Source of the DNA: Escherichia coli
Lineage (GTDB): Bacteria > Pseudomonadota > Gammaproteobacteria > Enterobacterales > Enterobacteriaceae
Length of the DNA: 64,000 nt
Assembly: GCF_044324785.1 (NCBI RefSeq)
Contig: NZ_CP172127.1
Strand: one strand, 5' to 3'
Shown here: positions 1 through 64,000 of the stretch, in pieces
How the letters are laid out: the number at the start of each line of letters is the position of its first letter
Numbering within the stretch: the stretch's first letter is position 1
Translations under genes and position numbers: made by a program
The notes under the pieces: generated by a model
What the model saw: only the letters and a program-made list of their open reading frames with translations
Databases searched by the model: none
What the model was told of the DNA's origin: nothing

Positions 1-168
1 CCAATTGATGAGCAAAAGACAATAACGAATTACTTGAGTGCAGCAACGATAAACATTGATTTACTGATTCAAGAGACTGATAAATCGATTGATCTTCTAA
101 AAGAACACCGCACATCGCTGATCAACGCGGCTGTCACAGGAAAAATAGACGTCAGGGAGGCGGTGTAA
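1..168 (+). CDS. hsdS: Type I R-M specificity subunit HsdS, C-terminal fragment (5' end outside window)
   Basis: Frame open from position 1 to TAA at 166-168; translation ends ...EHRTSLINAAVTGKIDVREAV, the conserved C-terminal helix of HsdS; stop overlaps the hsdR ATG (TAATG). Confidence 0.7.
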   Translation, partial: PIDEQKTITNYLSAATINIDLLIQETDKSIDLLKEHRTSLINAAVTGKIDVREAV

Positions 169-3100
169 TGGCTGCACATCATGAAGTGCATTTTGAACAA
201 TATATTACCGAGCAGTTGGTGAACAATGGCTGGAAAGAAGGCCATTCCTGCCACTATGACCAGCAACGCGCCCTTTACCCGCAAGATGTCATGGATTGGG
301 TAAAGGCCACCCAGCCAGATGCCTGGCACAAACTGAATAAACTGCATGGTGTGAATGCCGAGCAGGTGCTGTTGGAGCGTTTGGAAAAAGCCCTCTCTTC
401 CCACAAAGCTGGCAGTAAAACAGGTGGCACCATTAATGTGCTGCGTAAAGGCTTTACCATTGCAGGTTGCGGCACGATTGCCATGGGCCAACGCAAACCC
501 GAAGATGCGCGCAATGAAGAGCGTATAGCCCGTTATGAGCACAACATTTTGCGCGTGGTGCGCCAACTGAAATATTGCCCGACTCGCGAGTGGGAAATTG
601 ACTTGGTGTTCTTTATCAACGGTCTACCCGTTGCCACCGCCGAGCTAAAAACCGATTTTACCCAGTCGCTAGAATCGGCGATTGCGCAGTACAAAGAGGA
701 TCGTCTGCCCGTTGACCCAAAAACCAAGCGTAAAGAGCCGCTGTTAACCTTTAAACGCGGTGCAGTGGTACATTTTGCCATGTCTGATACAGAAATCGCC
801 ATGGCGACCAAACTGGCGGGAGAAAATACCTATTTTCTGCCCTTCAATAAAGGCCATGATGGTTCTACCTCTGATTTGCCCGTACACATCAACTTGCCGG
901 GTGAAGATGGAGAGTATCCGGTCAGCTATTTTTGGCAAGAAATTGCCCAAAAAGATAATTGGCTACGCATTTTCTACAGCTTTGTGTATGTCGAAACCAA
1001 AGAGGTTGCCGATAGCAATGGCAAGGTTGAGCGTAAGGAAACACAGATTTTTCCGCGTTATCATCAGTTAGCCGCAGTCAACAAGATGATTGATGATGCC
1101 CGCCAGAACGGCGCAGGCATGCAGTATCTTTGTGAGCACAGCGCCGGTTCGGGAAAAACCTCTACCATAGCCTGGACGGCCCATGATTTGATTCGTTTAC
1201 GCAGCACCGATGGTAAAGCGGTCTTTAAATCAGTGATCATTGTGACCGACCGCACCGTGCTGGATTCGCAGTTGCAAGATGCGGTGCAACAGCTGGATCA
1301 TCAATATGGGGTGATTAAGGTGATTGATCGCGAAAAGAGCAGCGAGTCGAAATCAAAACAGCTGACTGAAGCGCTATTGACTGGCACGCCGATCATTGTA
1401 GTGACGATTCAAACCTTCCCATATGCGTTAGAAGCGATTCTGACCAATCAATCTTTGGCACAAAGTAACTTTGCGGTGATCATCGATGAAGCACACACCT
1501 CGCAAACAGGCTCTACAGCCAAAGGGTTACGCGCAGCGCTTACTCTAAACCTTAGCCCTCAAGAGTTGGAGCAAATGAGCATTGAGGACATTCTTACTAA
1601 GGTGCAAGAAGCGCGCGCCATGCCCAAGAACGTTTCGCACTTTGCTTTTACGGCAACACCCAAGCACAGCACCAAGATGTTGTTTGGCCGCCCGAAAGAC
1701 CCTAACCAACCAGTGTCAGATGACAATCTTCCTGAATCGTTCCACCTCTACACCCAACGTCAGGCCATTGATGAGGGTTTTATTCTTGATGTGCTGGAGA
1801 ATTACACCCACTACGATACAGCCTACAAAATTGGTGAGAACAATCTGGATGAGAAGCGCGTAGACAGCAAACAAGCTCGCCGCGCGTTGGCGCGCTGGAT
1901 GTCACTGCACCCAACCACGGTCAGCCAAAAAGTCGAATTTATTATTAAGCACTTCAAGGCCAATATCGCTCACCTACTGGAAGGTGAAGCCAAAGCCATG
2001 GTGGTCACATCGGGCAGGCCACAGGCGGTGAAATACAAGCTTGCTTTTGATAAATACATTAAAAAGCATGGTATTGAAGGTATCCAAGCCTTGGTTGCCT
2101 TCTCGGGCAAAGTCCCCGGCAAAGATTTGGGTGATGAAGACAGCCAAGACCCGCTAGAAATTGATTTCGATAAAGAGTACACCGAGTACAACTTAAACCC
2201 AGACACGCACGGGGCTGACCTGCGCCATGAGTTTGAGAAAACCGAATATCGCGTCATGTTAGTCGCCAACAAGTTCCAAACGGGCTTTAATCAACCAAAA
2301 CTGGTTGCCATGTATTTGGATAAGAAAATATCCGATGTAGAAGCGGTGCAAACGCTGTCTCGCCTAAACCGCACCTATCCAGGCAAAGACACAACCTTCG
2401 TGATTGATTTTGTTAACGATCCACAAACCATTCTCAATGCGTTCAAAAAGTACGACAAAGGCGCGCAGCTTAATGAAGTGCAAGATGTGAACGTCATCTA
2501 TGACATCAAAGATATTTTGGATGAACAGAACATATACAACCATCAAGATTTAGAGTTGTTTAAGCAAGCGCGTGGTAAATCGATTCTCGGCCAATCACCT
2601 GACAAAAAGTCACACGCGCACAAGAAACTGCTAGCTGCCACACAACGCCCTACCGATGTGTTCAACGTTAAGCTCAAAGAGCTGGTTGATGCTGCAAACC
2701 ATTGGGATCAGCAATACAACAAAGCGCACCTTGCGGGTGATGAAAAAGCGGCGAACTACGCAGAATCTCAGCGCAGTGATTTCACCAAGCAGCGCGAAGC
2801 ACTAATGCGTTTTAAGTCAGATTTAGCTCGATTTGTGAAGCACTATAGCTATATGGCGCAATTGATTGAGTTTGGTGATCCTGAACTGGAAAACTTTGCC
2901 GCGTTTGCTCATTTGCTATCACGTCGATTGAAAGGGGTAACACCAGAAAACATCGATCTCAGTGCACTGGTACTAGAAAAATTCAAAATCAAATACGACA
3001 AAGAGCCGCTTCCAGAAGCGTTTAATCAGGTACTTGAACCTATCCGCCCCAACTATAACGACCCTGCGGATCGTGAACAGGCATTTCTTGCCGATATCAT

Positions 3101-3404
3101 TCGCCGCCTAAACGAACTGTTTGGCGATGTCGGCGACGAACCCGGTCGCCGAAACTTTGCCAACGGTACTATTACGCGTGTCACCCAAAATCCAATTGTG
3201 GTTGAGCAGATAGAAAAGCACGACAAGTCGATTGCCCTCAAAGGCGACTTGCCGCAAGCGGTGAAGCAAGCCGTTGTGCAGGCTCTGCTGAAAGAAGGTG
3301 ATATAGCCCGAACGCTACTCAAAGACCCACAAGTTATGGCAAGTTATGTTGAGTTGATTTTTGACATGATGAAGCAAGGTGCAGAACAGGCGGCGGTGAA
3401 ATAA
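168..3404 (+). CDS. hsdR: Type I restriction enzyme R subunit HsdR (1078 aa)
   Basis: Long ORF with SF2 helicase motifs (EHSAGSGKTSTIAW Walker A, IIDEAH DEAH box) and N-terminal nuclease region typical of HsdR; immediately follows hsdS. Confidence 0.9.
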   Translation: MAAHHEVHFEQYITEQLVNNGWKEGHSCHYDQQRALYPQDVMDWVKATQPDAWHKLNKLHGVNAEQVLLERLEKALSSHKAGSKTGGTINVLRKGFTIAGCGTIAMGQRKPEDARNEERIARYEHNILRVVRQLKYCPTREWEIDLVFFINGLPVATAELKTDFTQSLESAIAQYKEDRLPVDPKTKRKEPLLTFKRGAVVHFAMSDTEIAMATKLAGENTYFLPFNKGHDGSTSDLPVHINLPGEDGEYPVSYFWQEIAQKDNWLRIFYSFVYVETKEVADSNGKVERKETQIFPRYHQLAAVNKMIDDARQNGAGMQYLCEHSAGSGKTSTIAWTAHDLIRLRSTDGKAVFKSVIIVTDRTVLDSQLQDAVQQLDHQYGVIKVIDREKSSESKSKQLTEALLTGTPIIVVTIQTFPYALEAILTNQSLAQSNFAVIIDEAHTSQTGSTAKGLRAALTLNLSPQELEQMSIEDILTKVQEARAMPKNVSHFAFTATPKHSTKMLFGRPKDPNQPVSDDNLPESFHLYTQRQAIDEGFILDVLENYTHYDTAYKIGENNLDEKRVDSKQARRALARWMSLHPTTVSQKVEFIIKHFKANIAHLLEGEAKAMVVTSGRPQAVKYKLAFDKYIKKHGIEGIQALVAFSGKVPGKDLGDEDSQDPLEIDFDKEYTEYNLNPDTHGADLRHEFEKTEYRVMLVANKFQTGFNQPKLVAMYLDKKISDVEAVQTLSRLNRTYPGKDTTFVIDFVNDPQTILNAFKKYDKGAQLNEVQDVNVIYDIKDILDEQNIYNHQDLELFKQARGKSILGQSPDKKSHAHKKLLAATQRPTDVFNVKLKELVDAANHWDQQYNKAHLAGDEKAANYAESQRSDFTKQREALMRFKSDLARFVKHYSYMAQLIEFGDPELENFAAFAHLLSRRLKGVTPENIDLSALVLEKFKIKYDKEPLPEAFNQVLEPIRPNYNDPADREQAFLADIIRRLNELFGDVGDEPGRRNFANGTITRVTQNPIVVEQIEKHDKSIALKGDLPQAVKQAVVQALLKEGDIARTLLKDPQVMASYVELIFDMMKQGAEQAAVK

Positions 3405-3958
3405 TGAATACTGCGTTTCGGGTTTTACTTACGTTCAATGCAACATCACTACTAGTGATTATCTTTGCGGTACAAAAAGGGTACTCACTCGGATATTTCT
3501 TTGGTGGTTTCGCTTGCTTCGATTGGATAGCAGCACTTCCGAACGCAGTATCATATTTACTCTATTTTCTTATCCCTGTTTTATCGACTGGATTGAGTAT
3601 TTGGCTGAGTAAGTATTTGGGTAAAGACGATTTTAAGGCGGGTGAAGTAGCGAGTATTGAGCATGCCAATAACAGCTTCCTACCAAGTTATTTGGGTTAC
3701 TTTTTCGTGGCGTTGAGCATTGGTAACTGGGAGACATTGTGGTTTGTTTATGGCGTTTTGTTTGTTTTTACTCTCTTATCGCAAGCACTCTACTTTAACC
3801 CATTGTTTTTACTGTTTGGTTATGAGTTTTATAACATTACAACCAAAAACGGAACGGCCATTTTCCTTATTAGCCGAGAGCGCTACAAGAAGCCAGATGA
3901 CATCGAAATATCATTGGCTTATCGAATCAATAATTACACATTTATCGAGCGAGGATAA
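3404..3958 (+). CDS. Multi-pass membrane protein (184 aa), first gene of candidate two-gene defence module (KwaA-like architecture, unverified)
   Basis: ATG overlaps the hsdR stop; 4-5 hydrophobic helices (LLVIIFAVQ, FACFDWIAALPNAVSYLLYFLIPVLSTGLSIWL, YFFVALSIGNWETLWFVYGVLFVFTLL, LFLLFGYEF); visibly AT-richer than hsdR. Confidence 0.6.
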   Translation: MNTAFRVLLTFNATSLLVIIFAVQKGYSLGYFFGGFACFDWIAALPNAVSYLLYFLIPVLSTGLSIWLSKYLGKDDFKAGEVASIEHANNSFLPSYLGYFFVALSIGNWETLWFVYGVLFVFTLLSQALYFNPLFLLFGYEFYNITTKNGTAIFLISRERYKKPDDIEISLAYRINNYTFIERG

Positions 3959-4800
3959 TGATGGACCATGTACTGGCACATATAAAAACTAGAGCAAAAA
4001 AACGCATTTTCAAATTGGTTTCTGATCAATCTCTTTTTGATACCGTCACAATCGACTTAAATGCCTGTATTCCATACAATCCAGACCATAACCTTGACGA
4101 AGACTCATGGTTTAAAATTGAAGACTTTAGTCAAAAAGAGTTTTGTATTGAACTGCTAAAAAAAGACTATGATTCAAAAGACTACGATGACTTAACCAAA
4201 GATAACTTCGCCAAGATCGCCTACTTATTTGCAATTCAAGGTAATGATTTTTACTTTCAAAAAATCACTCCAAGCCTATTCGTAAAACGCAAAACGCTTG
4301 TTTTTGGTGAAGCCGCAGAAATTGAGAAGAGCCAAACACGTTTAGTAATAAACGCCTTACCTGATGCAGTGTACTTCAAAGTGGCCGATACCTTGATATT
4401 CAAAAATCTGGCAACGATCTCGAGCATTTTTAAAGGTATCGATGAGTTGTACAAGGAAGCAACAAAAGAAGAAGTTGAGCAGTTTTTAGATGCACAGTTT
4501 ATAGAGTTGGGTAATGACTACAACGTAGATAGCGTCTCAAAACCTAATAGAAAACGTATTGGCCTTGCTATGGCAACACTTGATGCGATGTCTGCTGACG
4601 ATAAAGCTAACATGCTTGATTATATCGACGGTTACTGCGGTGAACAGAAGCTGAAATTCGATAAAGAAAATCAGAAGTTTGAAATATCTAATGACGATGA
4701 GTTGAAGTTACTGCTTTATGGCATTGAACAACGCTTCTATACGACCCCGTTTGGCAAAGAAAAAAGGCTCGCTAACTCTGTAACCGCTATGGATAAATAA
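3958..4800 (+). CDS. Soluble protein of unknown function (280 aa), second gene of candidate defence module (KwaB/DUF4868-like by architecture only)
   Basis: Start overlaps the upstream stop (TAATGATG); acidic, K/D/E-rich, no hydrophobic segments, no motif I recognise; AT-rich. Confidence 0.55.
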   Translation: MMDHVLAHIKTRAKKRIFKLVSDQSLFDTVTIDLNACIPYNPDHNLDEDSWFKIEDFSQKEFCIELLKKDYDSKDYDDLTKDNFAKIAYLFAIQGNDFYFQKITPSLFVKRKTLVFGEAAEIEKSQTRLVINALPDAVYFKVADTLIFKNLATISSIFKGIDELYKEATKEEVEQFLDAQFIELGNDYNVDSVSKPNRKRIGLAMATLDAMSADDKANMLDYIDGYCGEQKLKFDKENQKFEISNDDELKLLLYGIEQRFYTTPFGKEKRLANSVTAMDK

Positions 4801-4820
4801 TAGCCCATTATCAGTAACAT

Positions 4821-5870
4821 ATGAAGGTTGATTCAATGGCCGATAACATCCCACAAGCTCCTCAAGGTGAGTTTGTTCTTTTCACCAGTGCTGATGGTCA
4901 AACCCGCGTTGAGTGTCGTTTTGAGTCTGACACCTTGTGGCTTTCTCAGGCTGCAATGGCAGAGCTTTATCAAGTTAGCTCTCAAGCAATCACCCAACAC
5001 GTAAAAGCTGTCTATTCTGAAGAAGAGCTTGAGCAAATTTCAACTTGTAAGGATTACTTACAAGTTCAACTGGAAGGTGGCAGAGAAGTAAAGCGAAGCA
5101 TTCGTCACTACAGTCTTCCGGTTATTCTTGCAGTAGGATACCGAGTTCGCTCAACACGTGGCACCCAGTTCCGCCAATGGGCAACCAGAATGTTGCAAGA
5201 ATACCTAATCAAAGGATTCGTCATGGATGACGAGCGCCTGAAAAATCCGCCCATTGGCCATTCTGCTGTGCCAGATTACTTTGATGAAATGCTGGAACGC
5301 ATTCGTGATATCCGAGCTAGTGAGCGTCGCGTTTATCTGCGAGTCAAAGAAATCTTTACCATGGCTGCTGATTACGAGCCATCTAACCAAGAGACCAACC
5401 GCTTCTTCCAAACCATTCAGAATAAGCTGCATTATGCTTGTACGCATATGACGGCTGCTGAGCTTATCGCCAGCCGTGTGGATGCCAGTAAGCCGGATAT
5501 GGGCTTAACCAGCTATAAAGGCGATGAAGTGCGCAAGACAGACGTTACTGTTGCCAAGAACTATTTGCGTGAAGACGAAATCAAAGAGCTTAATCGCATC
5601 GTCAATATGTGGCTCGACTTTGCTGAAGACCAAGCACTGCGTCGCAAGCAGGTATTTTTACAGGACTGGGCCGATAAGCTTGACCAGTTCTTGAGTTTTA
5701 ACGATAGAGATGTATTAAACGGTGCAGGAAAAATCTCCAAGAAAGACGCTGATGACAAAGCGAAATTGGAGTTTGACCGCTTTGCCCAGCAGCGCCGTCG
5801 TTTAAAAGAAGCCGAAGGCGCACGGGCCAATATCGCAGCCCTCAAGGCCATACTAAAAAAAGATAAATAG
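4821..5870 (+). CDS. RhuM-family protein (alternative start at ATG 4836)
   Basis: N-terminal segment LFTSADGQTRVECRFESDTLWLSQAAMAELYQVSSQAITQHVKAVY matches the RhuM family N-terminal region as I recall it; 20 bp downstream of the preceding gene, same strand. Confidence 0.55.
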   Translation: MKVDSMADNIPQAPQGEFVLFTSADGQTRVECRFESDTLWLSQAAMAELYQVSSQAITQHVKAVYSEEELEQISTCKDYLQVQLEGGREVKRSIRHYSLPVILAVGYRVRSTRGTQFRQWATRMLQEYLIKGFVMDDERLKNPPIGHSAVPDYFDEMLERIRDIRASERRVYLRVKEIFTMAADYEPSNQETNRFFQTIQNKLHYACTHMTAAELIASRVDASKPDMGLTSYKGDEVRKTDVTVAKNYLREDEIKELNRIVNMWLDFAEDQALRRKQVFLQDWADKLDQFLSFNDRDVLNGAGKISKKDADDKAKLEFDRFAQQRRRLKEAEGARANIAALKAILKKDK

Positions 5871-5927
5871 CCGATATAGTACAGCCCTGATCTCTAATGA
5901 GTTGAGGGCTGTGTTGTAAGATCATAA

Positions 5928-6604
5928 CTATAAAGGATTATCCATCTTAAAATCGTCGATATCGCCTGTCATTTTGAATAGATTGGTGTCATTCCAACGG
6001 CACAGTTGTCTAACCCGCATTAGATTTGAGTTGGCTCTGCGGATTATTGAGAAAGCATCTTCAACAGCAGTAATCACCGATTTTTCCCAATCTTGTGCTC
6101 GGGTAAAGGTGCTTTGTGAATAGCGATAATTGCCCTCACGGGGGAGGTAATGGCTGATCACCTGGTATTTGTCAGAATTCTTTTTAGGTTTAAACTCGTT
6201 GTAAACCCAGAAAATTTCGAGTTTTTTGTTTCTTTGCCTTACACGACAACCAAAATGACCTGGGTAGCCTTCAGAGTTTTTACCTCTATGTGCAACGTTG
6301 TTCAGCCAGAACAAGTCTGCAATTTTTTGTGCTATGTAGAAGTAGCGGAGCTGTTCTATTTCGGTTGATTTATGGGTGTAGTGTAGATATTGCTCTGATA
6401 TGGTTAAGGAAAAAGCATTGCGTCGTCTTGATTAACATTTGTGCTATTGACAATAAAGGTTTCCCAAATATTAATTTGTGTTTCTAGTCCTTTAAATGAT
6501 TTTGAGAAGGCTTCTATGTACTCAGATTGCGGTTGATTTCCCCCATTTAGTGCTGCACCAAATGTAGCTATCTGTTGTTCTAAAAATGAATGATTTTTGG
6601 TCAT
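5928..6604 (-). pseudogene. Hypothetical AT-rich gene, apparently frameshifted (66-aa frame 6404-6604 continuing in +1 frame to 5928)
   Basis: Good SD (AGAGGA) before ATG at 6604; second frame opens just before the first frame's stop and runs ~155 codons with no ATG (ORF track used TTG at 6314); abutted by the IS3-family TIR. Confidence 0.35.
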
Positions 6605-6630
6605 TACATAATCCTCTGTGTGGTTGATAC

Positions 6631-6664
6631 TGCGTATTTTCATGAAAGGAGATCACTCAATAAC
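6631..6664. repeat. IS3-family left terminal inverted repeat (34 bp)
   Basis: Exact reverse-complement match to 8296-8329; begins TG. Confidence 0.8.
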
Positions 6665-6712
6665 CCCCCTGTGTCAGCATAGTTGTCGCCTCAATTTTTT
6701 AAGGAGATAACA

Positions 6713-7225
6713 ATGCCAGGACAACCAATACCAAATGAGCTCAAAGAAAAAGGACTGATATGGCTTTTGCCACCATACTGTTGGTCACACCGTCAGATAG
6801 CCCGGAAGCTGAAGATCAGTGCCTCAGTTGTATCAAAATGGAGATGTGAGTTAGTGGAGCAAGGACTTTTACCTGAAAATGAAAAGATTACCTCCGTTGA
6901 TGTTGAAGACTGGACACCGGAGCGTCGATTCTCAGTTGTTCTTGAGACGGCTACGCTGTCAGAAATGGAACTTGCTGATTATTGCCGACGCATGGGATTG
7001 TTTGTTGAACAGGTTAAAGAATGGCGGGCTATCTCAATTCAGGCGCATGAAAAGAAATTGACGGAAAATATCCGAACAGACAGGGCATTGCGTGACGCAA
7101 AAAATAAGTTACGAGAACTGGAGAAAGAGCTTAAGCGCAAAGATAAAGCTCTGGCGGAAGCAGCTGCCCTGCTTATATTAAGGGAAAAGTTCAATGCCCT
7201 CTGGGACAACAGCGAGGAAGACTGA
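6713..7225 (+). CDS. IS3-family transposase OrfA (HTH plus leucine-zipper region)
   Basis: SD AAGGAG 6 nt before ATG 6713; C-terminal heptad-like LRELEKELKRKDKALAEAAALLILREKF. Confidence 0.6.
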   Translation: MPGQPIPNELKEKGLIWLLPPYCWSHRQIARKLKISASVVSKWRCELVEQGLLPENEKITSVDVEDWTPERRFSVVLETATLSEMELADYCRRMGLFVEQVKEWRAISIQAHEKKLTENIRTDRALRDAKNKLRELEKELKRKDKALAEAAALLILREKFNALWDNSEED

Positions 7226-8252
7226 CCCCTCTCCTGGAGCGGCATAAAATTATTTCTCTTGTCCGTGAGGCCGTCGCCAACGGCGCCCGGAAAGGTCAGG
7301 CTTGTAGGTGTATCGGTATTTCTATTCGGACACTTCAGCGCTGGACTAATGGCAACATCATCACCACGGACCGAAGATCCGATACTGTAAACAGCTCTCC
7401 CCGAAATAAGCTGTCAGAAGCGGAAAGATTGCGAATACTGGAGTTGTGCAACTCTCCAGAGTTTGCATCCTTGCCTCCAAATGTGATCGTACCAACTCTG
7501 GCAGACAGAGGTATTTATATTGCTTCTGAATCAAGTTTTTATCGTGTACTGAAATCAGCCAAGCAGTTGAAGAAACGATCCCGTGAATGCCAGTATAAAC
7601 TGGCCTGATGTACTCAGGGCCGTTGCACCGAATCAAGTCTGGAGTTGGGACATCAGCTATTTGCCGTCCTGGGTCAGAGGCCAGCATTTTTACCTCTATA
7701 TGATCGTCGATATTTACAGTCGCAAAATTATTGCTGCTGAGGTATTTGCCAGCGAATCTGGAAAACATGCAGCAGAACTACTCCAGCGTGCAGTATGGAA
7801 TGAAAAATGTTCATCCAACAATCTGGTACTCCATTCTGATAACGGTGGTCCCATGCGCAGTGACACGTTGTTGGCGAAAATGTATGCGCTTGGTGTGCTA
7901 AGTTCTTATTCCCGGCCAAGAGTCAGTAATGATAATCCTTACTCAGAATCTTTGTTCCGGACTCTCAAATATTGTCCCTGGTGGCCTGAGAACGGTTTTC
8001 GCACTATTGATGATGCCAGAGTATGGGTAAACCAGTTTTGTAAACTGGTACAACTTTGAACATAAGCACAGCGGGATCAAATACGTCACGCCAGCCGAGC
8101 GTCATCAAGGTAATGATATGAAAATACTGGCGGCCAGAAAAGCAGTATACCAGCTGGCACGCGAACAGCATCCTGAACGTTGGGGAAAGCATCTACGTAA
8201 CTGGGACTACATATCAGAAGTCTACCTGAATCCAGAAAAAGAGGCTGCATAA
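7222..8252 (+). pseudogene. IS3-family transposase OrfB (DDE integrase core), interrupted by extra frameshifts/stops
   Basis: Integrase-core sequence split over three frames (...CQYKLA stop; VWSWDISYLP...SDNGGPMRSDT...KYCPWWP; HSGIKYVTPAERH... ending 8252). Confidence 0.55.
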
Positions 8253-8295
8253 CGTAATTTTATTACAAAAGGCGACAACTACCTTGAAAAACGCC

Positions 8296-8329
8296 GTTAT
8301 TGAGTGATCTCCTTTCATGAAAATACGCA
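8296..8329. repeat. IS3-family right terminal inverted repeat (34 bp)
   Basis: Exact reverse complement of 6631-6664. Confidence 0.8.
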
Positions 8330-8866
8330 CCATGACCATACCCTCTGCAACCTGACCATCGTAGTCACGCAGCGTCAGTGAACCTCCGAACAACTGTTTT
8401 ACCCGGTACATCGCTGTTTCCGCTATCGAACGACGGTTATAATCTGTTGTCCATTTACACCGGGCATTACTTCCGGTCAGCCGCTGATTAGCCACTGCAC
8501 GGTTACGGTCTTCGTATTCACCGGGCTAGTAACCCGCACCTTTTCGGGAAGGGGTAAGCGCGCTGATTTTCTTACGCCTCAGTTCATCGTGACAGAGTCG
8601 GGGGTCGTAAGCCCCGTCTACCGCTGCAGCCATGATTTTTCTGTGAGTCTGTTGGAGAAGCCCCGGGAAGGCTTCTGAGTCCGTGACGTTGTTCAGCGAC
8701 AGGTCTGCACAGACAATTTCATGTGTGTTGCCATCAACAGACAGATGCGACGCCCCTCTTTGCCGTGCTTTTTGGCTTTCCTTTCGCCTTCCCCAAAGAC
8801 TTTTAGCCCGTTGGAATCAATCACGAGGTGTATGATTTCACCCCGGGTGGGGATTTATGTATAAGA
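8330..8866 (-). pseudogene. IS903-like (IS5-family) transposase remnant, C-terminal half only
   Basis: Minus-strand translation gives ...HLVIDSNGLKVFGEGE...THEIVCADLSLNNVTDSEAFPGLLQQTHRKI...RSIAETAMYRVKQLFGGSLTLRDYDGQVAEGM, recognisable as IS903-type transposase; in-frame stops present; cut by the IS3 TIR and lacking the N-terminal half and IS ends. Confidence 0.6.
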
Positions 8867-9032
8867 AACAGCGTATTCGTGAGGGGTGAGCCATGAATAA
8901 AATCCCTTTTGAAGTATTAATCCACTCTGAAAATGCATTAATCTGCGCAAAGGAAATGGACGCGTTATTAATTAAGTTAATTGATATTCCGGAAAGTGGC
9001 GATAAAACATATTCGATGACGGACAGGCGACA

Positions 9033-9305
9033 ATGTGGTTATCTGTGCTGGCGTTTGGCAGACAGGCCGAAGCACTGGCCAGACACCAGAAAGGCGAACT
9101 GGTAAGCGTGGCAGGTAACATGCAGGTCAGCCAGTGGACAGGGCAGAACGGGAAAACGCGGCAGGGACGGCAGGTTATCGCAGACAGCGTAATCAATACT
9201 CAAACGGTGCGGCCAGGAGGAAGCAGACGCGAAACCACAGGTACACAGGGTAATCAGCCACCAACGGGAGGCGACGCCACTTACGGAGATGATATACCCT
9301 TATGA
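9033..9305 (+). pseudogene. ssb: Single-stranded DNA-binding protein (plasmid/ICE-type SSB) remnant lacking its N-terminal part
   Basis: ...VLAFGRQAEALARHQKGELVSVAGNMQVSQWT...GDATYGDDIPL resembles the SSB OB-fold C-terminal half and acidic DDIPF-type tail; upstream frame is closed. Confidence 0.55.
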
Positions 9306-9322
9306 ATTAAGCGGGGCGCAAC

Positions 9323-9643
9323 ATGAACAACAGCACACTGAAGAGCCGGACAATAAGCGACGCGACAGCGGAAGAACTCGAGAGCAGGGGACTGTGGCGA
9401 CGTGCTGCCAGAAGGTGGCAGGATGTGATGATTACTCTTGAGAAAGACAGTCACAGACAGCTTGCAGTAATGAGAGCAAGGGAATGTATCAGGAAGGCAA
9501 AACGCCCGATACCTGAAAGCCGTATTGATATTCATACAGTCAGAAAGGCCGCAGACAGGACAATACAAAAAATGGGGCTACCGTCGCTTACTGATGAAAT
9601 ATGGCGCGATTACCCTGATAGCGTTAACGATGACGGTTATTAA
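9323..9643 (+). CDS. Hypothetical protein (106 aa)
   Basis: ORF directly after the SSB remnant; no recognisable motif. Confidence 0.25.
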   Translation: MNNSTLKSRTISDATAEELESRGLWRRAARRWQDVMITLEKDSHRQLAVMRARECIRKAKRPIPESRIDIHTVRKAADRTIQKMGLPSLTDEIWRDYPDSVNDDGY

Positions 9644-9926
9644 CTGGCGGGGGAAACACGATACCAGCGGGCGTGACTCGGGAGAATATATACCGCTGGT
9701 GGAACATTACCGGCCCTGATGGCTGGTGGCGTGCGTTACGACCTGAAAGACCATCCATGCGGGAAGGTGACACAGGAGCACCTGGCGAACGCGGGGAAGC
9801 GACTGGATGAGATTAAGAAAAAACAGCAGGAGCGCAGAAAAAGTAACCGTCTCATTAAAACGTCTTTCGCCTCCCTTTCCTGTTTCCTATGCTAATGTCC
9901 ATTTTCGCAGTAAAAGGACATTTACG

Positions 9927-10440
9927 ATGAATGCACGAAAGGCGGTACTGGCAGATAATCCGGAATTGATCCTGCGTTTGCTACAACTGAAATTTGACGA
10001 GACACTGTCGTACCCGCGCATTTCTGCACAGACCGGTGTCAGCAAAACCGCTATTTTTTCTCTGGTGAGGCGATTTCATCAGGTATTCACTGACGGGCAT
10101 CTTTCTGGTGAATATTCCTGCGTGCAACTGACCGGGCTCTTTTCCCGGGGCGATAATATTCAGCCCCGACAGTGACTCAGCCTGTAAAAACAGAGAAAAC
10201 CCGTCGGAACCGATTTTCACCAGAGTAAAAATGGAGACTTGTTCAGCAAACTCTTTTACCCGGAGCCTGTGTGGCCCAGATTGCACGAGAGTCTGGCATC
10301 AATGATAATGTTATTTTCAAATGGCTCAGACTCTGGCAAAACGAAGGGCGTGTTTCGCGGCGTCTTCCGGTAACAACCACTTCTGACGCAGGCGTTGAAT
10401 TATTACCTATGGAGATAACGCCGGATGAGCAGAAAGATCC
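9927..10440 (+). pseudogene. IS-type transposase N-terminal HTH remnant (two HTH segments in different frames; family uncertain, possibly IS630-like)
   Basis: MNARKAVLADNPELILRLLQLKFDETLSYPRISAQTGVSKTAIFSLVRRF (SD AAAGGA upstream) and, in another frame, MAQIARESGINDNVIFKWLRLWQNEGRVSRR; truncated where the ugpB remnant begins. Confidence 0.3.
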
Positions 10441-10980
10441 GATGATTCCCCTACCGCCAGCTTTTCGCCTGCGCCGGTATACGTTTCTTTATCTTTGCCC
10501 TGCATCACCCACAGGCTGGCTCCGCCGATAATGGCGTTTTGTGGTGCATCTTTCGCGTCAGCGTCGTAAGGCATCATGCCTACGCCGTAGTTGAATTTGG
10601 CGTACTCGCGAATGTTGGCAAGAGAACCGGAAGAGGCGGTGGTCATCGCGCAATCACCTCTATAGAACTTCTCGGTGGATTCATCCTTACGCCCGACGTA
10701 GATGAAGTCGCCCTTCTTGTTCATCTCCTCGAGCATGACGATGTGTTTCACCTGCTCCGGCTTGTTGAACTCCAGCACCGCGTCCGTGGCGTCAAAACCG
10801 TTGTTTTTGCTGGCAAACGGCAGACCGTTCCTGGCGCTAAAGTTTTCCAGTTGTATCCACCTCTTTGCCCATTTCCCCTTCCATAGAGTTCCAAAACGGA
10901 ATGGTCGTCACTGCCTGTGCATTGCCCATTAACGCCAGTCCGAGCACCAGTGATGAAGCTGTATAATGTAACGGTTTCAT
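10407..10980 (-). pseudogene. ugpB: sn-glycerol-3-phosphate-binding protein UgpB remnant (internal deletion, frameshift, truncated C-terminus)
   Basis: Minus-strand ATG at 10980 gives [42 protein letters not shown] (UgpB signal peptide/N-terminus), then after a frameshift jumps to ...[42 protein letters not shown]...[18 protein letters not shown] and terminates. Confidence 0.7.
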
Positions 10981-11735
10981 CGTTTATCTCTCTTGCTTGT
11001 TGTACCTGATGTGCAAATTCACTCGTTTTATGCTCGCGGGATTACATATCATGCCCGAATTGCAGAAAAATAACTTTTTATTACATGTGTAAGACAGTAA
11101 AACCTCAGAAAGATGACAGTGTGGTGCCGGCGCGGGTGAGGAAAAATGGAAGATGGGGAATGTATAAGCGGGAAAATAGGAGGGCCTGTGGATTGTAGAT
11201 AATGTGCTCATCGTTTTCATGCCGGATGAGACATAAACACTTTTATCTGAGCATTTCTATGTATTCGGACAGTTGTTCTTGGCATCCAATGGTGCAGGTT
11301 CTGTAGTGTGTGGTGGTAGCAATAGCCTCAGCTTCATTACAATATTTATTATCTCAAACATTCAAATGTCCTTGGCCCACTTTGATAGTCACTTTGTCGT
11401 GGTTATTATGTCTTTCCTTTTCCTAAAGCCCCATTATCTGTGCTGCAGCTTTCCCTCCATCAACGAACCAACAACCAGCAATGCCTGTCCCCCATAACAG
11501 CCCGGAAAATGGCACATTCTCAGATGATTTATCCCGCGAGCTATCCCGCCTACAGCTAATCGACCTGTTTAATACATCTTGACAGTCTGCTGGCAAGGTT
11601 ACCCTTCCCAATATTGTCCGTTTTTAACATATCTAATACGAGCCCCCATCAAATATGCTTCGTGTTCACTGTAAGTGACTAAAAGTGCTGTCTGCCCTGC
11701 CTCATGCAAAATATCACGAACTTCACGGCTCAGTC

Positions 11736-12237
11736 CTACCCTTGTTTTTTATCCAAGCTGGAAAATGGTTCATCTAGCAACAGGATATCTGGATTTGGAA
11801 CCAGTGACCTTGCAAGGGCAATACGTTGCTGCTGACCTCCTGAAAGTTCATGAGGATAGCTGTCTGAATAGTGGAATAAATCCACCATTTTCAACAGTTC
11901 TGTAACTCTGGTTCGCTGTACATCTCTCGGCAGTCTTCTCAGACCAAAGCCACGTTTTGTGAAACTGTAAGGTGGGGAAAGAGCGCATATTCCTGAAAGA
12001 CTATACCGACATGACATTTCTCCGGCGGAAAATGCATATCTGCGCTGGCCACACAATGCTGTGATACAAAAATTTCCCCTTGTTCAGGCGCTCAAAACCA
12101 GCTACAGCACGTAGTACTGTTGTTTTTCCACAACCTGATGTACCAAGCAGACATGCCAGTTCACCTTTACAGACTGACATACCCCCCGCCCCGCAATACA
12201 GGATATGGGCTATTGGGATAAACAACATGGACATCAT
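11736..12237 (-). pseudogene. ABC transporter ATP-binding protein remnant (frameshifted)
   Basis: Walker A LLGTSGCGKTT and signature/Walker [16 protein letters not shown]...[12 protein letters not shown] lie in two different frames. Confidence 0.55.
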
Positions 12238-12267
12238 TAATACATAAAGCTGTTTCTTCAGACATAA

Positions 12268-12868
12268 TCAATCCTCTGATTTCAGTCTTTCAGCTGGAAC
12301 AAACAAAATAACCGGAAATGTCCCTGCAAGAACAATCATTAAAGCAGAGATGGCCCCTTCTTCAAAAGTTCCACGGGCTGCTTCAGCATAAAGAAGTGTT
12401 ACTGGCAGTTCTTTCATCGCATCAGTGAAAACCAGCAGGGCACTGCTCACCAGAGCAACACAGGAAAGTGAACCCGAACAAAAGTTCCTGTACCATTTTC
12501 TCCCAGCAGACGTGAGGCTTGTTCCAGTGACTCTGGTATACGTCCCAGCCGGACATCAAGTGCGCCGATGGCTATTGCCTGAAATCGCATCGTACAGCAA
12601 ATCACCAACAGGACACCGACAGACATTAAAGGTAACCCCCTGTAATCCAGTAGTTCCGCCAGCCAGCGGTCATTTAGGGAGTCAGAAAACCAATCGCCAG
12701 AATCGTGCCTGGAAAGGCATAACCCAGCGACGCCACTCTCATCACACCGCGCCTGAACAGTGGCATAGCGTTGAGGAATTCCGGGCATTCCAGACTACGA
12801 GCAGACTGACAAAAATTACGACAAAGCGTTGAAGGAAGCCAGCGCGCGGACTGACAGGACTTTACCAT
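12268..12868 (-). pseudogene. ABC transporter permease remnant (split over three frames)
   Basis: Hydrophobic permease-like fragments incl. ...AMKELPVTLLY... and ...ALDVRLGRIPESLEQASRLLG... in successive frames. Confidence 0.45.
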
Positions 12869-12918
12869 AAAAACACAGGCTAACCGCGCCTGCGTTTTTA
12901 ATGACGGATGAAACAGAA

Positions 12919-14451
12919 TCAGGTGCCGATTATGCCGCCGTCGGCTTTTACGATAACGACAGTTGAGGAGCGCGGACGACCAGCCTTATCGCCGTCAGGC
13001 CAGCTTGATACTGCCGTCGGATGCTGCGGATCGCTAAGCCCTTCGCTTGGCTCGCCAGGGTGCTGGATGTTAATAAACAGCGTCCGGTTATCCGGAGTGA
13101 ACGCGATGCCGGTGATTTCGCAGCCGCGCGGGCCGGTCAGGAAGCGGCGGAACTCATTGGTACCGGGGATCGTCGCCACCATCTGGTTGTTGCCCATGCC
13201 TTTGTAATCTTTAATATTTATGGTTGATGACGACACGTCGGTCTGGATCCATAGCACGCCGCGGTGATCAAAGCTCAGGCCATCGGCGCTGCCGAATTCC
13301 GCACCCTTCATGCTGCCTTTGGTTTCCAGTTTGTCTGTATCGGTGCGACCGCCCATCACAAGAATATCCCAGGCAAACTGCAGCGCGGTCGGGTCACCGT
13401 TATGCTCCAACCAGTGAATGATGTGGCCGTAAACGTTTTTGGCGCGCGGGTTGGCCGCATCCACTGGCGCTTTTCCTTCCTTACCGCGATCGCTGTTGTT
13501 GGTGAGCGTGCAGTAAACGCTGCCGGCGTGATATGGATCGACCGCAATCCACTCCGGGCGGTCCATTTTAGTGGCCCCCACGGCGTCTGCCGCCAGACGG
13601 GTTTTAATCAACAGGTCGCCCTGGTTTTCAAACCCTTTACTGGCGTCGAGCCCATTTTGTCCGAACACCAGCGGTAGCCACTCGCCTTTGCCGTCGTCGT
13701 TAAATTTCGCCACGTACAGAGTGCCTTTTTCCAGCAGGTGCATGTTGGCTTTGCGATCCTGCGGGTTGAATTTTCCTTCCGAGACAAATTTATATATGTA
13801 TTCGAATTTCTGGTCATCGCCCATATAGACCACAACGCGGTTATCCGGGGCAATTGTCACCGCTGCGCCTTCGTGTTTGATGCGACCAAGCGCGGTGTGC
13901 TTGCGCGGCACTGAATGCGGATCGTATGGATCGATTTCCACCACCCAGCCGAAGCGGTTCGGCTCGTTCGGCGTGGCGTCGACGCTGAACCTTTTATCCA
14001 CTTCGTTCCAGCGGTAAGAGTCGTCGCTCCCGCTGATACCGTAACGTTTTTCCAGCGGGTTCATCTCTGCTTTTTTTACGAAAATATCGGACCAGTTCTC
14101 TTCACACGTCAGATAGGTGCCCCACGGCGTAAATCCGTTGGCACAGTTCTGCATGGTGCCGAGAATGATTTCGCCTTTCGGATCGTCAACTGTTTGCATC
14201 AGTGGGTTATGCAGCGCCGGACCGGTGATTTTCATCGGCGTGTTAACGGTGATGCGGCGTGCGAACGATGACGGGCGCACCACTTCCCAGCCCAGGGGCA
14301 CTTTTTTTACTTCAATGACCGACACGCCCATCGCGTTCTGGCCTTTAAGAGCTTTATCGGCGCTCCAGTTGGCATCGCCATCTTTAAACAGTAGACCGTT
14401 ATCGATGTATTCATGGTTTATGGCAAGCAGGCCGTGATCGGAGCTGTTCCC
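12919..14451 (-). pseudogene. phoX: PhoX-family (DUF839-like) secreted phosphatase gene, 3' part, separated from its 5' part by the prophage
   Basis: Reading frame continues exactly from the fragment at 52793-53245 across the target-site duplication (...SLPQGGN | SSDHGLLAINHEY...); the first 16 codons of ORF 12919-14499 are phage-end derived. Confidence 0.65.
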
Positions 14452-14500
14452 TGATGCGCCGCGCGATAAATGCACTCTATCTTGTGCGATAAATGGCATC
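14452..14500. repeat. Prophage left terminus with two putative transposase-binding motifs
   Basis: GATAAATG at 14465-14472 and 14488-14495; mirrored at identical offsets at the right end. Confidence 0.6.
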
Positions 14501-14529
14501 CACGCGGCGTTTCATTATTTGAAAAAGAA

Positions 14530-15102
14530 TTACATTTCAGGTTGCGTTATGACAGTCCCAACAGGGTGGTAGCGGTAGATCGTTGACAGTCCAATATCAT
14601 AGATAATTGCCAGCCGCTTTCTGTCATACCCTTTCTGGAGCAATCTTGCGATCTGCTCATGCTGCTCCTTCGTCAGTTTCGGGCGACGTCCTCCAACTCT
14701 TCCTTGTGCTCGCGCAGCAGCCAGTCCTGCCAGCGTGCGCTCAACTATCAGTTCACGCTCCATTTCTGCCAGTGCACCCATCATATGAAAAAAGAACCTT
14801 CCCATCGGAGTGCTGGTATCGATTGAATCCGTCAGACTGCGAAAATTGACACCTTTTGCGCGTAGCTCTTCTGTGAGAGCAATGAGGTGTTTCATTCTTC
14901 TACCCAACCGATCCAGCTTCCAGACCACCAATGTATCCCCTCTTTTAAGGCACTTTAAAGCGCGTTTCAGGCCTGGTCGTTCCGACTTGGTTCCGCTCAT
15001 TTTGTCCTCAAAAATCTGTTCACATCCTGCGCACATTAATGCATTGCGTTGCAAATCTGTGTTTTGGTCATTTGTTGACACACGTATGTAGCCAATCAGC
15101 AT
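14530..15102 (-). CDS. pin: Site-specific DNA invertase, Hin/Gin/Pin serine recombinase family
   Basis: MLIGYIRVSTNDQNTDLQRNAL...GDTLVVWKLDRLGR...MGALAEMERELIVERT is the invertase catalytic domain plus C-terminal HTH; adjacent to tail-fibre cassettes. Confidence 0.9.
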   Translation of the reverse strand: MLIGYIRVSTNDQNTDLQRNALMCAGCEQIFEDKMSGTKSERPGLKRALKCLKRGDTLVVWKLDRLGRRMKHLIALTEELRAKGVNFRSLTDSIDTSTPMGRFFFHMMGALAEMERELIVERTLAGLAAARAQGRVGGRRPKLTKEQHEQIARLLQKGYDRKRLAIIYDIGLSTIYRYHPVGTVITQPEM

Positions 15103-15147
15103 TAAAAATACTCCCTTTTGAGTGGTTAAAGTACTGAGATAATGTGG

Positions 15148-15173
15148 GGAGGATTTGAGAGATAAACGTTGGT
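15148..15173. other. Putative invertase crossover site A (gix/pix-like), core AAACG-TT-GGTTT
   Basis: Core AAACGTTGGTTT at 15155-15166 at the start of the conserved ~200-bp fibre box; identical inverted core at 16779-16790. Confidence 0.45.
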
Positions 15174-15686
15174 TTAGGAGAAGGCTCGGCGCTACCCGTT
15201 GGTGTGCCTGTTCCGTGGCCCACCGCCACACCGCCAGCAGGCTGGTTAAAGTGCGACGGGCGCGCCTTTACAAAAGAACAATATCCTGTTCTGGCCAGAG
15301 TCTACCCGACCCTCCGTCTTCCCGATTTACGCGGTGAGTTTATCCGTGGATGGGACGACGGGCGCAAAGTTGATACAGGACGTAAGTTGCTGTCCGCACA
15401 AGGGGCAACGCTGTTAAGAACAGCAATGCTGGATTATTATAACCAGGACACTACGGGAACCTCGGGGATAGTCGGCATGGGATTCAACAATGAAGATTCC
15501 ATTACAGACCTTCGTGAGGGCAGCTTTAAAATGCCGGACGGGACAACATTCAGCGATCCTGTCGTGGCAATGTCAGACAATGGTATGCAGGCTACTATTC
15601 TGACCTCTATCAGAAGCGGGTATGCGAAGGGTATCACTGTCAGACCCCGTAGCATTGCACTTAATTACATTGTGAGGGCAGTTTAA
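15150..15686 (+). CDS. Tail-fibre C-terminal cassette 3 (start-less alternative variable domain)
   Basis: Frame opens after TGA at 15147-15149 with no ATG; encodes the conserved box GEGSALPVGVPVPWPTATPPAGWL...RGEFIRGWDDGRK then a unique C-terminus ending NYIVRAV. Confidence 0.7.
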
Positions 15687-16300
15687 TGAGTAACACTGCA
15701 GTTCTGGATGAAAACGGTATCGCCACTGTAGCGGGCGAGATCACTGTATATCACTATGACGAGGAAACCCGGGAATACACCTCATCCTCTGTGGAGTATC
15801 TCGCCCTTGGGGTGGGTACTCCGGCACATTCGTGCGCCGATGCACCGCCGGAGGCAATTTCGGGTTACGTGGTTTGCCGGACTGCCACGCTGAACGGGTG
15901 GGAGCATGTGCCTGATCACCGCGGCGAGACGGTATACAGCACGGAGAACGGTAACCCCGTTCTGATTACCCAACCGGGTGATTACCCGGCGGACACCACC
16001 ACAAAACAGCCGGCCACGCCATGGGATACCTGGAACGGTGAGGCGTGGGTAACCGATACTGAACGGCAGCGAGCCGCAGAACTGGAGGTTGCCAGACAGC
16101 AACGCCAGCAACGGGTGAAACAGGCGATGGCGTCCGTCGATCTTATCAACCTCAAACTGCGTGCTGGTCGCAGTCTGACACCAGAAGAAACGGCAAAACT
16201 GAACGCCGTGCTGGATTATATCGACGAGCTGAACGCACTGGATATCAGCACGGCACCTGAAATCAGCTGGCCGGAAGCGCCACTGGCACTTGCCAGCTGA
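15686..16300 (+). CDS. Tail fibre assembly protein (Tfa/U-like)
   Basis: ATG overlaps cassette-3 stop (TAATG); 204 aa, in the position and orientation of a Tfa chaperone for cassette 3. Confidence 0.65.
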   Translation: MSNTAVLDENGIATVAGEITVYHYDEETREYTSSSVEYLALGVGTPAHSCADAPPEAISGYVVCRTATLNGWEHVPDHRGETVYSTENGNPVLITQPGDYPADTTTKQPATPWDTWNGEAWVTDTERQRAAELEVARQQRQQRVKQAMASVDLINLKLRAGRSLTPEETAKLNAVLDYIDELNALDISTAPEISWPEAPLALAS

Positions 16301-16306
16301 ACGGTA

Positions 16307-16780
16307 TCACGCCGCCCTCACGATATAGTTAAACGCGATATTGCGGGGGCGGGTTATGTTAAAGAATGCTCCGTTTAATTCGGCTTTTGCGCGACTGTTT
16401 GTTCCACCCAGAATTGCGTACCACAAATAATCGCTACGGTAATTCCCCGCAAACACCTTATCGCCGCCATAGTCAATATTATTTCCGTTACTCATGTACG
16501 AGATATCCAGCGAAGAATCGTTATCGTCATGACCGCCGACCAGTGTACCTTTCTGCCATGAAAGCAACTTACGCCCCTCGTCAATCTTGCGCCCGTCGTC
16601 CCATCCACGGATAAACTCACCGCGTAAATCGGGAAGACGGAGGGTCGGGTAGACTCTGGCCAGAACAGGATATTGTTCTTTGGTGAACGTAGCTCCGTTG
16701 CACTGTAACCAGCCTGCTGGCGGTGTGGCGGTGGGCCACGGAACAGGCACACCAACAGGCAATGCAGAGCCTTCCCCCAA
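16307..16780 (-). CDS. Tail-fibre C-terminal cassette 2 (unfused alternative variable domain, TTG-initiated frame)
   Basis: Begins with the same conserved box as cassettes 1 and 3 but has a different distal sequence; lies directly after the main fibre stop in +1 frame. Confidence 0.55.
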   Translation of the reverse strand: MGEGSALPVGVPVPWPTATPPAGWLQCNGATFTKEQYPVLARVYPTLRLPDLRGEFIRGWDDGRKIDEGRKLLSWQKGTLVGGHDDNDSSLDISYMSNGNNIDYGGDKVFAGNYRSDYLWYAILGGTNSRAKAELNGAFFNITRPRNIAFNYIVRAA

Positions 16781-16798
16781 ACCAACGTTTTTATGCGG
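16773..16798. other. Putative invertase crossover site B (inverted relative to site A)
   Basis: + strand AAACCAACGTTT at 16779-16790 is the reverse complement of the site A core. Confidence 0.45.
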
Positions 16799-18719
16799 CC
16801 CTTACGATGTAATTAAACGCAACATTGCGGGGGCGCATTGATATCCATGCCCCGGTAAAATTATCCTCCGCTGTCCTTTGAATACCCGTTATAGAGTTAT
16901 CTGCTGATGCAGGAACATAATCGCTATTATTTCCTGCTTTAGGATTAGCTGGGTTTCCAACGGTTATAACAGAATCAGCAGTAGCAAAAGCGATACCTAC
17001 TTTGACATTAGTATTCAGATCGTAACCGTAATAATCCTGCAAAGCTGTACGAATAAATGTTGCAGCCTGACCACTTAGCAATGAACGCCCCGTATCAACT
17101 TTGCGCCCGTCGTCCCATCCACGGATAAACTCACCGCGCAAATCGGGAAGACGGAGGGTCGGGTAGACTCTGGCCAGAACAGGATATTGTTCTTTTGTAA
17201 AGGCGCGCCCGTCACACTTTAACCAGCCTGCTGGCGGTGTGGCGGTGGGCCATGGAACAGGCACACCAACAGGCAGTGCAGAGCCTTCCCCCAAACCAAG
17301 GTAATTGAGGACATCTTTTATACTGCCCTTAGCGATAATAGCGCGACCAATAGCTGTAAGGGTTGCCAGCGCTGCGCGGTCTGCTCCGGTAAAATAAGGC
17401 AACCGATCTGCTGCAGTGGCAAGTCCTGCCAGAGCAGTGAGCGTGGCATCTGCCGGTTGTTTTCCGTTTGCCAGATCGTATGCAGCCTTGACCGCTTTCG
17501 GTGTGGCGGCCAGTATTTCAGACGTGCTGTTGATGGCACTGCTCAATTGTATGGTGCCTTTTGCCGTCAGCGAGGCAGCAGGCACTCCCGTTATCTGACT
17601 CCACGGGTGAGTGTGGCTGACGGGCGCCTTGCCGGCTGCAAGGTCGTATGCAGCCTTGACCGCCTTCGGCGTGGCAGCCTCAGTTTCTGATTGACTGTCC
17701 GTGGCGCTGCTCAGTTGTACGGTGCCTTTTGCCGTCAGCGAGGCAGCAGGCACTCCCGTTATCTGACTCCACGGGTGAGTGTGGCTGACGGGGGCCTTGC
17801 CGGCAGCCAGGTCATATGCAGCCTTGACGGCCTTTGGTGTGGCGGCCAGCGTTTCAGAGGTGCTGTTGGTGGCACTGCTCAGTTGTACGATCCCTTTACG
17901 GGTCGTTGTTGCATCCTGGGCTGTGTATTTTCCCCGGGCCAGATCATACGCGATTTTCACAGCCTTCGGCGTGGCAGCCTCAGTTTCTGATTGACTGTCC
18001 GTGGCGCTGCTCAGTTGTACGGTGCCTTTTGCCGTCAGCGAGGCAGCAGGCACTCCCGTTATCTGACTCCACGGGTGAGTGTGGCTGACGGGGGCCTTGC
18101 CGGCAGCTAGGTCATATGCAGCCTTGACGGCCTTTGGTGTGGCGGCCAGCGTTTCAGAGGTGCTGTTGGTGGCACTGCTCAGTTGTACGATCCCTTTACG
18201 GGTCGTTGTTGCATCCTGGGCTGTGTATTTTCCCCGGGCCAGATCATACGCGATTTTCACAGCCTTCGGCGTGGCAGCCTCAGTTTCTGATTGACTGTCC
18301 GTGGCACTGCTCAGCTGTACGGTGCCTTTTGCCGTCAGCGAGGCAGCAGGCACTCCCGTTATCTGACTCCACGGGTGAGTGTGACTGACGGGTGCCTTGC
18401 CGGCTGCAAGGTCGTATGCAGCCTTGACGGCTTTTGGTGTGGCGGCCAGCGTTTCAGAGGTGCTGTTGGTGGCACTGCTCAGTTGGGTGAACCCCTTAGC
18501 TGTCAGTGTCGCGTCCGGGTGGTTACGGGAACGTACGTGTTCAGCCAGTGACTGTGCGGCTTCCTCCGTTTTTTTCTTCAGCCATTTCGTCCTGTTTGCC
18601 AGTTGCCGGGGGGCTCGATTTGATATCCCGTCAGCACCACCCAGAACCGGATCTGATGTCTCCAGTTGATAGATTTTTTCTTCCCACTTTTCTGTTTCAT
18701 TCAGGTTTCCCATAATCAA
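16791..18719 (-). CDS. Tail fibre protein (642 aa) with internal repeats and C-terminal cassette 1
   Basis: Repeated QLSSAT..SET.AATPKAVK.AYDLA.GK fibre repeat motif; C-terminal region carries the conserved box and ends NYIVRAA. Confidence 0.85.
   Translation of the reverse strand: MIMGNLNETEKWEEKIYQLETSDPVLGGADGISNRAPRQLANRTKWLKKKTEEAAQSLAEHVRSRNHPDATLTAKGFTQLSSATNSTSETLAATPKAVKAAYDLAAGKAPVSHTHPWSQITGVPAASLTAKGTVQLSSATDSQSETEAATPKAVKIAYDLARGKYTAQDATTTRKGIVQLSSATNSTSETLAATPKAVKAAYDLAAGKAPVSHTHPWSQITGVPAASLTAKGTVQLSSATDSQSETEAATPKAVKIAYDLARGKYTAQDATTTRKGIVQLSSATNSTSETLAATPKAVKAAYDLAAGKAPVSHTHPWSQITGVPAASLTAKGTVQLSSATDSQSETEAATPKAVKAAYDLAAGKAPVSHTHPWSQITGVPAASLTAKGTIQLSSAINSTSEILAATPKAVKAAYDLANGKQPADATLTALAGLATAADRLPYFTGADRAALATLTAIGRAIIAKGSIKDVLNYLGLGEGSALPVGVPVPWPTATPPAGWLKCDGRAFTKEQYPVLARVYPTLRLPDLRGEFIRGWDDGRKVDTGRSLLSGQAATFIRTALQDYYGYDLNTNVKVGIAFATADSVITVGNPANPKAGNNSDYVPASADNSITGIQRTAEDNFTGAWISMRPRNVAFNYIVRAA
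17286..17311. other. Putative crossover site C inside the main fibre gene (one half-site degenerate)
   Basis: Reverse complement reads TCAATTACC-TT-GGTTTGGGGGAA; right half conserved, left half diverged. Confidence 0.3.
17290..18510. repeat. Tandem ~300-bp coding repeats within the tail-fibre gene
   Basis: Shadow ORFs 17779-17994 and 18079-18294 are identical (300-bp period); 17834-18088 and 18134-18388 near-identical; protein shows about seven copies of a 45-55-aa motif. Confidence 0.75.
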
Positions 18720-19306
18720 CTGCTCCCGTGGTTATAACTGCCATCATGGATGGCGGTATTGTTATAGCGAATGGCCACAGACTGATACTCCAGGCTGGCC
18801 AGATGGCAGCGGGCCGGTGCAAATGCAGCGAGCGTCTGACGCAGCATCGCGGCCTGATCGTTAGTAATGGGCTGTTTCAGAATAACGCGATAAACCGCCC
18901 AGGCGGCTGCATCTCCATGAACAAACAGTCCGTTATAGCTGCGATTGCCGTCGTAACTGAGACGACCTGTGCCTTCAATCAGATCCACTTCACCAAAGCC
19001 AAAACGGCGGATAACTTCCCGGATTGACCACGGCGTCCCTTTATACCGGTGTAGTTCGATGGCTGCTTTTATAAGCATGCGGCGAACATCGTCCGATTCC
19101 GCCAGCTCCCAGCCATCGCCAGACAGTGAGAACTGCTCGCCCAGCCATGGCAGCGCAGAACTGTCGACGATATCGACGAGAAAGACCATCAGTACGCTCA
19201 GGTCGATGTTATCCAGCCGCCCTGCCAGTCTTCCCAGCGTCCTGAGACTGATATCACCCTCAAGCGGTGGCGGGAGTTGTAATGGCTCAGTCATCAGACA
19301 CTCCAC
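18716..19306 (-). CDS. Baseplate/tail protein, P2 gpI-like
   Basis: Position between baseplate J and tail fibre; size and context. Confidence 0.65.
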   Translation of the reverse strand: MECLMTEPLQLPPPLEGDISLRTLGRLAGRLDNIDLSVLMVFLVDIVDSSALPWLGEQFSLSGDGWELAESDDVRRMLIKAAIELHRYKGTPWSIREVIRRFGFGEVDLIEGTGRLSYDGNRSYNGLFVHGDAAAWAVYRVILKQPITNDQAAMLRQTLAAFAPARCHLASLEYQSVAIRYNNTAIHDGSYNHGSS

Positions 19307-20390
19307 TCATGTTAAGTGTGATCGCCGTACAGTTTGCCCATTCGTTTTCTGCCACCACCCTCAGTGCCGGTGTCACCAGTTCAACCTGGTACACCCCGGA
19401 AACGGACAATGCACTGATAATCTGGCTGGGGACAATATCACGCCCCAGCGTGGCGGCACGTGATGCCACCCAGTTCTGTATGGCGCTGTTAGCGGCATCT
19501 TTTACAGACCTGGCATCCTGATCACGATAGATCGTAATCCTGGCTTCAATGGTGTAATCCACCTTCACTGGTGTTTTAGCCCGCACTGTATCAGTGAGTG
19601 GCCTGACTTTCTCATCAGAGCAGAAACTCTCTACCAGCGTGAGAACACCGCCGTCCGGCAGACCGGTACTGAGCAGCGGATACAGATCTACGGTCCCGGG
19701 AACCGGGGAAAGCACAGCAACATCGACAATGTTGGGATGGGCCTGCATGGCATGAAAGCGGTATGCGCCACGGCTTCCGGCATTGGTGAATGACTCCGGG
19801 GCCAGCCTGATACGCTCCCGGAGCCTGTCATCGTCTTCCTGTTCTGAACCGCCGGAACTGGCCGTCAGATTGCTCACCAGCAGGTCGACGTTATCAATCT
19901 CATCGAGTAACTGACTGACCTGCGCAGGTTGCCAGCCGTTACCAGCGGTACCGGGTTCGGTACAGGTGGACGTGACATTGACCAGCAGCAATCCGGCCTT
20001 CAGTACCACATCTGTATCGGTGGCAAAAATAACGCTGTCGGAAGCGCTGACGCGGGTGCCTGCCGGGATCAGCACATCAATGGTCAGTGCCTCATCCACA
20101 GAGAACTGAAGTGTGGTGGTGGCAGGCTGCGCGGCAAGGCGGTATACACCAACCAGTTCTCCGAGGTAATCAATCATCGGCTCTCGTGAAAAGGCGACCA
20201 GATTCTGCTTTGCTGCCTCCTGTACCGCAACCCTGACCAGCATTTCGCGATAGGCCCACAGATCAATCAGCAGACGTTCTGCCTGTGCCGGGTACAGCGT
20301 TTTGCCGGTATCCGCTTCATACTTCGCAATCATTTCTGCCGTGATTTTGTCGGCATCGCGTTCAATAAAATCGGGTTCTGTCAGCGCCAT
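19287..20390 (-). CDS. Baseplate protein J-like
   Basis: 367 aa, conserved order W-J-I-fibre. Confidence 0.8.
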   Translation of the reverse strand: MALTEPDFIERDADKITAEMIAKYEADTGKTLYPAQAERLLIDLWAYREMLVRVAVQEAAKQNLVAFSREPMIDYLGELVGVYRLAAQPATTTLQFSVDEALTIDVLIPAGTRVSASDSVIFATDTDVVLKAGLLLVNVTSTCTEPGTAGNGWQPAQVSQLLDEIDNVDLLVSNLTASSGGSEQEDDDRLRERIRLAPESFTNAGSRGAYRFHAMQAHPNIVDVAVLSPVPGTVDLYPLLSTGLPDGGVLTLVESFCSDEKVRPLTDTVRAKTPVKVDYTIEARITIYRDQDARSVKDAANSAIQNWVASRAATLGRDIVPSQIISALSVSGVYQVELVTPALRVVAENEWANCTAITLNMSGVSDD

Positions 20391-20728
20391 AGCAACTCCT
20401 GAGTCCGGGTCTGTCCGTCTGAGCCTTTCCAGCTCACCCGGAGCGTAAGATGTTCGCCGTCGACGGCGGGTTTAACTGACATAAGCTGGCAGCGGGGCTC
20501 CCAGCGTCGGATGGCATCGACGGATTCGCGCACCACATGCGGAATGGCCCGGTCTACAGGCCAGTCGATATAAAGATGCAGATTGCTGCCGAACTCCGGG
20601 CGATGCGGGTCGCTGCCGCGGGGAGTCCGCAGGATAATTTGAATCGCCTGCCGGATATCATCCAGCCCCCGGACAATTTCGCCGGGAGCCTGCAGGGTCG
20701 GTTGCCAGAATACTGAGGTTGTTTTCAT
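20381..20728 (-). CDS. Baseplate protein W-like (gp25/lysozyme-like fold family)
   Basis: 115 aa; context between spike V and J. Confidence 0.75.
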   Translation of the reverse strand: MKTTSVFWQPTLQAPGEIVRGLDDIRQAIQIILRTPRGSDPHRPEFGSNLHLYIDWPVDRAIPHVVRESVDAIRRWEPRCQLMSVKPAVDGEHLTLRVSWKGSDGQTRTQELLWR

Positions 20729-20782
20729 GGGGGCAGTATTGCCCCCGTGCGGGAACGCTGATATTAAAGGCGTTTAAAAAGC

Positions 20783-21379
20783 TCAGTGGGAGTGGTGGCT
20801 GGAGTTTTCGCCATCAGACAACATACTGCCCGTGGCATGGGCATTCCCTTTAATCTCGATATTGCCATGGATGGTCGCGGTAACACCTTCACCACCAGAA
20901 CCCGCCATGCCTCCTTCGTAAATCAGCTTACCCCTGACACGCAGATCTCCGGTAAGTTCGGTTTCCGGTGCGTCAATCGTGGCTTTCTGTGTTTTCAATA
21001 CCACATCAGCACCACACTCAATGACAATATGCTCAATGCCGCCCCGGATGATCAGAGTGTGCGTCTTCCGGTTGTAGCTGTACTCTGCACCATCAGCAAA
21101 CCGGGTTCCCCGGATATTTTTGTCACTGAACGGTGGTTTATCGACGTCTGAATACACCGCGCCCAGAATAACACCATCCTCGCCGTTGGCATCGAGCAGC
21201 ACCTCAACCTGCTCCCCCACGTCAGGGAGCCAGTAATCTTTGTTATCCTGGGTATTGCGCTGCAGCACGTTAAGCCAGTTTGTGCGCAGGTTATCGCATT
21301 CAGGCAGACGAACGCGGGCCTGAACCCTGTCGGCATCAACGGCACTGACCGTACCGACCTGACGAGTGACACCAGTCAT
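20783..21379 (-). CDS. Baseplate spike/assembly protein V-like
   Basis: 198 aa, glycine-rich C-terminus with HxH motifs (SSHHSH) typical of spike tips. Confidence 0.75.
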   Translation of the reverse strand: MTGVTRQVGTVSAVDADRVQARVRLPECDNLRTNWLNVLQRNTQDNKDYWLPDVGEQVEVLLDANGEDGVILGAVYSDVDKPPFSDKNIRGTRFADGAEYSYNRKTHTLIIRGGIEHIVIECGADVVLKTQKATIDAPETELTGDLRVRGKLIYEGGMAGSGGEGVTATIHGNIEIKGNAHATGSMLSDGENSSHHSH

Positions 21380-22548
21380 TTTTTCTTCTCTCTTATTACT
21401 GTGGACGTGCTGCCGTCCGGTTTATAGATGGTCAGCATCCGGGTTTTGCCGATTTTTTTACCTTTCTTCGCCTTGCCCTGTGTGATCGGCCCCCGTGCCA
21501 CTTCCAGCTCTGTGGTGTAGCCGCTGTTACGGTCAAACGCATGGCGGGCAGTGGTTATGAGCCATGGCCCGGATAACTGCCCAAAACCCACCAGTTCAAT
21601 TTTGTTGCCTGCTGTCAGTTGAGGTGTTCCCGTCAGCGTCAGGGAGCCGTTCTGCTGGTATTCGTTATGTCTGGCCAGTGCTGAATCCGCTTTAATCCGG
21701 GCACTGTCCGGGTCGCTGACGCGGCTGTTAACTTTAAGTGAGTCAGCGCTGGTAACCTTACCACCTTTGAGCTTTTTGTCGCTTTCACGGGTACCACCAT
21801 CAGCTTCGTAGACGATCAGTTTTTTACTGCTGCTTTTCTGGTGTTTTACCTTTGCAGATTTATAGACCCGGTTGATGGTGTCACGCAGGGAAAAGCGGGC
21901 CACATCCTGCGGTTTTAACTGCCTGACCGGCTCCTGACTGCGCAGTGTGGCCAGATGAGAAAAAATCAGCTGGTCACTGACCACTTTCACTGCATAACCA
22001 TACTCGCTGGCCAGCCGGCGCAGAAAACCCACGTCGGTTTCAGCATACTGGGTCACCCGGTCGATTCTGATGGACTCAATGCTGCCCACCAGTTTCAGCC
22101 GGTGCTTTCTGGCAATCCGCCCCGCAACAGCTGCCAGCGTGGTGTTCTCAAAACCACGACTGGTTTTAGTCCGCAGGGCACTGTTAACCGAGGTGGCCAC
22201 CCCACGGATAGAAACAACGGAAGCGGGCGAACTCACTTCGATCTCGTCTATAGAGAACGTACCGCAGGACAGCAGCTTCTCGTCCTGATAGCCCATTTTC
22301 AGCGTCAGCGTGTCACCCTTGCCCGGATACCACTTATCCAGCCAGCGGCCATCGGTGTCGTCCAGCTCCACCTCAATGGTATCGGACTCATTTTTGATGT
22401 TATCGCTCCAGGTCACACGGGTGACATAAGGCGCGATATCAGAGGTGATGTTTTTCTGCAGATACCACAGAGTGAACACCGGTGTCAGCACATCGCTGAC
22501 GCCGGTTAACGCTGATGTGACTTGCGCAGTGCTGTTTATCTCAGCCAT
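21376..22548 (-). CDS. Baseplate hub protein (P2 gpD / Mu gp44-like)
   Basis: 390 aa, position after tail protein X. Confidence 0.7.
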   Translation of the reverse strand: MAEINSTAQVTSALTGVSDVLTPVFTLWYLQKNITSDIAPYVTRVTWSDNIKNESDTIEVELDDTDGRWLDKWYPGKGDTLTLKMGYQDEKLLSCGTFSIDEIEVSSPASVVSIRGVATSVNSALRTKTSRGFENTTLAAVAGRIARKHRLKLVGSIESIRIDRVTQYAETDVGFLRRLASEYGYAVKVVSDQLIFSHLATLRSQEPVRQLKPQDVARFSLRDTINRVYKSAKVKHQKSSSKKLIVYEADGGTRESDKKLKGGKVTSADSLKVNSRVSDPDSARIKADSALARHNEYQQNGSLTLTGTPQLTAGNKIELVGFGQLSGPWLITTARHAFDRNSGYTTELEVARGPITQGKAKKGKKIGKTRMLTIYKPDGSTSTVIREKKK

Positions 22549-22751
22549 GGGGCAATATCCTCTTCTGTACGGGCTTCTTCAGCCTCAATCACCGGGATCA
22601 GTAACAACAGCCCGGAGGGCAGCACCGGCGTGATGGCCACGTGCGGATTGGCGGCAATAATCCGGGGATAGCCCAGCGGGTCACCGTAGTACTGCCATGC
22701 CAGCGAATCCCAGCGCTCTCCGTCACGGGTAACATGTTCAAGAAACATCAC
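22536..22751 (-). CDS. Tail protein X-like (small LysM-like)
   Basis: 71 aa with WDSLAWQYYGDP...IAANPHV...GLLLLIP pattern. Confidence 0.7.
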   Translation of the reverse strand: MMFLEHVTRDGERWDSLAWQYYGDPLGYPRIIAANPHVAITPVLPSGLLLLIPVIEAEEARTEEDIAPWLR

Positions 22752-23632
22752 ACACTCCTCGTCAGTATTCTGGCGGCCATTGCACTTAATCCCGGAGACA
22801 TGCGGTTGAATGCTGTTCCGACGGCGTTAAGCTGCCCGGAAACGGTATCCAGAGCACCTGCAATATTTCTTTTGTCCACACCACTCAGCGCAGACTGTGC
22901 CTGCTGTACATACGTGGCTGCTTCGCTGGCTGTTCTGGCCAGACTGATGGCATCGGGCATGGATTCAGAGAGTGCGTTAAACGCCGGAACACTTTTCCCC
23001 AGAGCCCCGGAGATATTACCCAGTCCGCTCATCAGCCCCGGCACACGGGTCAGTGCGACAACGGGGTTATCCTTCATTTTCTGTGTCACCCGAACGGCGC
23101 TGATAGTGGTCTGGAGTACAGACTGCGCCTGTTTCGCATAGTTGACGCCGTTGCGGATGAACTGCGCCACCCCGGAAGGTGAAGGAATGGCACCGGAGAC
23201 CGCCCCGACACCCGGGAGCTTCGTGCGTATTGCCGGTGGTTGCAGAGGATTTTTCGGGTCACCGGTGTATTCCCGGAGAGACACGGTGGCACTGACAGCC
23301 AGCACGTTGCCGGTACTGTCAGTCTGCTCGCTGGTTGCAGTCACATCGGTAATCACGAACCAGCCGCGATAGTCACCGTTGCCGAAGACCAGCGCCAGTG
23401 CCTGATGGGCTTTCATGGCTGTTCGCAGTCTCGCCAGCTCCACATCGGGTACACAATAATGCTGATGGAAAACCAGAGTTATCTGGATTTCGTCCAGCCT
23501 GTCGCCGACGAACTGCAGGCCAGGCTTACCCCCGATGCGGGCATGCTCCGCATAATCGACGCCGAACGTGGCCTCGAAGCCGTCCCAGTAGGTAATCAGC
23601 TCAAACTCAATATCACCCAGTACGGCAAACAT
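22748..23632 (-). CDS. Tail protein (P2 gpU / Mu DNA-circularisation protein N-like)
   Basis: 294 aa between tape measure and X; assignment by position. Confidence 0.5.
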   Translation of the reverse strand: MFAVLGDIEFELITYWDGFEATFGVDYAEHARIGGKPGLQFVGDRLDEIQITLVFHQHYCVPDVELARLRTAMKAHQALALVFGNGDYRGWFVITDVTATSEQTDSTGNVLAVSATVSLREYTGDPKNPLQPPAIRTKLPGVGAVSGAIPSPSGVAQFIRNGVNYAKQAQSVLQTTISAVRVTQKMKDNPVVALTRVPGLMSGLGNISGALGKSVPAFNALSESMPDAISLARTASEAATYVQQAQSALSGVDKRNIAGALDTVSGQLNAVGTAFNRMSPGLSAMAARILTRSV

Positions 23633-26600
23633 CAGCGGTACTCCTTACGTTGTTTCTGAGCCAGCAGACGCTCCAGCATTTTTTCCAGCTCATGCAGACT
23701 CATATTCAGGGCACCAGTCAGTCCTGCAGGCGCTGTGGTTTCCCTGCCATTGAGGAAAAACTGAGGATTAAAGCTGACCTGGATACCACCAGACGTTCCA
23801 CCGCCGGTTGCAGCTGCACCACGGCCTGAATATCCGGCAGCCAGGATTTCAGGCGAGGGGATACGGGGAACATCCGGTGTCATCTCATTTGCCAGACGTT
23901 GCCCTGGTAAAATCGATGCCCGGGTGGAGAGCGGAATAACGGGCATGGAAGACAAACTATTGATTACGGCTCCGATCGCATTTTTAGCAGACGACATAAA
24001 CCCATTGATATCGGGCAACGGCATACTGAAGCGAACACCTGAAGTGTTATCCCGTATTTCTGGCCCCTGAATGCTCACGGGCATTCTGGGGAGCAGTTCA
24101 CTGGCCATTCGCTGCCCGGCCAGAGCTGCAAGCGGAGTGGTCCGCTGCAGGCCAATGGCGGCCCCCTGCGCGATATTGTCACCAAAGCCCATAAACACGC
24201 GGCTCGGCGAATGAATGCCCAGCTTTTCGCTGAACCAGCCACTGATGCTGTCACCCATTCCGGTTACACTGGATTTGAGCGACTCCCATTTGTTTTTGAT
24301 ACCGTTAATCAGACCGTCGACAAGATGGCCACCGAAGTCGGTGAACTTTGCCGGCAGATCAACACCAAGATATTTCAGCGCAGCTGCAAAGGCTTTATAG
24401 AGCAGACCTGCCGGCGACCAGTTAATCAGCAGCTTACCAGTTCCCGCGATACCGCCGTTAAAGGCTTCCTGAATGTCAGCCCAGCACTGTTTAAACCAGC
24501 TACTGATGCTGTCACCCATTCCGGTTACACTGGATTTGAGCGACCCCCATTTGTTTTTGATACCGTTAATCAGACCGTCGATAAGATGGCCACCGAAGTC
24601 GGTGAACTTTGCCGGCAGAGCAACGCCGAAATATTTCAGCGCAGCCGCAAAGGCTTTATAGAGCAGGCCTGCCGGCGACCAGTTAATCAGCAACTTACCA
24701 ATTCCCACAATGCCGCCGTTAAAGGCTTCCTGAATGTCAGCCCAGCGCTGTTTAAACCAGCTACTGATGCTGTCACCCATTCCGGTTACACTGGATTTGA
24801 GCGACCCCCATTTGCTTTTGATACCGTTAATCAGACCGTCGATAAGATGGCCACCGAAGTCGGTGAACTTTGCCGGCAGAGCAACGCCGAAATATTTCAG
24901 CGCAGCCGCAAAGGCTTTATAGAGCAGGCCTGCCGGCGACCAGTTAATCAGCAACTTACCAATTCCCACAATGCCGCCGTTAAAGGCTTCCTGAATGTCA
25001 GCCCAGCGCTGTTTAAACCAACCACTGACAGCCCCCCAGTTGCGGTAGATAAGGTAAGCTGCTGTCGCGACAGCGGTGATAACGAGACCGATGGGATTCA
25101 TCATCAGCGCTCGCCCAATCCAGAGAACGGCACGTGCAGCGCTCATAAAACCGCGAACGAGGCTGCCCGCCAGAACTTTGCTGAGTTTCAGTCCTCCGCT
25201 GGTCAGTCGGCTGAATCCAGTGACAAGCCAGCGTAATTTGCCACCTTCTCCGAGTGCGGTAGTCAGTCGATGCCAGTTGGTCCGGAGTAAAACAGTAGTT
25301 TTCCAGACGTTCACAAAGGGGGAAATAAGGAGATTCAGCCCCAGTTTGAGACCAATAGTCGCTATCTTAATCGCAAGGAGCGCACTGATGAGCTTAAAAG
25401 CCCCACTGACAAATTGCGGGTGAGTCGCTACCCAGTGTTTTGTCCCCTGAATGAGTGGGAGCAGTTCCTGAGTCAGAGAAATAAAAGATGGAGCTAATTG
25501 ATCGCCCAGCGTAATTGCCAGATCGCGACTGCTGACCATAAGTGTTTTAGTGGCTTCAAGGGGAGATTTCAGCCGCTGATCATAAGCACTGGCAAGCAAA
25601 TCGTTATCCGCAGCCCTGAGAGCACCGGCACGGATCTCTCGATATCTGTCCATGTTGGCCAGCATCGGGCGGATAAATGCCATGACCTGCATATCCGCGA
25701 ACATATCGCCCAGACCAAAGTTTTTCGCCAGAGCCTGAAGTGCCTCATCTCTTGCCGTATCATTCTTTATTTTCATGGCTGATTTGAAGCCGGCCAGCGC
25801 TTCGGGGCTTTTGGCATTGAGGTAACGTTCTATAACACTCAACATCCCTTCAATCGGAGAGATCCCCGCAGCTTTATAACTCGCAATAGATCCCTGCAAA
25901 TCAATACCCAGATCAGCAAACTGTTTCTGAGTATCGCGGGCAAAAATTTTGGTAAGAAAGTTTTTAAAATTATTGGCTGCTTCGTCGGTGGAACCTGCAC
26001 CGATTTTTGCTATCTGGAGACTGGCCCCGATTTCAGCAACAGCCTCTTTTCCACTGGCAAGACCCGCCATCATTGGGGCCAGGGACTGCATCCACTTGAC
26101 CTGATCCGGGATTTCAAATGACCCCTGGTCACCGGCATAAGCCATAATATTCTGAACGGCACCAAAATCTCTGGCCGCACCTTTCAGGGAGTTTTGCCAG
26201 ACTGCGGCCACTTTTGCCCAGTCCTGAGCAGACGTGCGTGTTGCCGTTGCCGCGCGGGCAATATCCGGCATCAGAAAACCGATATCTGACACATTATCAA
26301 TATTGTCGCTGATGAGTGAACCCACCGCCTCCTGCAGCTCATCCTGATACTGATTGTATTTAAGCGCCCAGCCTTTTATCTGTCCGGCAAGTGCATCCCG
26401 CGTTTTATTGTCATATTTTGCGGTGATCGACATATCAATCATTTTGTCCTGAAAAGACATGGACTGCTGAACGGCAGGGGAAACCGTATGATAAACAGTC
26501 TGTGCCATGCCATACGCTTCAATCCCCTGACCATACAGCGCCATGCGGTTAGCTTTCAGCGCATCACTGGTAGCGGATGCCGCTGACAGACGGCGCTGCT

Positions 26601-26844
26601 GGCGCTCAATTTGCTCCATGGTGCGGCTTACCCGCAGCAGCTCGCTGTTGAGATGCTGCATCCGGGAAGAACCCAGTTGACCATAACGTTCTGTTGCACG
26701 GGTTAAAGCGTTCTGACGTTCCTGCAGGCGGCGTGAGGTATCGCTCAGGGAATCAAGCGCACGGCGGGTACCGCTCATTGCAGAACGGAATGTGCTGCCA
26801 ATCATCCCGCCGATAACAACGCCGACTGAAAACTGTCCCGACAT
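23632..26844 (-). CDS. Tail tape measure protein (1070 aa) with internal triplicated 87-aa repeat
   Basis: Long, Ala/Gly-rich, coiled-coil-like N-terminus; sits after the tail chaperones. Confidence 0.85.
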   Translation of the reverse strand: MSGQFSVGVVIGGMIGSTFRSAMSGTRRALDSLSDTSRRLQERQNALTRATERYGQLGSSRMQHLNSELLRVSRTMEQIERQQRRLSAASATSDALKANRMALYGQGIEAYGMAQTVYHTVSPAVQQSMSFQDKMIDMSITAKYDNKTRDALAGQIKGWALKYNQYQDELQEAVGSLISDNIDNVSDIGFLMPDIARAATATRTSAQDWAKVAAVWQNSLKGAARDFGAVQNIMAYAGDQGSFEIPDQVKWMQSLAPMMAGLASGKEAVAEIGASLQIAKIGAGSTDEAANNFKNFLTKIFARDTQKQFADLGIDLQGSIASYKAAGISPIEGMLSVIERYLNAKSPEALAGFKSAMKIKNDTARDEALQALAKNFGLGDMFADMQVMAFIRPMLANMDRYREIRAGALRAADNDLLASAYDQRLKSPLEATKTLMVSSRDLAITLGDQLAPSFISLTQELLPLIQGTKHWVATHPQFVSGAFKLISALLAIKIATIGLKLGLNLLISPFVNVWKTTVLLRTNWHRLTTALGEGGKLRWLVTGFSRLTSGGLKLSKVLAGSLVRGFMSAARAVLWIGRALMMNPIGLVITAVATAAYLIYRNWGAVSGWFKQRWADIQEAFNGGIVGIGKLLINWSPAGLLYKAFAAALKYFGVALPAKFTDFGGHLIDGLINGIKSKWGSLKSSVTGMGDSISSWFKQRWADIQEAFNGGIVGIGKLLINWSPAGLLYKAFAAALKYFGVALPAKFTDFGGHLIDGLINGIKNKWGSLKSSVTGMGDSISSWFKQCWADIQEAFNGGIAGTGKLLINWSPAGLLYKAFAAALKYLGVDLPAKFTDFGGHLVDGLINGIKNKWESLKSSVTGMGDSISGWFSEKLGIHSPSRVFMGFGDNIAQGAAIGLQRTTPLAALAGQRMASELLPRMPVSIQGPEIRDNTSGVRFSMPLPDINGFMSSAKNAIGAVINSLSSMPVIPLSTRASILPGQRLANEMTPDVPRIPSPEILAAGYSGRGAAATGGGTSGGIQVSFNPQFFLNGRETTAPAGLTGALNMSLHELEKMLERLLAQKQRKEYR
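24200..25020. repeat. Three tandem ~261-bp coding repeats inside the tape-measure gene
   Basis: Shadow ORFs at 24215, 24473 and 24734 are near-identical; protein repeats ISSWFKQRWADIQEAFNGGIVGIGKLLINWSPAGLLYKAFAAALKYFGVALPAKFTDFGGHLIDGLINGIK.KW.SLKSSVTGMGDS three times. Confidence 0.8.
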
Positions 26845-26919
26845 AGTGGTTAACCTCCGGGGAAGGTGAAAAGACGTGAGGGGATAACGCAGAACAGCCG
26901 CTACTGGCGGCTGTCTGTA

Positions 26920-27177
26920 CTATGATTTGTCGCCGTACTCGCTTTTGATTTGCTCTTCAGCCTGCTCCAGCCACATCTCCAGATCGTCAGTATCGAGGGC
27001 ATCAATCTCCCCCGGCTGAAACCGGAACCATCTCGCCAGCAGCCCCTGCGCCTGCGTCAGCGCCCTGGTTGCTCTCACCCATCCCCGTGATGAGCTGAAA
27101 TCGTTTCTGTAACTGCAGGTAATCAGCCAGATCCATATTGTCGAGATCTTCCGGGAGAAGACCAGTACTGCGGGCAA
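26920..27177 (-). other. Overlapping +1-frame extension of the tail chaperone (putative programmed-frameshift product)
   Basis: Second frame overlaps the last ~58 codons of the chaperone and continues 27 codons past its stop (...GEIDALDTDDLEMWLEQAEEQIKSEYGDKS). Confidence 0.4.
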
Positions 27178-27337
27178 TCAGCGGTTCGTCCCAGTCTGCC
27201 GGGTTTTTGCTGATTTTGCGCACCTGCTTCAGGTCTTTTACCGTCAGGCGTTTCAGTTCAACCAGCTCAATTCTGGTGCCTGCAGCAGTGGTGAAGGGAT
27301 AAGACAATTTAAAAGTATCGGATGGGGTCTGTGACAT
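27002..27337 (-). CDS. Tail assembly chaperone (upstream frame)
   Basis: 111 aa immediately upstream of tape measure. Confidence 0.6.
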   Translation of the reverse strand: MSQTPSDTFKLSYPFTTAAGTRIELVELKRLTVKDLKQVRKISKNPADWDEPLIARSTGLLPEDLDNMDLADYLQLQKRFQLITGMGESNQGADAGAGAAGEMVPVSAGGD

Positions 27338-27434
27338 GATTGTGCTCCTGTGTAAGTTCAGGGCAGTATGTCGGGAGAAGCGCGTGACGGATATTAAAGG
27401 AGATTAAGAAGAAGGGGCCGGAGCCCCTGTGATG

Positions 27435-27716
27435 TCAGCAAGTGCGAAACCCCTTGCAGTTACGCAGGAAAGCGATGAGAAGCGTCTTTCCCTCAGATTT
27501 GCCGATGCCGGAGAACCAGTGGTCGGGAGGCTCCCATGCTTCAATCAAATCCGCCAGTTTGCGGGCCTTTGAACGTGTGCAGTCAATCGGGTCATTGGTT
27601 TTACGGGTATTAAAAAGGGTTTCCACCCCCGGAATATCAAGGAGGGTAAACCACGTACCATTTGACATGCCCAGTGCCGCACATCGTCCTCCTTTATCCG
27701 TCAGTTCAACACTCAC
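27435..27716 (-). CDS. Hypothetical phage protein (93 aa)
   Basis: ORF between tail tube and chaperone. Confidence 0.4.
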   Translation of the reverse strand: MSVELTDKGGRCAALGMSNGTWFTLLDIPGVETLFNTRKTNDPIDCTRSKARKLADLIEAWEPPDHWFSGIGKSEGKTLLIAFLRNCKGFRTC

Positions 27717-27718
27717 CG

Positions 27719-28240
27719 TCAGCCCCCGATATTGATACGGTAGTCAGTCAGTTGATCAACACCGCCGACCCGGAAGATGTTGGCCAGATAGTCCAGTTGC
27801 AGCAGCTCTTCACCATCCAGTACCTGTCTGATATACGTGCAGGTGAAGCTACTGGAGAACTCGGCGTTCTCGTGCTGTTTGAACGTCCCCAGCGGGTTCT
27901 TCTTGAACATAATCGTCAGGAAGGTGACCAGCGGGATTTCGTCAATCAGCCCCTGCGAGCTGTAGCGCTGGACGCTGGAACGACACTGCAGTGCCAGCGA
28001 CCTGTACGGGTTCGCGGCAGACAGCATCGCATCGCGGTAAAAGCTGTTCCATTTGATTTCGCCTTCCAGCTTGTCAAAACCAGCCGGGAGTTCCACCTTA
28101 CCCACCATCCCCAGCGCCTTGTGTTCCTGCATAATCATGGAGACATCGGGGAGTTTGACTTCCTCAGCCCGTCCCAGCAGGTTAGTACCATCCAGATAGA
28201 TGTTGGCATTCGTGATGCGGTTTATCTCAATCTTTGACAT
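27719..28240 (-). CDS. Tail tube protein
   Basis: 173 aa directly downstream of sheath. Confidence 0.8.
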   Translation of the reverse strand: MSKIEINRITNANIYLDGTNLLGRAEEVKLPDVSMIMQEHKALGMVGKVELPAGFDKLEGEIKWNSFYRDAMLSAANPYRSLALQCRSSVQRYSSQGLIDEIPLVTFLTIMFKKNPLGTFKQHENAEFSSSFTCTYIRQVLDGEELLQLDYLANIFRVGGVDQLTDYRINIGG

Positions 28241-29667
28241 CAGTTGCCCCCTTTCAGGGTTAACAGGTATTCCGAGGTGATCTCAGTCTCAAACGTCAGT
28301 CGCTCCAGCGGCGGTGGTGGCGTATATTTGTAGCTCAGCAACAGGTGCCCGGCGGCCAGCTCCGTCTCCGGATTGCGGGCCGGATCAAACCAGCAACGGA
28401 AGCCCAGTACCGCACCATCACCAGTCATTTTGCGACCGTAGGCGTTGACCGACTCCGTCAGTGCATCAATCAGCGCCTGAGTAATCGGCATGTCGATGTA
28501 CTGCTGGCTGAAATAACGAATGGACTCGTTGATCACATCACCGGTGCGGCGAACGTTCTCAAAGTTACGCATATGGGTGACCGTTGGCCATGCTGCCGTC
28601 CGGTTACCCCACAGACGAAGGCCGCTGCCGTAACTGCTGAATACCGTGGTGATCCCCTGTTCGTTAAGCAGGTTCACCTCACTCTGCGGGTCATCAATCA
28701 TCGCGGACAGCTGGCGCTCCACGCCGGTGATCCCCAGAATCTCCTGATTGGAGGATGACCACCAGTAGCCCTTGTCCAGATCGACTCTGGCACGCAGACC
28801 TGCTGCACGCTGGCTGAGCGGCTCCAGACGCTCTGTGTTTGTCACCGGGTCATATACCTTCACATGCGGATAGCACAGACGGACGCGGTCGGAGCTGGTA
28901 TTGAAGTTGATGGTGCCTTCCGGGCCACGACCTGCCAGAGCCTGTGCAAAGGTGGTACCGACAGGCGCATCAATGTAGGTTACCGCGCCCAGCTTCTCTG
29001 CCATGGCGATAAGCTCAACTGCGACACTCTTCTGGGTGCAGAACACCGGCGCAATCAGAATTTTGGCGAAATAGCCGTACAGGTTGAAGCTGTCGTTAAG
29101 CAGCTTCATGCCGGTTCGGTTTCCGGCGCTGTTCACCCCGCCGATGATGTCCGCCGCAGTCACCTTCGACGGGTCCGCGTACTCATAGCTCACCTTCACG
29201 CTGCCACCGGCCTCAATAGCCTTGCCCAGGTTCGTGAGCACACCCGCCTGCGCATCAACACGGTAGTCCGTGTTCGCCGTGTGGGTGGTGCTGCCTTCAC
29301 TGTTTTTCACCACCACATTAGCGACAACCGGATGCGCCAGTCTGGCCTGCCCTGTCGATTTGTCAAAGGTAACCACCTCATCCTCGATCGCCGTTTTATG
29401 TTTCGCCGGGTCGAGGACGTTAATGACCAGAACGGTGCCTGCACCATGGTCATAAATCGCATCCAGCGCCTGCGGAATGGTAAAGCCGGTGAACTGGCTG
29501 CCAAATGCCGCTGCGTCTTTCTCAGACAGGCACTGTACCAGCGTATTGACATCCCCCATCGGGGCGGTACCAATCAGGCCAATAACGGCAGATTTCACCG
29601 TTTTAACCGGGCGGGCACCGTTTTCCACCTCAATGGTTTCGGGACCATGCAGATAGTTAGCTGCCAT
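28240..29667 (-). CDS. Contractile tail sheath protein
   Basis: 475 aa, first tail gene after head-completion genes. Confidence 0.85.
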   Translation of the reverse strand: MAANYLHGPETIEVENGARPVKTVKSAVIGLIGTAPMGDVNTLVQCLSEKDAAAFGSQFTGFTIPQALDAIYDHGAGTVLVINVLDPAKHKTAIEDEVVTFDKSTGQARLAHPVVANVVVKNSEGSTTHTANTDYRVDAQAGVLTNLGKAIEAGGSVKVSYEYADPSKVTAADIIGGVNSAGNRTGMKLLNDSFNLYGYFAKILIAPVFCTQKSVAVELIAMAEKLGAVTYIDAPVGTTFAQALAGRGPEGTINFNTSSDRVRLCYPHVKVYDPVTNTERLEPLSQRAAGLRARVDLDKGYWWSSSNQEILGITGVERQLSAMIDDPQSEVNLLNEQGITTVFSSYGSGLRLWGNRTAAWPTVTHMRNFENVRRTGDVINESIRYFSQQYIDMPITQALIDALTESVNAYGRKMTGDGAVLGFRCWFDPARNPETELAAGHLLLSYKYTPPPPLERLTFETEITSEYLLTLKGGN

Positions 29668-29911
29668 GGGTGTCCTCCGTTTTCACTTCGCTGTCACTGC
29701 TGCTTCTGCGCTTTGGTGACTGCACAGCCGGTGTGCCGGCGGGTTTAGTCTCTTCAGGTACCGGCGTCAGATGTTTCAGCGCCACCAGTACCTTCACGTA
29801 GTCATGCTCCTCCGGCAGGGAAACCGTCTTCCCCGGCCAGAGCAGGATTTCGGTTCCGTCCGACAGCGTGACGCCGCTGGCCGGGCCGGAATAGCGGTAT
29901 TCTTTCATCAC
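29657..29911 (-). CDS. Small phage structural/completion protein
   Basis: 84 aa, overlapping start/stop with neighbours. Confidence 0.45.
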   Translation of the reverse strand: MMKEYRYSGPASGVTLSDGTEILLWPGKTVSLPEEHDYVKVLVALKHLTPVPEETKPAGTPAVQSPKRRSSSDSEVKTEDTHGS

Positions 29912-30372
29912 TCGCTTTCCTCATAGTTCACTTCGGTTAACAGCGGGCCGGACGGTAAATCGCTGTCTTCGATAAAGACGCTTTCAGTCGCGAAGTCGAG
30001 GGCGTACTGCCACAGCCCCCTGACTTCACCGATAAACACCTCGCGGGTCAGCCAGATACGGCGGCGGCAGCCGGGCGGGGTGTGGCCACCGAGAATGCGG
30101 CGGACAGCATCCAGGACATTAATCGCCCCTTTTTTACCGTTGAGCTGGCGGAAGACCACCGTGACGCAGAGCTGGATAGTCTGAGACTGGATCACCGCAC
30201 CGGTATCATCCGGCCTGTCAAAGCGCGAACCGGCATAGCTCAACAGCAACGCGCCAACCGGATGGTTCAGGCGATATTCAGCCGGTTTCTCCGGGAAGTA
30301 CTCCACCTGCAGTTGCGGCAGCTTCTCGCGTAACCGGGCCAGTACCGCATCAAGGACGGGCAGAACGTTCAT
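29908..30372 (-). CDS. Phage head-tail joining protein (Mu gp37-like position)
   Basis: 154 aa; coupled stop/start with neighbours. Confidence 0.5.
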   Translation of the reverse strand: MNVLPVLDAVLARLREKLPQLQVEYFPEKPAEYRLNHPVGALLLSYAGSRFDRPDDTGAVIQSQTIQLCVTVVFRQLNGKKGAINVLDAVRRILGGHTPPGCRRRIWLTREVFIGEVRGLWQYALDFATESVFIEDSDLPSGPLLTEVNYEESE

Positions 30373-30815
30373 CAGTATTTCTCCAGTAAACCGTCACGAC
30401 CGCCGAAAGTAGCCGGGCGACTGCGTACACGAAACTCGCCAGGCTCAGGCACATCTTTCTGAGTGGACGGCAGCCCCAGCGTGAGCCTGTTATCACGTAA
30501 CTCCCTGAGTTGCCGCAGCGCTTCTTTGTGGTCATCCTTCACCGTATCCGGGAGGTCACCTTCCGGGCGGCGGGCGTAGAGCCGGTAACGGACCAGCGTG
30601 ATGGCAATGTCCCGCAGAACAGTCGGTATCTCTGCCAGTGGCAGGATATAGCGTCCGCGCAGATGGGCATCAATCAGCTCGTCGGCATAGCGGATACAGC
30701 TGTCCACCACACGGGTATTCACTGTTGCAGGTGAGTCGAAGTCCATCTCTTCACTGGTGAGCTCGATAAGCGTCCGCTCCGGCACCTGCGCAAGCAAATC
30801 CTCCAGGGTGCAGTA
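30372..30815 (-). CDS. Phage head completion protein (Mu gp36-like position)
   Basis: Probable start MYCTLEDLL at 30815. Confidence 0.5.
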   Translation of the reverse strand, partial: YCTLEDLLAQVPERTLIELTSEEMDFDSPATVNTRVVDSCIRYADELIDAHLRGRYILPLAEIPTVLRDIAITLVRYRLYARRPEGDLPDTVKDDHKEALRQLRELRDNRLTLGLPSTQKDVPEPGEFRVRSRPATFGGRDGLLEKY

Positions 30816-30819
30816 CATG

Positions 30820-31158
30820 TCACACCCCGCGCAGGATACGAATGACGTCGCCTTCACCCCCGGCTTCATCAAGTGCAATACCACAGGATTTACCGTCGCC
30901 GGACTGCGGCACGGCTCTGGCCTGAGCATCTGACTGAACAGCCACACCACGGCTGACAGCGGCCCCGGCCTCGACAGCAATAATGCCCAGAACGCTCACC
31001 GGCGTGCTGTCGCCGGTAACAGCATCCACTTCGGCAACCCCGAGCGCTGCGGCACCGGCTTTACAGGGGGTATTATTTGCCCCGACAAAACGCTGCTGTG
31101 CCAGTGCTGCCCCTGCCGTTACGGTTGTGATCAGAATGACCTGCTGAGTGGTTCCCAT
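30820..31158 (-). CDS. Small Gly/Ala/Val-rich capsid-associated protein
   Basis: 112 aa low-complexity protein directly after the major head gene. Confidence 0.45.
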   Translation of the reverse strand: MGTTQQVILITTVTAGAALAQQRFVGANNTPCKAGAAALGVAEVDAVTGDSTPVSVLGIIAVEAGAAVSRGVAVQSDAQARAVPQSGDGKSCGIALDEAGGEGDVIRILRGV

Positions 31159-31167
31159 AACGCCTCC

Positions 31168-32121
31168 TTATTTACTGATACCGGTAATGAGATACCCGGC
31201 ATCGCCACCAACCACGGCGACTTTGTAGATATCGGTATAACGGCAGTACTTCACCTTGCCACCGGCTCCGTCGTATTTGTCGGCAACAGGCATCCCCTTA
31301 CGACGCAGGGTGTAGCCGAAGGACGGCTCGTTCTCGTCCGCGCTGTCCGCCCCCGGCTGCGGTTTGCCGACATAGTGCAGCATCAGATTGTCTCCCCAGA
31401 TATCCGCCGGCACGCTGTTCTTATCCATTGCCGCTTTCATGGACGGCAGGGAGACTGGGGCACCGATGACGATCTCTTCGATCTGAAAGAGGTCCTGCAG
31501 GATTTCTGTGGTGATGCGCTTGCGTTCGTTGGCTCCGATGGCGGCCTGAATCGCCGGGTGGAACTTCAGCAGCGCCATCACGCCGGCCCCCATGGTCATC
31601 AGGTTAGGACGCAGCCCCGTGGCCGTACGGACCGCTTCCATACCGGCTTCAATCACCCCGATGGGGTCCCCCTTACCACCGGCCCAGCGATCACTGGCTG
31701 TCAGTTTTTTGACGTGCCCGGTACGGTAGACCTTTTCATCCTGAGCCAGACGGGCAGCGATAAGTTCACGGCGCAGGTTCACGCCATTCGTGGCGCGACG
31801 GATGGCCTTGCTCTCTTCGTTAAACATGGACTCCGCCTGCTCGCGATAGTCCACCGGCGCAGCCAGATCGTGTTCACCCAGCACCAGGTCCAGCGTGCCT
31901 GTTTTTTCACGGACCAGAACATTGCTGTCCGCCCCGACGGCACGCTCGGTGTCATATTCCACAAAGGCGGTTTTCCCGAAGGTCGGTACACGCACGCCTT
32001 CCTTGTCCGTCAGCACGACGGGGAAAATACGTTCGCCGATGAATGCGGCATTTTTATAGCCACGGGCGATACTGGTCAGTACCGGATCAACGACACGTTT
32101 ACCTTTTAAGTAATCAGACAT
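31168..32121 (-). CDS. Major head (capsid) subunit, Mu T-like
   Basis: 317 aa between protease/scaffold and head-completion genes. Confidence 0.8.
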   Translation of the reverse strand: MSDYLKGKRVVDPVLTSIARGYKNAAFIGERIFPVVLTDKEGVRVPTFGKTAFVEYDTERAVGADSNVLVREKTGTLDLVLGEHDLAAPVDYREQAESMFNEESKAIRRATNGVNLRRELIAARLAQDEKVYRTGHVKKLTASDRWAGGKGDPIGVIEAGMEAVRTATGLRPNLMTMGAGVMALLKFHPAIQAAIGANERKRITTEILQDLFQIEEIVIGAPVSLPSMKAAMDKNSVPADIWGDNLMLHYVGKPQPGADSADENEPSFGYTLRRKGMPVADKYDGAGGKVKYCRYTDIYKVAVVGGDAGYLITGISK

Positions 32122-32135
32122 GCTCTCTCCTTAAA

Positions 32136-33251
32136 TTACAGGCAGCGTGCGACAGCAGCCTCATAGCTGATGCCTTCTTTTTTGGACAGGGCCACTGCTT
32201 TCTGATGCAGGGCCAGACGCTCAGGATCGGCTTCCGCAAACTCTGCCACATCCACCTTCACCGTGTCGCCGACACGCTCTTTTGTGGCCTGTTCGGCGAA
32301 ATTCATCACCGGCTCCCCGTCGGAGAGCAATGAACGAAAGGCGGTGGCCAGCGGTGTGCGGCTTTCCCCCTCAGCAAACTCCACCGGCTTGTCGCCACCG
32401 GCGACGGCATCCAGCAGGGCAACCACCACGGAGGAGGCGCGGGGAGCCAGACGGCCCTCTGCGACCAGTTTTTCTGCAAAGGCCACATTGTCCTTATGCA
32501 GTTGCTCCTGTCTGACCTGTGCATCACGCGCATCGCGATCAGCAGCCTGCTGCTTCAGGCGGCGGTTCTCCTCCTGAAGGGCTTCAATCTCTTCTTTTGT
32601 CATCGATGATTCCTCGTTACTTGCGGAAGACGGCCCCGGGCCTGTCTCACTGAATTGTGCACCTGCTGCATCCTGCGACAGTGTGTCGCGGTACGCCTCT
32701 TCGCGCAGACTGTTGAGCTGCCATTCCGGCAGGACTTTTTCTGCCTCGTCCAGACTGAAGCGGGCGATCAGAAAATCGCGCAGCTTTCCCCACAGGGAGG
32801 CATTCGTGATGGCCTGCCAGTCGGCGAACTCCACCACACCTTCTTCCTGCTCACTGAAGGACACCTGTTTCAGCCCCTTGACGGAAGGTGGCTGTGCCCC
32901 GAGAAAGCCCACATGGCGAAGGTAGAGCACGCCGGGCTTCGGATTGGACGGTGAATCCGGGAGGTAGAAAGAGGCGGACACTTTTTTGAATCGTCCGTCG
33001 GTGACCATCTCAGCAAACTGCGGGTCCAGCTGGGCAGGCTCTGCCATCAGATCGACGCCGCTGAGCGACAGGGCTTTCACCCAGCCCCACGCCGGGTCTT
33101 CCGTTCTGGGATGACCAATCACGAGTGGTGCTTCATGGACGGACGGGTCATAGGCTTTCACGCAGGCGGCAAGATCGTCTGGCGTGAACGGCAGTTTTTT
33201 GCCGTGCATATCGGTATGAGTACCGGCTTTAAAAATGTGAATGGCTGACAT
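32136..33251 (-). CDS. Head maturation protease/scaffold, Mu I-like
   Basis: 371 aa, coiled-coil stretch LQEENRRLKQQAADRDARDAQVRQEQ; immediately upstream of major head. Confidence 0.75.
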   Translation of the reverse strand: MSAIHIFKAGTHTDMHGKKLPFTPDDLAACVKAYDPSVHEAPLVIGHPRTEDPAWGWVKALSLSGVDLMAEPAQLDPQFAEMVTDGRFKKVSASFYLPDSPSNPKPGVLYLRHVGFLGAQPPSVKGLKQVSFSEQEEGVVEFADWQAITNASLWGKLRDFLIARFSLDEAEKVLPEWQLNSLREEAYRDTLSQDAAGAQFSETGPGPSSASNEESSMTKEEIEALQEENRRLKQQAADRDARDAQVRQEQLHKDNVAFAEKLVAEGRLAPRASSVVVALLDAVAGGDKPVEFAEGESRTPLATAFRSLLSDGEPVMNFAEQATKERVGDTVKVDVAEFAEADPERLALHQKAVALSKKEGISYEAAVARCL

Positions 33252-33465
33252 TTTGCTGTCCCGCGTTATGTTGTCGGAGACAGTTTGTGAGAAATGCAGG
33301 CCCGGCGATTTTAATCTGCTTTAGAAAACATCAGGGGAGAAGGACAGGGAAAGCAATGCGGTGAACCGGAGGCGGTTATAAAACAGAGGCTGTAAAGCCT
33401 TTATAAAGGTAATACAGCCCCTCATTCGCTGGCAATGATAAATCACCCGCCTGAAGAGAGAAAAC

Positions 33466-33924
33466 TCAGCGACGGGCCGCTGATTCAAGATGGCGGACAA
33501 TGGTATCGAGGATGGGGATTACCACTTCAGGCTGTAGTTCTCCATCCCCCGTCACCGGCAGGAACGGGCGGGCCGGAAGTTCAACAGACTCATTACGCCC
33601 CGTTTTACCCCCGAACTGGTGAATGGCACCGTAAACAACGTTGGTCCCCACAACAGCCTGCCGGTCGTCATGGTCGGTTGATACTGACCCCATCAGACGC
33701 CCGGTATCCTGCAGTGTCTGCCCGTCACGTTCTTCCGCTGCCAGCGAGGGCATCCACCCCGGACGCCCCTCATCAAGAAAGTTAAACTGTGTTTCCGCCA
33801 GCAGGGTTCCGGCGATTTTGCGCATCGCGGGCTCCAGGTCTGTGGCAGCAAGATCCAGCGCACGGAGGCTCCGGCGCAGGGACTTATCGTTAATGGTGAT
33901 ACTGACCAGGTTATCGGAAGCCAT
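33466..33924 (-). CDS. Virion morphogenesis protein, Mu G-like
   Basis: 152 aa after F-like gene. Confidence 0.65.
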   Translation of the reverse strand: MASDNLVSITINDKSLRRSLRALDLAATDLEPAMRKIAGTLLAETQFNFLDEGRPGWMPSLAAEERDGQTLQDTGRLMGSVSTDHDDRQAVVGTNVVYGAIHQFGGKTGRNESVELPARPFLPVTGDGELQPEVVIPILDTIVRHLESAARR

Positions 33925-33926
33925 TG

Positions 33927-34775
33927 TTATCCTCTCAGTTCCTGTTGTGCCAGTGGCTGAAGCGTACCCTGATAGCGGGCCAGGTCGGGACGGTATGCTG
34001 CCCCCGGTGCATAAGACCAGCCGACGTCGGTGGTCACCTTCGTGGTGCCGGTATTAAAGGTGGCCACGTTCCGCATTTCGCCGGTTTTCTCTGAGACCAG
34101 TTTCAGTTCCTGGCCCATGGCAGAGCCGGAGCTGATAACCTTCAGGCCACGGGCACGGACATCCGCCGCACTCAGGGCAATCACACTACAGCGGCAGCGC
34201 CAGCCGTTCGGCGGGTAAAATGCCTGCCAGAACGGGTCATCCCAGCGCAGCACCAGACCATGCAGCGCCAGATGGCTCCTGCGGGTATGGCTGTCGTTGA
34301 TGCCGGTATACATCCAGTACGGCCTGTCGTCGACGTTTTCCATCTGCTCCGCCCAACGACCGGCGCTGTAGAGTACGGACATATTGGTGCGAAAGATGGT
34401 GTCGAGCCGCCACGGGCTGCCCTGCTGAATGGTGACCGGCTCACCCGTTACCGGGTCAGTCGTGTCACGTGGTCCCCACCATCCCTTACGCTTCAGCACC
34501 GGCTCCAGCTCCTGCCGGAACCAGCGATCGGTTTTTCCTTCATCGACAGCCTGCTGCAGTGCCCCGCGAATATCTTCCAGAATATCCAGGCGGGTCACTT
34601 TAGCGACGGTAAAGGCGCGGGCATGGGCTTCCTGCCACATTTCTTCCCAGTCCCAGGTAATCTGATACCCTTTGGACTTCAGGTAACTGACTGCCCGCTT
34701 CGGGGGAAGCGTCATGCAGTACGCCAGTTCAGCCGTTGTCACGCTCATGCAGACGCCCCCAGATATTTGCCACAA
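33927..34775 (-). CDS. Head morphogenesis protein, Mu F-like (start may be internal ATG near 34748)
   Basis: 282 aa following portal. Confidence 0.75.
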   Translation of the reverse strand: MWQISGGVCMSVTTAELAYCMTLPPKRAVSYLKSKGYQITWDWEEMWQEAHARAFTVAKVTRLDILEDIRGALQQAVDEGKTDRWFRQELEPVLKRKGWWGPRDTTDPVTGEPVTIQQGSPWRLDTIFRTNMSVLYSAGRWAEQMENVDDRPYWMYTGINDSHTRRSHLALHGLVLRWDDPFWQAFYPPNGWRCRCSVIALSAADVRARGLKVISSGSAMGQELKLVSEKTGEMRNVATFNTGTTKVTTDVGWSYAPGAAYRPDLARYQGTLQPLAQQELRG

Positions 34776-36225
34776 AGAGAATGCGGGCCAGCCGTTCCTG
34801 CAGATCGTCCGTGTTCATCTGAGGGTAGAGCTCCGCCAGTTCGCCCAGCAGCTCAGACGGGTTAACCCCGTTTTCGACCCGCTTAAACAGAGGTGCCAGG
34901 ACGGGTTCCAGCGTGCCATTTAACACACCTCCGTTCATCAGAATGTCCAGCGCGTCGTCAAGCTGCTGCTGAGCCTGAATATCGGCATCAATCGCCTCGG
35001 CAAATGACAGCGGCAGCATGTTATTCTGGCGTTCCGACGGTGGTGTCTCGTCAATATCGCCGTCCTGCAGCTGGTACTCACGCTTAAAGTATTGCGGGGT
35101 CAGACGCAGACCCGCCCGGGTGAGTTTTTCGTCGCGGGTGGCGCGGGTGTCATCAATGGTCTCCTGTTCCCACATGGCCCAGACCGGACACGGCACATCG
35201 CCGAAGTTCAGGGTGACCACCGTTCTGATAACCTGATTCACTGCTGCCTGAATGATGTCCGCATCCGCATCGCGGATATCAGCCGTTACCTCCAGCCCGG
35301 CCTGTGCAGAGGCCTTGTTACTGTTCGCTTCCGTGGTCTGATTCTGACCAAGTAATGCAATGGAGATCTCACTGCGTGACAGTGTGATCAGCTCGCGGAA
35401 TACCTCGCTGCTGTCCGCCTTACCATCCGCGGCTTTGAGTTCGATGCTGCTGTCATCGGGGATGGCGGCCACCGCGTCCTCCACCATCTGCTCCATGGAG
35501 TCCAGCAGTTTTTCAATCTCTGCATCATTTGCACCCCTCGGGTGCTTACCGATCACCCACGGGGAGCCAAACTTTTCGGCAAAGCGGAGCCAGAATTTCA
35601 TCCCGCCTTTCTTGAAGGCGACCGGCCAGAAGCACATGGACAGGTCCGGGAAACCGTAAGGATTGTCATACGAGGCATCCTGTGCCGGCACCACGAATTT
35701 TGACGGTGACAGCAGCTCACCCTCCACACCCGCATCACGCGCCCGGAAGCGCAGGCAGTTGTCCGTATCAAACTGAAACCACTCAGGCGGTTTGCCGACA
35801 ATATCCGTCACTGCCCACGCCCTGACCGAACGGCCCCACATGATTTCACAGGGCTGATACCCGTAGAGCACGGCATCACTCATCTCACCGATGATGCGGG
35901 ACAGATCCAGATCGTCGAGCATGTCGCGGATGAAACGGAAGACCCGGGCAGAAGCGTGACCGCGCTCCAGTCCACGCTCCAGTGATTTGAGCGCTGCTTT
36001 ACGTCTGCGGATACAGCCCCCGACCAGCGGGTCGGTGCGCAGTTCGCGGTAGATACGGATATCCCGTCCCTGAGCCTTGAGAATGGGATCAGGATTGGGC
36101 AGATACATGCCCAGTCCGTAAAAGTCGATCGCGCGGCTGCGGGAGGCAATCTGCGCGGTCAGTGATTTCTGAGGCTCAGAAAAAGCAACAAATTCATCGG
36201 GTGAAACCCAGATACCCCTCGCCAT
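34729..36225 (-). CDS. Portal protein (Mu gp29-like)
   Basis: 498 aa directly after large terminase. Confidence 0.8.
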   Translation of the reverse strand: MARGIWVSPDEFVAFSEPQKSLTAQIASRSRAIDFYGLGMYLPNPDPILKAQGRDIRIYRELRTDPLVGGCIRRRKAALKSLERGLERGHASARVFRFIRDMLDDLDLSRIIGEMSDAVLYGYQPCEIMWGRSVRAWAVTDIVGKPPEWFQFDTDNCLRFRARDAGVEGELLSPSKFVVPAQDASYDNPYGFPDLSMCFWPVAFKKGGMKFWLRFAEKFGSPWVIGKHPRGANDAEIEKLLDSMEQMVEDAVAAIPDDSSIELKAADGKADSSEVFRELITLSRSEISIALLGQNQTTEANSNKASAQAGLEVTADIRDADADIIQAAVNQVIRTVVTLNFGDVPCPVWAMWEQETIDDTRATRDEKLTRAGLRLTPQYFKREYQLQDGDIDETPPSERQNNMLPLSFAEAIDADIQAQQQLDDALDILMNGGVLNGTLEPVLAPLFKRVENGVNPSELLGELAELYPQMNTDDLQERLARILFVANIWGRLHERDNG

Positions 36226-37748
36226 CAGAATCCCTCCAGCATACGGGCCGCCTGACGACGACGGCGTGAGCTTGCCTTCACCGGCCCTTTGTTAATTTCA
36301 CGGCTGGCGAAATACGCCAGCGCCAGTGCGATGGCTGAATCCCCGTGACGTTTACCACCATCAGCCTTTGCTTTTGAGCGTTGCTCCGGCACGCGGGGGA
36401 CACCGTTCACCACCTGAACGGCCCGCAGGTCATCCAGTGTGTCTTCATCCTTTGGTAAGTCCACCAGGTTACCGTCTTCCAGTGCAGCTTTGACCGGAGG
36501 CATATGCTCCCGGTACCAGCCTTCGGTTGGCATCACCTGCTGAACCCGGCCGGAGCCGTAGCGCTGCATGGCGTATTCAGCCAGATAGGCACCATTACCA
36601 CGGGCATCAAACGCTGCACCCAGCAGACCGGGCAGGCCATCCATCAGATACCAGGTGATTTGCTCCTGCTGCCTGAACGGCACGTTACGCAACTCCAGTA
36701 CGAATGGCACGCGTCGTATCAGGTTCTTCTCCTGCAACAACGGGTAGTCCACCGACAAATCCCCGCTACGGCCAAAGTCACGCCCCAGAAAAGAGCGGGC
36801 ACCAGCGGGGAGCGCCTCCAGTAATGGTTTCAGATGCTCATCAAGCCAGTCCTGCGTCTCGCGGAAGCGAACCTCATCAGACAGCAGTTCATAACCTTCC
36901 TTGCAGGTCAGACGCAATACCGGCGTATCAGCGGACATGCGGGACTCTATCAGGGCTCGGGACAGCCAGGCACCGCCACCGTTGGCCGGAATACAGTCAA
37001 GCTCTTCGGATGCACCGGCACCGTAGAATTTGTACACCGACGCCATCCAGGCCTGCTCGGATGCCTCCGACCATTCCTTCCCGGTGCGCAGACAAACGCG
37101 CCGGAACAGCCCCTCAGATACGGCTTCCCGGAAAGTGATGCGATGTACGCTGCCTCCCTGACGTCCGGCACGGATATCCCCGATAAGCGTATTGAACGGA
37201 TTGTCGTCACCGTCATGGGTGGAGATAACGCGTACCTTTCCCCCCCAGATAAGCATCGCCAGCGCCGCTTTCAGCAGTTCGTCCAGTTGCTCATGGAACG
37301 CCGCTTCGTCGATAACAATAATACCCTGACGGCCACGCAGGTTAGACGGGCGGCTGGAGAGCGCAACAATACGAAAGCCGGAGTCAGGAAATTTGATGGT
37401 GTAAGTCCTGATGTGTTTGTCGTCGTCGTCCTCTTCCCAGAATCCTTCTTCAATTTCACTGGCCGCATAGTTGAATGCCCGTGCCCACATCGCACACGCC
37501 TGAATGTATTCGACGGTCATGTCCTGGTTATAAGCGATGTAATACACATTCATCCCGCCTGCTGGCGCAGAAGAGGCGGCGGTCAGTACGTTATCGGATG
37601 CCTCAGCCCATGTAATACCGGTACGACGGCTCTTTTCTATCACCTTAAGCGGAGAGGCATCTGCCACCCAGCGCTGCTGGTAGGGCAACAGAACGGGAGG
37701 GGCCTTATAACTCGCGGTGTCAGGAATGTGCGGCGGCAGCTCCGTCAT
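36225..37748 (-). CDS. Terminase large subunit
   Basis: 507 aa with ATPase-like motifs (GIIVIDEAAF) and C-terminal nuclease region. Confidence 0.8.
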   Translation of the reverse strand: MTELPPHIPDTASYKAPPVLLPYQQRWVADASPLKVIEKSRRTGITWAEASDNVLTAASSAPAGGMNVYYIAYNQDMTVEYIQACAMWARAFNYAASEIEEGFWEEDDDDKHIRTYTIKFPDSGFRIVALSSRPSNLRGRQGIIVIDEAAFHEQLDELLKAALAMLIWGGKVRVISTHDGDDNPFNTLIGDIRAGRQGGSVHRITFREAVSEGLFRRVCLRTGKEWSEASEQAWMASVYKFYGAGASEELDCIPANGGGAWLSRALIESRMSADTPVLRLTCKEGYELLSDEVRFRETQDWLDEHLKPLLEALPAGARSFLGRDFGRSGDLSVDYPLLQEKNLIRRVPFVLELRNVPFRQQEQITWYLMDGLPGLLGAAFDARGNGAYLAEYAMQRYGSGRVQQVMPTEGWYREHMPPVKAALEDGNLVDLPKDEDTLDDLRAVQVVNGVPRVPEQRSKAKADGGKRHGDSAIALALAYFASREINKGPVKASSRRRRQAARMLEGF

Positions 37749-38293
37749 GATACCACCCCCAGAATTTCCCGGCGCAGTGCCTGTACGGCTTCCGCAGAGA
37801 GCCCGCCCTTACGGGCAATTTTCTCGGCGGCAGCGGCAGCACGTTCAACCCTCTCTCTGACTTCTGCCTGATAGCGCTTGAGGTTGACCGAGGCGCGGGT
37901 CAGTGTGGCGATATTTTTTGAAGCCGTTGCCAGCAGTTTTGCCCGGGCGAAGGGATCGTCGTTTTCCCGCGACTCCTGCAGGCGCATCAGGATATCCGTC
38001 ATTTCGGTCTGGACGAGGGTTATCAGCCCGGCTGAACGGTCATCAGGATCGTCTCCGGCCTCCCGGGCAAGCAGACGCGCTGCCTCGGTTGCCGCCCGCA
38101 CCCGGGCCAGTTGCTGCTCCATTTTGTAGCCAAACCGCTGCAGGGAAGAGCGGGTGATGCTGTACCCCTTTTCCTTCAACAGACTTTCAAGCTCTGCATA
38201 GCCGGTGAAATTATTCTCCGTCAGTGCCCGCTCAAGCCAGCGACGGACCTCCTTCGGCAGAGAATCAATGCTGCTGCGACGTCCCATAATCAC
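37745..38293 (-). CDS. Putative terminase small subunit / DNA-binding packaging protein
   Basis: 182 aa, basic N-terminus, coupled to large terminase. Confidence 0.55.
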   Translation of the reverse strand: MIMGRRSSIDSLPKEVRRWLERALTENNFTGYAELESLLKEKGYSITRSSLQRFGYKMEQQLARVRAATEAARLLAREAGDDPDDRSAGLITLVQTEMTDILMRLQESRENDDPFARAKLLATASKNIATLTRASVNLKRYQAEVRERVERAAAAAEKIARKGGLSAEAVQALRREILGVVS

Positions 38294-38601
38294 TCACTCC
38301 AGTATTTTTCCGGGCGGGCAATACCGGGGCCGCATTCCACGGTGTATTCCACAATATCCACACCAAGGCGACTCAGATCGGCAAACCAGTCACCGGAAGG
38401 CCTCTTCTCCAGTTCCACCATCTTGCGATCTGCCAGGTAATCAAGCTCACGGCGCAGCTCCAGTTGCGTGGTGTCCGGGTAGATGGCGCGGGACACTTCC
38501 AGCAGCAGCGTCTCGCTGGCGGTATAAGGGCGGGTTTTGTTCAGGGCAACCAGCAGACTCCAGCGCAGGGATTCGCGGCGTACCCGGGTAATATCGACCA
38601 T
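38290..38601 (-). CDS. Hypothetical phage protein (103 aa)
   Basis: Coupled ORF between lysis and packaging genes. Confidence 0.45.
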   Translation of the reverse strand: MVDITRVRRESLRWSLLVALNKTRPYTASETLLLEVSRAIYPDTTQLELRRELDYLADRKMVELEKRPSGDWFADLSRLGVDIVEYTVECGPGIARPEKYWSE

Positions 38602-38927
38602 TATTGACCTCCGGTATTGCGGTACTGCTGTACCACTTCCAGTTTGTTGTAGAGCGCGTCCAGTTTGGCCTCGATGACTGTCTGGCCACGGATATAATCC
38701 TCGCGACGGACATAATTCAGCGGTAAATCCGCTTTAAATCGCATAAATTCTTTTTCCAGTTCGCCCCAGTTGGAGGCGGACTGTTGCAGGGCCTGCTCAA
38801 GGGAGGCGAATCGTGCCGCCTGGCGTTCTTCTGTTTTACTGAACAACCATTTGGCGAGCCCTCCCACAAACCCCATGAAGGTGAGCAAAAAACTCACCAC
38901 CGTCCAGAATTCAACCTGCAGTGTCAT
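38601..38927 (-). CDS. Small phage membrane protein (108 aa, one N-terminal TM helix)
   Basis: FWTVVSFLLTFMGFVGGLAKWLF hydrophobic segment. Confidence 0.45.
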   Translation of the reverse strand: MTLQVEFWTVVSFLLTFMGFVGGLAKWLFSKTEERQAARFASLEQALQQSASNWGELEKEFMRFKADLPLNYVRREDYIRGQTVIEAKLDALYNKLEVVQQYRNTGGQ

Positions 38928-39535
38928 TTCTGTAATCCTTCCCGTTCATCCAGTAGCGCGTTTATCTGGTTTCGCCAGCGACGACATTGCCCTGCGTTGT
39001 CGATGATGTTGGCAAGGACGTCAAGCTGGGAGACACCCGAATTGCGTAACCGGGCGTCAGCGGTTTCAGGTTGCCCGGTCGCTGCGCCAGTGCCGGTGCC
39101 AGCGGCGGCAACTGAGTCTGAATGACCGGTGTCGACGGATGCGTTGTCGTATCCGAGTGCGGCGTTGTACTGGCGCACGAAACCGCGAGTAAACACGCAC
39201 TCAATGGGATGGCTCTTACCTTTTTCATCAATCCAGCGCTGTGTGACATCGTTAATTTGCCCCTGTAGTTGTTTGTTCTGGTCCTCCAGTTGAGCAATCT
39301 GCTCAAGATAACCAGCTTCAGCCCGTTGCCCGGCGGCTACCTGCTCCTGATAACGCTCAGACCATGCGCGCAACGCCGCCACCTCACGCCGGGCCTGTTC
39401 TGCCCGGTATCCGTCAAAATCCGCCTGCAGGCGGCTGAGCGCCGCCTGACCGTCAGCGGAGGCCCGGTCGTGGCCTGTGCTGTATCCCAGCCACCAGATC
39501 GCCAGCAGGAAGGTGTTCAGGAGAATGGCCAGCAT
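38924..39535 (-). CDS. i-spanin (Rz-like)
   Basis: Start MLAILLNTFLLAIWWLGY (N-terminal TM) then coiled-coil-rich periplasmic domain; follows the endolysin. Confidence 0.6.
   Translation of the reverse strand: MLAILLNTFLLAIWWLGYSTGHDRASADGQAALSRLQADFDGYRAEQARREVAALRAWSERYQEQVAAGQRAEAGYLEQIAQLEDQNKQLQGQINDVTQRWIDEKGKSHPIECVFTRGFVRQYNAALGYDNASVDTGHSDSVAAAGTGTGAATGQPETADARLRNSGVSQLDVLANIIDNAGQCRRWRNQINALLDEREGLQK
38962..39228 (-). CDS. o-spanin (Rz1-like lipoprotein) embedded in +1 frame within the i-spanin gene
   Basis: MKKVRAIPLSACLLAVSCAS... signal peptide with lipobox-like LAVSC, Pro/Thr-rich body. Confidence 0.55.
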   Translation of the reverse strand: MKKVRAIPLSACLLAVSCASTTPHSDTTTHPSTPVIQTQLPPLAPALAQRPGNLKPLTPGYAIRVSPSLTSLPTSSTTQGNVVAGETR

Positions 39536-39563
39536 AATGACCCGCCACGGCAGCGACCGTAAC

Positions 39564-40301
39564 TTACGTACCCACACAGCTTGCCCCTCCCCATGAGAGA
39601 TAACGCGGGGCCAGCGTGAACAGGATGCGCTGGGGATAATGACGGTTCTCCCGCCAGCTGGCAGTGCTGCGTCCGGCATTCACCGTGGCGACATGACCAA
39701 ACCAGCGGGTGCTGTCCAGCCCTTTTTGTGATGCAAGCCGCCTGTCCCGCTGTACCCAGCCCAGACCACCGTTATAGCCCGACAGTGTCATGGCCATACG
39801 CTCGCAGTCACTGGCGGCGCTGACGCGCTGCCACAGCCAGCGGTCATAGCTGACCAGCGCCCGGATGGCCCATGCCGGATTAAATGGCTCACGGCTGTTA
39901 AGCCCCGGCATCAACTGACTTATCCAGTCGGCGGTGGCGGGCATGAACTGCGCCAGTCCCTGAGCGCCAACCGGCGAGATCGCATCAGGTCGCCAGCCGC
40001 TTTCCTGATGCAGTTGCGCAGCGAAATCAGCCACCGGCGCAGACAGTCCCCATTCAAGCCGGGCATTACGGATCACATCATCGCGATACTGCAGCGCTGC
40101 CTGCGGAGGCTGCGCTGCGCGGGCCTGACTGAAGAAGCCGCCACACCAGAGCAACATTGCGACAAAGAATACCCGTGCCATATGAACCAGAAAGGTCCCG
40201 GCGCGGACTGACAGGCGTTCGGTTCTGATGAAGACCCTAAAGGCTTCGAAAGCCAGTTTCAGGGACATGCATACAATCCAGGTGATCTGCGGCCAGTTCA
40301 T
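39564..40301 (-). CDS. Endolysin, lytic transglycosylase (SLT-domain) type, possibly signal-anchored
   Basis: SLT-like motif ...QLHQESGWRPDAISPVGAQGLAQFMPATADW...; hydrophobic N-terminal segment. Confidence 0.75.
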   Translation of the reverse strand: MNWPQITWIVCMSLKLAFEAFRVFIRTERLSVRAGTFLVHMARVFFVAMLLWCGGFFSQARAAQPPQAALQYRDDVIRNARLEWGLSAPVADFAAQLHQESGWRPDAISPVGAQGLAQFMPATADWISQLMPGLNSREPFNPAWAIRALVSYDRWLWQRVSAASDCERMAMTLSGYNGGLGWVQRDRRLASQKGLDSTRWFGHVATVNAGRSTASWRENRHYPQRILFTLAPRYLSWGGASCVGT

Positions 40302-40303
40302 GA

Positions 40304-40654
40304 TTAAAGCCCCATCGCAACAGCCAGACAGACCGCTGCAACAATCAGTGCACGGCGGATTAACGCAGCAGAAAACACCAGGTGAAGGCCGGTCTGTACC
40401 GGGAAACGCCCATCAGCCATCAGCCTGTCGTCATGTTTCAGGTACTGACCGGGACGGGCTTTGGGGAAGAGCGAACGGTCAAGCCAGTAACCCAGCACTG
40501 CTGCCAGCGTGATGAGTGCCAGCTTGTAGATCACAACAGGCAACTGCTGTGGCGAGACCAGAGCGATGGTGCCCAGCAACAGCACTGAGGTCAGCAGCCA
40601 GCCGCTGAGGCGAGGTTTTTTAACAGGGGGAATGAATTTTTTCAGGTTTTTCAT
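40304..40654 (-). CDS. Putative holin (small membrane protein, 2-3 TM helices)
   Basis: SD AGGAGA before ATG 40654; first gene of the late leftward operon, immediately upstream of the endolysin. Confidence 0.5.
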   Translation of the reverse strand: MKNLKKFIPPVKKPRLSGWLLTSVLLLGTIALVSPQQLPVVIYKLALITLAAVLGYWLDRSLFPKARPGQYLKHDDRLMADGRFPVQTGLHLVFSAALIRRALIVAAVCLAVAMGL

Positions 40655-40784
40655 GTGTGTCTCCTTGTCTGGTGGAGACAGCATCACAAATACAGGGCGC
40701 GAAGGATTTTAAAGCGCGTTAAGAGAGCCGGGGATACGGGATGTGCAGGATAAACGATGAATTATTCACAGAGGAGAATACGAT

Positions 40785-41528
40785 ATGACGCAGACACTGA
40801 ATCCGGTCATCACTGTCACCGTGTCCGGTCCTGTGGGCAGCGGTAAAAGTTACATATTGGCGCGGATAGAGGAAGTGGTGAAACAGGAATTCGGGGGCAG
40901 CGTCATTGTCGATGCTGCAGACGTAGATGATGAGCGGCGTATGAGTGGCGATGATCTGACGACCTGGCAGAAGCCACGGGGTGGCACAGTGATCAGGCTG
41001 GAGGAATACACGGGACAGGGCCTGTTGTCATACGGCGAGGAGCGTATCTGTCGGACGAATGAGCTGCTGGATGTTATATGCCCCACGGGCCGGCAACCCT
41101 GGATACTGCCCGATGCACTGCATGCCACCATTGCGGCACTGATGACAGTTTACGATCAGGAGCTGCTCATGAAGGAGCTACGTAAACTCACCGGTCAGCC
41201 AACAGAATGTTTTTCTGCCCCGAAGTACGGGAAACAGGAACACATCCCGGTGAACACGCTCCCCGTTAACCAGCCTCCCCGGTTCTTCGACGAATACATT
41301 CTGACACCGGAAAATAAAGCTGAGCACGAAGAGATCAAAGCGGCGTTGTTCCGGGAAATCAGGAAGATTGCTGAAATGCAACTGGGGGGCGGGCTGGACA
41401 GAGTGATGGCGAGAGGAGAATGGGAGTCGCTGTTTGAAAGAGTTTCCCCGGAATTACTTCCCCTCGCACTGGCTATCGGGATTATGCAGACAGCGGATAA
41501 ACCTCACTTACGTTCATTAAACACGTAA
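40785..41528 (+). CDS. P-loop NTPase-like protein of unknown function (247 aa)
   Basis: Walker A GPVGSGKS at residues 15-22, rest without recognisable motif; SD GAGGAG 8 nt upstream. Confidence 0.5.
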   Translation: MTQTLNPVITVTVSGPVGSGKSYILARIEEVVKQEFGGSVIVDAADVDDERRMSGDDLTTWQKPRGGTVIRLEEYTGQGLLSYGEERICRTNELLDVICPTGRQPWILPDALHATIAALMTVYDQELLMKELRKLTGQPTECFSAPKYGKQEHIPVNTLPVNQPPRFFDEYILTPENKAEHEEIKAALFREIRKIAEMQLGGGLDRVMARGEWESLFERVSPELLPLALAIGIMQTADKPHLRSLNT

Positions 41529-41908
41529 CGCATAATCCGGGATACGCATTCAGCGATGACTGCATTTTCACCGGTTTTTACTGCATCCAGAAGTGACTCT
41601 TTAAATGGTGCGGGCCGGGGCTGCAGAAGGGTCGGCGTGGCATTGAGCAGACGGAGCGTTTTTTCCGTGAGGACGACATCAGCCGCTCCCACAGCCAGCA
41701 ACTGAGAGTAACGAATATAGCTGTTATCCCGAAGCCATATCAGCGTATCAATAAAATACCGGCACTTTTTCTGGTCGTGATCAACCTGGTCCGGGATATC
41801 GAAAAAACCAGAATAAATCAAAACCTGAGGTGCCGGATGCGTGTTCAGTAATCGGCAGAATATTTTGCCGGTGAGTGCATAAAAATCATCATTTAAGGAG
41901 TGCATCAT
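41504..41908 (-). CDS. Hypothetical protein (134 aa)
   Basis: ORF whose ATG (41906-41908) overlaps the divergent ATG of the next gene (41907). Confidence 0.4.
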   Translation of the reverse strand: MMHSLNDDFYALTGKIFCRLLNTHPAPQVLIYSGFFDIPDQVDHDQKKCRYFIDTLIWLRDNSYIRYSQLLAVGAADVVLTEKTLRLLNATPTLLQPRPAPFKESLLDAVKTGENAVIAECVSRIMRYVFNERK

Positions 41909-42122
41909 GAATCCCCGATTAACGTTAACAGAACATCAGCGCCGTGCTGAAGCAGTGAACAATGTTCTGGAAGATATTATCCGGTTACATCGCGGAGAAC
42001 TGAGTGTCTGTCGTGCCGCTTTTCATTTTCAGGGAATACAAAAGCAGTTTGATACTTCTGTTTTTGCAGAAGGTATTACTTATGCCCTGGACCGGATAAG
42101 GTCAGAAAATCGCCCCGGATAA
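41907..42122 (+). CDS. Hypothetical small protein (71 aa)
   Basis: SD AAGGAG 6 nt upstream of ATG. Confidence 0.4.
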   Translation: MNPRLTLTEHQRRAEAVNNVLEDIIRLHRGELSVCRAAFHFQGIQKQFDTSVFAEGITYALDRIRSENRPG

Positions 42123-42313
42123 TCCCTAAACCACATTAACAGAAATCCCACTATCCCTGCCGCATCATGAAAGAACGACCAGCCCGGTGCTTCGGACCCA
42201 CCGGGCTGGCCATCGTCCCACAGAAGTGGCTGTGAGCCGACCGAGGTTCAGTCAGTCTCGCGAGACCAGACTAGCCTGCCATATTTTTAATAATTGTAAA
42301 AGGCTTACAGATT

Positions 42314-43078
42314 ATGAAAATGAAGACATTACCCATCGTTCCATGGATTGGTGGCAAACGTCGCCTGGCAAAACACATCCTGCCGCTGTTTCCGGCGCAT
42401 GAATGTTATGTGGAGCCGTTTTGTGGGGCAGCAGCGCTCTATTTTCTTAAGACACCCGGCAAGATCGAAGTCATCAATGATATCAACGGTGAACTGGTGA
42501 ATCTGTACCGGGTGGTAAAGCATCACCTGGAAGAATTTGTCCGCCAGTTCAAATGGGCGCTGGTCAGCCGTCAGATCTACAAATGGCTGCAGATCACCCC
42601 GGAAGAAACACTGACGGATATCCAGCGTGCGGCACGGTTCTACTACCTTCAGAAGCAGGCGTTTGGCGGCAAGGTGGCAGAGCACAGCTTCGGTACCTCC
42701 ACCACATCCCCGCCACGCTTCAACCTGCTGCGTATTGAAGAAGAACTGTCAGCAGCACACCTGCGGCTTTCCAGAACAGTCATAGAACACATGGACTGGC
42801 AACAGTGCATTGAGCGTTATGATCGTCCGCACACACTGTTCTACTGCGACCCACCGTACCTGGGTACGGAAGGCTATGGTGTGGATTTTCCTGAAGGGAA
42901 CTACTCGCGGCTGGCAGAGCTGGCCCGGTGCATCAGAGGAAAAATGATAATTTCGGTGAACGATATCCCACAGATGCGCGAGGTGTTCACTGGACTGAAC
43001 ATACAGACAGTGAACATCAACTACAGTCTGGCGGGGAAATCTACGCCGCGCCGTGAACTGGTAATCTGCAACTTCTGA
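42314..43078 (+). CDS. DNA N6-adenine methyltransferase (Dam-like)
   Basis: N-terminal WIGGKRRLAKHILPLFP and catalytic DPPY motif (YCDPPYLG). Confidence 0.85.
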   Translation: MKMKTLPIVPWIGGKRRLAKHILPLFPAHECYVEPFCGAAALYFLKTPGKIEVINDINGELVNLYRVVKHHLEEFVRQFKWALVSRQIYKWLQITPEETLTDIQRAARFYYLQKQAFGGKVAEHSFGTSTTSPPRFNLLRIEEELSAAHLRLSRTVIEHMDWQQCIERYDRPHTLFYCDPPYLGTEGYGVDFPEGNYSRLAELARCIRGKMIISVNDIPQMREVFTGLNIQTVNINYSLAGKSTPRRELVICNF

Positions 43079-43085
43079 AACAAAA

Positions 43086-43108
43086 CCGGAAAGCACAATG
43101 CTTTCCGG
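43086..43108. terminator. Bidirectional hairpin between dam-like gene and repressor gene
   Basis: Perfect 9-bp stem CCGGAAAGC/GCTTTCCGG with 5-nt loop; T-rich run on the minus-strand side. Confidence 0.45.
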
Positions 43109-43194
43109 TAAACCAAACAACTTCCACTATGTCACTGGCGATGTTTTCTGAAAGCATCCAGATCAACCACCTGTCCTTTGTGTCCAGGTCAAAA

Positions 43195-43533
43195 TCAGCC
43201 TGCGAGTTTGCTTGGTTTGGGTTGAATGAAGACTTTGCCGACCTCAAGAATTGCCCTCCGTTGTTCGGGGCTCATTTCGTCGAATGCATCCATTAACTCT
43301 TTCTTTTCTTGTGACACATAAGGTGCAACAACAGGCTGACTCCGCACCCCAGTAACTACATACAAAATATCTACACCGATTTCTGATAGTGCAGATAACT
43401 GCACTGCAGTAGGAGAAGTGCGATCTTTTTCCCAATCAATGAAAGTTCTCTTTGCCACACCTATAGCATCAGCCAACCCTTGCTGTGTAAGAGATAGACG
43501 CTCTCTTTCTTCTTTAATACGTAACCCGATCAT
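43195..43533 (-). CDS. Phage repressor, HTH XRE/cI-type
   Basis: MIGLRIKEERERLSLTQQGLADAIGVAKRTFIDWEKDRTSP is a canonical XRE HTH; divergent from the early operon. Confidence 0.7.
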   Translation of the reverse strand: MIGLRIKEERERLSLTQQGLADAIGVAKRTFIDWEKDRTSPTAVQLSALSEIGVDILYVVTGVRSQPVVAPYVSQEKKELMDAFDEMSPEQRRAILEVGKVFIQPKPSKLAG

Positions 43534-43557
43534 GTGAGTTTTTCTGCACTCTTTAAG

Positions 43558-43586
43558 TTGACTGGTGAGGTAATCTGCACCATAAT
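43558..43586 (+). promoter_or_regulatory. Putative sigma70 early promoter with overlapping repressor operators
   Basis: -35 TTGACT (43558-43563), 17-bp spacer, -10 CATAAT (43581-43586); direct repeat TCTGCAC at 43543-43549 and 43574-43580. Confidence 0.4.
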
Positions 43587-43633
43587 CTATCACACATAAG
43601 GCAAACATCATTGCATCAACAAAGGAGACAACG

Positions 43634-43822
43634 ATGACTGCAGAACAAGTCAAAGCTCTCTTCCGCCAGCGCGGGATCACTTTCACCCGCTGGGCAGAAG
43701 AAAACGGCTACAACCGCAATGAGGTATACCGCGTTCTCAATGGGCAGACCAAAGCCCGTTACGGTAAATCCCATGAAATCGCCGTGAAGTTGGGGCTGAA
43801 ATCAACAGCTCAGGCAGCCTGA
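43634..43822 (+). CDS. Small DNA-binding protein (Ner-like position)
   Basis: 62 aa basic protein, first gene of the rightward early operon, divergent from repressor. Confidence 0.4.
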   Translation: MTAEQVKALFRQRGITFTRWAEENGYNRNEVYRVLNGQTKARYGKSHEIAVKLGLKSTAQAA

Positions 43823-43868
43823 AGATTTTGAGTCTTTGTAAAAGGTTATCACATATCGCAAAAGAGGT

Positions 43869-44183
43869 ATGCAGATGAGTAAGACGAATGTTTCAAGCTC
43901 CGGCAGTCGCATCCTCCGGGTACTCAAAGCGCTGCGCGGTCATGCCCTGAACGGTATTTCCAACGGTGAACTGGCGGCAGCACTGCACGAGTCACCGGCA
44001 AACATCAACCGGGCACTCAACACCCTCATTGAAGAAGGGTTGGCCCTGAAACTGGAAAACGGGCGTTTCGCGCCGGGCATCCAGTTACTGCAGATCGCTA
44101 TGGCCCACAGTAACGAGATGGCACGTGCACAGGATCGCATTAACGAAATCAACCAACGTGTCATTTCAGGTAGTCGTTTGTAA
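43869..44183 (+). CDS. Putative winged-helix DNA-binding regulator (104 aa)
   Basis: ILRVLKALRGHALNGISNGELAAALHESPANINRALNTLIEEGL resembles a wHTH. Confidence 0.4.
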   Translation: MQMSKTNVSSSGSRILRVLKALRGHALNGISNGELAAALHESPANINRALNTLIEEGLALKLENGRFAPGIQLLQIAMAHSNEMARAQDRINEINQRVISGSRL

Positions 44184-44193
44184 GGAGTAATAA

Positions 44194-45105
44194 ATGGGAC
44201 GCACCAAATCACCGATTAACACTGAACTGAACGCCGAGGTACCGCTGTCGGATGATCTCAATGTCAGTCTGAACGCCATGACACAGCATCGTATGGAGAT
44301 CATGCAGCAGTTTGGCGATGGTCAGCCCTATGAGCGTGATCGCATAGTTCATGAGGCTCGGTTTTATATGGCACAGAGCGCTGAGGCCATGCTGGAAGCA
44401 GGTAAACGACTTATTATTCTCAAAGAAAATGAACCTCACGGGGACTTTGTTGGAATTGTAGAAGAACAACTTGGTCTGCATGTGCGCGCAGCACAACGAA
44501 TGATGAAAGCATCTTTGAAATACCTTTCACCAAAACTAGAGCCAAAAGCGACAACGTTGTCGCTTTTAGGTAAGGCAAAATTATTTGAACTTGTTGCTGA
44601 AGATGACGACGACCTTGCTGAACTGGCCGACGGTGGCACAGTTGCCGGACTGACGCTTGACGATGTTGATCGCATGTCAGTACGTGAATTGCGTCAGGCC
44701 CTGCGCGAAGCGCGCGAAACCAACGCAGCACAACAGCGCGTACTCGCCGACAAAAATGAAAAAATAGACTCACTCTCCACCAGACTGGAGAAGAAATCCC
44801 GTATTCAGCCACCTGAGCCTGATGAAGAGGTGAAGAAACTGCGGGCAGAAGTGACCGCGTTAGCGGTTGAGGCGGAATCTGCCATCGCCGTTCGACTGTC
44901 CAGCGCTTTTGAGACGCTGTGCGCATATTGTGCTGAAAACATGATTGATACCCCCAGAGACTTCATGGCAGGCCTGGTCTGTCAACTGGAAAGCACAGCG
45001 CGTAGCCTGCGCTCCACATTTGACCTGCCGGACGAGCCAACAGGCAATGCAGCGCCTTCATGGCTGACTGAGCCGACGCCACAGATTAACGGGCTGGAGG
45101 CATAA
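44194..45105 (+). CDS. Hypothetical early protein (303 aa), possibly DUF3102-like
   Basis: Acidic, coiled-coil-rich; located just upstream of transposase A. Confidence 0.4.
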   Translation: MGRTKSPINTELNAEVPLSDDLNVSLNAMTQHRMEIMQQFGDGQPYERDRIVHEARFYMAQSAEAMLEAGKRLIILKENEPHGDFVGIVEEQLGLHVRAAQRMMKASLKYLSPKLEPKATTLSLLGKAKLFELVAEDDDDLAELADGGTVAGLTLDDVDRMSVRELRQALREARETNAAQQRVLADKNEKIDSLSTRLEKKSRIQPPEPDEEVKKLRAEVTALAVEAESAIAVRLSSAFETLCAYCAENMIDTPRDFMAGLVCQLESTARSLRSTFDLPDEPTGNAAPSWLTEPTPQINGLEA

Positions 45106-45108
45106 CCA

Positions 45109-46878
45109 ATGAATGCTGCCCTGACTGAACGACTGGTTTATGTCGCCCGCGCGGCACGTGACGCGGGGCATGGTAAACGCGGCGCAGTATACGACGCTGC
45201 CTGTGCTGAACTTGGCATGTCCCGCGCCACTCTGCTGCGCAGGCTGAAGGAGGTATCTGTGACTGATAAACGCAAAAAACGCGCCGATGCCGGGCGCAGC
45301 GCCCTGACCCGCGACGAAGCCGCGCTGATATCTGCCACACTGCGTGAGGCCACCCGCAAGAACGGTAAGCGTCTCTATTCCATCGCGGATGCAGTGGAAA
45401 CCCTGCGGGCTAACGGCTTTATATCCGCAGGCAGAACAGATGAAACCACCGGTGAGTTTTTCCCGTTGTCCGAAGATGCCATCAGCCGAGCCCTGCGTAA
45501 CTATGGCCTGCACCCGGAACAACTGGATGCCCCTGCGCCGCATACCGAAGTGGCCAGTCTGCATCCCAATCATGTCTGGCAGATTGACGCCTCACTCTGC
45601 ACGCTTTACTACCTGAGCAATGGACATAAAGGGCTGCAGGTGATGGACAGCGCGAAGTTCTACAAGAACAAGCCCGCTAACCTTGCCCGTATCGCCAGTG
45701 ACCGCGTGTGGAGTTACGAGATTACCGACCATGCCAGCGGCTGGATTTACGTTGAGTATGTGACGGGCGCGGAATCAGGTGAGAACCTGTGTTCTGTGCT
45801 TATCAACGCCATGCAGGAGCGTGGCGGCGCAGACGTGCTGCACGGTGTGCCGAAAATACTCTATCTCGACCCCGGCTCGGCAAACACCGCGGGTATGACG
45901 AAAAACATGTGCCGCTCACTGGGCATCGACCTGATAGCGCACAAGCCGCATAACGCCCGCGCCACCGGACAGGTGGAAAAGGCGCGGGACATTATCGAAC
46001 GCAAGCTGGAGCCGGGTCTGAAGTTCCGGCCGGTTCACAGTCTGGAAGAACTCAACGCGCTGGCCGCGAAATGGCGCAGCCACTTTAACGCCACGGCTGT
46101 TCACAGCCGCCACGGTAAAACCCGCACGGATATCTGGCTGAAGATTACTGCTGAGCAGCTGAAAAAAGCGCCTTCCGTTGAGGTATGTCGTGAACTGGCT
46201 GTGGCGGCACCAGAACTCCGCAAAGTCACGCCAAAACTTCGTGTCTCGTTCCGGGGCACTGAATTTGACGTATCAACGGTACCGGGCGTACTGGTTGGTG
46301 AAAAACTGATGATTACCCGTAACCCGTGGCGCAGCGATGTGGCACAGGTGGTTCTGACCGGTGAGGACGGCCACGAGACGTTCTTCCTGGTCGAAGAGGT
46401 CAGAAAGAACGAGTTTGGCTTTGCTGAAGGCGCGGCGGTATTTGGCGAAAGTTACAAAGCCCTGCCGGAAACCCCGGCGCAGATGGCGGCAAAAGAAACC
46501 GAAGCGCTGGTCACCGGTACAGACAACGCCGCAGATGCAGCTGCCGCACGCAAGGCGAAGGCGCTGCCGTTCGGCGGGCGGCTTGACCCGTATAAACATA
46601 TCGACGACACCACACTTCCGGCCTATATGCCGAAGCGTGGTCAGGCCTCTGACGTACGCGGGCCGCGCACTGAACAACGTCCCATGACTTATGTGGAGGC
46701 CGCGAAAGCCCTGCGCGATAAGTTCAGCGCCAACGGCTTTACCTGGACGCTGGAACATTACCGCCAGTTAACGGCACAGTATCCGGACGGCGTACCGGAA
46801 GCCGCACTGGATGAAGTCATGGCCACGCTGACCACGCCGGCCCGCAGCAGCGTTATCAGTATTGTTAACGGCAACTGA
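45109..46878 (+). CDS. Mu-type DDE transposase (A protein)
   Basis: 589 aa with integrase-core region (HVWQIDASL...) followed by the B-like ATPase gene. Confidence 0.8.
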   Translation: MNAALTERLVYVARAARDAGHGKRGAVYDAACAELGMSRATLLRRLKEVSVTDKRKKRADAGRSALTRDEAALISATLREATRKNGKRLYSIADAVETLRANGFISAGRTDETTGEFFPLSEDAISRALRNYGLHPEQLDAPAPHTEVASLHPNHVWQIDASLCTLYYLSNGHKGLQVMDSAKFYKNKPANLARIASDRVWSYEITDHASGWIYVEYVTGAESGENLCSVLINAMQERGGADVLHGVPKILYLDPGSANTAGMTKNMCRSLGIDLIAHKPHNARATGQVEKARDIIERKLEPGLKFRPVHSLEELNALAAKWRSHFNATAVHSRHGKTRTDIWLKITAEQLKKAPSVEVCRELAVAAPELRKVTPKLRVSFRGTEFDVSTVPGVLVGEKLMITRNPWRSDVAQVVLTGEDGHETFFLVEEVRKNEFGFAEGAAVFGESYKALPETPAQMAAKETEALVTGTDNAADAAAARKAKALPFGGRLDPYKHIDDTTLPAYMPKRGQASDVRGPRTEQRPMTYVEAAKALRDKFSANGFTWTLEHYRQLTAQYPDGVPEAALDEVMATLTTPARSSVISIVNGN

Positions 46879-46888
46879 GGAGGGAAAC

Positions 46889-48055
46889 ATGCTGGTACTG
46901 AAGCAGCAACTGAAAGAAGCCCGTATTCCACAGGCGGTGGTGGCGAGAGCTGTCGATGTTTCTGAGGCCACGCTGGCCCAGATTGTGAATCATAACGCGT
47001 GGCCCCGCACCAGCCCCGGAGAAGTGCGCCGGCGTCTTGCGTCCTGGCTGGAAAGTCAGGGGATTGATACAACGAAGAGTTTTGATGCTGTACAGGGCGC
47101 GGCCACGCCCCGTACAGCGGGTACCACAGATAAAACGAGCCTCAGTGAGGAAGAGAATATGTTACTCAAAAAACAGGTGTTATTTCCAGCAACCAAAAAA
47201 GCGTTTGGTCTTTTCCGTGACCCGTTCGCCGACGAAGCCATGCAGGGTTCTGATGATGTGTTCACCACCCCGGATATTCGCTACGTGCGTGAGGCGTTGT
47301 ACCAGACAGCCCGTCATGGTGGGTTTATGGCCGTCATCGGTGAGTCCGGTGCGGGTAAATCCACGCTGCGCCGCGACCTGACTGAACGTATCAACCGCGA
47401 GAATGCGCCGGTAATTGTTATCGAGCCATACATCATCGCTATGGAAGACAACGATGTGAAAGGGAAAACCCTGAAGGCAGCAGCGATTGCCGAAGCCATT
47501 ATCAGTACCATCGCACCACTGGAAAGCATCAGACGCAGTCAGGACGCCCGCTTTCGCCAGTTGCATCGCGTCCTGAAAGACAGCAGCCAGGCGGGGTTCA
47601 GCCACGTTCTGGTGATTGAGGAGGCCCACAGTCTGCCCATTCCGACACTGAAACACCTCAAACGCTTTTTTGAGCTGGAGTCCGGTTTCAAAAAACTGCT
47701 GTCCATCGTGCTGATTGGCCAGCCGGAACTGGCGACAAAACTGTCTGAACGCAATATGGAAGTCCGTGAAGTCGTTCAGCGCTGTGAGGTGGTCGAACTT
47801 CTGCCTCTGGACAATAACCTTGAAGAGTTTCTGACGTTCAAACTGCAACGGGCCGGTAAACAACTGACGGACATTATGGACGCCAGCGCAGTGGATGCCA
47901 TACGTGCCCGCCTGAGCAATCCGGGAAGTCATCGTAAAAATATGGTCAGCCTGCTGTATCCGCTGGCCGTCAGTAACCTGGTAATAGCCGCCATGAATCT
48001 GGCCGCTGAAATCGGGGTTCCACAGGTCAACGCTGACGTTGTCAAAGGGGTTTAA
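46889..48055 (+). CDS. Transposition ATPase (MuB-like AAA+ target DNA activator)
   Basis: Walker A VIGESGAGKST, Walker B-like HVLVIEEAH; SD GGAGGG before ATG. Confidence 0.8.
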   Translation: MLVLKQQLKEARIPQAVVARAVDVSEATLAQIVNHNAWPRTSPGEVRRRLASWLESQGIDTTKSFDAVQGAATPRTAGTTDKTSLSEEENMLLKKQVLFPATKKAFGLFRDPFADEAMQGSDDVFTTPDIRYVREALYQTARHGGFMAVIGESGAGKSTLRRDLTERINRENAPVIVIEPYIIAMEDNDVKGKTLKAAAIAEAIISTIAPLESIRRSQDARFRQLHRVLKDSSQAGFSHVLVIEEAHSLPIPTLKHLKRFFELESGFKKLLSIVLIGQPELATKLSERNMEVREVVQRCEVVELLPLDNNLEEFLTFKLQRAGKQLTDIMDASAVDAIRARLSNPGSHRKNMVSLLYPLAVSNLVIAAMNLAAEIGVPQVNADVVKGV

Positions 48056-48057
48056 TA

Positions 48058-48327
48058 ATGAAATCCACCACAGGTATCAACCAGCAAATCAGCAAAGTGC
48101 AGTCAGCCATTATGGCGCTTAAGGCGACGAACACGGATGTACAAAGCATCACCATCAGGGGTAACAAACCTGTCATCCGCGTTTCCCGGAGTGCGCATTG
48201 CATGCGCATGCTTGAGCAGGGAAAGGCCTGTTATCTGTATACCGGTCATGACCACAGGGGACATTTCCGTCAGGGCGTTTTCGAACTGCACGGCTGTCGC
48301 GTCGTGTGGCCGGAATCTTTGTGGTAA
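48058..48327 (+). CDS. Hypothetical early protein (89 aa)
   Basis: Coupled to B stop. Confidence 0.4.
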   Translation: MKSTTGINQQISKVQSAIMALKATNTDVQSITIRGNKPVIRVSRSAHCMRMLEQGKACYLYTGHDHRGHFRQGVFELHGCRVVWPESLW

Positions 48328-48354
48328 TCAGCACAACAGGAGGAGTCATAAAAT

Positions 48355-48885
48355 ATGGCAAAAAGTACAAAAGGGGCAAAACGTATCAAAGCCGCAGCAG
48401 CACTCTGGGTGCCGGGGACACGCGAAGAGGTCATTGAGGGAATCAGACTGCTTGGTGACGCGCAACGTGAACTGGTCAGGGCTGAAACAGAAATGAATGA
48501 CACCATTGGCGACATCACCGCACGTTATGCCCCGCTCACCGAGAGCCTGAAAAAACGCATGGCCGAACTGCAGTCCGGTATTCAGACATGGTGTGAGGCA
48601 CACCGTGATGAACTGACCGGCAACGGGAAGGTGAAGTTCGCTAACCTCACCACCGGCGAGGTGCAGTGGCGAAACCGTCCGCCGTCAGTCAGTATCCGTG
48701 GGGCGGATAATGTTATTGAATTACTGAGACGTCTGGGGCTTGAGCGCTTTATCCGTGTAAAGGAGGAAATAAATAAAGACGCCATCCTGAATGAAAAGGA
48801 CGCCGTGAAAAATATTCCCGGTATTACCATAAAAAGTGATATTGAGGATTTTTCAATAATTCCTTTTGAGCAGAATGTGCAGTAA
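48355..48885 (+). CDS. gam: Host-nuclease inhibitor Gam
   Basis: 176 aa closely matching Mu Gam along its length (AKRIKAAAALWVP...IGDAQRE...ETEMND...WCEAHRDELT...IRVKEEINKDAIL...DFSIIPFEQ). Confidence 0.85.
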   Translation: MAKSTKGAKRIKAAAALWVPGTREEVIEGIRLLGDAQRELVRAETEMNDTIGDITARYAPLTESLKKRMAELQSGIQTWCEAHRDELTGNGKVKFANLTTGEVQWRNRPPSVSIRGADNVIELLRRLGLERFIRVKEEINKDAILNEKDAVKNIPGITIKSDIEDFSIIPFEQNVQ

Positions 48886-48981
48886 AAACAGCATATAAGC
48901 TATTTAAAACAGCCTTTTCTTTTTTATTCCGGCATCAGCGCCGTGGGCTTCTGCACGCCGGAAACAGAGGAGAATTAAATC

Positions 48982-49176
48982 ATGATATTTAAATGTATTC
49001 AGTGCGAGAGGGATATAACAGCCCTGCGTTTTCACAGCGCCATCGCCGTGATGTCCGGTAAGTACCACGTACCTGCAGTACGCGTCACCCTGGTCTGTCC
49101 GTACTGCAGTCAGCATTTTTCGGCAGACGTGCCCGTCATGGAATTCTCCCGCCCTGACAGGGAGGACTCGCAATGA
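48982..49176 (+). CDS. Small zinc-ribbon protein (64 aa)
   Basis: Two CxxC pairs (CIQC ... CPYC). Confidence 0.4.
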   Translation: MIFKCIQCERDITALRFHSAIAVMSGKYHVPAVRVTLVCPYCSQHFSADVPVMEFSRPDREDSQ

Positions 49177-49445
49177 TTACCCCACAGGAAGCACGACAGC
49201 GCACCCGAACCCTTGTTGAACACTATGTCAACGAGTGTGAATGCCGCGACCTCACCGATGTGAAGCACGTCCTGACGGCGCTAATCAGCATGACCGCTCA
49301 GGCCATTGTGGCGACCAACGGAAAGGCGGCTGCCCTGCAGGTACTGGTGAACACACTCACCCACACGGCAGAGCACGATGTGCCGTACCGGATGGAAACC
49401 ACTGCAGAAGGCGGCCTGAACATCACCGTCGACCGGAAACACTGA
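49173..49445 (+). CDS. Hypothetical early protein (90 aa)
   Basis: Coupled ORF. Confidence 0.4.
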   Translation: MITPQEARQRTRTLVEHYVNECECRDLTDVKHVLTALISMTAQAIVATNGKAAALQVLVNTLTHTAEHDVPYRMETTAEGGLNITVDRKH

Positions 49446-49454
49446 GGGCGCGGC

Positions 49455-49760
49455 ATGACACGGAACACCGAACTCACCCGCACCGCCCTCTACCGTCTGG
49501 CCCTGCAGCGTTTCGGGCCGGACGCACAGGCCCTGAAACTGACAGAAGAGGCCGCTGAACTGGCGGCCAGTGCCGCCCGCAACCTGAACGGACAGGGCAG
49601 CGAAAGTGACCTCGCGGCAGAGCTGGCAGACGTGGAAATCATGACAGAGCAGCTGCGCCTTCAGGGAATGGACCGGCTGATTGACTTCCACAAACAGAAA
49701 AAACTGGAACGCCTTGCCGCACGGCTGGGCGTCATGTACACCGGAGATACTGAACAATGA
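49455..49760 (+). CDS. Small MazG-like nucleotide pyrophosphohydrolase-type protein (tentative)
   Basis: 101 aa helical protein with EEAAELAA...AELADVEIM pattern reminiscent of MazG-type NTP-PPase. Confidence 0.4.
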   Translation: MTRNTELTRTALYRLALQRFGPDAQALKLTEEAAELAASAARNLNGQGSESDLAAELADVEIMTEQLRLQGMDRLIDFHKQKKLERLAARLGVMYTGDTEQ

Positions 49761-50440
49761 CAGACCAGGATAAACACATTGAGAAACTGAAAAAGTTGCT
49801 GGCGCTGGCCGCATCCGGCAACCCTCACGAGGCCGCTCTGGCACTGCGCCGTGCCCGTAAACTGATGGATGTTCACGGCATCACACATTCCGACATCGCC
49901 ATGAGTGATATTGATGAAACCATCAGTCACTACTGGCCGACAGGCAGCCTCCGTCCACCGCGCTACATGCTGGGCCTGATGAACATCATCCGCGAGGCAT
50001 TTGGTGTTAACTCCATCATTCACCCCGGCACATATCCGGGTGTGGGGTTCTACGGCAACCGGGAACGGGCTGCACTGGCTGCGTACACCTGGGAAGTGCT
50101 GGCCCGCCAGCTGAAAAAGGCGCGTCAGCAATATATCAGCGCACAGAACAAAAGAATAAAAACTGCCACCCGTACCAGCCGTGGTGACCAGTTTGCTGAA
50201 GGCTGGGTGCTGGCCGTTATCAGTGAAATACAGTCCTTCGCCCTGACCGATGACGAACGTGAACTGATGCAGCAGTGGCTGGAACATAAATACCCGCAGA
50301 CGCAAACCACCAGGGCGCGTAAACCGGGAAGAAGCCGCAATGGCGACGCCTCGCGCTATGCGGGGTTTCTTGAAGGGCAGAACGTCAGACTGCACCGCCC
50401 GGTCAGTGGGCAGGAACAACAGAAACTGGAGGCCAGATGA
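49757..50440 (+). CDS. Hypothetical early protein (227 aa), DUF2786-like N-terminus
   Basis: N-terminal IEKLKKLLALAASGNPHEAALALRRARKLM pattern. Confidence 0.45.
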   Translation: MTDQDKHIEKLKKLLALAASGNPHEAALALRRARKLMDVHGITHSDIAMSDIDETISHYWPTGSLRPPRYMLGLMNIIREAFGVNSIIHPGTYPGVGFYGNRERAALAAYTWEVLARQLKKARQQYISAQNKRIKTATRTSRGDQFAEGWVLAVISEIQSFALTDDERELMQQWLEHKYPQTQTTRARKPGRSRNGDASRYAGFLEGQNVRLHRPVSGQEQQKLEAR

Positions 50441-50667
50441 TTACGCTATCAGGTAAAAGCCGGAAATTAAAAGCCTGCCGAATATCTGCCAGATACCTTT
50501 TTGCCCGCGCCTTTTTTAAGAACGTCAGGCCGGGGATCACAATTGGTGTTATTGCCGGACGCGAACAGGTTGAAAAATACATGTCAGGTGCATGGTGGAA
50601 TAACGACCCTGTCATTGCTGCCCGTAATATTCATATCAGTTGGGGGGATATTCAGAATGACGGCTGA
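50437..50667 (+). CDS. Hypothetical small protein (76 aa)
   Basis: Coupled ORF. Confidence 0.3.
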   Translation: MITLSGKSRKLKACRISARYLFARAFFKNVRPGITIGVIAGREQVEKYMSGAWWNNDPVIAARNIHISWGDIQNDG

Positions 50668-50872
50668 ATCTGTTGTATGTGCCCTGTTCTGGTATTGTTT
50701 TGTCGGTTGGTGTACTGCTGAACTGCACCGCCGTTCAGGGTTTTATTCACGTTACAGTGGTGCTGGCTACTGGATTAGCTGGTCGGTGATGTTCCTGTGC
50801 TGGCCTGTGGCGCTTCCTTTATATGTCGATTATATCGGTGGCGCAGGTAAAAGGAGCAACGATGATGACTAA
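50664..50872 (+). CDS. Small membrane protein (2 TM)
   Basis: VVCALFWYCFVGWC and WSVMFLCWPVALPLYV hydrophobic segments. Confidence 0.35.
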
Positions 50873-51314
50873 ACAACGTCTTATCCAGCTCATTCATATT
50901 GCCCGTAATGAACTGGGTATGGATGAAGACACCTACCGCCAGATGTTACAGGGGCTGACCGGTAAAGCCTCAACCAAAGGAATGGATACCACACAACTAA
51001 ACTGCGTGCTGGAATCCATGAAAAGGAAAGGCTTTCGCGTTAAGCCTGCCGGAAAAGCCAGCTCCGGTTTACCGCTGGATAACCATCCGCAGTCCAGGAA
51101 AATCCGTGCGCTATGGCTTGAAATGGCTGCTGCCGGCATTGTTCGTGACCGTTCAGAAAATGCATTAGCGCGGTGGATCAAGCGGGAAACGGGCATCAGC
51201 GCCCTGCGCTGGCTCAGTACTGAACAGGCAAGCAGTGTTATTGAGAAACTGAAGAAGTGGCAGCGCAGAGCTGCGGGAGTCAAACATGAGCGACCTGAAT
51301 CAGTTTCGAAGTAA
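50862..51314 (+). CDS. gemA: GemA-like regulatory protein (Mu gp16 family)
   Basis: SD AGGAG before ATG; position immediately before Mor; size ~150 aa. Confidence 0.6.
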   Translation: MMTKQRLIQLIHIARNELGMDEDTYRQMLQGLTGKASTKGMDTTQLNCVLESMKRKGFRVKPAGKASSGLPLDNHPQSRKIRALWLEMAAAGIVRDRSENALARWIKRETGISALRWLSTEQASSVIEKLKKWQRRAAGVKHERPESVSK

Positions 51315-51684
51315 AGGGCCGGAACTCCTGGTGGAGCTGGCACAGCATACCTCTGAGACCGTTCGCGAGATTATTGATATTGAGCCCGCAATTGCCGACC
51401 AGATTGGTCAGGCCGTCGCGAACCGAATGATGCAGGTCTGGGGCGGGCAAAACGTTTATTTCCCGATGGGCATGGTATGGAAGGTCAGTCAGCGCGACCG
51501 GGAAATCTTCAGGGAGTTTAACGGACGCAACCACCACGAACTGGCCCGCAAGTTTGGTGTTTCGCTTCAGTGGGTCTACAGCGTGGTTAAGCGGGTCAGA
51601 AAAGAAGAACTGGATCGGATGCAGGGCAGGTTGTTTGATGAAGATCTGCCAGAGGAGACGAAAGACGTTAACAAATCCAGATAA
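51286..51684 (+). CDS. mor: Mor-like middle-operon transcriptional activator
   Basis: C-terminal ...VYFPMG...REIFREFNGRNHHELARKFGVSLQWVYSVVKR matches the Mor/C family HTH. Confidence 0.7.
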   Translation: MSDLNQFRSKGPELLVELAQHTSETVREIIDIEPAIADQIGQAVANRMMQVWGGQNVYFPMGMVWKVSQRDREIFREFNGRNHHELARKFGVSLQWVYSVVKRVRKEELDRMQGRLFDEDLPEETKDVNKSR

Positions 51685-51730
51685 TTCCTGCTTGTTAAAG
51701 TCCTTTCAAAAATCTCCTTATTGTATAAAA

Positions 51731-51760
51731 GCACGGTAGACCCCTTACCGTGCTTTTTTT
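51731..51760 (+). terminator. Rho-independent terminator after mor
   Basis: Perfect 8-bp stem GCACGGTA/TACCGTGC, 7-nt loop, followed by TTTTTTT (51754-51760). Confidence 0.65.
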
Positions 51761-51798
51761 ATGCTCTCTCTTTAGTATTCAGGATGCAGGGAGAAAAT

Positions 51799-52431
51799 AT
51801 GTTTGACGTTTCGTTGTTAAATCTGCCATGGGCAACACTGGTGACCCTGACCAGTGGCTATATTGGGTATTTTATTGCGAATGTGGGACTGAAGGATCAC
51901 CACAAGCCCATTGAGGTGACTTTTTCTTCGCTGATTTTTGGCCTGACAGCAATGATGGCTTACCAGGCTGTTATGTGGGCAGGTCTGAATGCCTGGCTGG
52001 CAACACCACCAGCACTTCTGTGTGCCGTTACATGCGGTGCGTGGTGGCGCAGGTACGGTCGCAAATGGATGTACAGATTACTGTGGAATAATGATATTTC
52101 ATGGTCTGACGATACCAGCTCAGCATGGCAGGCAATGTTTGATCAAACAGGCTTCAGCGTTACCGAGGTCAGAGTGATTCTTCGCGATGGTTCCGGTATG
52201 ATGTCACGGCTGCCAGGGAACTTTGAAGAGTGGCCTAACGGTCCGTTTACCCTGGGGAATAAAGGCGATATGGTTCTTTACGTCACGCACAGCAGCCCTT
52301 CAGGCAGTAACGAATGGGAAGAGTATAAAGGCGTGGTTGATAAGTACTGGGGAGCTCTGGCAACCTATATTCCAGCAGATCAGATTGCCAGAGTGGAGAT
52401 CAGGCGCGTTCGTGCAACGAACGATGAATGA
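51799..52431 (+). CDS. Membrane-anchored protein (211 aa), candidate moron / superinfection-exclusion factor
   Basis: Own SD (GGGAGA) after the mor terminator; N-terminal TM helices (WATLVTLTSGYIGYFIANVGL, FSSLIFGLTAMMAYQAVMWAGL) plus soluble C-terminal domain; last gene before the prophage right end. Confidence 0.55.
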   Translation: MFDVSLLNLPWATLVTLTSGYIGYFIANVGLKDHHKPIEVTFSSLIFGLTAMMAYQAVMWAGLNAWLATPPALLCAVTCGAWWRRYGRKWMYRLLWNNDISWSDDTSSAWQAMFDQTGFSVTEVRVILRDGSGMMSRLPGNFEEWPNGPFTLGNKGDMVLYVTHSSPSGSNEWEEYKGVVDKYWGALATYIPADQIARVEIRRVRATNDE

Positions 52432-52744
52432 TGTTTATTTTTTCCCTGGGGCAGGGGCTGCCGGCATAGTGGTTTTATTGGCAGAGGAAGACGATTCTCC
52501 TTTTCTACCGGAATCGCGCTCGAACGTCACGATGTGCTTGCTTTTGGGCTTTTCTGAGTAATCCAGGCTATCATGCTTATTGTTTTGAGTAGTCATTGGA
52601 ATCATCCTTTTTGTTGCGGGTCATGTTTCAGCAAACTCGATTCTAAGTTGCCAGGAAGGATGATTTCAATGCCCGACTTATCTATCGTATAGCGGAAAAG
52701 AATTTCAGTTCTGTTCACCAGAACCCATGTTAACCCACTCCAAT

Positions 52745-52792
52745 TCGTTATTTATCTCACGGATCCCCCTTCATTTATCTCATGTCTGATCA
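52745..52792. repeat. Prophage right terminus with two putative transposase-binding motifs (inverted relative to left end)
   Basis: Reverse complement reads TGATCAGACATGAGATAAATGAAGGGGGATCCGTGAGATAAATAACG; motifs at + 52772-52779 and 52749-52756. Confidence 0.6.
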
Positions 52793-53245
52793 GTTCCCGC
52801 CCTGCGGCAGGCTAAACCACGCCATGCCGTCGTGGTGCATCCCGGCCTGCGCCGCCTGTTCTTCCGTGGTGTTGCTACCGTCGGTTTTAAAAACCGGCAG
52901 ATTTCCGGCAATCCCGGTGGCGTCGCCCCATTTGTAGAAGGGCTTCGCGATGTATCCTTCCGGCACGATAACGGTATCTTCCGTGGAAACCGGCAGGCTG
53001 GTGAAACCGAGCGTCGTCGCTTTGCCGAGGTTACCGCTTGCTTTGGAGACCACTTTCGCCAGCGCGTTTTCCTGTTTCAGCAGAAATGGGAACGCTGCCG
53101 CGGCACCGGCGACCGTGCCTGCCTGTAACAGACGGCGGCGTGACAAATAGACTTCCGCCACCTGCGAAAACGCGCGGTTATCGCTCGGGTTACTGATTTC
53201 TTCACTATGCTCACGTTTGAATAAAGTTTTTAACGGTCTGCCCAT
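52793..53245 (-). pseudogene. phoX: PhoX-family secreted phosphatase gene, 5' part (Tat signal), separated from its 3' part by the prophage
   Basis: Twin-arginine motif SRRRLLQAGTVAGAAAAFPF; frame terminated by TGA supplied by the prophage terminal TGATCA. Confidence 0.65.
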
Positions 53246-53667
53246 TGCGGTTTCCTTTCAAAAAATCGATTTCAAGGGGAATCATTTTTATGCACGTGAG
53301 TCTACGGAAAGATTGTTACGGAAATATAACAATTGTCATAAAAAACCGGCGATAAAATCATCTATGGTCGGGACGCGGTTTCAGGTATGATGTGAGGCTA
53401 GAATTCTGAACGCTCTCTTTTGTTGAGCATATATGGACGTCCCAGATGAGGCAAGTACTGGTTCGATGCGGTTTGCGACCATATATCCGGCGTCGTTAGT
53501 AGGTTCAATGACCTGCGCCATGATGTTATCCGGGCCCTATTTCCTAATCACTACACCGGTATTTGATTACCCAGGTCAACTTCAGACTGTTACAGGGGCG
53601 GTAGCCGTTATCTCATCAGTGAATGTAAACTCAGTTAAAAATATTTTCTATAACTTACTGTTTTTCT

Positions 53668-53877
53668 TTAATTCATCACAACGGCCTTCTGCATATTAAA
53701 ATCAATACTATCGCTCAAAACACGCCAGATGATTCTTGTCAGCTTATTCGCCAGCGCACCAGTGGTTTTCAGGAACCCTCGACGGGCTTCCATCCTTTGC
53801 AGACAAATACTCAGACTGTCAGTGAGCTTTTTCACACAGCGCATTACAGACTGAAATGGCACACTGAATTTGGTCAC
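53668..53877 (-). pseudogene. IS110-family transposase C-terminal remnant
   Basis: ...RRGFLKTTGALANKLTRIIWRVLSD resembles the IS110-family C-terminal helix. Confidence 0.4.
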
Positions 53878-53887
53878 CTGAACAGAG

Positions 53888-54624
<737 letters not shown>

Positions 54625-54630
54625 CTAGCT

Positions 54631-54667
<37 letters not shown>

Positions 54668-55006
54668 TAATTACACTGTGGGTTGACGCCGGAAGAATCA
54701 GAGAACAGATACCGTTCTTACTGTAAAACGTGGCTAATATTAATTGAGCACTGCAGTGTTCAGAGCACAAAGAAGAAAAAAGATGTGTGCGAATGCCTGT
54801 AATGTGTTAAAAGAATGTTCCGCGTTTCCGGTACGCTTTTCGTAACTAACAATGCAGGGTGACGTAACGCTGGTTGTGCCGGAAACGCGTCCCTCCCCCT
54901 ATCTTTCCTGTTTGGATTTGCCCCTATATTTCTGGATTATCCGACAAAACCGGCGTGAAGTATTACTCTCGTCGCCCAGCACCATAAGGATAACGCCCAT
55001 AAAATC

Positions 55007-55372
55007 ATGAAACTTTTCTTCCAGATTGGATACAATCAGGCCGTATCCCGTATTACAGGCTTATCACGTGTGACAGTCAGTCTCTGGGTGTGTTCAGGAA
55101 CATTCCCTGAAATGTCAACCCGGCCTCCAGAGCGAGGACTTCTGGCCCCATGGAGGGAGTGGTTAAAAGAGCAACGAGAAAGTGGTAACTTCGGCGCGTG
55201 GCTGCAAGGATGGCAGCTGATGCTGCGGCTATATGTGAGGCAATCGGCAGTCGCTGGAATAATGGGGGTTGTCGAAAGTCATGTAAATAGACTAAAAATG
55301 CTGAAAGGCCAGATGTATGGTCGAGCCGGATTTGAACTACTCAGACAGAGGGTCATGAGTCCACTGGCATGA
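55007..55372 (+). CDS. AlpA-like HTH regulator (tentative)
   Basis: ...AVSRITGLSRVTVSLWVCSGTFP... resembles the AlpA/Xis-type HTH. Confidence 0.35.
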   Translation: MKLFFQIGYNQAVSRITGLSRVTVSLWVCSGTFPEMSTRPPERGLLAPWREWLKEQRESGNFGAWLQGWQLMLRLYVRQSAVAGIMGVVESHVNRLKMLKGQMYGRAGFELLRQRVMSPLA

Positions 55373-55426
55373 AAATCTCCATCCAGGTTGCGTAAGAGCC
55401 ACTTTTCATCCGTCGTCGATATCTGG

Positions 55427-56621
<1,195 letters not shown>

Positions 56622-56981
56622 TTAACGTTATCCGCTGACGTCGATATTCCCGTGGTGAGAGATAACCTAACGCACTATGCGGATGGTTTTCATTGTAATG
56701 CTCGAACGCCTCTGCAAGGTTATGCAATGCCGTTATTACATTCAGTTTCGGCATGAACGCGATGTAGTCTTCATTCACGTTTTCACGAACCTTTCTGCCA
56801 TTCTATTGCTCTGAGGGCTACTGACTGCCGTCGTGCAGGGCTCCAGATTCAACTCTCTGGCGAATTGCCGTGTTTCATGAGCCGTATAAGCCGAACCGTT
56901 ATCCGTCCGCCACTGGATTGCTCGTTCCGGTCCTTTATCGCCAAAGCGTTTTTCTATCGCTCCTAACATCACATCCTGCAC
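56622..56981 (-). pseudogene. IS2-like (IS3-family) transposase OrfB C-terminal remnant, frameshifted and cut by IS5
   Basis: ...[45 protein letters not shown] and ...[43 protein letters not shown] in two frames; reading continues into the IS5 end. Confidence 0.55.
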
Positions 56982-57403
56982 TGTCGGCTTTATCGTAACC
57001 TCCCGTACTGGTCACGGGCAGACTGTTCATCATGTTAAACCCAGCCGCTGTCAGATCATGCACCGGCCGGATGGCGGGCTGACCTGCCCCGCCGCGCTGC
57101 TGCCCGCCAATCCATTTCTTACCTTCCTTCCCGGTGGCCTGACGTCCGGCCTCGTCCCCTTTCACCGCATCACCGTCACCGCTGTTCACCACCTTCTTGT
57201 ACTCTTCCAGCATCGCTGGCCTGCGTCCATTTGCTGCGATCAGAAAAGTCCATCATCCGTTTTGCCATGTTCTGGCAGTTCAGTTACGCCTTGTCGAAAG
57301 CCACATTCGCCTGCAGCACACCGTTGGTGATCATGTCGTACAGGCCGGGGTTGGCACGCTGTATCACCATCGCCGGCAGACTGGCAGCGGCGCCGGTCGC
57401 CCC

Positions 57404-57745
57404 CTAAATCACATCCCCCATCAGATTTTTAAAGCCGTCGGTCAATCCGTTAAGATGATTACCCACCGTGGTCTTCAGGTCAAAGTTGCCGCACATCAGA
57501 TCGCTGCTCCAGCCCAGGTCCATACCCAGCTTCTGCATGTTGCTGCGCGTGGCCAACTGTGAGATCACCGAGCCGCCACCCAGCGTATAGAACAGTTTGT
57601 CGGATACGGCGCCATCCACGGATTTCCCGTAACCGAACGTGCTGTCATTCAGTTTCGGCAGGGAAAGAAGATCAGCCATCGCCGGAATACTGCAGTACAG
57701 CATCACACTCAGTGCCACCATACCTGTTTTCATCTTCATCATCAT
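57404..57745 (-). pseudogene. Conjugative-transfer TraH-like protein, N-terminal remnant
   Basis: Signal peptide plus ...DLKTTVGNHLNGLTDGFKNLMGDVI; ORF ends prematurely relative to TraH-size proteins. Confidence 0.35.
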
Positions 57746-57751
57746 GGTTCC

Positions 57752-58726
57752 TTAAAAATTCGTACTGCCAAGGAATCGCTGCCCGCGCTTTTCGAAGCAG
57801 CTGTAAGGCTGCCACAGTGCAAAGGCTGCATTACCGTTCTCCGCCGCCTGGTGTTCACCATCCGGGAAAACGGCACAGGAACGCGACACTGACGGCGTCA
57901 GTCGCTGCCATTTGTGATTGCGGGTGCCGGTGTTTTCCTCCACCGCCTCCGGGGGCCAGTAGCCGTCACGTTTCACGCCCTTAACCTCCCTGTAGACATG
58001 CGACTCCCCCATCCGCGTGATAATGTCGGCCACCCGCTGAGCCCCCACCGCCGCGGCCCGGTCATCATCGCTCTGCATCACAAAACCACTCCGGTGATAA
58101 ACGCTCCCCCACATGTTTTTATCGGCCTAGCTGCCAATCTCGCGTTTGCCGGGAACCTGTGCCTCTGGATACAGGGATTCAGGTAATCCCGTTCGCTAGA
58201 CGATGCTGTCCAGGGTACTGAGGAAATAGGCCATGGCCGGTGTCACCGGTGAATCACAGCTGAATCCGGGTACCATCCCGCCGATAAGCTGTGTGGCCGG
58301 ATGACCCAGCGCATCTGCATATTTGAAACGAATTGCTGAACGGCGCTTCCCCTGTATTTTCATATCCGCCGGATTTCCCCCGCCGGCACTCAGCCCGGAC
58401 AGGCCGTCAGTGATGGCATTCTCCGGGCCACCTGCGGTCCGGCTGACCAGCGACATCTCTTTCCAGGGATTACCACCCGGTGCCGTATAGGTGGAAATAA
58501 CCACTTCCGGGATGAAATGTGTCACCTTCACGGAAATTCTGACCGTACAGCCAGACGCGCTGCAGTAAAGCCAGTAACAAATCCCGCTGACACGCCAGCT
58601 GATATAGTCCGGTGCCGCAGTACTGGCGATAATGCTGGCGGTGTTCAGTGATACAGACGCCAGGGGCAGTGATGCCACACTCAGTAACAGCACGCCGGTA
58701 CGCAGACGACATTTCAGGGACATCAT
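57752..58726 (-). pseudogene. Conjugative-transfer TraU-like protein, split by frameshift
   Basis: Two consecutive ORFs (58196-58726, 57752-58114) with Cys-rich segment GICYWLYCSASGC and TraU-like C-terminal pattern. Confidence 0.35.
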
Positions 58727-58839
58727 GGCTGCACTCCTCCCTCAGCACGGATTTTCCCGGCCATCACCACATCCATGGTGCCGTAAACCACCTCACTGTC
58801 ATCAAACACCACGGCAGGGTATTTCTTCACGCCCAGCGA

Positions 58840-59118
58840 CTAGGCATGTGCCACATCGCGGTAATGACCGGCCAGTTCCGCCTGCATCGTCTGCCATTCG
58901 GGAGACTTCATACGTACCCTGACCACCGATTCAGCCTCACCCGCATCAGCAGGCAACAGGCCCCAAAAGCGGCTCTGAAGCTGCTCAGGCGCATCCAGCA
59001 GAACCACCCTGACACCATCAGGAGGATTAACGGGAAGATGCTGAGAATCGGTATAAATTGTTGTGCCGGCAGACGCTGCCAGCGGCAGGAAAAACAGGGA
59101 ACAGAAAATCCGGTACAT
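58840..59118 (-). CDS. Small exported protein (92 aa), possible transfer-region protein
   Basis: N-terminal signal peptide MYRIFCSLFFLPLAASAG. Confidence 0.3.
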   Translation of the reverse strand: MYRIFCSLFFLPLAASAGTTIYTDSQHLPVNPPDGVRVVLLDAPEQLQSRFWGLLPADAGEAESVVRVRMKSPEWQTMQAELAGHYRDVAHA

Positions 59119-59313
59119 CGTACACCTCAGTCAGATATTATCTGACTGACAGCGTGCGAAGAAAGCGCTCATTTATCAGCAATAAATTAAAAACGGGATT
59201 AAAAAATTACGGTGGGATCCGGGGAAGTGTATCTGCCAAGCATAACAGACAGTCTGTGATTATACCCGGCCTTTCACAAAGCCGGGGAACTGATTCATAC
59301 CAAGTGGTGATTT

Positions 59314-59565
59314 TCAACAATAAGTATAATGAGGTTGTCCCGGCACCGGTGGCAGTGGTTCGAGATAGACGTCATCAACAAAAACACAGGGGAATTTTTC
59401 AACTGCACATCCAGCACGCTCAGACATTACCTTCAGACTGATACCATGTTTCTCAGCATCAATAAAGAGGACATCTGCCCCTGTTTCATCCCGGAGATTT
59501 GTCGCATGATGCATGATCCGGTGTACTGAAGGACATGTTTTGTAACCAAAAACACATATACGCAT
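59314..59565 (-). CDS. Glutaredoxin-like small protein (CPxV variant)
   Basis: MRICVFGYKTCPSVHRIM ... KFPCVFVDD fits the glutaredoxin/NrdH fold pattern with the second active-site Cys replaced. Confidence 0.4.
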   Translation of the reverse strand: MRICVFGYKTCPSVHRIMHHATNLRDETGADVLFIDAEKHGISLKVMSERAGCAVEKFPCVFVDDVYLEPLPPVPGQPHYTYC

Positions 59566-60051
59566 GTTGCACCTCCTGATCACTGGTTGACGCCGATAAT
59601 AAAACAATAATGTGAGCGTAAAAAATGCACCTCATACCACATTTCTGTAAAAGGCTCTGGCTATCACTGCAAAAAGCAAAATCTTAATTCCAGCATCACT
59701 TGTTACTCTCATTCCGTCACTTATATTTACCCACATGGCGATGTATTTAATTACTGCCCATAAGAATAAAAGCCGCTGGCGGATTATTTCTTTATTACCC
59801 GGATGCGGTCACAAGCCCACACATCGTCAACTACCTGCCGGTAATATTAACTGTCAGAAGAACGCATACATCCGGATGTTTACAGAGTCGCGCGCCTGGT
59901 CACAGGTGACAACAGAAGTATGCCATACTAAAGGAGTAAACGGCGGGTCACTGGTGATCAAACACCTGCATCGTGTGTTGCTGCCACTGCCCTCAGGTGA
60001 CAGAGGCAGCATCTTTACGTATTATAATGCGTTATATCGGGTTTGTTGTTA

Positions 60052-62139
60052 TCAGAACTGATAGTTCAGCGACATCCAGTAATTTCTCTCAGGTATCACA
60101 TAACCCGTTGTCGATGCCCCCGTCTGGAAGTAATCACCCGCATAAAGCGTACCACTGCCGGCACGATACAGACTTACGTCACTGTAATCCTTGTTAAGCA
60201 CATTATTCACCGCTGCATTCAGCATCAGTGCATCCGTCACTTTCCACGACATGCCCGCATCCAGTACCGTCCAGGCTTTCAGATATTCACCTTTCTCATC
60301 ATACACTTTCTTCTGTACAGCTGAGAGTGACGAATAATTCTGGGTGAAACGTGGCGTTTTCCCGCGGTAACGGGCACCCAGCCATGATGTCACCTCTTCA
60401 GTAATCTGCCAGTTCAGTTTCGCATTCACCATATGCTCAGGGGTGTAACTCAGTGGTGCACCTTTATTATCCCCATCCCGTTGTTCACTCTGCGTCCAGG
60501 TATAATTCAGAGACAGAGTCACATCCTCTGACAACAGAGGCAGTGTGCCGGCAAATTCCACGCCCTGAGTCCTAGCCTTTCCGCTGTTTGTGTAGCTGCG
60601 GGTATTATCATCAATGGAATAAGATACGATCTTGTTGGAGAATTCTGTCATAAAGCCCGTGATATTGGCGTTCAGACCGGCATGATTATCGTAATACACG
60701 CCCGCTTCATAACTGACACTCTCCTCCGGCTTCAGGTCCGGGTTACCGAGAAGATTCGTACGCCCCTGACCGGACACACCGCTGATCCCCTTATGTAACT
60801 GCCCCATGCTGGGCGCCTTATATCCCGTGGTCACCCCACCTTTCAGCGTCCACGCATCAGTCACATCCCAGACCATATATGCCCGGGGACTGAAGTGTCC
60901 TCCGAACACCTCATAGCGTTCATAGCGGCTACCCGCAGTCAGTGCAAATGCATCCGTGATATACCACTCATCCTCAACAAATGCCGACCAGCTTTTCTGA
61001 CGGAAGGTTTCACCAGTACTGGCGAGAACAACCCCGTCTTTCATGGAGGAGTTCTGATACTCACCACCGACGGTAACCTTGTGTGATTCCCCCAGAGGTG
61101 CAAACAGTAATGAGCTCAGGATAAGATTCGACTCCTTAAGCTCCCTCGGCTGGCCGGCAAGCCCCCATTTATCACGCTGCAGTACGCTACGTACAAGCTG
61201 ACGGCCTTTATTTTCCGTCTCATTCCAGTTCAGAGATGACTTCCAGGCTCCGAAGGTGAATGTATGATCATAGCCTGCTGAAATTTTATTACGCTCATAG
61301 CGCAGGGTGCGATCATAACCGCCCGTCAGACTGCCCAGCTGGCCATCTCGGTTATCATAACGCTGCCGGGCGATATCCATATCAATCCAGAGTACATCCT
61401 TGTCCGTCGCTTTCCAGTCAAGACGACCACCTGCATTATAATTCTGTGATTCCGTGGGATAAGGGATACGCGTAGCTGAGGTGTCGCTCAGTGATGTGAC
61501 CGATGAGCCCTGACGCTGCTGTGTGCTGCCACGTACCTGAAGGCTGAGTGAATCATCCACAAGGGGACCGCTGCTCCAGAAATTAAACTGGCTGCTGTTC
61601 CCCCATTTGTTACTTTCCTGCAGGTTCAGCCCGGCATTAACCGAAGAGCGCCATTTGTCTGCATTCTTTTTGGTGATGATATTCACCACGCCCCCCATGG
61701 CATCAGAGCCGTACAGAGTGGACATGGGGCCCCTGATAATCTCAATACGTTCGATGGCGGCCAGAGGTGGCATAAAACCCGTATTCATGGCAGCATAACC
61801 GTTTGGGGTTACGTCACTGCTCCCGCCCTGACGGACACCATCGATCAGTATCAGCGTATAACTGGCAGGCATTCCGCGGATGCTGATTTCCAGCCCACCT
61901 GTTTTACCCGTACCGCTTTCAACATCCACCCCCTCTACGGATCTCAGTGCCTCCCCCAGATCATGATACTGGCTGGATCGCAAATCCTCCTGGCTGATCA
62001 CTGAAACACTCGCAGCTGCACTGGTTAATTTTTTTTCATAGCCAGACGCCGTGACTACCATCACATCTTCCGCAGCCATACTGCTGACTGAAAACCCGAG
62101 ACAAGGGATGGCTACTGAAGCCAGAGTGGTTACTCGCAT
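60052..62139 (-). CDS. TonB-dependent outer-membrane siderophore receptor, IrgA/Iha-like (695 aa)
   Basis: Signal peptide, plug-domain motifs ([26 protein letters not shown]), C-terminal aromatic residue (..NYQF); Fur box upstream. Confidence 0.8.
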   Translation of the reverse strand: [695 protein letters not shown]

Positions 62140-62188
62140 ATCTTCTCTCCGATTATATTAATCAGAGAGAAGATAAACAAACGCAAGA

Positions 62189-62207
62189 GATAATGAGAAT
62201 GATTTGC
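62189..62207. promoter_or_regulatory. Putative Fur box upstream of the TonB-dependent receptor gene
   Basis: GATAATGAGAATGATTTGC matches the 19-bp Fur consensus GATAATGATAATCATTATC at 15/19 positions, ~50 bp upstream of the start codon. Confidence 0.5.
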
Positions 62208-62451
62208 TTTTGGTTTTTACATAAAAAAGCAAAAAATTACAAAATATTACATAAGGTTCTACTATACCCCGAATTTCAGTTGAGGACGTTCTTTTCTCTA
62301 GGGGAAAGTAACGGATAGCAATCGTTGACGATCCATATCGGATTTTTGCACTATGGGTATTTATCCAATCTTTATCAGTTTCTTGTCCTTGGATATGTTA
62401 ATCATACACTATCGGATATTTCGTACATCAGACAGGTGAATATAATTAATA

Positions 62452-62736
62452 ATGAGGAGTTTTATGGACAATAGAACAATTACTCTGCAGGAATTACTCG
62501 AGTACATGTCAATGCTTCGAGACGACATGAATGCTCTCACGGTTGCATTTTCATATCTGGCTTCATCGCTTCCTAAGGAACAGATGATACAAATACTGGC
62601 ATTCATTCATTTTGAATCAAATAATTCCAGATGGTCTTCAGAACAGCAGAAATCTTTCAAATGGCTAGCATCACTACTGGAGGGCTGTTATACAGTTCAC
62701 ACAAACATTTTTGATATACCATCAAAGAACCACTAG
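62452..62736 (+). CDS. Hypothetical AT-rich orphan ORF (94 aa)
   Basis: ORF in strongly AT-rich DNA with plausible SD (AGGAG) upstream. Confidence 0.3.
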   Translation: MRSFMDNRTITLQELLEYMSMLRDDMNALTVAFSYLASSLPKEQMIQILAFIHFESNNSRWSSEQQKSFKWLASLLEGCYTVHTNIFDIPSKNH

Positions 62737-63059
62737 TACATTATGATACATTCCCTCTGAAATATATTTCTACTTTGAGCGCCTCTGACTTTATGAGGCG
62801 CTTTGTCCAGCAAACCAAACATACTCGCTGGAAACAGAGTAAAGTATTATTATCCCCGATACATCTATATTTTACAACAGCGCATCCATATATTAATTAA
62901 CGATGCAGTTAAGTTCCCCATTCTACCCAATTTACTGTTTTTGTTGTTTGAAAGAAGACTCTCATTAAGTGAGAGCCATCTGTAAGTATCCCGCATAATC
63001 GCTCCATTCATATTTAGAGATCATCCGGAATAATCAATCTGATAACGAAGAAAATCGCT

Positions 63060-63183
63060 ATGCGTAAAGCCCGTATTACTGAGTATTAGATCATCGCTGT
63101 AATTAAATCGGTTGAAACCGGACGAACAATTAAAGATGTTTGTCGGGAAGCCGGTATTTCTGAAGCCACTTACTACATCTATT
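63060..63183 (+). pseudogene. IS3-family OrfA N-terminal remnant with in-frame stop
   Basis: MRKARITEY-stop-IIAVIKSVETGRTIKDVCREAGISEATYYI is the IS3-family OrfA HTH with a premature TAG. Confidence 0.5.
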
Positions 63184-63400
63184 GACTACCTCAGTTTTGC
63201 AAGCACTGATTCTGGTTTTGGATTGTTGCTTACATCTATCCGGCATCAGGAAAACCTGTGCCCAAATAGGGAATCCACACACAATCGCCTCTACAACTGG
63301 ACGACCTCTGAGGCCAGTACAAAAATCAGGTTCCGATTGTGCAGGTGCAACCCGTCACCATTTCTCAGTACGCTGCAACTTTTGCTGAAAGAGATTAACT

Positions 63401-63628
63401 TCACACTGCCTGATATTCTGTATCATTTATCAGCATCGACCAGATTATTCTCGCGTATTTGTTAGCAATCTCCACAGTAGTTTTATTAAATTCGCGACTC
63501 TCCTTTAACTGCTTAACCCACTGATTTAGGTATACATCATTATTATTCGTAGCAACTCTAACGACAGCACGGACGCCATGAATAAAAAGTGTTTGCAGAT
63601 GCTTGTCGCCTTTTTTCGTTATATTCAT
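63401..63628 (-). pseudogene. IS110-family transposase C-terminal remnant
   Basis: KGDKHLQTLFIHGVRAVV...NKTTVEIANKYARIIWSML matches the IS110-family C-terminal domain pattern; in-frame stop 2 codons upstream of the ATG. Confidence 0.45.
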
Positions 63629-64000
63629 GAGAACTTACCTGCAGCAACTCTAGTGCAGGCATGGAAGCAGACCAAGCCATGCAGCACAGTGACGATCATT
63701 CTTAAATTCAGTGCCTTTGCCAATAATAACAGCAACAACGCTCGTGACAATTTCAGGACCAATGCCTTTAGCTTTTGCAATACGCTGACAGCATTCAGAT
63801 TGCCTGGACAGGTCTCTATTTATTTATCAAAAAAGTTTATACTACGACCGAGATCGTTAAAGAGATCATCTAAATAGCTGCGCCTAATACCACTACACTT
63901 TTGCCAGCCCATGTTTGCCTCCGGGGAACGGGCTGATGGTTTCCATAAAATGGCGAATTTTTTTCAACAGTTGCCACATTGAGCGGCACTGATGATTACG

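Follow-up and report, generated by a model that had tools for sequence, protein, structure and literature searches.

Positions 48058-50872 of the window (the whole 64,000-nt stretch of Escherichia coli DNA that was analysed, from contig NZ_CP172127.1 of assembly GCF_044324785.1) hold nothing out of the ordinary: eight early genes, closely packed, of a prophage that is common in E. coli. One of these genes encodes a 101-aa protein that is a "hypothetical protein" in most records and that, judged from its profile matches and its intact active-site motif, belongs to the all-alpha (MazG-like) NTP pyrophosphohydrolase superfamily. Taken as a whole, the explanation that we hold to be quite probable is that an early operon supplies Gam, a catalytically active MazG-like enzyme and a zinc-ribbon partner of that enzyme. 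The lead that emerges is a MazG-like gene that is among the most persistently retained accessory genes of the early operon across diverged transposable phages and that recurs in coupling or fusion with a zinc ribbon.

Eight early genes of a BcepMu-like prophage

The 2,815-bp segment is filled by eight ORFs on the + strand; where a genome is identical over this length, its RefSeq (PGAP) annotation shows these eight CDSs with matching coordinates. These ORFs and the elements that bear on their expression are:

43558-43586, + strand: candidate early promoter, sigma-70-like TTGACT-17-CATAAT (consensus scan, 10 of 12 matches)
48058-48327, + strand: HI_1482-family ORF, 89 aa (phrog_2041, E 1e-36; PGAP "HI_1482 family protein")
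48355-48885, + strand: Gam, 176 aa (PF07352 Phage_Mu_Gam, E 7.8e-41; phrog_491, E 3.6e-73)
48982-49176, + strand: putative zinc-ribbon protein, 64 aa (phrog_3401, E 2.3e-40, full length; C5xxC8...C39PxC42)
49173-49445, + strand: 90-aa ORF (phrog_3691, E 2e-54)
49455-49760, + strand: predicted MazG-like all-alpha NTP pyrophosphohydrolase, 101 aa (phrog_2245, acidic motif)
49757-50440, + strand: DUF2786 and DUF7168 protein, 227 aa (both Pfam domains above cut-off)
50437-50667, + strand: 76-aa ORF (phrog_3681, E 2.1e-54)
50657-50872, + strand: small membrane protein, 71 aa (phrog_6436, E 2.4e-14; PGAP CDS)
50865-51314, + strand: gemA (PF06252 GemA, E 1.3e-40), which closes the early operon together with mor
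51286-51684, + strand: mor (PF08765 Mor, E 1.1e-43)
51727-51757, + strand: terminator-like hairpin with a T run after its 13-bp stem (consensus scan), 43 nt past the mor stop

Only 2 nt separate the stop codon of B from the ATG at 48058. ATGA stop/start overlaps occur at 49173, 49757 and 50437, the 76-aa and 71-aa ORFs overlap by 11 nt at 50657, and the 71-aa ORF overlaps gemA by 8 nt at 50865; the coupling of several small ORFs, remarked on in a preliminary description of this DNA, is read directly from the sequence. The largest gap, of 96 nt, lies between gam and the zinc-ribbon gene, whose ATG is preceded by a GAGGAG ribosome-binding site. Each of the eight ORFs has a PHROG match (E 2e-14 to 9e-76) and, in at least one divergence tier, a dN/dS of 0.06-0.3. 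All eight are real genes under purifying selection. Absence of the ORFs from every relative, which would have spoken against the preliminary description, is not what we find: PHROG families, related viral loci and dN/dS all point to conservation.

The element to which these genes belong is an intact BcepMu-like (Bcepmuvirus) transposable prophage of E. coli. The segment is flanked by an rve (DDE) transposase A and an AAA+ B protein (AAA_22 domain), and Gam, GemA and Mor lie in the same early arm. Up to window position 52792 (...TCTGATCA), the right end is identical in three genomes, yet it borders yehQ in one, gspL in another and a third locus in the last, so that one and the same end is found at different chromosomal sites. 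Among 5,426 complete E. coli genomes, 639 (about 12%) carry this stretch, and the nearest isolate is Escherichia phage PhiKM (PQ738613), a Bcepmuvirus with 96% identity over 94% of the stretch. The segment had been placed between B/gam and gemA/mor of a transposable phage, and both the placement and the transposable nature are borne out by Pfam domains and RefSeq annotation. Two points needed amendment: the phage type is BcepMu-like and not Mu itself, and the genes are not all "beyond gam", as the range starts with the HI_1482-family ORF upstream of gam and takes in gam itself.

The semi-essential early region of Mu (kil-gam-...-gemA-mor), which is dispensable, occupies the same position between B and gemA/mor and likewise combines Gam, GemA and Mor homologues with small accessory genes. 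Counterparts in Mu were found only for Gam, GemA and Mor. Unlike Mu, the BcepMu-like prophage carries its late genes on the opposite strand, and its early arm reads out to the prophage end. Among 80 related viral loci with a MazG-like gene, GemA lies downstream in 78 and Mor in 75, the misses including loci that end before that point.

The order of genes, namely a divergent repressor gene, a ner-like gene, two small genes, A, B, the eight genes described here, gemA and mor, suggests that 48058-50872 forms the middle of the early (lytic) operon, whose genes share one strand and are for the most part coupled in translation. The candidate promoter lies 48 nt upstream of the ner-like gene and faces the divergent repressor gene. 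It is put forward for its position, because the regional total of such sites is no more than expected by chance; for the same reason we claim no internal promoter. The hairpin past mor is the probable end of the early transcript. Orientation, coupling, candidate promoter and terminator together suggest that the genes are probably expressed jointly upon release from the repressor. No Rfam RNA family was matched in the 43-53 kb region, and a repeat search of the region returned short chance repeats only.

Comparison with relatives shows a conserved backbone interrupted by exchangeable slots. The backbone is made up of a gene of the HI_1482 type, followed by either Gam or DUF3164, then the genes for the zinc ribbon, the MazG-like protein and the small membrane protein, and finally gemA and mor. 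Exchangeable are the 90-aa ORF, the gene for the DUF2786 protein and the 76-aa ORF, and as many as two further genes can follow the MazG-like gene. Klebsiella phage KP12 (OM835952) preserves the order of the HI_1482-like, zinc-ribbon, MazG-like, 76-aa and 71-aa ORFs and of gemA and mor; it differs in carrying DUF3164 in place of Gam, no 90-aa ORF, and an unrelated 128-aa ORF where DUF2786 would be. In PhiKM one more membrane ORF, of 71 aa, comes between the genes for the MazG-like and DUF2786 proteins.

Gam and the small accessory proteins

The 89-aa HI_1482-family ORF lies directly 3' of the gene for transposition protein B and has a dN/dS of 0.16. A similar ORF follows B in relatives where B was detected, down to 29% identity, and none of the Pfam, NCBIfam and PDB profile searches gave a match for it. 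The next protein falls squarely into the Mu Gam family (PF07352, 139.9 bits against a cut-off of 28.3, covering profile positions 1-148 of 149) and evolves slowly (dN/dS 0.06-0.11). By homology it is a host-nuclease inhibitor and DNA-end-binding protein, which, like Mu Gam, would bind double-strand DNA ends and shield them from host exonucleases. In many relatives the gam slot is occupied by a DUF3164 protein instead.

Only in this lineage does the 90-aa ORF stand as an insertion between the zinc-ribbon and MazG-like genes. It occurs in the E. coli group and at a few further loci, and KP12 and most others lack it; its dN/dS is 0.29 in the diverged tier, and neither Pfam nor the PDB profile search matched it. 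The 227-aa protein contains, in this order, DUF2786 (PF10979, residues 8-44, 43.0 bits against a cut-off of 23.9) and DUF7168 (PF23771, residues 46-189, 91.5 bits against 25.5). A literature search on DUF2786 returned passing mentions only and no functional study. The 76-aa ORF has a dN/dS of 0.16 in the diverged tier, and its KP12 homologue is noted in that record as corresponding to S. Typhi STY1594. In the 71-aa protein two hydrophobic segments, at about residues 5-21 and 38-56, can be read by eye from the sequence; it has 25 distinct homologues down to 39% identity and a dN/dS of 0.14-0.20. NCBIfam gave nothing above cut-off for any ORF without an assigned function.

A MazG-like protein with a conserved acidic motif

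The 101-aa protein matches PHROG 2245, "nucleoside triphosphate pyrophosphohydrolase" (E 3.8e-34), and newer RefSeq (PGAP) annotations already name it an NTP pyrophosphohydrolase. Its metal motif is intact: E31-E32-A-A-E35 is followed after 20 residues by E56-L-A-D59, and these acidic residues are the predicted metal ligands. In alignments of 19 and 83 sequences E31, E32, E35, E56 and D59 are invariant or at least 90% conserved, and the basic residues K83 and R86 are also invariant or nearly so. The family is very large (10,582 representatives), and E[ED]xx[ED]...ExxD is kept in 136 of the 140 best-scoring representatives that were checked. A site in which four acidic residues hold Mg is known in Mtb MazG and C. 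jejuni dUTPase (PMC10014863).

Similarity to solved structures emerges at the level of the family. With the single sequence, a PDB search returned only spurious helical matches such as IWS1, and a shallow 19-sequence profile reached 5ie9 at E 0.43 only. The deeper 83-sequence profile was needed to match 5ie9 at E 0.006, with 2q73/2q5z, 2gta and 1vmg following at E 0.04 to 0.4, although the top PDB match of this profile is 3zta, an unrelated helical protein. In the 83-sequence profile the motif residues align onto EExxE and ExxD of 5ie9. Among the same 83 relatives, PF03819 (MazG) is matched at E < 0.01 by 23, PF12643 by 4 and PF01503 by 3. The 101-aa protein itself stays under every Pfam and NCBIfam cut-off (PRA-PH 14.9 bits against 21.3; TIGR03188 E 0.034). 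The predicted all-helical model superimposes on solved MazG-like members; the AF2 monomer consists of two long helices and not of a closed four-helix bundle, and the top Foldseek matches are DCTPP1 and iMazG, with non-significant E-values (at least 0.16). As fold and motif agree and no Pfam or NCBIfam threshold is passed, we regard the protein as a member of the superfamily and not of a curated family. The MazG-like assignment made in the preliminary description has thus survived profile search. By tblastn against phage and plasmid collections, the protein was found in four enterobacterial phage records, all of the same prophage lineage, and not in Mu.

Solved enzymes of the MazG type include SSO3215 of S. 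solfataricus (1vmg), a Bacillus MazG (5ie9), B. subtilis YpjD (2gta), integron iMazG (2q5z/2q73), HisE (1yvw) and DCTPP1/RS21-C6. In contrast to these, to which it is only marginally similar, the 101-aa protein lies below Pfam cut-offs in a large uncharacterised subfamily of its own, and it is encoded in the early operon of a transposable phage, linked to a zinc-ribbon gene. By analogy with the solved relatives, it would be a single-domain enzyme in which two long helices carry E31/E32/E35 and E56/D59, these residues holding Mg2+ or Mn2+ and directing cleavage of the alpha-beta phosphoanhydride (NTP to NMP and PPi), and oligomerisation would complete the helical bundle. The invariance or near-invariance of the catalytic acidic residues across so large a family argues that catalysis has been retained, and we predict that the protein is active and acts on the nucleotide pool early in lytic growth.

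A zinc ribbon coupled to the MazG-like gene in relatives

The CxxC...CxxC zinc ribbon of the preliminary description holds up well: C5, C8, C39 and C42 of the 64-aa protein are invariant across 12 homologues, down to 24% identity, and the gene has a dN/dS of 0.11. Members of the family match generic zinc-ribbon Pfam families weakly (best Zn_ribbon_4, 1.3e-5) and no specific Pfam family above cut-off. On the strength of its two conserved CxxC knuckles, we class the protein as a generic C4 zinc ribbon.

A modest addition of the present analysis is that many relatives couple the zinc-ribbon gene translationally to the MazG-like gene and that some distant members have the two modules fused. In KP12, and in many other loci down to 52% MazG identity, the stop codon of the zinc-ribbon gene overlaps the start codon of the MazG-like gene. 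Of 53 long members of the MazG-like family, 9 have at least two CxxC motifs, and 8 of these have a Cys-rich module next to the MazG-like domain, in an extension of the N- or C-terminus. An apparent zinc-ribbon-MazG fusion, P0037, was set aside: it comes from raw-read assemblies, has a frameshifted C-terminus and matches the overlapping stop/start of KP12. In the segment described here a 90-aa gene sits between the two genes; the most diverged group of transposable phages (44-51% identity) does not show the pairing, and no zinc ribbon adjoins the MazG-like gene of a distant family member on one very short contig. From the conserved translational coupling and the independent Cys-rich fusions to the same domain elsewhere, we consider it most likely that the zinc ribbon acts as a binding partner of the MazG-like enzyme, or as its specificity or regulatory subunit. 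The fusions may be coincidental, since zinc ribbons are common fusion partners.

Possible roles of the MazG-like protein

Three phage enzymes, Atd1 of Pectobacterium phage PcCB7V, cyanophage S-PM2 MazG and S-2L MazZ (7ody, which is among the Foldseek matches of the 101-aa protein), likewise consist of a small phage-borne MazG-type catalytic domain expressed during infection, although none has a detectable close sequence relationship to the 101-aa protein. Their substrates differ, being (p)ppGpp, dGTP/dCTP and (d)GTP, respectively, and this bars the transfer of function from them. A zinc-ribbon partner is not reported for Atd1 (10.1101/2022.06.09.495361) or for cyanophage MazG (PMC6850273).

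One may tentatively propose, as a reading with appreciable odds that nevertheless stay below even, that the enzyme cleans up or rebalances the dNTPs (acting on dUTP, on oxidised or other non-canonical dNTPs, or on surplus canonical ones) during replicative transposition. House-cleaning is the commonest role documented for the superfamily (PMC10014863, PMC3855555); a small MazG-like, PRA-PH-type protein of an E. coli plasmid functionally replaces Dut (10.1101/2020.05.25.114553), and cyanophage MazG prefers dGTP and dCTP (PMC6850273). The gene is also among the most widely retained of the early region in the related transposable phages examined. Against this, tblastn of the plasmid collection revealed no detectable similarity to the Dut-replacing protein, the benefit is unclear in a host that already has Dut, MutT and its own MazG, and the substrate pocket is not readable from the model. 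A dUTPase-like cleaner would explain how phages of this group protect their replicating DNA. We know of no Dut gene in phages of the BcepMu-like group.

It is also possible, if rather unlikely, that the enzyme, perhaps guided by the zinc ribbon, breaks down a host nucleotide of the stress or immune response, such as (p)ppGpp or a different signal of the triphosphate type, and so keeps the induced cell alive and permissive, in the way proposed for Atd1. The gene has an intact catalytic motif and is placed in the early operon amid variable accessory genes. The preliminary description had implicated MazG-like genes in counteracting nucleotide-based host responses, and the literature divides on this: the single-domain phage protein Atd1 hydrolyses ppGpp, depletes (p)ppGpp and protects against TIR-STING toxicity (10.1101/2022.06.09.495361), whereas cyanophage MazG leaves (p)ppGpp untouched (PMC6850273). 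Moreover, none of the four related phage records found by tblastn is from a Pectobacterium phage, and PADLOC matched none of the eight ORFs to a defence or anti-defence model. To our knowledge, MazG chemistry is also unable to cleave cyclic-oligonucleotide signals, which counts against such a role. Should the pair indeed clear a nucleotide of stress or immunity signalling from the cell, the known phage counter-defences would gain a small module that is very widespread. The remainder of the odds, after pool cleaning and the removal of stress or immune nucleotides, goes to roles that are neither.

One may speculate about a two-part module in which the ribbon targets or regulates the pyrophosphohydrolase and which transposable phages, and phages carrying the fusions, deploy early in infection to remove a specific host nucleotide signal or a toxic nucleotide. 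We consider this doubtful; if true, the module would be an unrecognised, widespread counter-defence or pool-editing device and not a generic house-cleaning enzyme.

Improbable in our view is that the 101-aa protein is mainly a binding or regulatory protein, like the dimeric all-alpha dUTPases in pathogenicity-island derepression, with the zinc ribbon an unrelated neighbouring DNA- or RNA-binding regulator. Zinc-ribbon proteins of transposable phages can be regulators, as is Mu Com, which favours this reading, but neither Com nor P2 Ogr/Delta was matched in Pfam by the zinc-ribbon protein and its 11 homologues at E up to 0.05-0.1. The 90-aa gene parting the two ORFs here is in keeping with such independence, and all-alpha dUTPases do moonlight as signalling proteins (PMC5608427).

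Finally, that the small ORFs are chance reading frames or decaying remnants of a defective prophage, as the shortness of several (64-90 aa, with no Pfam family) and the omission of the zinc-ribbon ORF from the PhiKM record might suggest, is already contradicted by end-to-end PHROG matches for all ORFs, dN/dS far under 1, conserved stop/start coupling and the sharp prophage end at differing insertion sites in different genomes. The zinc-ribbon ORF of PhiKM is intact and merely unannotated, and a conserved 64-aa ORF is thus missing from at least one GenBank phage record.

Genomic setting of the accessory segment

Positions 48058 to 50872 of the window are occupied by eight tightly packed ORFs:

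48058-48327, + strand, HI_1482 family protein, 89 aa
48355-48885, + strand, Gam, 176 aa
48982-49176, + strand, zinc ribbon protein, 64 aa
49173-49445, + strand, ORF without assigned function, 90 aa
49455-49760, + strand, MazG-like protein, 101 aa
49757-50440, + strand, DUF2786 and DUF7168 protein, 227 aa
50437-50667, + strand, ORF without assigned function, 76 aa
50657-50872, + strand, probable small membrane protein, 71 aa

The preliminary description had announced several small coupled genes "beyond gam". Accessory genes are indeed present, but the range begins upstream of gam and contains it. The coupling itself is confirmed by the sequence, with ATGA overlaps at 49173, 49757 and 50437, an overlap of 11 nt at 50657 and one of 8 nt with gemA at 50865; the stop codon of the B gene is followed after two bases by the ATG of the first ORF (48058). 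The same eight CDSs appear in the RefSeq annotation of E. coli genomes that are identical across this segment, and all eight match PHROG families (E 2e-14 to 9e-76), in most cases across the full length. When 80 related viral loci, Escherichia phage PhiKM (PQ738613) and Klebsiella phage KP12 (OM835952) were compared with the window, each ORF gave a dN/dS of 0.06-0.3 in one or more divergence tiers, close to the values for B, GemA and Mor. Rfam, a repeat search and a promoter scan gave nothing further within 48058-50872.

The segment is 96% identical to PhiKM, which is classified in Bcepmuvirus, and it is present in 639 of 5,426 complete E. coli genomes; as an accessory region there is nothing unusual about it, and its prophage is very common. 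On the upstream side are a divergent HTH repressor gene, a ner-like gene and the genes for an rve-type transposase A and the AAA+ B protein, and on the downstream side those for GemA and Mor. The right end of the prophage is sharp, at window position 52792 (...TCTGATCA), and in three genomes an identical right-end sequence (CATGTCTGATCA) adjoins a different host locus each time (window 52400-52850 and two related loci, L001 10343-10793 and L084 17946-18396): yehQ, gspL and, in the window, a third site. One end joined to different host sites is as expected of a transposable phage, and the shared end is evidence of active, near-random transposition. Taken together, gene context and the sharp prophage end identify 48058-50872 as the accessory genes in the middle of the early operon. 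On the host side the window has a minus-strand ORF (52790-53245) with a twin-arginine-like signal; it extends into the phage end and looks truncated. Just past the prophage, at 53888-54603, are short broken ORFs, IS3-family transposase-like by eye, that look like a degraded insertion sequence.

Judging from gene order and a candidate promoter at 43558-43586, which by itself is no better than chance, the segment presumably stays silent during lysogeny and is expressed once the prophage is induced. A strong terminator-like hairpin followed by a T run lies at 51727-51757, 43 nt after mor. Behind it is a 210-aa ORF (51799-52431, PGAP start), hydrophobic by eye, with no Pfam, NCBIfam or PADLOC match; only some relatives carry a close copy. 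It may be cargo at the end of the prophage, with expression of its own. We also noted a DNA adenine methylase gene (42314-43078) immediately beyond the repressor gene, placed between opposite-strand lysis/late genes and the immunity region.

Identity of the MazG-like protein

The 101-aa protein is outside every curated family model. Its best Pfam score, 14.9 bits to PRA-PH, fell short of the cut-off of 21.3 bits, NCBIfam gave TIGR03188 at E 0.034, and a PDB search with the single sequence produced no real match. The protein does match phrog_2245, "nucleoside triphosphate pyrophosphohydrolase" (E 3.8e-34), a name that newer PGAP runs also give it; current RefSeq annotation already names the gene correctly. 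An exhaustive profile search (E up to 1e-3) placed it in a family of 10,582 cluster representatives, mostly of 90-100 aa. Among 83 members scanned, Pfam recognised MazG in 23, MazG-like in 4 and PRA-PH in 3, and a profile built from these 83 sequences matched the solved MazG-type enzymes 5ie9 (E 0.006, the only one below E 0.01), 2q73/2q5z (iMazG), 2gta (YpjD) and 1vmg.

In both alignments, E31-E32-x-x-E35 and, 20 residues further on, E56-x-x-D59 are invariant or nearly so, and they align with the equivalent residues of 5ie9; the motif is intact in 136 of the 140 best-scoring representatives of the 10,582. It is predicted to be the Mg2+ site of four acidic residues that has been described for M. 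tuberculosis MazG and C. jejuni dUTPase (PMC10014863). Two conserved residues of the last helix, K83 and R86, could serve the phosphates, we infer. As independent lines of evidence, the PHROG and PGAP names, the family, the structure-profile matches and the motif thus place the protein in the superfamily with high confidence, with a functional-looking active site, despite the sub-threshold curated models, and the MazG-like assignment survives profile search. In some members of the family (P0052, P0059) the domain is tandemly duplicated in a single chain, an arrangement reminiscent of E. coli MazG with its two domains.

A possible role on induction

On induction, the early transcript would supply transposase, B, Gam and a pyrophosphohydrolase together. 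Gam would, by homology, protect DNA ends, and the MazG-like protein would act as a small Mg2+-dependent pyrophosphohydrolase, converting some nucleoside triphosphate to NMP and PPi. The substrates of its characterised relatives diverge: a cyanophage MazG acts on dGTP and dCTP and has no (p)ppGpp activity (PMC6850273), a plasmid MazG-like protein in E. coli acts on dUTP (10.1101/2020.05.25.114553), and Atd1 acts on (p)ppGpp and protects from TIR-STING toxicity (10.1101/2022.06.09.495361). Against this background we regard cleaning of the dNTP pool as a tentative reading, well short of an even chance, and an alarmone or counter-defence role as rather unlikely; some other role takes up the remaining probability. 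The earlier observation is confirmed, and its interpretation is supported at the level of identity.

The zinc ribbon and its association with the MazG-like gene

The CxxC...CxxC ribbon proposed earlier was recovered as CxxC...CPxC, and its four cysteines are all invariant across 12 homologues with identities as low as 24%. Members match several generic zinc-ribbon models weakly, and none matched Com or Ogr/Delta. In KP12 and many viral loci the zinc-ribbon gene lies directly 5' of the MazG-like gene and its stop overlaps the MazG-like start, an arrangement that reaches down to 52% MazG identity; the 90-aa ORF separating the two in the window is a lineage-specific insertion. In the wider MazG-like family, 9 of 53 long members carry at least two CxxC motifs, and in eight of these nine the cysteine-rich module is part of an extension that flanks the MazG-like domain on its N- or C-terminal side; one is a textbook ribbon.

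It is plausible that the ribbon is a functional partner of the MazG-like enzyme. We put it no higher because the most diverged transposable-phage group among the compared loci is without the ribbon, as is the neighbourhood of a distant family member on the one unrelated contig read; because zinc ribbons are promiscuous fusion partners; and because an apparent fusion, P0037, proved to be an assembly or frameshift artefact. The association is a new point, and a modest addition.

Many of the database "homologues" are frameshifted zinc-ribbon or MazG-like versions from raw-read assemblies (P0037, P0193, P0195, P0196, P0198 and P0200), which mimic fusions and cysteine loss and are unfit as evidence. 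The PhiKM GenBank record (locus L002) carries a minus-strand "hypothetical protein" at 5839-6120 and leaves unannotated a zinc-ribbon ORF of 64 aa on the + strand (5926-6120), which is intact and differs from that of the window by one substitution.

Backbone and exchangeable slots

The segment combines a conserved backbone with slots whose genes can be exchanged. In relatives with a detected B, the HI_1482-like ORF comes after it; Pfam, NCBIfam and PDB profile searches detected no relatives of known function for it. Gam is unambiguous (PF07352, 139.9 bits), and in many relatives its slot is filled by a DUF3164 protein (about 203 aa in the related locus L003, 4104-4715; PF11363, E 3e-80), so that this position seems to take either the one or the other. 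Searches with the 90-aa and 76-aa ORFs gave no functional assignment, and PADLOC returned no defence model for any of the eight. The 71-aa ORF, in which two hydrophobic segments can be read, probably encodes a small membrane protein.

The junction between the MazG-like and DUF2786 genes (window 49740-49760) is a further, variable slot. It holds two genes in the related locus L009 (3185-3776), a 127-aa ORF and the membrane ORF; in PhiKM (6690-6925) it holds the membrane ORF alone, of 71 aa; in the window it is empty. There, the MazG-like protein ends in TGDTEQ, six residues that are the tail of the ORF now missing, and hence a deletion of about 226 bp at a short homology gave this protein its chimeric C-terminus.

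Follow-up and report, generated by a model that had tools for sequence, protein, structure and literature searches.

A convergent pair of genes, encoding a predicted membrane protein and a proline-tailed small protein, as optional cargo at the right end of a BcepMu-like prophage of Escherichia coli

The 64,000-nucleotide stretch of Escherichia coli DNA analysed here (the window) carries a BcepMu-like transposable prophage of 38.3 kb, with its left end at 14452 and its right end at 52792, and the gene under study, which encodes a membrane protein, ends about 360 bp from that right end (Table 1). The left end was placed by comparison with strain KS21; a search by inverted repeat did not locate it. 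The right end, where a previous sequence-only reading of this DNA had situated the gene, was confirmed by the cessation of homology at about 52793 across E. coli genomes with differing flanks (yecR, yeiB, tnaB, rfaH, rstB), by the alignment of the terminus ...ATTTATCTCA..ATTTATCTCATGTCTGATCA with the termini of BcepMu and Serratia, and by the short direct repeat that flanks the element. The paired direct ATTTATCTCA repeats at this terminus are presumed to be transposase-binding sites. The interrupted host gene received no name from the NCBIfam search. Upstream of the membrane gene lies mor, the final conserved member of the early/middle operon, and a search of 51500-53000 against Rfam returned no known RNA.

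Table 1. Features at the right end of the prophage and around the two-gene cassette (window coordinates)
Feature	Position	Strand	Details
Target-site duplication GTTCCC, 6-bp direct repeat	14446-14451 and 52793-52798		Abuts both prophage ends
mor, Mor/C-family transcription activator	51286-51684	+	phrog_532 late transcriptional activator, E 2e-45; RefSeq Mor family protein
Intrinsic terminator after mor, hairpin and T-run	51727-51760	+	Terminator scan and folding
Weak promoter candidate nested in the terminator	51737-51765	+	Inferred by eye; below the scan threshold
Shine-Dalgarno GGAG of the membrane gene	51790-51793	+	5 nt from the ATG
Membrane-protein gene, 210 aa	51799-52431	+	ATG 51799, stop ends 52431; RefSeq CDS WP_000460689.1 "hypothetical protein"
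Small gene, 53 aa	52435-52596	-	RefSeq WP_001571575.1; phrog_15726; partner ORF across loci
16-nt inverted repeat CATTGGAATCATCCTT / AAGGATGATTTCAATG	52594-52671		No other exact copies in the window
Shine-Dalgarno AAGGA of the small gene	52605-52609	-	8 nt 5' of the ATG; kept in enterobacterial relatives
Sigma-70-type promoter of the small gene	52640-52669	-	TTGAAA-18-TAGAAT, 10 of 12 matches (scan)
Prophage right terminus	52750-52792		Two direct ATTTATCTCA repeats, then terminal ...TGATCA

The strong terminator that had been claimed at 51731-51760 as the closing element of the mor operon matches the hairpin and T-run of Table 1. The hairpin (51727-51757; core stem GCACGGTA/TACCGTGC) has 13 pairs, 5 of them G-C, followed by TTTTTTT in the scan, and the folding of 51700-51800 gave -28.5 kcal/mol (z = -4.25), a stability reached by 0 of 200 shuffled sequences. 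Seven locus types from other enterobacteria have a hairpin and T-run at the same position with differing stem sequences, the changes in the stem among these relatives being compensatory. The A-run 5' of the terminator could make it weakly bidirectional. The membrane gene has its own Shine-Dalgarno sequence, as the sequence-only reading had stated, and its start and stop are those of the RefSeq CDS; this Shine-Dalgarno may pair with the CUCUCUC at 51765-51771. The accompanying claim that the gene is independently expressed remains conjectural. The interval from the T-run to the ATG is a mere 35 nt, the sigma-70 promoter scan found none on the + strand, and the sole candidate, which overlaps the terminator, is weak: a -35 TAGACC (51737-51742), a 17-nt spacer and a -10 TATGCT (51760-51765), with 8 of 12 matches. 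A similar arrangement, TGGAT[AT] or TAGACC 17-18 nt 5' of TAT[TG]CT, occurs in 4 of the 7 upstream types among the relatives. The membrane gene appears to be insulated from the early operon by the terminator and to possess a promoter of its own that is weak at best.

The N-terminal transmembrane helices and the soluble C-terminal domain previously read from the translation were recovered both by hydropathy, which gives three hydrophobic spans, and by an AlphaFold2 model (pLDDT 82) with helices at residues 11-27, 37-60 and 65-97 ahead of a beta domain (119-205). Beyond the third helix come five K/R residues, which imply an N-out, C-in topology. The product is predicted to be an inner-membrane protein in which three transmembrane helices carry a cytoplasmic, Sm/SH3-like small beta-barrel, whose best matches among solved structures are Sm/LSm proteins and not Cap15. 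The family comprises 530 clusters at 50% identity, all of about 200-220 aa, and Gly, aromatic residues and Pro predominate among the positions it conserves, which makes a non-enzymatic protein likely.

Homology and structure searches, to which the sequence-only reading had looked for the identity of the protein, were productive in part: they point to a divergent protein of the DUF6338 type with the barrel described above, and they gave no PADLOC match (E <= 1), no NCBIfam match and no informative PHROG match, the PHROG matched (12870) being annotated "unknown function". The membrane protein of the window has no Pfam match even at E <= 10, no defence family was matched in PADLOC, NCBIfam or Pfam, and searches of Pfam, NCBIfam, PADLOC and PDB sequences with both proteins of the cassette yielded nothing informative; the literature, searched by protein accession, yielded no report. 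The link to DUF6338 (PF19865) comes from the homologues, of which 7 of 27 in one set and 4 of 69 in another match this family at E <= 1e-3 (best 1.4e-5). Precomputed PF19865 matches exist for homologues P0050-P0054 and P0060, NCBI names P0052 a DUF6338 family protein, and homologues with 55% identity to the E. coli protein match PF19865. By transitivity, the protein would be a divergent DUF6338-type branch; in its 210 aa and three predicted transmembrane helices it resembles the DUF6338 proteins, which are integral to the membrane, with the membrane part at the N-terminus, and measure about 160-220 aa.

Tail-to-tail with the membrane gene, its stop codon 3 nt away, lies a small gene whose 53-aa product is hydrophilic and predicted to be disordered, with a proline-rich basic C-terminus, PAAPAPGKK; for the partner gene the proline fraction is 0.32 in the last 12 residues vs 0.10 elsewhere. 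The conserved core of the enterobacterial form reads D[YF]SE.PK and V.F[ER]. The near-consensus promoter of the small gene is directed inward from the prophage end. Scans of Serratia and Klebsiella arrived at it independently, and the alignment likewise shows its conservation, which extends over three genera. One arm of the inverted repeat of Table 1 covers the Shine-Dalgarno and ATG of the small gene and the other lies in the -35/spacer region of its promoter; both arms are present in Serratia with a matching change, and they are partially retained in other relatives. This convergent gene and its strong conserved promoter had been overlooked by the sequence-only reading. No terminator-like site was found by the scan of both strands between or within the two genes, and convergent genes whose stops are 3 nt apart should therefore give overlapping transcripts. 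Of the two genes, the small one is the more likely to be expressed in the lysogen. When the two proteins were modelled as a fusion by AlphaFold2 with 21 paired sequences, the small protein stayed disordered (pLDDT 34-38), only its proline tail (residues 283-290) reached a pLDDT of 50 or more, and no confident complex emerged.

Is the 53-aa ORF a gene at all? Its conservation might instead be that of cis-acting DNA at the end of the transposon, the membrane gene being then a solitary moron; the ORF does lie within the terminal 360 bp, which are non-coding in BcepMu, and AlphaFold2 predicts no structure for its product. We consider this highly improbable. Substitutions at the three codon positions number 1619/1273/2101 overall and 9/7/24 in a close pair, a third-position excess which indicates that the ORF is coding. 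The partner ORF is retained away from Mu-type ends as well, in HK97-like phages, on a plasmid and in chromosomal islands, and with a strict tail pattern applied to 28 loci, proline-tailed ORFs were found 24 times on the convergent strand and 0 times on the same strand. Similar proline-rich, basic-tailed small proteins have moreover been detected by mass spectrometry in P. stutzeri (PMC10433244).

Together the two genes, of which the membrane gene is the longer, form an optional cassette of about 950 nt that sits between mor and the terminal repeats. The mor gene of this prophage is present in 639 of 5,426 complete E. coli genomes and the cassette in only 118 (about 2% of the 5,426); the membrane gene is absent from BcepMu, PhiKM and KP12. 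Most E. coli relatives, like BcepMu and PhiKM, end shortly after mor, the cargo-less elements stopping about 160 nt beyond it in E. coli p4A, EcPF7 and PhiKM and about 360 nt beyond it in BcepMu, with the same termini as the cassette carriers. A 113-aa ORF of PhiKM (20200-20544) was considered as an alternative cargo after mor and rejected, since the alignment of the termini places it outside the phage, the assembly being a partial and joined one. The cassette also occurs in many prophages of Klebsiella, Salmonella, Serratia, Citrobacter and Proteus. Both genes are kept at 26 of the 27 distinct loci having downstream sequence, which are situated at Mu-like prophage ends, within the head and tail modules of other phages, next to a CI-like repressor, on a plasmid and in chromosomal islands; a scan of the genome collection with a narrower alignment gave 6 loci. 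At some loci there are 2-5 tandem partner genes, two in sphingomonads and five on a Rhodobacteraceae plasmid, and on this plasmid, in a Bradyrhizobium island and on sphingomonad chromosomes the pair has no phage genes nearby. As a unit, the two genes pass from one temperate phage, plasmid or genomic island to another.

This distribution, with relatives at many positions in phages, plasmids and islands, is the one expected of a moron or conversion-type gene, and it agrees with the earlier suggestion of such a gene in so far as the membrane gene is dispensable accessory cargo and not a virion gene. Membrane proteins that exclude other phages are known as phage morons or prophage products, for example RexB of lambda, SieA of P22, Imm of T4 and gp15 of HK97. 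Like them, the protein described here is a membrane protein of a temperate phage encoded by optional cargo between conserved phage genes, in this case between mor and the termini, present in some close phages and absent from others. A terminator lies upstream, the convergent small gene has a strong conserved promoter and the membrane gene a sub-threshold candidate; the known exclusion proteins are single-gene products, whereas the cassette is a two-gene convergent unit, and RexB, SieA, Imm and HK97 gp15 have no sequence or profile similarity to its membrane protein. The role in superinfection exclusion or abortive infection that had been put forward for the membrane gene is a plausible guess. 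Defence genes do adjoin the cassette at L062 (a complete PDC-M48A+B candidate defence system) and at L010 and L078 (an ImmA/IrrE-type gene), but these neighbours amount to anecdotes from three or four loci, with no statistic attached.

Wherever the cassette lies in a phage, be it after mor, inside head/tail modules, behind the tape measure gene or ahead of the large terminase gene, the membrane gene has the orientation of the lytic operon around it, which fits a role in the lytic cycle as well as one in the lysogen. The membrane protein could then be a lytic-cycle accessory, made by read-through of early or late transcription and serving in the exclusion of superinfecting phages, in lysis timing (in the manner of a holin or antiholin) or in membrane remodelling, while the small gene would only silence it in the lysogen. 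At L012, L065 and L074 the upstream gene is at most 23 nt away or overlaps the membrane gene, and at L012 no terminator was found between the two. At L064 the small gene follows, after 3 nt, a CI-like S24 repressor gene of the same orientation, just as lambda rexAB lies downstream of a repressor gene; this implies its expression in the lysogen, and the co-transcription suggested by its position would suit a silencing function. We nevertheless hold a lytic-cycle accessory to be unlikely, given the strong terminator directly upstream in the E. coli type, the occurrence of the pair at the phage-free sites listed above, and the dispensability of the cassette for BcepMu, PhiKM and most E. coli relatives. 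The prophage has in addition a separate holin and endolysin cassette, its own holin and transglycosylase genes being at the start of the late operon, about 11 kb from the membrane gene. A resemblance to class I holins does exist in the three helices and the predicted N-out, C-in topology, and the membrane protein has weak structural matches to holins, with one family member weakly matching Phage_holin_9; but class I holins have about 90-125 aa and are encoded beside the endolysin, whereas this protein is about twice that size, includes a 110-aa beta-barrel domain, and is encoded outside the lysis cassette by a gene absent from most relatives.

A comparable association appears in a proteomic study of P. 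stutzeri ATCC 14405, in which abundant proline-rich small proteins (44-114 spectral matches by mass spectrometry) are encoded by three small genes that adjoin the DUF6338 gene Pstu14405_RS12030 and share its orientation (PMC10433244). [quoted passage not shown] These tails resemble the PAAPAPGKK, PPPPKK and PPPSPKKK of the cassette family. The P. stutzeri locus has three co-directional small genes and the E. coli cassette a single convergent one, so that antisense control is not the universal link between the two partners.

Alternatively, activity might reside in the small proteins, for instance as proline-rich peptides directed at a cellular or competitor target, with the membrane protein as their partner in immunity, export or anchoring. 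The abundance of the P. stutzeri proteins and the suggestions of the authors speak in this direction, and the tandem arrays of small genes (two in sphingomonads, five on the Rhodobacteraceae plasmid, three in P. stutzeri) resemble those of bacteriocins and other peptide precursors. The small proteins, however, have no signal or leader sequence, neither a modification enzyme nor an ABC exporter stands beside the cassette at any locus examined, a single three-helix protein without ATPase is an unlikely exporter, and the enterobacterial form has one small gene only; we judge the proposal to be rather improbable. To our knowledge, the core D[YF]SE.PK, V.F[ER] of the enterobacterial small protein is unlike known proline-rich antimicrobial peptides.

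Two known kinds of system offer parallels for a membrane protein controlled by its neighbour. In the type I toxin-antitoxin pairs of B. subtilis prophages, txpA/RatA and bsrG/SR4, the genes are convergent and the transcripts overlap at their 3' ends. The cassette shares with them the prophage location, a membrane-protein gene facing a convergent partner with no terminator between the two, and a partner with the stronger constitutive promoter, here a predicted one. It departs from them in that the toxins are hydrophobic peptides of less than 60 aa, whereas its membrane protein, at 210 aa, includes a folded domain in the cytoplasm, and in that its partner encodes a conserved protein, the partners in P. 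stutzeri being moreover co-directional. The second parallel is OptE of Panoptes, a membrane effector with transmembrane helices and a beta-barrel whose activity is blocked by a ligand produced at all times; with Cap15 of CBASS it belongs to the S-2TMbeta effectors, which oligomerise and disrupt the inner membrane (PMC12657218). N-terminal transmembrane helices and a small cytoplasmic beta-barrel are common to these effectors and to our model, one structural neighbour of which carries an S-2TMbeta label in UniProt. The S-2TMbeta effectors have two transmembrane helices and the cassette protein three; S_2TMBeta is absent from the Pfam matches (E <= 0.1) of the 27 or 69 family members, the Cap15 models of PADLOC gave no match (E <= 1), and there is no CD-NTase/mCpol cyclase gene at the E. 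coli locus (whose neighbours are mor, the small gene and the prophage end) or at related loci. The candidate ligand of the cassette protein would thus be the small protein and not a nucleotide.

The model we propose, which we put forward tentatively and hold to be somewhat short of probable, is that of a membrane effector which protects the lysogen and is controlled both by the small protein and by its antisense transcript. In the lysogen, the small gene would be transcribed constitutively, and its transcript, continuing antisense through the membrane gene, would keep the expression of the latter low. The PPxP-K/R tail of the small protein would bind the beta-barrel and hold the membrane protein inactive. 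An imbalance between the two, such as might be provoked by infection with another phage or by the loss of the element, would release the membrane protein, which would oligomerise through its glycine- and tyrosine-rich helices and perturb the inner membrane. The prophage would benefit through phage exclusion, abortive infection or an addiction-like effect. A more general formulation, which we regard as doubtful, is that of an undescribed and widespread module in which the cytoplasmic Sm/SH3-like barrel of a DUF6338-type inner-membrane protein recognises one to five dedicated microproteins by their PPxP-K/R tails. Temperate phages, plasmids and islands would employ it as a switch that acts at the membrane in abortive infection, exclusion or addiction, and the phage versions would have the antisense layer in addition.

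In conclusion, our observations give a testable role to two "hypothetical" genes found in about 2% of complete E. coli genomes. The pairing would provide one common context for the DUF6338 family and for the proline-rich microproteins of P. stutzeri, which were believed to be species-specific. If the cassette is indeed a device of exclusion, abortive infection or addiction, the control of a membrane effector by a microprotein instead of a nucleotide would represent an added mechanism. The optional-cargo sites of transposable phages may be a source of further modules of this kind.

The pair is carried by a BcepMu-like (Bcepmuvirus) transposable prophage, whose transposase shares 68% identity with BcepMu gp09 and 98% with the transposase of Escherichia phage PhiKM, and in which the late genes lie on the minus strand and the early genes on the plus strand, gemA and mor being the last of these. 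When E. coli genomes that differ in the flanking genes (yecR, yeiB, tnaB, rfaH, rstB) are compared, the right-end homology is lost at about 52793, and the right terminus, with two ATTTATCTCA repeats and ...TGATCA, can be aligned to the BcepMu and Serratia ends. Since the comparison with strain KS21 gives the left end and the 6-bp repeat GTTCCC flanks both ends, the prophage spans 38,341 bp, and the sequence-only reading was therefore correct in placing the membrane gene at a prophage right end. The insertion, marked by the GTTCCC duplication, interrupts a host ORF that has no NCBIfam name and whose N-terminus resembles a twin-arginine signal (SRRRLLQAG).

Features of the prophage right end and its surroundings (window coordinates)
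Feature	Position	Strand	Remarks
Prophage	14452-52792		38,341 bp
Interrupted host ORF	12919-14451 and 52793-53245	-	
Gin-like recombinase and tail-fibre segment	14530-16790		near left end
Transposase gene	45109-46878		
mor	51286-51684	+	directly upstream of terminator
Terminator hairpin	51727-57		core GCACGGTA/TACCGTGC, then 7 T residues
Predicted hairpin	51765-51794		CUCUCUC with GGGAGA
GGAG (Shine-Dalgarno)	51790-93		precedes the ATG
Membrane gene	51799-52431	+	ATG at 51799, 35 nt beyond the T-run; 210 aa; WP_000460689.1, hypothetical protein
Small gene	52596-52435	-	53 aa; WP_001571575.1; phrog_15726; 3 nt from membrane-gene stop
Small-gene promoter	52669-52640		TTGAAA-18-TAGAAT
16-nt inverted repeat	52594-52609 and 52656-52671		
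Terminal ~145 bp	52639-52783		shared with plasmids
IS3-family fragments	53888-56475		just outside prophage

Several other features of the element can be mentioned. Beside the recombinase gene, the tail-fibre and tail-fibre-assembly genes face opposite ways and carry internal repeats, an arrangement that resembles the invertible host-range segment of Mu. The terminal ~145 bp recurs at ~90% identity, with no annotated feature, on roughly 105 E. coli plasmids, mostly of 165-290 kb, and these copies may be solitary remnants of a BcepMu-like end. The IS3-family region holds an ORF which, from its N-terminus, we take to be an IS5-type transposase. In the asymptomatic-bacteriuria strain ABU 83972 (L071; NC_017631.1, ~1804489-1804572), the same prophage adjoins what is presumably an interrupted rstB, a histidine kinase gene that is truncated and neighbours rstA. 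In E. coli FORC_031 (L001), the prophage still has mor and both genes of the pair, and the transposase and transposition-ATPase genes are missing from the stretch that separates the DUF3102 gene from the late-early genes.

The strong terminator that had been proposed after mor is confirmed by the signal scan, the 101-nt region folding at -28.5 kcal/mol (z = -4.25). Of the independent expression claimed for the membrane gene, the Shine-Dalgarno sequence is borne out, and the scan finds no promoter for the gene; a putative one read by eye, TAGACC-17-TATGCT, is nested in the terminator, and similar elements (TGGAT[AT]-17/18-TATTCT) occur in four of seven upstream types. The predicted hairpin covering the Shine-Dalgarno region, whose conservation in relatives is not clear, could limit translation of the membrane gene. 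In four loci (Serratia marcescens L012, 7690-7977; L044, L045 and L047), an extra ORF of ~95 aa, matching no PHROG or PADLOC family, lies between mor and the membrane gene, without the terminator.

The two genes form a mobile and optional unit. Among 5,426 complete E. coli genomes, this mor is present in 639 and the region 51765-52792 in 118, which supports part of the earlier interpretation, the membrane gene being optional cargo. The phage end lies ~160 nt after mor in strains p4A and EcPF7 and in PhiKM, and 364 nt after it in BcepMu, with no gene in between; at this site KP12 and E. coli strain 571 have another gene, of 109 aa; and tblastn against 50,697 phage records returned one distant homologue only, at a record's end. 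These comparisons indicate that the membrane gene is not needed for virion production. A competing explanation is a lytic-cycle role: in phage contexts the membrane gene always has the orientation of the flanking lytic operon. Besides the position after mor at prophage ends in Serratia, Klebsiella and others, the pair is found in an HK97-like phage between the genes for the head-tail connector and for head closure (L018), after a head-morphogenesis gene (L074), before a large terminase gene (L077), and, in L062, where a prophage tail module ends: there it follows the tape measure gene and adjoins a complete PDC-M48A+B candidate defence system (6879-8493; PADLOC, E 5e-157 and 4e-52). In L064 the small gene comes immediately after a co-oriented gene for a CI-like S24 repressor. 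The pair also occurs on a Bradyrhizobium island (L007), on a sphingomonad chromosome (L010), where ImmA/IrrE and DUF4411 genes are its neighbours, and on a plasmid (L078), where an ImmA/IrrE gene is.

The AlphaFold2 model of the membrane protein, built with 27 homologues (pLDDT 82), agrees with the predicted N-terminal transmembrane helices and soluble C-terminal domain: three long helices (11-27, 37-60, 65-97) precede a beta domain (119-205). Hydropathy, together with five K/R residues that follow helix 3, puts the N-terminus on the outer side and makes the beta domain cytoplasmic. The protein belongs to PHROG 12870, of unknown function, and has no match in Pfam, NCBIfam or PADLOC; its homologues are spread over Enterobacterales, Bradyrhizobium, sphingomonads and metagenomes, and searching 1.84 billion representative proteins with a profile gave 530 clusters, nearly all of 200-220 aa. 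Some members match DUF6338 weakly and NCBI gives one that name; by these matches the protein would be a divergent relative of DUF6338. Gly, Tyr, Trp and Pro account for most conserved positions, one Asp being conserved besides, and this would fit a structural or pore-type protein better than an enzyme. Its AFDB structural neighbours are uncharacterised, a few bearing S-2TMbeta or DUF421 labels.

The small protein, MTTQNNKHDSLDYSEKPKSKHIVTFERDSGRKGESSSSANKTTMPAAPAPGKK, whose gene the sequence-only reading missed, has an equivalent convergent ORF (33-59 aa, with its end between -46 and +44 nt relative to the membrane-gene stop) in 26 of 27 distinct loci with downstream sequence, the exception being L044. 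The substitutions across codon positions 1/2/3 (1619/1273/2101; 9/7/24 in a close pair) and the strand-specificity of the strict tail pattern, which within 1.25 kb downstream of 28 loci gives 24 ORFs on the convergent strand and none on the same strand, show that this ORF is coding. These proteins are hydrophilic (about 10% hydrophobic residues) and proline-rich at the C-terminus (proline fraction 0.32 in the last 12 residues vs 0.10 in the rest), usually with K or R last (PPPPKK, PPPSPKKK, PPAPLGKK, PPPAPRKK). Enterobacterial members share the motifs D[YF]SE.PK and V.F[ER], and a repeated [YFH]xPxx[TS] is seen elsewhere (14 matches vs 3.3 +/- 1.8 in shuffles). Sphingomonad loci have two tandem partner genes, and the Rhodobacteraceae plasmid CP081163.1 (L078, 3643-4417) has five tandem ORFs, all unannotated, ending in PPPPK[KR] or PPPKPKR, convergent to the family member and followed by the ImmA/IrrE gene. 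The predicted promoter of the small gene and its Shine-Dalgarno sequence (AAGGA) are kept in Klebsiella, Serratia, Citrobacter and Salmonella relatives. The scan found no terminator-like site between or inside the two convergent genes on either strand, and their transcripts should therefore overlap. The arms of the inverted repeat lie at the Shine-Dalgarno/ATG of the small gene and at the -35/spacer of its promoter; they persist in Serratia, where a base change in one is matched in the other, and might serve as a pair of operators or, in read-through transcripts, fold into an RNA hairpin.

A published link comes from the proteogenomics of P. stutzeri ATCC 14405: that study (PMC10433244) describes three novel proline-rich small proteins, among them MVSSPGSGVQTNGANPPAPANVRPAMAPTAPPPPKK and MTKKIGGNPGSPVQGGVNKETTSQRPSAPPSAPPPPPKKGG, whose genes immediately follow a DUF6338 gene and share its orientation. 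The proteins were detected by 44-114 spectral matches, with 98-100% coverage for two of them, and are species-specific in the authors' view. The common C-terminal signature and neighbour suggest that the P. stutzeri and E. coli pairs are the same association. As the small genes of P. stutzeri run in the same direction as their DUF6338 neighbour, the link probably lies between the proteins and not in an antisense effect alone. Their detection also bears on a second competing explanation, in which the small proteins would themselves be peptide products.

The mechanism we favour among these is a tentative one. The small gene would be on in lysogens, its transcript would oppose the membrane gene, and the PPxP-K/R tail of its product would bind the SH3/Sm-like barrel of the membrane protein; an AlphaFold2 fusion of both proteins with paired sequences gives no confident complex, the small protein having a pLDDT of 34-38 and its proline tail alone at least 50. 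Once this control is released, the membrane protein would oligomerise and membrane damage would follow, with exclusion, abortive infection or addiction as the outcome. The S-2TMbeta effectors Cap15 and OptE, which combine transmembrane helices and a beta-barrel, are the closest working analogy, OptE being held off by a constitutive ligand (PMC12657218), but the membrane gene differs from them in profile match, helix number and gene neighbourhood. The distribution of the cassette is moron-like, and the resemblance to 3'-overlapping type I toxin-antitoxin pairs is in gene layout only.

In conclusion, our observations describe a prophage accessory membrane module, a distinct microprotein-controlled membrane switch being an improbable though possible reading of it, and emphasize its conserved pairing with proline-tailed microproteins, of which the family libraries and literature searched give no description.

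Follow-up and report, generated by a model that had tools for sequence, protein, structure and literature searches.

A BcepMu/B3-type prophage end in Escherichia coli phoX: a TG/CA terminus and two tandem 23-bp units in the register of Tn552

BcepMu-like prophages have been known in enterobacteria since 2004. Mu-like and B3-like phages alike have conserved TG-CA ends (PMC8705779). The transposases of BcepMu and B3 have been placed in the Tn552-IS1604 group and not with MuA (PMC2771037, PMC2628397, PMC3091646, PMC5977238), and the relationship to the Tn552 transposase itself has been called distant (PMC2771037, PMC8705779). In the BcepMu/B3 group the early genes form a cluster on the opposite strand (PMC2771037, PMC2628397, PMC3091646), and B3 is described with an inverted early operon (PMC5977238). 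B3 generates a 6-bp target duplication, and a 6-bp repeat has been called 'a footprint … of a B3/Tn552 family transposase' (PMC8705779). The TG-CA ends, the 6-bp duplication and the phage family are already published, and the prophage end described here is real but ordinary. The increments are base-exact ends, a 6-bp duplication in every one of ten insertions for the E. coli lineage, and an explicit identity of core positions with Tn552.

The stretch analysed, hereafter the window, is 64,000 nucleotides (64 kb) of E. coli DNA. We give a probability of about 90% to the reading that an apparently complete prophage of BcepMu/B3 type (14452-52792) transposed into phoX and has its transposase-proximal end at 52747-52792, the mechanism set out below included. 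Every sequence-level character of the B3/BcepMu group was found in the element. Among the closest described phages is BcepMu (Burkholderia phage, Bcepmuvirus), which has myovirus-type late genes, an early arm on the opposite strand and a transposase 68% identical to that of the window. Its ends, which begin with TGA, are each built of two tandem 23-bp units whose G(C/A)GATA(A/T)(A/T)T cores lie at the offsets seen in the window, and its outer units have the same end-specific flavour, with TGAGA in the proximal and GCGCGA in the distal one. BcepMu differs in its host, the window prophage being from E. coli, and similarity at the DNA level is limited to short stretches. The accessory genes differ as well: the window prophage has an invertible tail-fibre segment of Gin type and a Dam-like methylase, and in BcepMu the distal end is occupied by an acyltransferase.

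B3 and the B3-like phages (Beetrevirus; PM105, JBD25 and others) have transposases 50-56% identical to that of the window, the value for B3 itself being 56%. They share the TG…CA ends, each with its pair of 23-bp units in register with those of the window, and the phased GGGA array at the Mor/transposase-proximal end, and B3 shares the 6-bp target duplication (PMC8705779) and the inverted early operon (PMC5977238). Unlike the window prophage, these are siphoviruses of Pseudomonas, with more degenerate cores (GAAATAC, GAAATTT). Phage Mu is a further comparison. Its attL and attR (MuA sites L1-L3 and R1-R3) resemble the window in TG…CA and in multiple sites of roughly 22 bp, inverted between the ends, and Mu also has an AAA+ target-delivery partner, replicative transposition, random insertion and a short duplication. 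However, Mu has three unevenly spaced sites per end and a 5-bp duplication, all of its genes except the repressor read in one direction, unlike those of the window prophage, and MuA has no detectable sequence similarity to the window transposase.

The end plan is found again outside phages in Tn552, the S. aureus beta-lactamase transposon, which was located in S. aureus pMW2 (NC_005011) at 4872-11417. There one end reads TGTCACTTTACTCGATATATGAG/AATGACTTTACCTAATAAATGAG, a near-identical inverted copy lies at the other end, and the duplication is TAATTGT, 7 bp long; Tn552 duplicates 6-7 bp, and the window prophage 6 bp. Like the window, Tn552 has TG…CA termini, an rve transposase with an adjacent AAA ATPase, and two direct 23-bp repeats per end, which according to Rowland et al. 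(EMBO J 1995) are reportedly exactly what its transposase footprints. Its cores, GATATAT at 14-20 and AATAAAT at 37-43, stand at the offsets of GATAAAT in the window. Unlike the window prophage, Tn552 is a 6.5-kb plasmid or chromosomal transposon with a resolvase and not a phage, its transposase is only distantly related, it has inverted repeats that reach about 110 bp and resemble each other at the two ends, and it has no GGG array. A frameshift breaks the Tn552 transposase gene of pMW2 (5772-7180) into two fragments, about 260 and 278 aa long, and the gene table of the plasmid does not list it. The 'Tn552-II' of PMC12486829, which works by a different, Tn554-like mechanism, was left out of the comparison. 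The end plan of Tn552 (TG, two 23-bp sites, 6-7-bp stagger) is common to the whole branch of Mu-like phages considered here. The features of the locus are collected in Table 1.

Table 1. Coordinates of the prophage, its ends and the disrupted host gene within the window.
Feature	Positions	Strand	Length or sequence	Basis or remark
Apparently complete transposable prophage, BcepMu/B3 type	14452..52792		38,341 bp	Host-homology break, empty-site match and gene content
Target-site duplication, left copy	14446..14451		GTTCCC	
Target-site duplication, right copy	52793..52798		GTTCCC	Host phoX sequence
phoX, C-terminal part	12919..14451	-		Disrupted host gene
phoX, N-terminal part (PhoX-family phosphatase)	52793..53245	-		Disrupted host gene
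Left (transposase-distal) end, outer 23-bp unit	14452..14474	+	TGATGCGCCGCGCGATAAATGCA	
Left (transposase-distal) end, inner 23-bp unit	14475..14497	+	CTCTATCTTGTGCGATAAATGGC	
DDE (rve) transposase, Tn552-related BcepMu/B3 TnpA type	45109..46878	+	589 aa	PHROG 310, E = 9e-147
AAA+ transposition ATPase, 'DNA transposition protein'	46889..48055	+		PHROG 296, E = 1.5e-93
Subterminal GGG(A/T)-type motif array	52713..52746	-	10-bp phasing	Candidate accessory or packaging (pac) site
Right end, inner 23-bp unit	52747..52769	-	GGGGGATCCGTGAGATAAATAAC	Kept in the ends of 17 distinct relatives
Right end, outer 23-bp unit	52770..52792	-	TGATCAGACATGAGATAAATGAA	In register with outer units of BcepMu, B3, PM105, phiSHP3 and Tn552

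The boundaries can be read directly from the host flanks. The plus strand around 52746-52801 reads …CGTTATTTATCTCACGGATCCCCCTTCATTTATCTCATGTCTGATCA/GTTCCCGCC…, and the left end, with the prophage after the slash, reads …GAGCTGTTCCC/TGATGCGCCGCGCGATAAATGCACTCTATCTTGTGCGATAAATGGC…. The prophage begins with TGATG… and finishes with …TGATCA, and the GTTCCC copies abut both termini directly. In E. coli genomes whose PhoX-family phosphatase gene is intact, homology to the window starts exactly at 52793, at 100% identity. Joining 14451 to 52799, with one GTTCCC kept, gives an uninterrupted PhoX ORF of 663 aa with a Tat-type signal, and 400 nt of this reconstructed empty site are present, uninterrupted and 100% identical, in at least 94 E. 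coli genomes. Because of the break in host homology, the ORF of the joined flanks and the match to the empty site, the insert is delimited as in Table 1 and its target duplication is GTTCCC. Position 52792 is the exact right-hand end of the prophage. The original prediction had called a prophage right end with a CA terminus here, followed by a duplicated GTTCCC, and the break in homology and the empty site bear it out to the base. Transposition of the prophage into phoX inactivated this gene in the analysed strain, and none of the E. coli genomes carrying the prophage end sequences has it in phoX.

Both junctions of the same prophage were retrieved from nine other genomes, which together with the window make ten independent insertions. 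The nine other sites are yjjI, flgA, irp1, phnP, gcl, an amino-acid permease gene, a DUF905 gene, the terminase gene of another prophage and an intergenic site. All ten insertions have direct repeats of 6 bp, as the duplication predicted in the window would have it, and all ten repeats are different (GTTCCC, GGAATG, ACGCAC, TTAAGC, ATTAGC, CCTGAC, CCGCAC, CAGTCC, GCGAGG and ACTTGC) and abut identical TGATG…/…TGATCA termini. A 5-bp duplication with one coincidental base was also considered, the empty site of the window (GCTGTTCCCGCC) being compatible with 5 or 6 bp, and was rejected on the nine further insertions, which give 6 bp. The loci are unrelated and the repeats differ; therefore the prophage moves by transposition and not by site-specific integration.

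The ends are spread over many loci in the species. Among 5,426 complete E. coli genomes, the 300 bp of the right end (52493-52792) occur in 253, in 117 of them at full length, and the 300 bp of the left end (14452-14751) in 596, nearly all with at least 99% identity. The left end is far more widespread than the right-end variant of the window, which argues that the tip of the early arm is mosaic among otherwise similar prophages. For the right end, identity is only 80-90% in 140 of the matching records, and plasmids account for 105 of the matching places. The exact right-end variant is absent from the phage records of the collection searched, the nearest being 78% identical over 69 bp, so the activity of this variant rests on its many genomic insertion sites.

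Within the right end, the reverse complement of 52746-52792 (47 nt) reads TGATCAGACATGAGATAAATGAAGGGGGATCCGTGAGATAAATAACG. GATAAAT occupies inward positions 14-20 and 37-43, which are 52773-52779 and 52750-52756 on the minus strand, and the left end has it at the same inward positions, inverted relative to the right end (14465-14471 and 14488-14494, plus strand). The inverted motifs at matching offsets had been part of the original prediction and stand at both termini; the string quoted there was itself accurate, being 47 nt long, and starts at 52746 rather than at 52745 as given, a trivial offset. Positions 12-20 of each unit form a G(A/C)GATAAAT core. The first two bases of the right outer unit are the TG/CA terminus (CA at 52791-52792, plus strand), the predicted point of cleavage and joining. 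Across both strands of the window GATAAAT occurs 17 times, with 4 of the 17 at the matching end offsets, and the chance of both offsets at the right end, given the left end, is about (17/128,000)^2, or 2e-8.

A 23-nt weight matrix was built from non-E. coli phages only (BcepMu, B3, PM105 and phiSHP3). Of about 128,000 window positions it ranks 52747-52769 (minus) first and 14452-14474 (plus) second, and the outer right and inner left units are absent from the best 15 matches listed for this matrix of distant phages, which is low in information. Motif scan and family matrix gave no convincing third site at either end and no convincing internal enhancer-like copies. Internal matches to motif and matrix at 24.6-24.9 kb were rejected as part of the tape-measure tandem repeat.

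The same plan is found across the relatives. The ends of BcepMu, B3, PM105 and phiSHP3 consist of TG and two tandem 23-bp units in the register of the window, and the core in these phage ends is G(C/A)GA(T/A)A(A/T)(A/T)T at unit positions 12-20. The proximal terminus is retained in 28 of 80 viral-contig relatives, which yield 17 distinct sequences; in these, positions 1-46 hold 1.09 bits per position, against 0.54 for positions 47-90. The other 52 of the 80 have no end match above the score cut-off, probably owing to contigs trimmed before the terminus. Such prophages are routinely mis-bounded, as these 52 illustrate, and the base-pair boundaries of a common E. coli transposable prophage, now fixed, are of use for annotation.

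The outer units of the two ends are not alike. At the transposase-proximal end (52770-52792) the outer unit contains …(A/G)TGAGA(T/A)A, with ATGAGA in the window, and at the transposase-distal end (14452-14474) it contains …GCGCGA(T/A)A. This difference is kept in the E. coli prophage, BcepMu, B3, PM105 and phiSHP3; in phiSHP3 the outer-unit pattern holds and the inner units depart from it. Such conservation suggests that the two ends are functionally non-equivalent. Further in at the left end, at 14521-14531 (inward about 70-80), lies an A-rich (G/C)AA(A)AGAA(A/T)TT block, found at the same distance in five of five phage distal ends.

Just inside the right end there is a small inward-reading ORF (52438-52599, minus strand, 53 aa), which is hypothetical in identical prophages. 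It has a sigma-70-like promoter at 52669-52640 on the minus strand, with 10 of 12 matches, and a terminator-like hairpin at 52707-52725 lies between the ORF and the terminus, in the orientation to stop host-derived transcription. The right-end variant of the window also has two GATC (Dam) sites, one at 52788-52791 overlapping the cleavage site in the terminal TGATCA and one at 52761-52764 in the GGATCC of the inner unit, and the prophage encodes a Dam-like DNA adenine methylase at 42314-43078. With such a promoter and small ORF beside them, and with GATC sites in a phage that encodes its own Dam-like methylase, the GATAAAT repeats might be regulatory, as operators or promoter elements for the inward ORF or as GATC-linked targets. 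We regard this as improbable, though it fares best among the alternatives. The opposite end, which has no such ORF, carries the repeats in an identical register, and they stand also in Tn552, a plasmid transposon with unrelated cargo. Additionally, the promoter-like site lies some 100 bp deeper in the prophage, and both GATC sites are missing from the commoner variant end, TGATTAGAC….

The gene content, taken from the PGAP annotation of an identical prophage in strain G749 and from PHROG searches, agrees with a BcepMu/B3-type element. The late (structural) arm lies at roughly 16.8-41.9 kb on the minus strand and includes holin, transglycosylase, DUF3486 small terminase, portal (DUF935), head morphogenesis, sheath, tube, tape measure, baseplate and tail-fibre genes, with an invertible segment and an invertase of Gin type. 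The early arm (43869-52431) runs the other way, on the plus strand toward 52792. It encodes regulators, a 303-aa uncharacterised protein, the transposase and its AAA+ partner, Gam, a gp16-family (GemA-like) protein and Mor. The AAA+ ATPase is the analogue of MuB and of Tn552 p271; its mechanical ORF starts at 46862, the PGAP start in identical prophages is 46889, and it is annotated there as 'ExeA family protein'.

The transposase is 98% identical to that of Escherichia phage PhiKM and 42% identical to that of Stenotrophomonas phiSHP3, and its identities to the BcepMu and B3 enzymes given above extend along the full length. Its only Pfam domain is rve, the MuA Pfam domains being absent from the 589 residues. 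A PDB sequence search returned no MuA chain at E <= 1 and only marginal matches to retroviral-integrase cores, and NCBIfam gave only IS481 (best) and IS21, both below the cut-off. In tblastn against plasmids, IS481-family relatives appeared at about 26% identity, with no Staphylococcus among the matches listed. Direct comparison with Tn552 gave weak similarity. Pairwise blastp against the frameshifted Tn552 transposase of pMW2 gave a marginal 30% identity over 46 aa (E = 7e-4), and when a profile of 13 phage transposases was run against 133 ORFs, the sole match above noise was the C-terminal fragment of that frameshifted transposase (17 bits over about 170 residues). The 'transposase A' of the original prediction is, as it supposed, the transposase of a transposable prophage, and it is of the BcepMu/B3 type, which the literature relates to Tn552, rather than MuA-like.

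A classical Mu-type end (attR/attL), with a MuA-family transposase, three sites per end and 5-bp duplications, would account for the TG…CA termini and for a 38-kb prophage with Mor, Gam, a GemA-like protein, head genes like those of Mu and an invertible tail-fibre segment of Gin type. It is nonetheless very improbable: the duplication is 6 bp in all ten insertions, motif and matrix scans detect no more than two units at each end, the early arm has the opposite orientation to that of Mu, and the transposase, which lacks MuA domains and a PDB match to MuA at the threshold used, has BcepMu and B3 as its relatives. The duplication of 6 rather than 5 bp, and the two rather than three sites per end, follow from the BcepMu/B3 type of the transposase.

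Another reading would make GTTCCC the attachment-site core of a site-specific integrase and the flanking repeats its arm-type sites, as a short direct repeat does flank the prophage and a serine recombinase gene does adjoin its left end; with ten insertions at ten different loci and in ten different 6-bp repeats, with a Gin/Hin-type invertase beside the invertible tail-fibre segment as the sole recombinase, and with no tyrosine integrase in the prophage annotation, it has next to no likelihood. Equally hard to credit is a chance resemblance in A+T-rich end sequence. In its favour, GAGATAAAT, allowing up to 1 mismatch, shows no enrichment over the window as a whole (16 observed, 10.4 expected), but exact cores stand at identical offsets of both independently defined termini, at the odds given above, in a register kept from Enterobacteria to Burkholderia, Pseudomonas, Stenotrophomonas and the Tn552 of Staphylococcus.

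For a BcepMu/B3-type prophage end, the steps of insertion can be proposed on the model of Tn552 and Mu. The transposase, a DDE enzyme probably distantly related to that of Tn552 and not a MuA, would bind the four 23-bp units and pair the two ends with the help of the adjacent AAA+ ATPase. This ATPase would be expected to deliver target DNA, like MuB or Tn552 p271 in target capture. The transposase would then nick after the terminal CA and expose 3'-OH groups, which would be joined to target phosphates staggered by 6 bp, and gap repair or replication would leave the GTTCCC duplication on both sides. The same explanation by stagger and gap repair has been given for the 6-bp duplication of B3 (PMC8705779). 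That the transposase binds the units, as the original prediction had proposed for their motifs, is inferred from the analogy with Tn552 and Mu, and so are the chemistry of the reaction and what the ATPase contributes.

The part of this end that may be new is an array of GGG(A/T) motifs with 10-bp phasing, placed just inside the two transposase units at inward positions of about 46-80 (about 46, 56, 66 and 76). The copy in the window is degenerate, with GGGT at inward positions 57 and 67. The GG(G/A)A/GGGT phasing is kept in 13 diverse relatives, from E. coli prophages to BcepMu, B3, PM105 and phiSHP3, and the bases between the motifs are not conserved. Pairs at lag 10 and lag 20 number 28, against 1.1 ± 1.1 in shuffles, none of 2000 shuffles reaching 28, a count to be read with the descent that relates these sequences. 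The phased array is absent from the distal end and from Tn552. In virions of PM105 the host DNA is 0.6-2 kb, long and of headful type, at the end opposite the array (PMC4777764). Because this long host DNA is at the opposite end, packaging should start at the array end, and because headful packaging should start there, the array is a candidate pac. On sequence grounds we tentatively propose that the array is an undescribed end-specific site on one helix face, for which pac would be the most plausible role, a proposal that we ourselves hold as less likely than not.

At the opposite end of the prophage, a tail-fibre region resembling the invertible G segment of Mu lies at 14530-17302, and the Gin/Hin-type invertase (PHROG 125) adjoins the left end. 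The region contains inverted repeats of 231-274 nt, with 15164-15439 pairing with 16560-16790 and 17029-17302. In-frame tandem repeats are also present in structural genes, at 17469-18485 and 24233-25028; those of the tail-fibre gene have 168- and 300-bp units, and the tape-measure gene has three units of 261 bp.

Follow-up and report, generated by a model that had tools for sequence, protein, structure and literature searches.

The region 53246-53400 of the window (i.e. the whole 64-kb stretch of Escherichia coli DNA analysed) lies directly 5′ of a 151-aa ORF. It is the 5′ fragment of a PhoX phosphatase gene and encodes the N-terminal 150 residues of the enzyme; the fragment matches Pfam PF05787 with 41.1 bits (cut-off 24, E = 1.8e-10) and contains the twin-arginine motif SRRRLLQ (TAT_signal, 19.1 bits, slightly below the cut-off of 22.7). 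In a tblastn comparison with intact PhoX, residues 1-154 align with this fragment at 99.4%. The remaining 510 codons of phoX (12922-14451) were found beyond a 38.3-kb insertion, and the two halves combined match, at 99-100% identity, the RefSeq "PhoX family protein" WP_000533456.1, which is the intact 659-aa PhoX of strain 2020N21-246 (locus L001). Both hallmarks of a PhoX alkaline phosphatase, the PF05787 domain and a twin-arginine signal peptide, are present. The coordinates of all features are presented in Table 1.

A comparison of the window with the intact allele revealed that L001 1-4006 corresponds to window 10446-14451 (100% identity) and L001 4001-6251 to window 52793-55043 (99.9% identity), the latter covering the first part of phoX together with the DNA upstream of it. 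The original prediction, that the 5′ region of phoX has been retained beside a disrupted gene, is borne out by this alignment; across E. coli strains with an intact 659-aa phoX, the identity of the 5′ flank is 99.9-100%. The 5′ region of phoX was found in 94 of 5,426 complete E. coli genomes. We also performed a scan of one genome per species, which identified 80 loci with PhoX orthologs (60-81% identity); none of them is from E. coli, which fits an accessory gene. The stretch 53246-53400 probably contains the native phoX promoter in intact form, phoX being an accessory gene of E. coli that encodes a Tat-exported alkaline phosphatase.

Some of the neighbours of phoX are of the iron-uptake type. 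In Enterobacter, a gene encoding a TonB-dependent receptor is located directly upstream (L007 690-2873), and decayed "iron ABC transporter" pseudogenes (permease, ATPase and binding protein) are located directly downstream of the E. coli gene (L001 13-2377, i.e. window ~10458-12822). The cofactor of PhoX includes iron, and the two may be linked.

The insertion separating the two parts of phoX has the ends TGAT...ATCA, with GATAAAT repeats at both of them, and encodes (i) an rve transposase, (ii) an AAA+ MuB-like ATPase, (iii) Gam, GemA and Mor, and (iv) a Gin-like invertase. Its early region is 94.9% identical to that of Escherichia phage PhiKM, the closest phage record. The same right end adjoins many different genes in other genomes, and the junction with phoX seen here was found in none of the 5,426 complete E. 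coli genomes. The sequence GTTCCC (L001 4001-4006) flanks the insertion, as compared with the intact L001 allele, and phoX is thus split after codon 150. We conclude that a Mu-like transposable prophage jumped into phoX. With bacteriophage Mu it shares insertion at random sites, a short duplication of the target, TG...CA termini, and genes for a DDE transposase, MuB-like ATPase, Gam, GemA, Mor and Gin-like invertase. The apparent duplication is 6 bp long, and 5 bp is also possible. The element looks complete, with the invertase gene at its left end. The genes of the early region (transposase, MuB-like ATPase, Gam, GemA, Mor) point to the right end. The two arms, early and late, thus run outwards from the middle, whereas Mu is collinear.

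Two further observations concern this prophage. In the intact-phoX strains, L001 6306-6449 is an 89.7% identical copy of the last 145 bp of the prophage right end (window 52639-52783); it lies next to a gene of the LysR family, some 1.8 kb upstream of phoX, and looks like the solitary remnant of an older, related insertion. Within the prophage, positions 48160-48177 of the plus strand (GGTAACAAACCTGTCATC), between the MuB-like gene and gam on the early-gene strand, give the best match in the window to the PhoB matrix described below (17.6 bits). The chance expectation for a match of this strength, roughly estimated as N x 2^-S, is of the order of 0.6 in 128k positions.

The DNA upstream of the phoX promoter has a different origin. 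A segment of 157 bp (53428-53584) is 84.7% identical to an unannotated stretch that about 850 E. coli plasmids carry behind a fragment of an IS3-family transposase gene; it is probably the remnant of an IS end, and it shows that the native flank of phoX extends for no more than about 100 nt upstream of the two-repeat box (Table 1). A remnant of an IS3-type HTH begins at ~53924. The 69-aa ORF at 53668-53877 (minus strand) appeared by eye to be IS110-transposase-like at its C-terminus; it gave no Pfam hit and is not annotated by RefSeq in sister strains, and it is not claimed here as a transposase. The ORFs 53433-53699 (plus strand) and 53381-53521 (minus strand) gave no Pfam hit and were taken as non-genes. 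A plasmid-borne E. coli allele of phoX (L086 2950-3050, pJNE25-005_2), which adjoins a gene for a phytase-like esterase, is 94.6% identical, with homology extending only to ~53329; there, an IS3 fragment truncates the first repeat of the box (..TCATTATATTTCTGTAACA), and the second repeat is of the ortholog type, TGTAACA and not CGTAACA.

Table 1. Features of the disrupted phoX locus and of its predicted promoter (coordinates of the window).
Feature	Coordinates	Strand	Remarks
phoX 3′ part	12919..14451	-	Residues 150-659 and stop codon; 100% identity (tblastn); own promoter gone
Mu-like transposable prophage	14452..52792		38,341 bp; junctions compared with the intact allele
Target-site duplication GTTCCC	52793..52798 (right copy); 14446-14451 (left copy)		L001 4001-4006, on both sides of the insertion
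phoX′ 5′ fragment	52790..53245	-	150 phoX codons (Tat signal and start of the PhoX domain); prophage end adds 1 codon and stop
Shine-Dalgarno-like AAGGAA	53252..53257	-	6 nt before the ATG at 53245; AGGA in all aligned orthologs
-10-like hexamer TAGACT	53299..53304	-	9 nt downstream of the box; T1, A2 and T6 (nearly) invariant in orthologs
Two-repeat box of the OmpR/PhoB family (Pho-box type), TGTTATATTTCCGTAACA	53314..53331	- (phoX sense)	Repeat 1 TGTTAT, spacer ATTTC, repeat 2 CGTAAC
TGTCATA	53334..53340	+	Outside the box, on the strand opposite to phoX; unconserved

A literature search on the regulation of PhoX in Enterobacteriaceae gave nothing specific; in other bacteria, phoX has been reported as a member of the pho regulon (review PMC9306846). 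Both strands of the window were scanned with a PhoB matrix derived from 59 ChIP-seq sites of E. coli (Fitzgerald et al. 2023, PMC10294691, Table 1), whose leave-one-out scores range from 4.9 to 23.8 bits (10th percentile 9.6, median 14.6). According to the original prediction, a full direct-repeat Pho box was not evident in this region. This analysis contradicts that statement, since it revealed a box of two (C)TGTCAT-related direct repeats with 11-bp periodicity and an A/T-rich spacer, on the strand of phoX. The box is the best match in the flank, with 11.3 bits on the window background and 10.8 bits on a uniform one, which makes it the 7th best of the 128k positions in the window and places it at about the 10th-15th percentile of true PhoB sites; the functional sites of phoE, amn and phnC reach 10.6, 12.5 and 13.2 bits, respectively. 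Dinucleotide shuffles of the 150-nt flank attain the score of the box with P = 0.016, and among control windows of 150 nt the proportion is 0.6%. Judged by this one sequence, the box is of modest significance (P about 0.01-0.02).

Repeat 2 has the core CGTAA, as in phoE. Repeat 1 has TGTTA, the one feature that does not fit PhoB: T in place of the C of TGTCA occurs in 0 of the 59 PhoB sites (-5.9 bits). The phnC promoter provides no support for this core, since the TGTTAG present there in K-12 does not fall into the register of its four repeats, which are spaced at 11 bp. With its spacer ATTTC and its repeat 2 core CGTAA, the E. coli box is the weakest of its family; since the DNA upstream of it is IS debris, its function in E. 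coli may be reduced.

The position of the box is that of an activator site. In the K-12 promoters of phoA, pstS and phnC, exactly 9 nt separate the promoter-proximal 18-mer from the -10 elements TATAGT, TATTTT and CACGAT, respectively. The same 9-nt distance separates the phoX box from TAGACT. No match to a -35 element was found in the phoX promoter, where ATATTT occupies the position at 17-nt spacing. The distance between the end of the box and the start codon is 43-65 nt in phoA, pstS and phnC, and 68 nt in phoX. A search for a box of at least 9 bits, followed by 9 nt and TAnnnT, returned a single match on either strand of the 64 kb, namely the phoX site. The box resembles those of the phoA, pstS, phoE and phnC promoters in its 11-bp-spaced direct repeats on the coding strand and its A/T-rich spacer. 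It also shares with PhoB-activated promoters the gene-sense orientation, the replacement of the -35 element and the fixed distance of 9 nt between the 18-mer and the -10. It differs from the E. coli PhoB promoters in the core of repeat 1 (TGTTA and not TGTCA or TGTAA), in its low-end score and in the truncation of the downstream gene. A search for structured RNA in the leader and flank yielded no Rfam match better than E = 0.93.

The box is conserved upstream of orthologous genes. Nearly all of the orthologs from Enterobacteriaceae carry TGTTATAAAWNTGTAACA on the sense strand, 50-65 nt upstream of the start codon, with scores of 10-15 bits. The orthologs of Neisseriaceae, Pasteurellaceae, Wohlfahrtiimonas, Ignatzschineria, Vogesella and others contain canonical boxes, e.g. 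TGTCATCAAACTGTCACA or TGTCATAAAGTTGTCATA (15-22 bits). In these phoX genes of other Proteobacteria (L040-L082), the box stands at the place described here with respect to the start codon, and in the same orientation. The distant orthologs have the canonical TGTCATnAAnnTGTCATA (TGTCAT-N4-TGTCAT) at the corresponding position, whereas Enterobacteriaceae, including the E. coli allele, have the variant TGTTAT-N5-TGTAAC. The layout of box, 9 nt and TAnnnT was found in 50 of the 57 orthologs with a matched start codon, and 91% of the orthologs score higher than the 99th percentile of the controls (5,642 windows from the ortholog loci). An alignment of the window with 20 upstream regions of Enterobacteriaceae contains only three conserved blocks: (i) the box, (ii) positions 1, 2 and 6 of the -10 and (iii) the ribosome-binding site. 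Within the box, GTTAT and GTAA are invariant in this alignment, and position 6 of repeat 2 varies between C and T (TGTAAC/TGTAAT), a change that is tolerated by PhoB and breaks the palindrome formed by the two repeats.

This last point bears on another reading of the conserved block, namely that it is a palindromic operator, TGTTA-N8-TAACA, for some dimeric regulator. The box is indeed nearly self-complementary, and here the antisense strand, too, reaches 7-10 bits. However, T6 and G13, both invariant, do not complement each other, a C-to-T change that is frequent at position 17 (TGTAATA) destroys the palindrome and is neutral for a PhoB-type repeat, and the distant orthologs have non-palindromic direct repeats at the corresponding position. 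An operator of this kind is very improbable, and we rejected it on account of the asymmetry of the invariant positions. Two other proposals start from the heptamer TGTCATA, which the original prediction had singled out as a half-site reminiscent of a Pho box. The heptamer is present as described; the role assigned to it does not hold. It is an exact copy of the 7-bp Pho repeat consensus, located 89-95 nt (i.e. less than 100 nt) from the start codon of the phoX fragment, and might on these grounds be the surviving half of a Pho box, under weak or uncertain control by PhoB. Against this, it lies 3 nt upstream of the two-repeat box on the opposite strand to phoX, and activation by PhoB depends on orientation and spacing. 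It has no partner repeat at 11 bp, and the best 18-mer spanning it scores 4.3 bits, below all of the 59 true sites (weakest 4.9, leave-one-out). TGTCATA occurs 9 times in the 64-kb window (6.47 +/- 2.4 expected), and 24 of 100 shuffles contain at least 9 copies, which means that its frequency is that of chance. The heptamer is missing from every ortholog, the bases around it are conserved in none of them and the DNA upstream of the box cannot be aligned; it also lies beyond the homology of the plasmid allele, which stops at ~53329. Strand, chance frequency, low score and lack of conservation rule it out as a Pho half-site, and this role is almost inconceivable. The scoring with a PhoB matrix that had been suggested as a check did return a match (10.8-11.3 bits, above the 10th percentile of 9.6), at the box and not at the flagged site, and this outcome favours regulation of the Pho type. 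The reverse complement of the heptamer, ATGACA (53339-53334), could alternatively serve as the -35 of a constitutive sigma-70 promoter, with AACAAT (ending at 53312) as its -10, blocked by a protein bound to the box. In a consensus scan, this pair lies on the phoX strand with 9 of 12 consensus matches and a 16-nt spacer. Such matches, however, occur at the level of chance (3 in 1.3 kb, 1.4 +/- 1.4 expected), AACAAT is a weak -10, and the -35 is conserved in no ortholog; we consider such a promoter improbable. The lone consensus heptamer was thus a poor guide: the actual site, composed of non-consensus repeats, lies on the other strand, and was detected only by the combination of the matrix with ortholog footprinting.

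A further alternative concerns ArcA, either as the sole protein recognizing the box or as a competitor and repressor (in the form of ArcA-P) at a hybrid site activated by PhoB; in that case, phosphate starvation would switch on phoX, the product of which is an Fe(III)/Ca enzyme, only in the presence of oxygen. With a matrix of 115 ArcA boxes (PMC3798270, Table S3; scores 8.9-21.4 bits, 10th percentile 10.7, median 15.3), the E. coli box scores 11.7 bits, within the range of the ChIP-seq ArcA boxes. The boxes of Enterobacteriaceae as a group have a median of 16.0 bits with this matrix, level with the true ArcA median, versus 13.5 bits with that of PhoB. The box resembles ArcA boxes (ATGTTAAAAA-N-ATGTTAAAAA; Park et al. 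2013, Park and Kiley 2014) in its 11-bp spacing, the TGTTA core of repeat 1, the A-rich spacer and the range of the score. TGTTA, invariant in 35 loci of Enterobacteriaceae, is the core of the ArcA repeat, whose spacing is likewise 11 bp, and ArcA uses TGTAA as repeat 2 at icdA (PMC4173790). ArcA also has binding sites at or close to two Pho genes, phoH and ugpB, and it is an approximately 3-fold repressor of phoA-psiF. The two matrices otherwise separate their sites cleanly: when both are applied to the same 17-nt frame, true PhoB sites have a median PhoB-minus-ArcA log-odds of +16.6 and true ArcA sites one of -18.4, and only 1 of 59 and 1 of 115 sites, respectively, cross over. The phoX boxes of Enterobacteriaceae, at -0.7 to -9.7, fall between the two classes, in this rarely occupied zone. 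On the other hand, ArcA is mainly a repressor without a fixed position, whereas the phoX site shows the exact class-II geometry of PhoB. The phoX promoter has no -35, so it would still need an activator, and ArcA alone does not explain it. At position 6, both repeats have T or C, as in PhoB sites, where ArcA prefers A, and the C at position 11 costs the ArcA score 2.8 bits. Repeat 2 in the family is TGTAA and not TGTTA, there is no additional third repeat, and the distant orthologs carry pure Pho boxes with ArcA scores of about 2. The sole PhoB site that crosses over, that of phoE, has an equally ambiguous profile (PhoB 10.8, ArcA 14.6 in the 17-nt frame), and yet phoE is about 1000-fold PhoB-dependent (PMC10294691); an ambiguous profile is thus compatible with activation by PhoB. 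Recognition by ArcA, or by both proteins, appears unlikely. PhoB is indicated by the gene family, by the class-II geometry with no -35 and by the canonical boxes found in distant orthologs, and it remains the preferred candidate in view of the phoE precedent and the pyrimidine at position 6 of both repeats, although control by PhoB and dual control by PhoB and ArcA are not separable in silico.

We therefore regard the two-repeat box together with TAGACT as probably a PhoB-activated promoter that was orphaned by the Mu-like prophage. In such an activator-dependent promoter, the PhoB-type box on the phoX strand would replace the -35 element. Under phosphate starvation, phosphorylated PhoB would be expected to occupy both repeats head-to-tail and to recruit sigma-70 RNA polymerase, in the manner of phoA and pstS. 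Transcription is predicted to start downstream of TAGACT, at about 53290-53293 of the minus strand, giving a leader of about 50 nt with the putative ribosome-binding site AAGGAA. The prophage transposed into codon 151; the promoter would consequently drive only a 150-residue stub with the Tat signal, as well as antisense transcription into the prophage end, and the catalytic part of phoX, 38 kb away, would be left unexpressed.

For this genome, the consequences are small, as the gene is dead and the promoter a leftover. At most, phosphate starvation would lead to the production of the Tat-signal stub and of antisense transcripts into the prophage end. The phoX box constitutes a further example of a well-known kind of site, mildly unusual only in its PhoB/ArcA-ambiguous sequence across Enterobacteriaceae. 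It is conceivable, if rather unlikely, that in this family an ancestral Pho box has been held by selection as a hybrid, composed of the TGTTA core of ArcA and a TGTAA repeat accepted by both proteins. If so, PhoB and ArcA-P would be rivals for a single site, and phosphate as well as oxygen or redox state would gate an iron(III)-dependent phosphatase, and the copy in the window would be a slightly decayed example driving a gene stub. The invariant, PhoB/ArcA-ambiguous box of phoX is the one point of wider interest, as a simple case in which a single site may be shared by two paralogous response regulators.

Follow-up and report, generated by a model that had tools for sequence, protein, structure and literature searches.

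How did pieces of conjugative transfer genes come to lie beside an intact iha receptor gene on an Escherichia coli chromosome, and can they still serve in conjugation? The stretch of DNA that was analysed, hereafter the window, measures 64,000 nucleotides and is E. coli chromosome: many complete genomes, that of strain XDL among them, match positions 56900-59700 with 100% identity. A preliminary description of the region had proposed the remains of a transfer region, consisting of TraH-like, frameshifted TraU-like, signal-peptide and glutaredoxin-like ORFs and left over from a decayed ICE or an integrated plasmid. Every ORF in that description does exist, on the minus strand, where the transcription order over 57003-62139 is iha, the glutaredoxin-like ORF, TIGR03757/DUF1525, TIGR03756/TraU and the 5' part of TIGR03755 (Table 1). 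From the sequence comparisons presented below, segment 57003-59198 is very probably a non-functional relic of an ICE of the SPI-7/pKLC102-PAGI-2/ICEHin1056 lineage, which would have carried iha as cargo and been reduced by IS-associated deletion within a pheV island. No match was obtained when the region was scanned for Rfam families and tRNAs, the window as a whole containing no tRNA, and promoter and terminator scans of the region stayed at chance level.

Table 1. Features of the relic and its surroundings, in order along the window
Feature	Coordinates	Strand	Basis
IS5 copy, InsH at 55459-56475	55428..56621	+	Cuts the IS3-family fragment
IS3-family (IS2-like OrfB) transposase gene, internal fragment	56622..57002	-	NCBIfam NF006918, E 4e-24 and 3e-19
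TIGR03755-family ICE pseudogene, 5' 739 of 1419 nt left	57003..57745	-	NCBIfam; codon alignment to the intact MS15052 gene
TIGR03756/TraU-family ICE pseudogene, full length, 325 codons	57752..58726	-	Profiles; codon alignment; PGAP 'internal stop' in XDL
TIGR03757/DUF1525 ICE pseudogene with signal peptide	58723..59118	-	Profiles; codon alignment
Final ICE-derived stretch, 80 bp, upstream of TIGR03757; homology stops at 59198	59119..59198	-	BLASTN against ICE relatives
Segment of 780 bp without counterpart in related ICEs; holds the glutaredoxin-like gene	59199..59978	.	BLASTN
Gene for a Grx1-derived protein, 83 aa, intact	59314..59565	-	NCBIfam GrxA; PDB 1ego; dN/dS; homologues
iha cassette common to the MS15052 ICE; iha CDS 60052-62139 intact	59979..62253	-	NCBIfam NF010012; BLASTN; dN/dS

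Similarity to transfer proteins, on which the preliminary description depended, was far beyond chance, with NCBIfam E-values from about 1e-17 to 1e-47 for families TIGR03755, TIGR03756 and TIGR03757. The signal-peptide ORF could be assigned to TIGR03757 (E 5.5e-17) and to Pfam DUF1525 (1.4e-13), the two TraU-like ORFs matched TIGR03756 (E 5e-46 and 2e-47), and TIGR03755 was matched by ORFs 57404-57745 (E 1.8e-23) and 56935-57213 (E 5.7e-22). TIGR03757, TIGR03756 and TIGR03755 form a signature of the SPI-7, pKLC102-PAGI-2 and ICEHin1056 elements, and their remnants were found here consecutively and on the same strand; each fragment scored under its curated cutoff because the gene is broken. ICEs of this lineage use a GI-type (MPF_G) T4SS, and their examples in E. 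coli include ICEEc2 and ICEEc8.

Intact relatives were sought at the DNA level by a sensitive comparison with 5,426 complete E. coli genomes, in which matches were binned by their identity to the relic. The relic at 99% identity or more was present in 59 records; a further 20 matched at 95-99% and 6 at 90-95%, and beyond these came numerous ICEs that are more remote. The closest intact relatives, with 94-96% nucleotide identity, were complete chromosomal ICEs of the SPI-7/pKLC102 type located at pheV. One of them, in E. coli MS15052 (a 95.6% match in the search), has all three genes intact. BLASTN of window positions 57003-59198 against this ICE gave 95.0% nucleotide identity over 2196 bp in the same order and orientation, and the iha cassette (window positions 59979-62253) was matched at 93.4% over 2275 bp, also in the same orientation. 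The MS15052 ICE is complete, with a length of about 78 kb, and occupies the tRNA-Phe gene pheV (NZ_CP082097, about 3314.5-3392.6 kb). Its gene content comprises mobility genes (an integrase, a relaxase with TraI domain, a UvrD helicase and TraD), transfer genes (a type IVB pilus with a PilV shufflon, the T4SS set TIGR03744-03752 and TraG_N), as well as an SPI-7-type DnaB, ParA/ParB, topoisomerase III and replication proteins of the STY4528/STY4534 families. The comparison of synteny with ICE transfer regions, suggested earlier as a check, was thus borne out, since the three genes and iha follow one another in the same order in this element, with iha directly upstream of TIGR03757. Unlike the relic, the MS15052 ICE has intact genes, a complete backbone and, between TIGR03757 and iha, an unrelated spacer of 385 bp lacking the glutaredoxin-like gene.

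In MS15052, iha lies inside the T4SS operon, with the ATPase and a 128-aa gene on one side and TIGR03757 on the other. Sister ICEs without iha were found in APEC E19035 (94% identity) and strain G8 (80%), and their ATPase block directly adjoins TIGR03757, which indicates that iha is an insertion at that intergenic spot. The insertion in MS15052 is flanked by a 77-nt direct repeat with 91% identity between its copies, the source of which is the 3' terminus of the 128-aa gene. Since iha is cargo of the same operon in an intact relative, its position next to the transfer genes in the window is historical rather than accidental. The E19035 ICE, intact and with the same T4SS gene set, belongs to the same family, its 94% identity extending over the relic; it may correspond to ICEEc2, an iha-less element of the pKLC102/PAGI-2 family described from APEC BEN374. 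The MS15052 ICE is probably of the published ICEEc8 type. ICEEc8 measures 86 kb, is inserted at pheV and encodes conjugation functions and a type IV pilus; in STEC O117:H7 it carries iha (Montero et al. 2019, PMC6455142). Transfer has been demonstrated experimentally for this family in E. coli: in a 2026 study, ICEs at pheV/pheU both conjugated and brought about Hfr-like transfer of the chromosome (PMC13127887, citing Roche 2010, which described ICEEc2). The kind of element, its pheV site and its link with iha have therefore all been published already.

The surroundings of the relic bear the marks of deletion. Its TIGR03755 gene is truncated at 57003, exactly where the IS3-family transposase fragment starts, and this abutting fragment (labelled 'integrase core domain, frameshifted, incomplete' by PGAP) marks a deletion junction. 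In place of the neighbouring IS5 copy, strain XDL has 842 bp that the window lacks. In XDL, the relic-bearing island is located at the tRNA-Phe gene pheV, the same site as that of the MS15052 ICE, and includes a tyrosine recombinase; this island is large and mosaic, riddled with IS elements, and its genes include those for aerobactin as well as sit, sodC and nanXY. No other ICE backbone was detected in the window or in the roughly 128 kb that surround the relic in XDL, and searches of both for the TIGR03744 ATPase, TraD, TraG_N and TIGR03745-52 were equally negative; neither an ICE-type relaxase nor an integrase homologous to that of MS15052 was found in the window or the XDL island. As the T4SS set is missing from both sequences, the locus has to be considered a relic and not a member element.

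These observations are consistent with the following sequence of events. In the ancestral ICE, iha would have been cargo of the operon for mating-pair formation, lodged where the TraC-like ATPase block meets TIGR03757. This ICE, or a piece of it, would then have reached a mosaic pathogenicity island at pheV, where IS-associated deletions may have removed the whole backbone of about 78 kb except TIGR03757, TIGR03756 and the 5' part of TIGR03755, that is, the genes lying directly downstream of iha. Purifying selection acted on iha and may also be what preserved the adjoining ICE DNA, in which the three passenger genes for transfer would have drifted and accumulated stops and a frameshift. The direct ancestor would be an unsampled variant, given that its junction between TIGR03757 and iha measures 780 bp and is unrelated to the shorter one of MS15052, the only intact iha-bearing relative inspected.

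A less probable course, although one that deserves some credence, is that recombination, either homologous or mediated by IS elements, copied iha and the adjacent ICE DNA into the pheV island, the block being already truncated when it arrived. Only two ICE-derived blocks, amounting to 4.5 kb, occur in the window and the XDL sequence, IS debris is found at both flanks, and pheV islands have been described as highly mosaic (PMC11537424), all of which would suit such an import. An intact IS end, as expected of a composite transposon, is however missing from both flanks, and the island occupies the attachment site of the intact relatives, which makes decay in place the simpler route. We therefore lean towards an ICE that decayed where it had inserted rather than towards the import of a fragment.

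The second origin raised in the preliminary description, an integrated plasmid, appears highly improbable, whether an F-like transfer region or another one of the TraU/TraH/TraW/TrbC type is considered. It draws on Pfam TraU (PF06834), which was matched by both TraU-like pieces (E 6e-20 and 3e-16; 72.3 and 60.0 bits against a gathering score of 26.5) and, at 186 bits (E 1.4e-54), by the intact TIGR03756 orthologue, so that the TraU-like identity proposed earlier was upheld. Additionally, the order ATPase, small gene, DUF1525 and TraU recalls traC-trbI-traW-traU of F. Nevertheless, although TIGR03756 and the F protein share this Pfam family, BLASTP similarity to F TraU was marginal (E 0.012), the families matched are the ICE-specific TIGR0375x set, and the best plasmid matches to the three genes reached only 65-71% nucleotide identity, compared with 94-96% for chromosomal ICEs. 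Of the two origins proposed, it is the ICE that the identity levels, the ICE-specific families and the adjacent iha favour.

The TraH-like label could not be upheld. Neither the TIGR03755 fragment nor the intact orthologue of 472 aa matched Pfam TraH (PF06122) at E<=0.1, and BLASTP against F-plasmid TraH gave E 2.2, that is, no similarity. A comparison by hhalign of a 27-sequence TIGR03755 profile, whose diversity is low (Neff only 1.9), with F TraH returned a probability of 0.3%. Likewise, a Foldseek search of the PDB with an AF2 model of TIGR03755 found nothing, the model being of low confidence (pLDDT 57, below 50 in the N-terminal half), and the literature search on this family gave no useful result. 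The gene should be named after family TIGR03755. Its position before TraG_N is reminiscent of the traH-traG order, and it is possible that its product is functionally analogous to TraH.

All three transfer genes are damaged. The alignment of TIGR03756 with its intact orthologue, over 975 nt, was free of gaps and the two TraU-like ORFs end in the same phase; a frameshift was consequently rejected, and the gene described earlier as split over two frames is a single frame interrupted by two TAG codons, at W177 (TGG>TAG, 58196-58198) and Q200 (CAG>TAG, 58127-58129), in line with the internal stop annotated by PGAP. Conserved cysteines of this TraU homologue are also replaced with respect to the intact orthologues (C>Y and CC>CF). 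The TIGR03757 ORF is cut early by one in-frame TAG at W93 (58840-58842). The most heavily affected gene is TIGR03755, whose remnant runs past 57404, where the earlier description had it begin, down to 57003, and aligns to nt 1-739 of the intact gene, the 3' 48% being lost. It contains two stops, Q113>TAG (57404-57406) and Q153>TAA (57284-57286), and a frameshift caused by the insertion of one nucleotide (+1 C) near 57219. The decay thus amounts to five nonsense mutations (four TAG and one TAA), one +1 frameshift and one truncation. Each of the nonsense mutations is a G:C>A:T transition, the type that arises spontaneously most often, and none calls for a special explanation.

Rates of substitution pointed in the same direction: dN/dS was 0.33 for the relic TIGR03756 against 0.15 for a pair of intact genes, a relaxation based on few substitutions, and 0.69 against 0.54 for TIGR03757, where counts were small. 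In the genomes inspected, PGAP already gives TIGR03756 and TIGR03757 pseudogene status on account of internal stops, and it lists the first TIGR03755 ORF as coding for a hypothetical protein. Given the stops, the frameshift, the truncation, the loss of conserved cysteines and the absence of every partner T4SS gene, the transfer genes cannot function. That they might still be expressed by stop-codon read-through, or act as separate polypeptides for another T4SS in trans, has a negligible likelihood: TAG accounts for four of the five stops and the TIGR03756 and TIGR03757 frames are otherwise intact and without indels, but TIGR03755 is frameshifted, shortened by nearly half and interrupted by a TAA, the TraU homologue has lost conserved cysteines under relaxed dN/dS, the island holds no partner T4SS genes, and we know of no natural amber suppression system in E. 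coli that would allow such read-through.

The glutaredoxin-like gene had been counted as part of the transfer region. This assignment has to be withdrawn, since the gene sits in the 780-bp segment that is absent from related ICEs. Among complete E. coli genomes, this segment was restricted to the roughly 59 that bear the relic, and no intact ICE containing it was found. A role as an ICE accessory gene was likewise rejected, the gene being absent from the ICE relatives and its homologues lying in BON/DoxX or catalase-peroxidase/SodC settings. Judged by its sequence context, the gene appears as cargo and not as ICE backbone.

It is nonetheless a real gene under purifying selection, as shown by a strong canonical AGGAGG Shine-Dalgarno site and by a dN/dS of 0.12 over 71 codons in comparison with an E. 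coli paralogue of 69% identity, in which CPSV is kept. Its product aligned colinearly with residues 1-69 of E. coli Grx1 (PDB 1EGO, E 6e-4) and matched GrxA in NCBIfam (E 6e-8), its scores for NF008401 and TIGR02183 remaining under the cutoffs (32.7 against 84 and 26.3 against 106.5, respectively). The alignment with 1EGO retains strand beta1, the Cys-Pro and the cis-Pro strand, the latter reading VETVPQIFID in Grx1 and VEKFPCVFVD (with KFP) in the present protein. In place of the glutathione-binding turn (GG/TxxD) and the C-terminal helix of Grx1, the protein has a conserved tail that is rich in Pro and has Cys as its last residue (EPLPPxPGxPxYTxC), and the same type of tail terminates a distant homologue, also of 83 aa.

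The reported substitution of CPSV for CPxC was confirmed, C11-P-S-V standing against C11-P-Y-C14 in Grx1. The designation as a monothiol variant holds in the formal sense that the N-terminal active-site cysteine alone is kept, a situation mimicking the engineered monothiol form C14S of Grx1 (1GRX/1QFN); it does not extend to membership of the class II monothiol glutaredoxins, whose CGFS site is replaced by CPSV in this protein and by CNLT in the distant homologue. The Grx1-derived family is tiny: 5.8 billion proteins yielded 13 clusters and 1.8 billion yielded 7 representatives, and a PHROGs search with the protein found nothing. Family members are encoded between BON and DoxX genes or near catalase-peroxidase and SodC genes, and these neighbours hint at a redox role.

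The iha gene itself is intact. Its product, a TonB-dependent iron receptor and adhesin of 695 aa, is full length (NCBIfam NF010012, 1538.7 bits against a cutoff of 924, covering residues 1-695 of 696), and a dN/dS of 0.14 relative to the ICE allele indicates purifying selection. It is a divergent allele, with 86% nucleotide and 90% amino acid identity to classical iha, and with 93% and 95%, respectively, to the allele of the MS15052 ICE. The backbone and iha have diverged to a similar extent from this ICE (5% and 6.6% of nucleotides), which is consistent with a long co-residence. Beside classical iha, in JJ1886 and in the O157:H7 strain H6437, no traces of an ICE were found, just a transposase fragment. 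We may tentatively propose, while considering it doubtful, that iha entered and spread in E. coli as a discrete cassette of about 2.3 kb within transfer operons of SPI-7/pKLC102-type ICEs, the classical loci resulting from later decay.

As a whole the locus is an ordinary feature, a relic of a known kind that was already annotated as pseudogenes. For one divergent iha allele, it indicates that an ICE brought in the virulence gene and that, of this element, nothing was kept but the DNA in physical linkage with the gene under selection. Such a passage from ICE to pathogenicity island is textbook knowledge, and the wider importance of the locus is small. The one uncharacterised item at the locus is the CPSV glutaredoxin-derived family, which is rare, conserved and encoded near oxidative-stress genes. 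The relic could serve as a marker of this pheV island lineage in the tracing of avian and human ExPEC. If the tentative scenario of iha spreading as an ICE-borne cassette were true, the iha genes of the O157 TAI and of the ST131/CFT073 pheV islands would represent later stages, and the present allele, with its 2.2 kb of ICE operon, would be a preserved intermediate.

The iha allele of the window (60052-62139) was divergent, showing about 86% nucleotide and 90% amino acid identity with classical iha, which is represented by about 1,536 records (O157:H7, ST131 and others). Identity with the allele borne by the intact ICE of E. coli MS15052 reached 93% at the nucleotide and 95% at the amino acid level. 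At the classical iha loci inspected no ICE remnant was seen, the sole feature downstream of the gene being a transposase fragment. In the MS15052 ICE (sequence L002), the iha insertion is flanked by a 77-nt direct repeat (22488-22564 and 24892-24968) whose copies are 91% identical and which duplicates the 3' end of a 128-aa gene located downstream of the ATPase gene. A target site duplication was ruled out as the source of this repeat because of its excessive length and its divergence.

Upstream of the window iha, a 90-aa ORF for which no family match was found lies beyond the ICE-homologous block, in DNA of low GC content (38%). An inverted repeat of 17 nt (62139-62175; 94% complementary, 3-nt spacer), whose first position coincides with the initial base of the iha initiation codon, runs upstream from there; it may be a regulatory site.

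Coordinates (window) of annotated features
Feature	Position	Remarks
Type I restriction HsdR-like gene	168-3404	Defence cluster, first gene
KwaA-like gene (Kiwa)	3404-3958	Defence cluster, after the HsdR-like gene
KwaB-like gene (Kiwa)	3958-4800	Defence cluster
RhuM-family gene	4821-5870	Defence cluster, last gene
Mu-like transposable prophage	14452-52789	About 38.3 kb
MuA-like rve transposase	45109-46878	Mu-like prophage gene
MuB-like AAA	46862-48055	Mu-like prophage gene
GemA	50823-51314	Mu-like prophage gene
90-aa ORF	62464-62736	Upstream of iha; hypothetical protein WP_000370415.1 in the annotation of strain XDL

Elsewhere in the window, a defence cluster spans positions 168-5870. The Mu-like prophage splits a PhoX-family phosphatase gene into two halves (12919-14499 and 52790-53245), and was found at this site neither in XDL, a strain with the same ICE relic in its pheV island, nor in any complete E. 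coli genome of the collection. An IS5 copy (55428-56621) stands in place of 842 bp of XDL that include an SgcJ/EcaC-family oxidoreductase gene, which looks like an insertion accompanied by an adjacent deletion.

Homologues of the CPSV glutaredoxin-like protein were encoded next to oxidative-stress-type genes at two other loci. In L003, an island of E. coli, the homologue (10001-10294) is accompanied by genes for DoxX and BON-domain proteins, and in L016 the homologue (1391-1642) adjoins catalase-peroxidase and Cu/Zn SodC genes. In the distant homologue, CNLT replaces CPSV and the tail EPLPPxPGxPxYTxC is kept.
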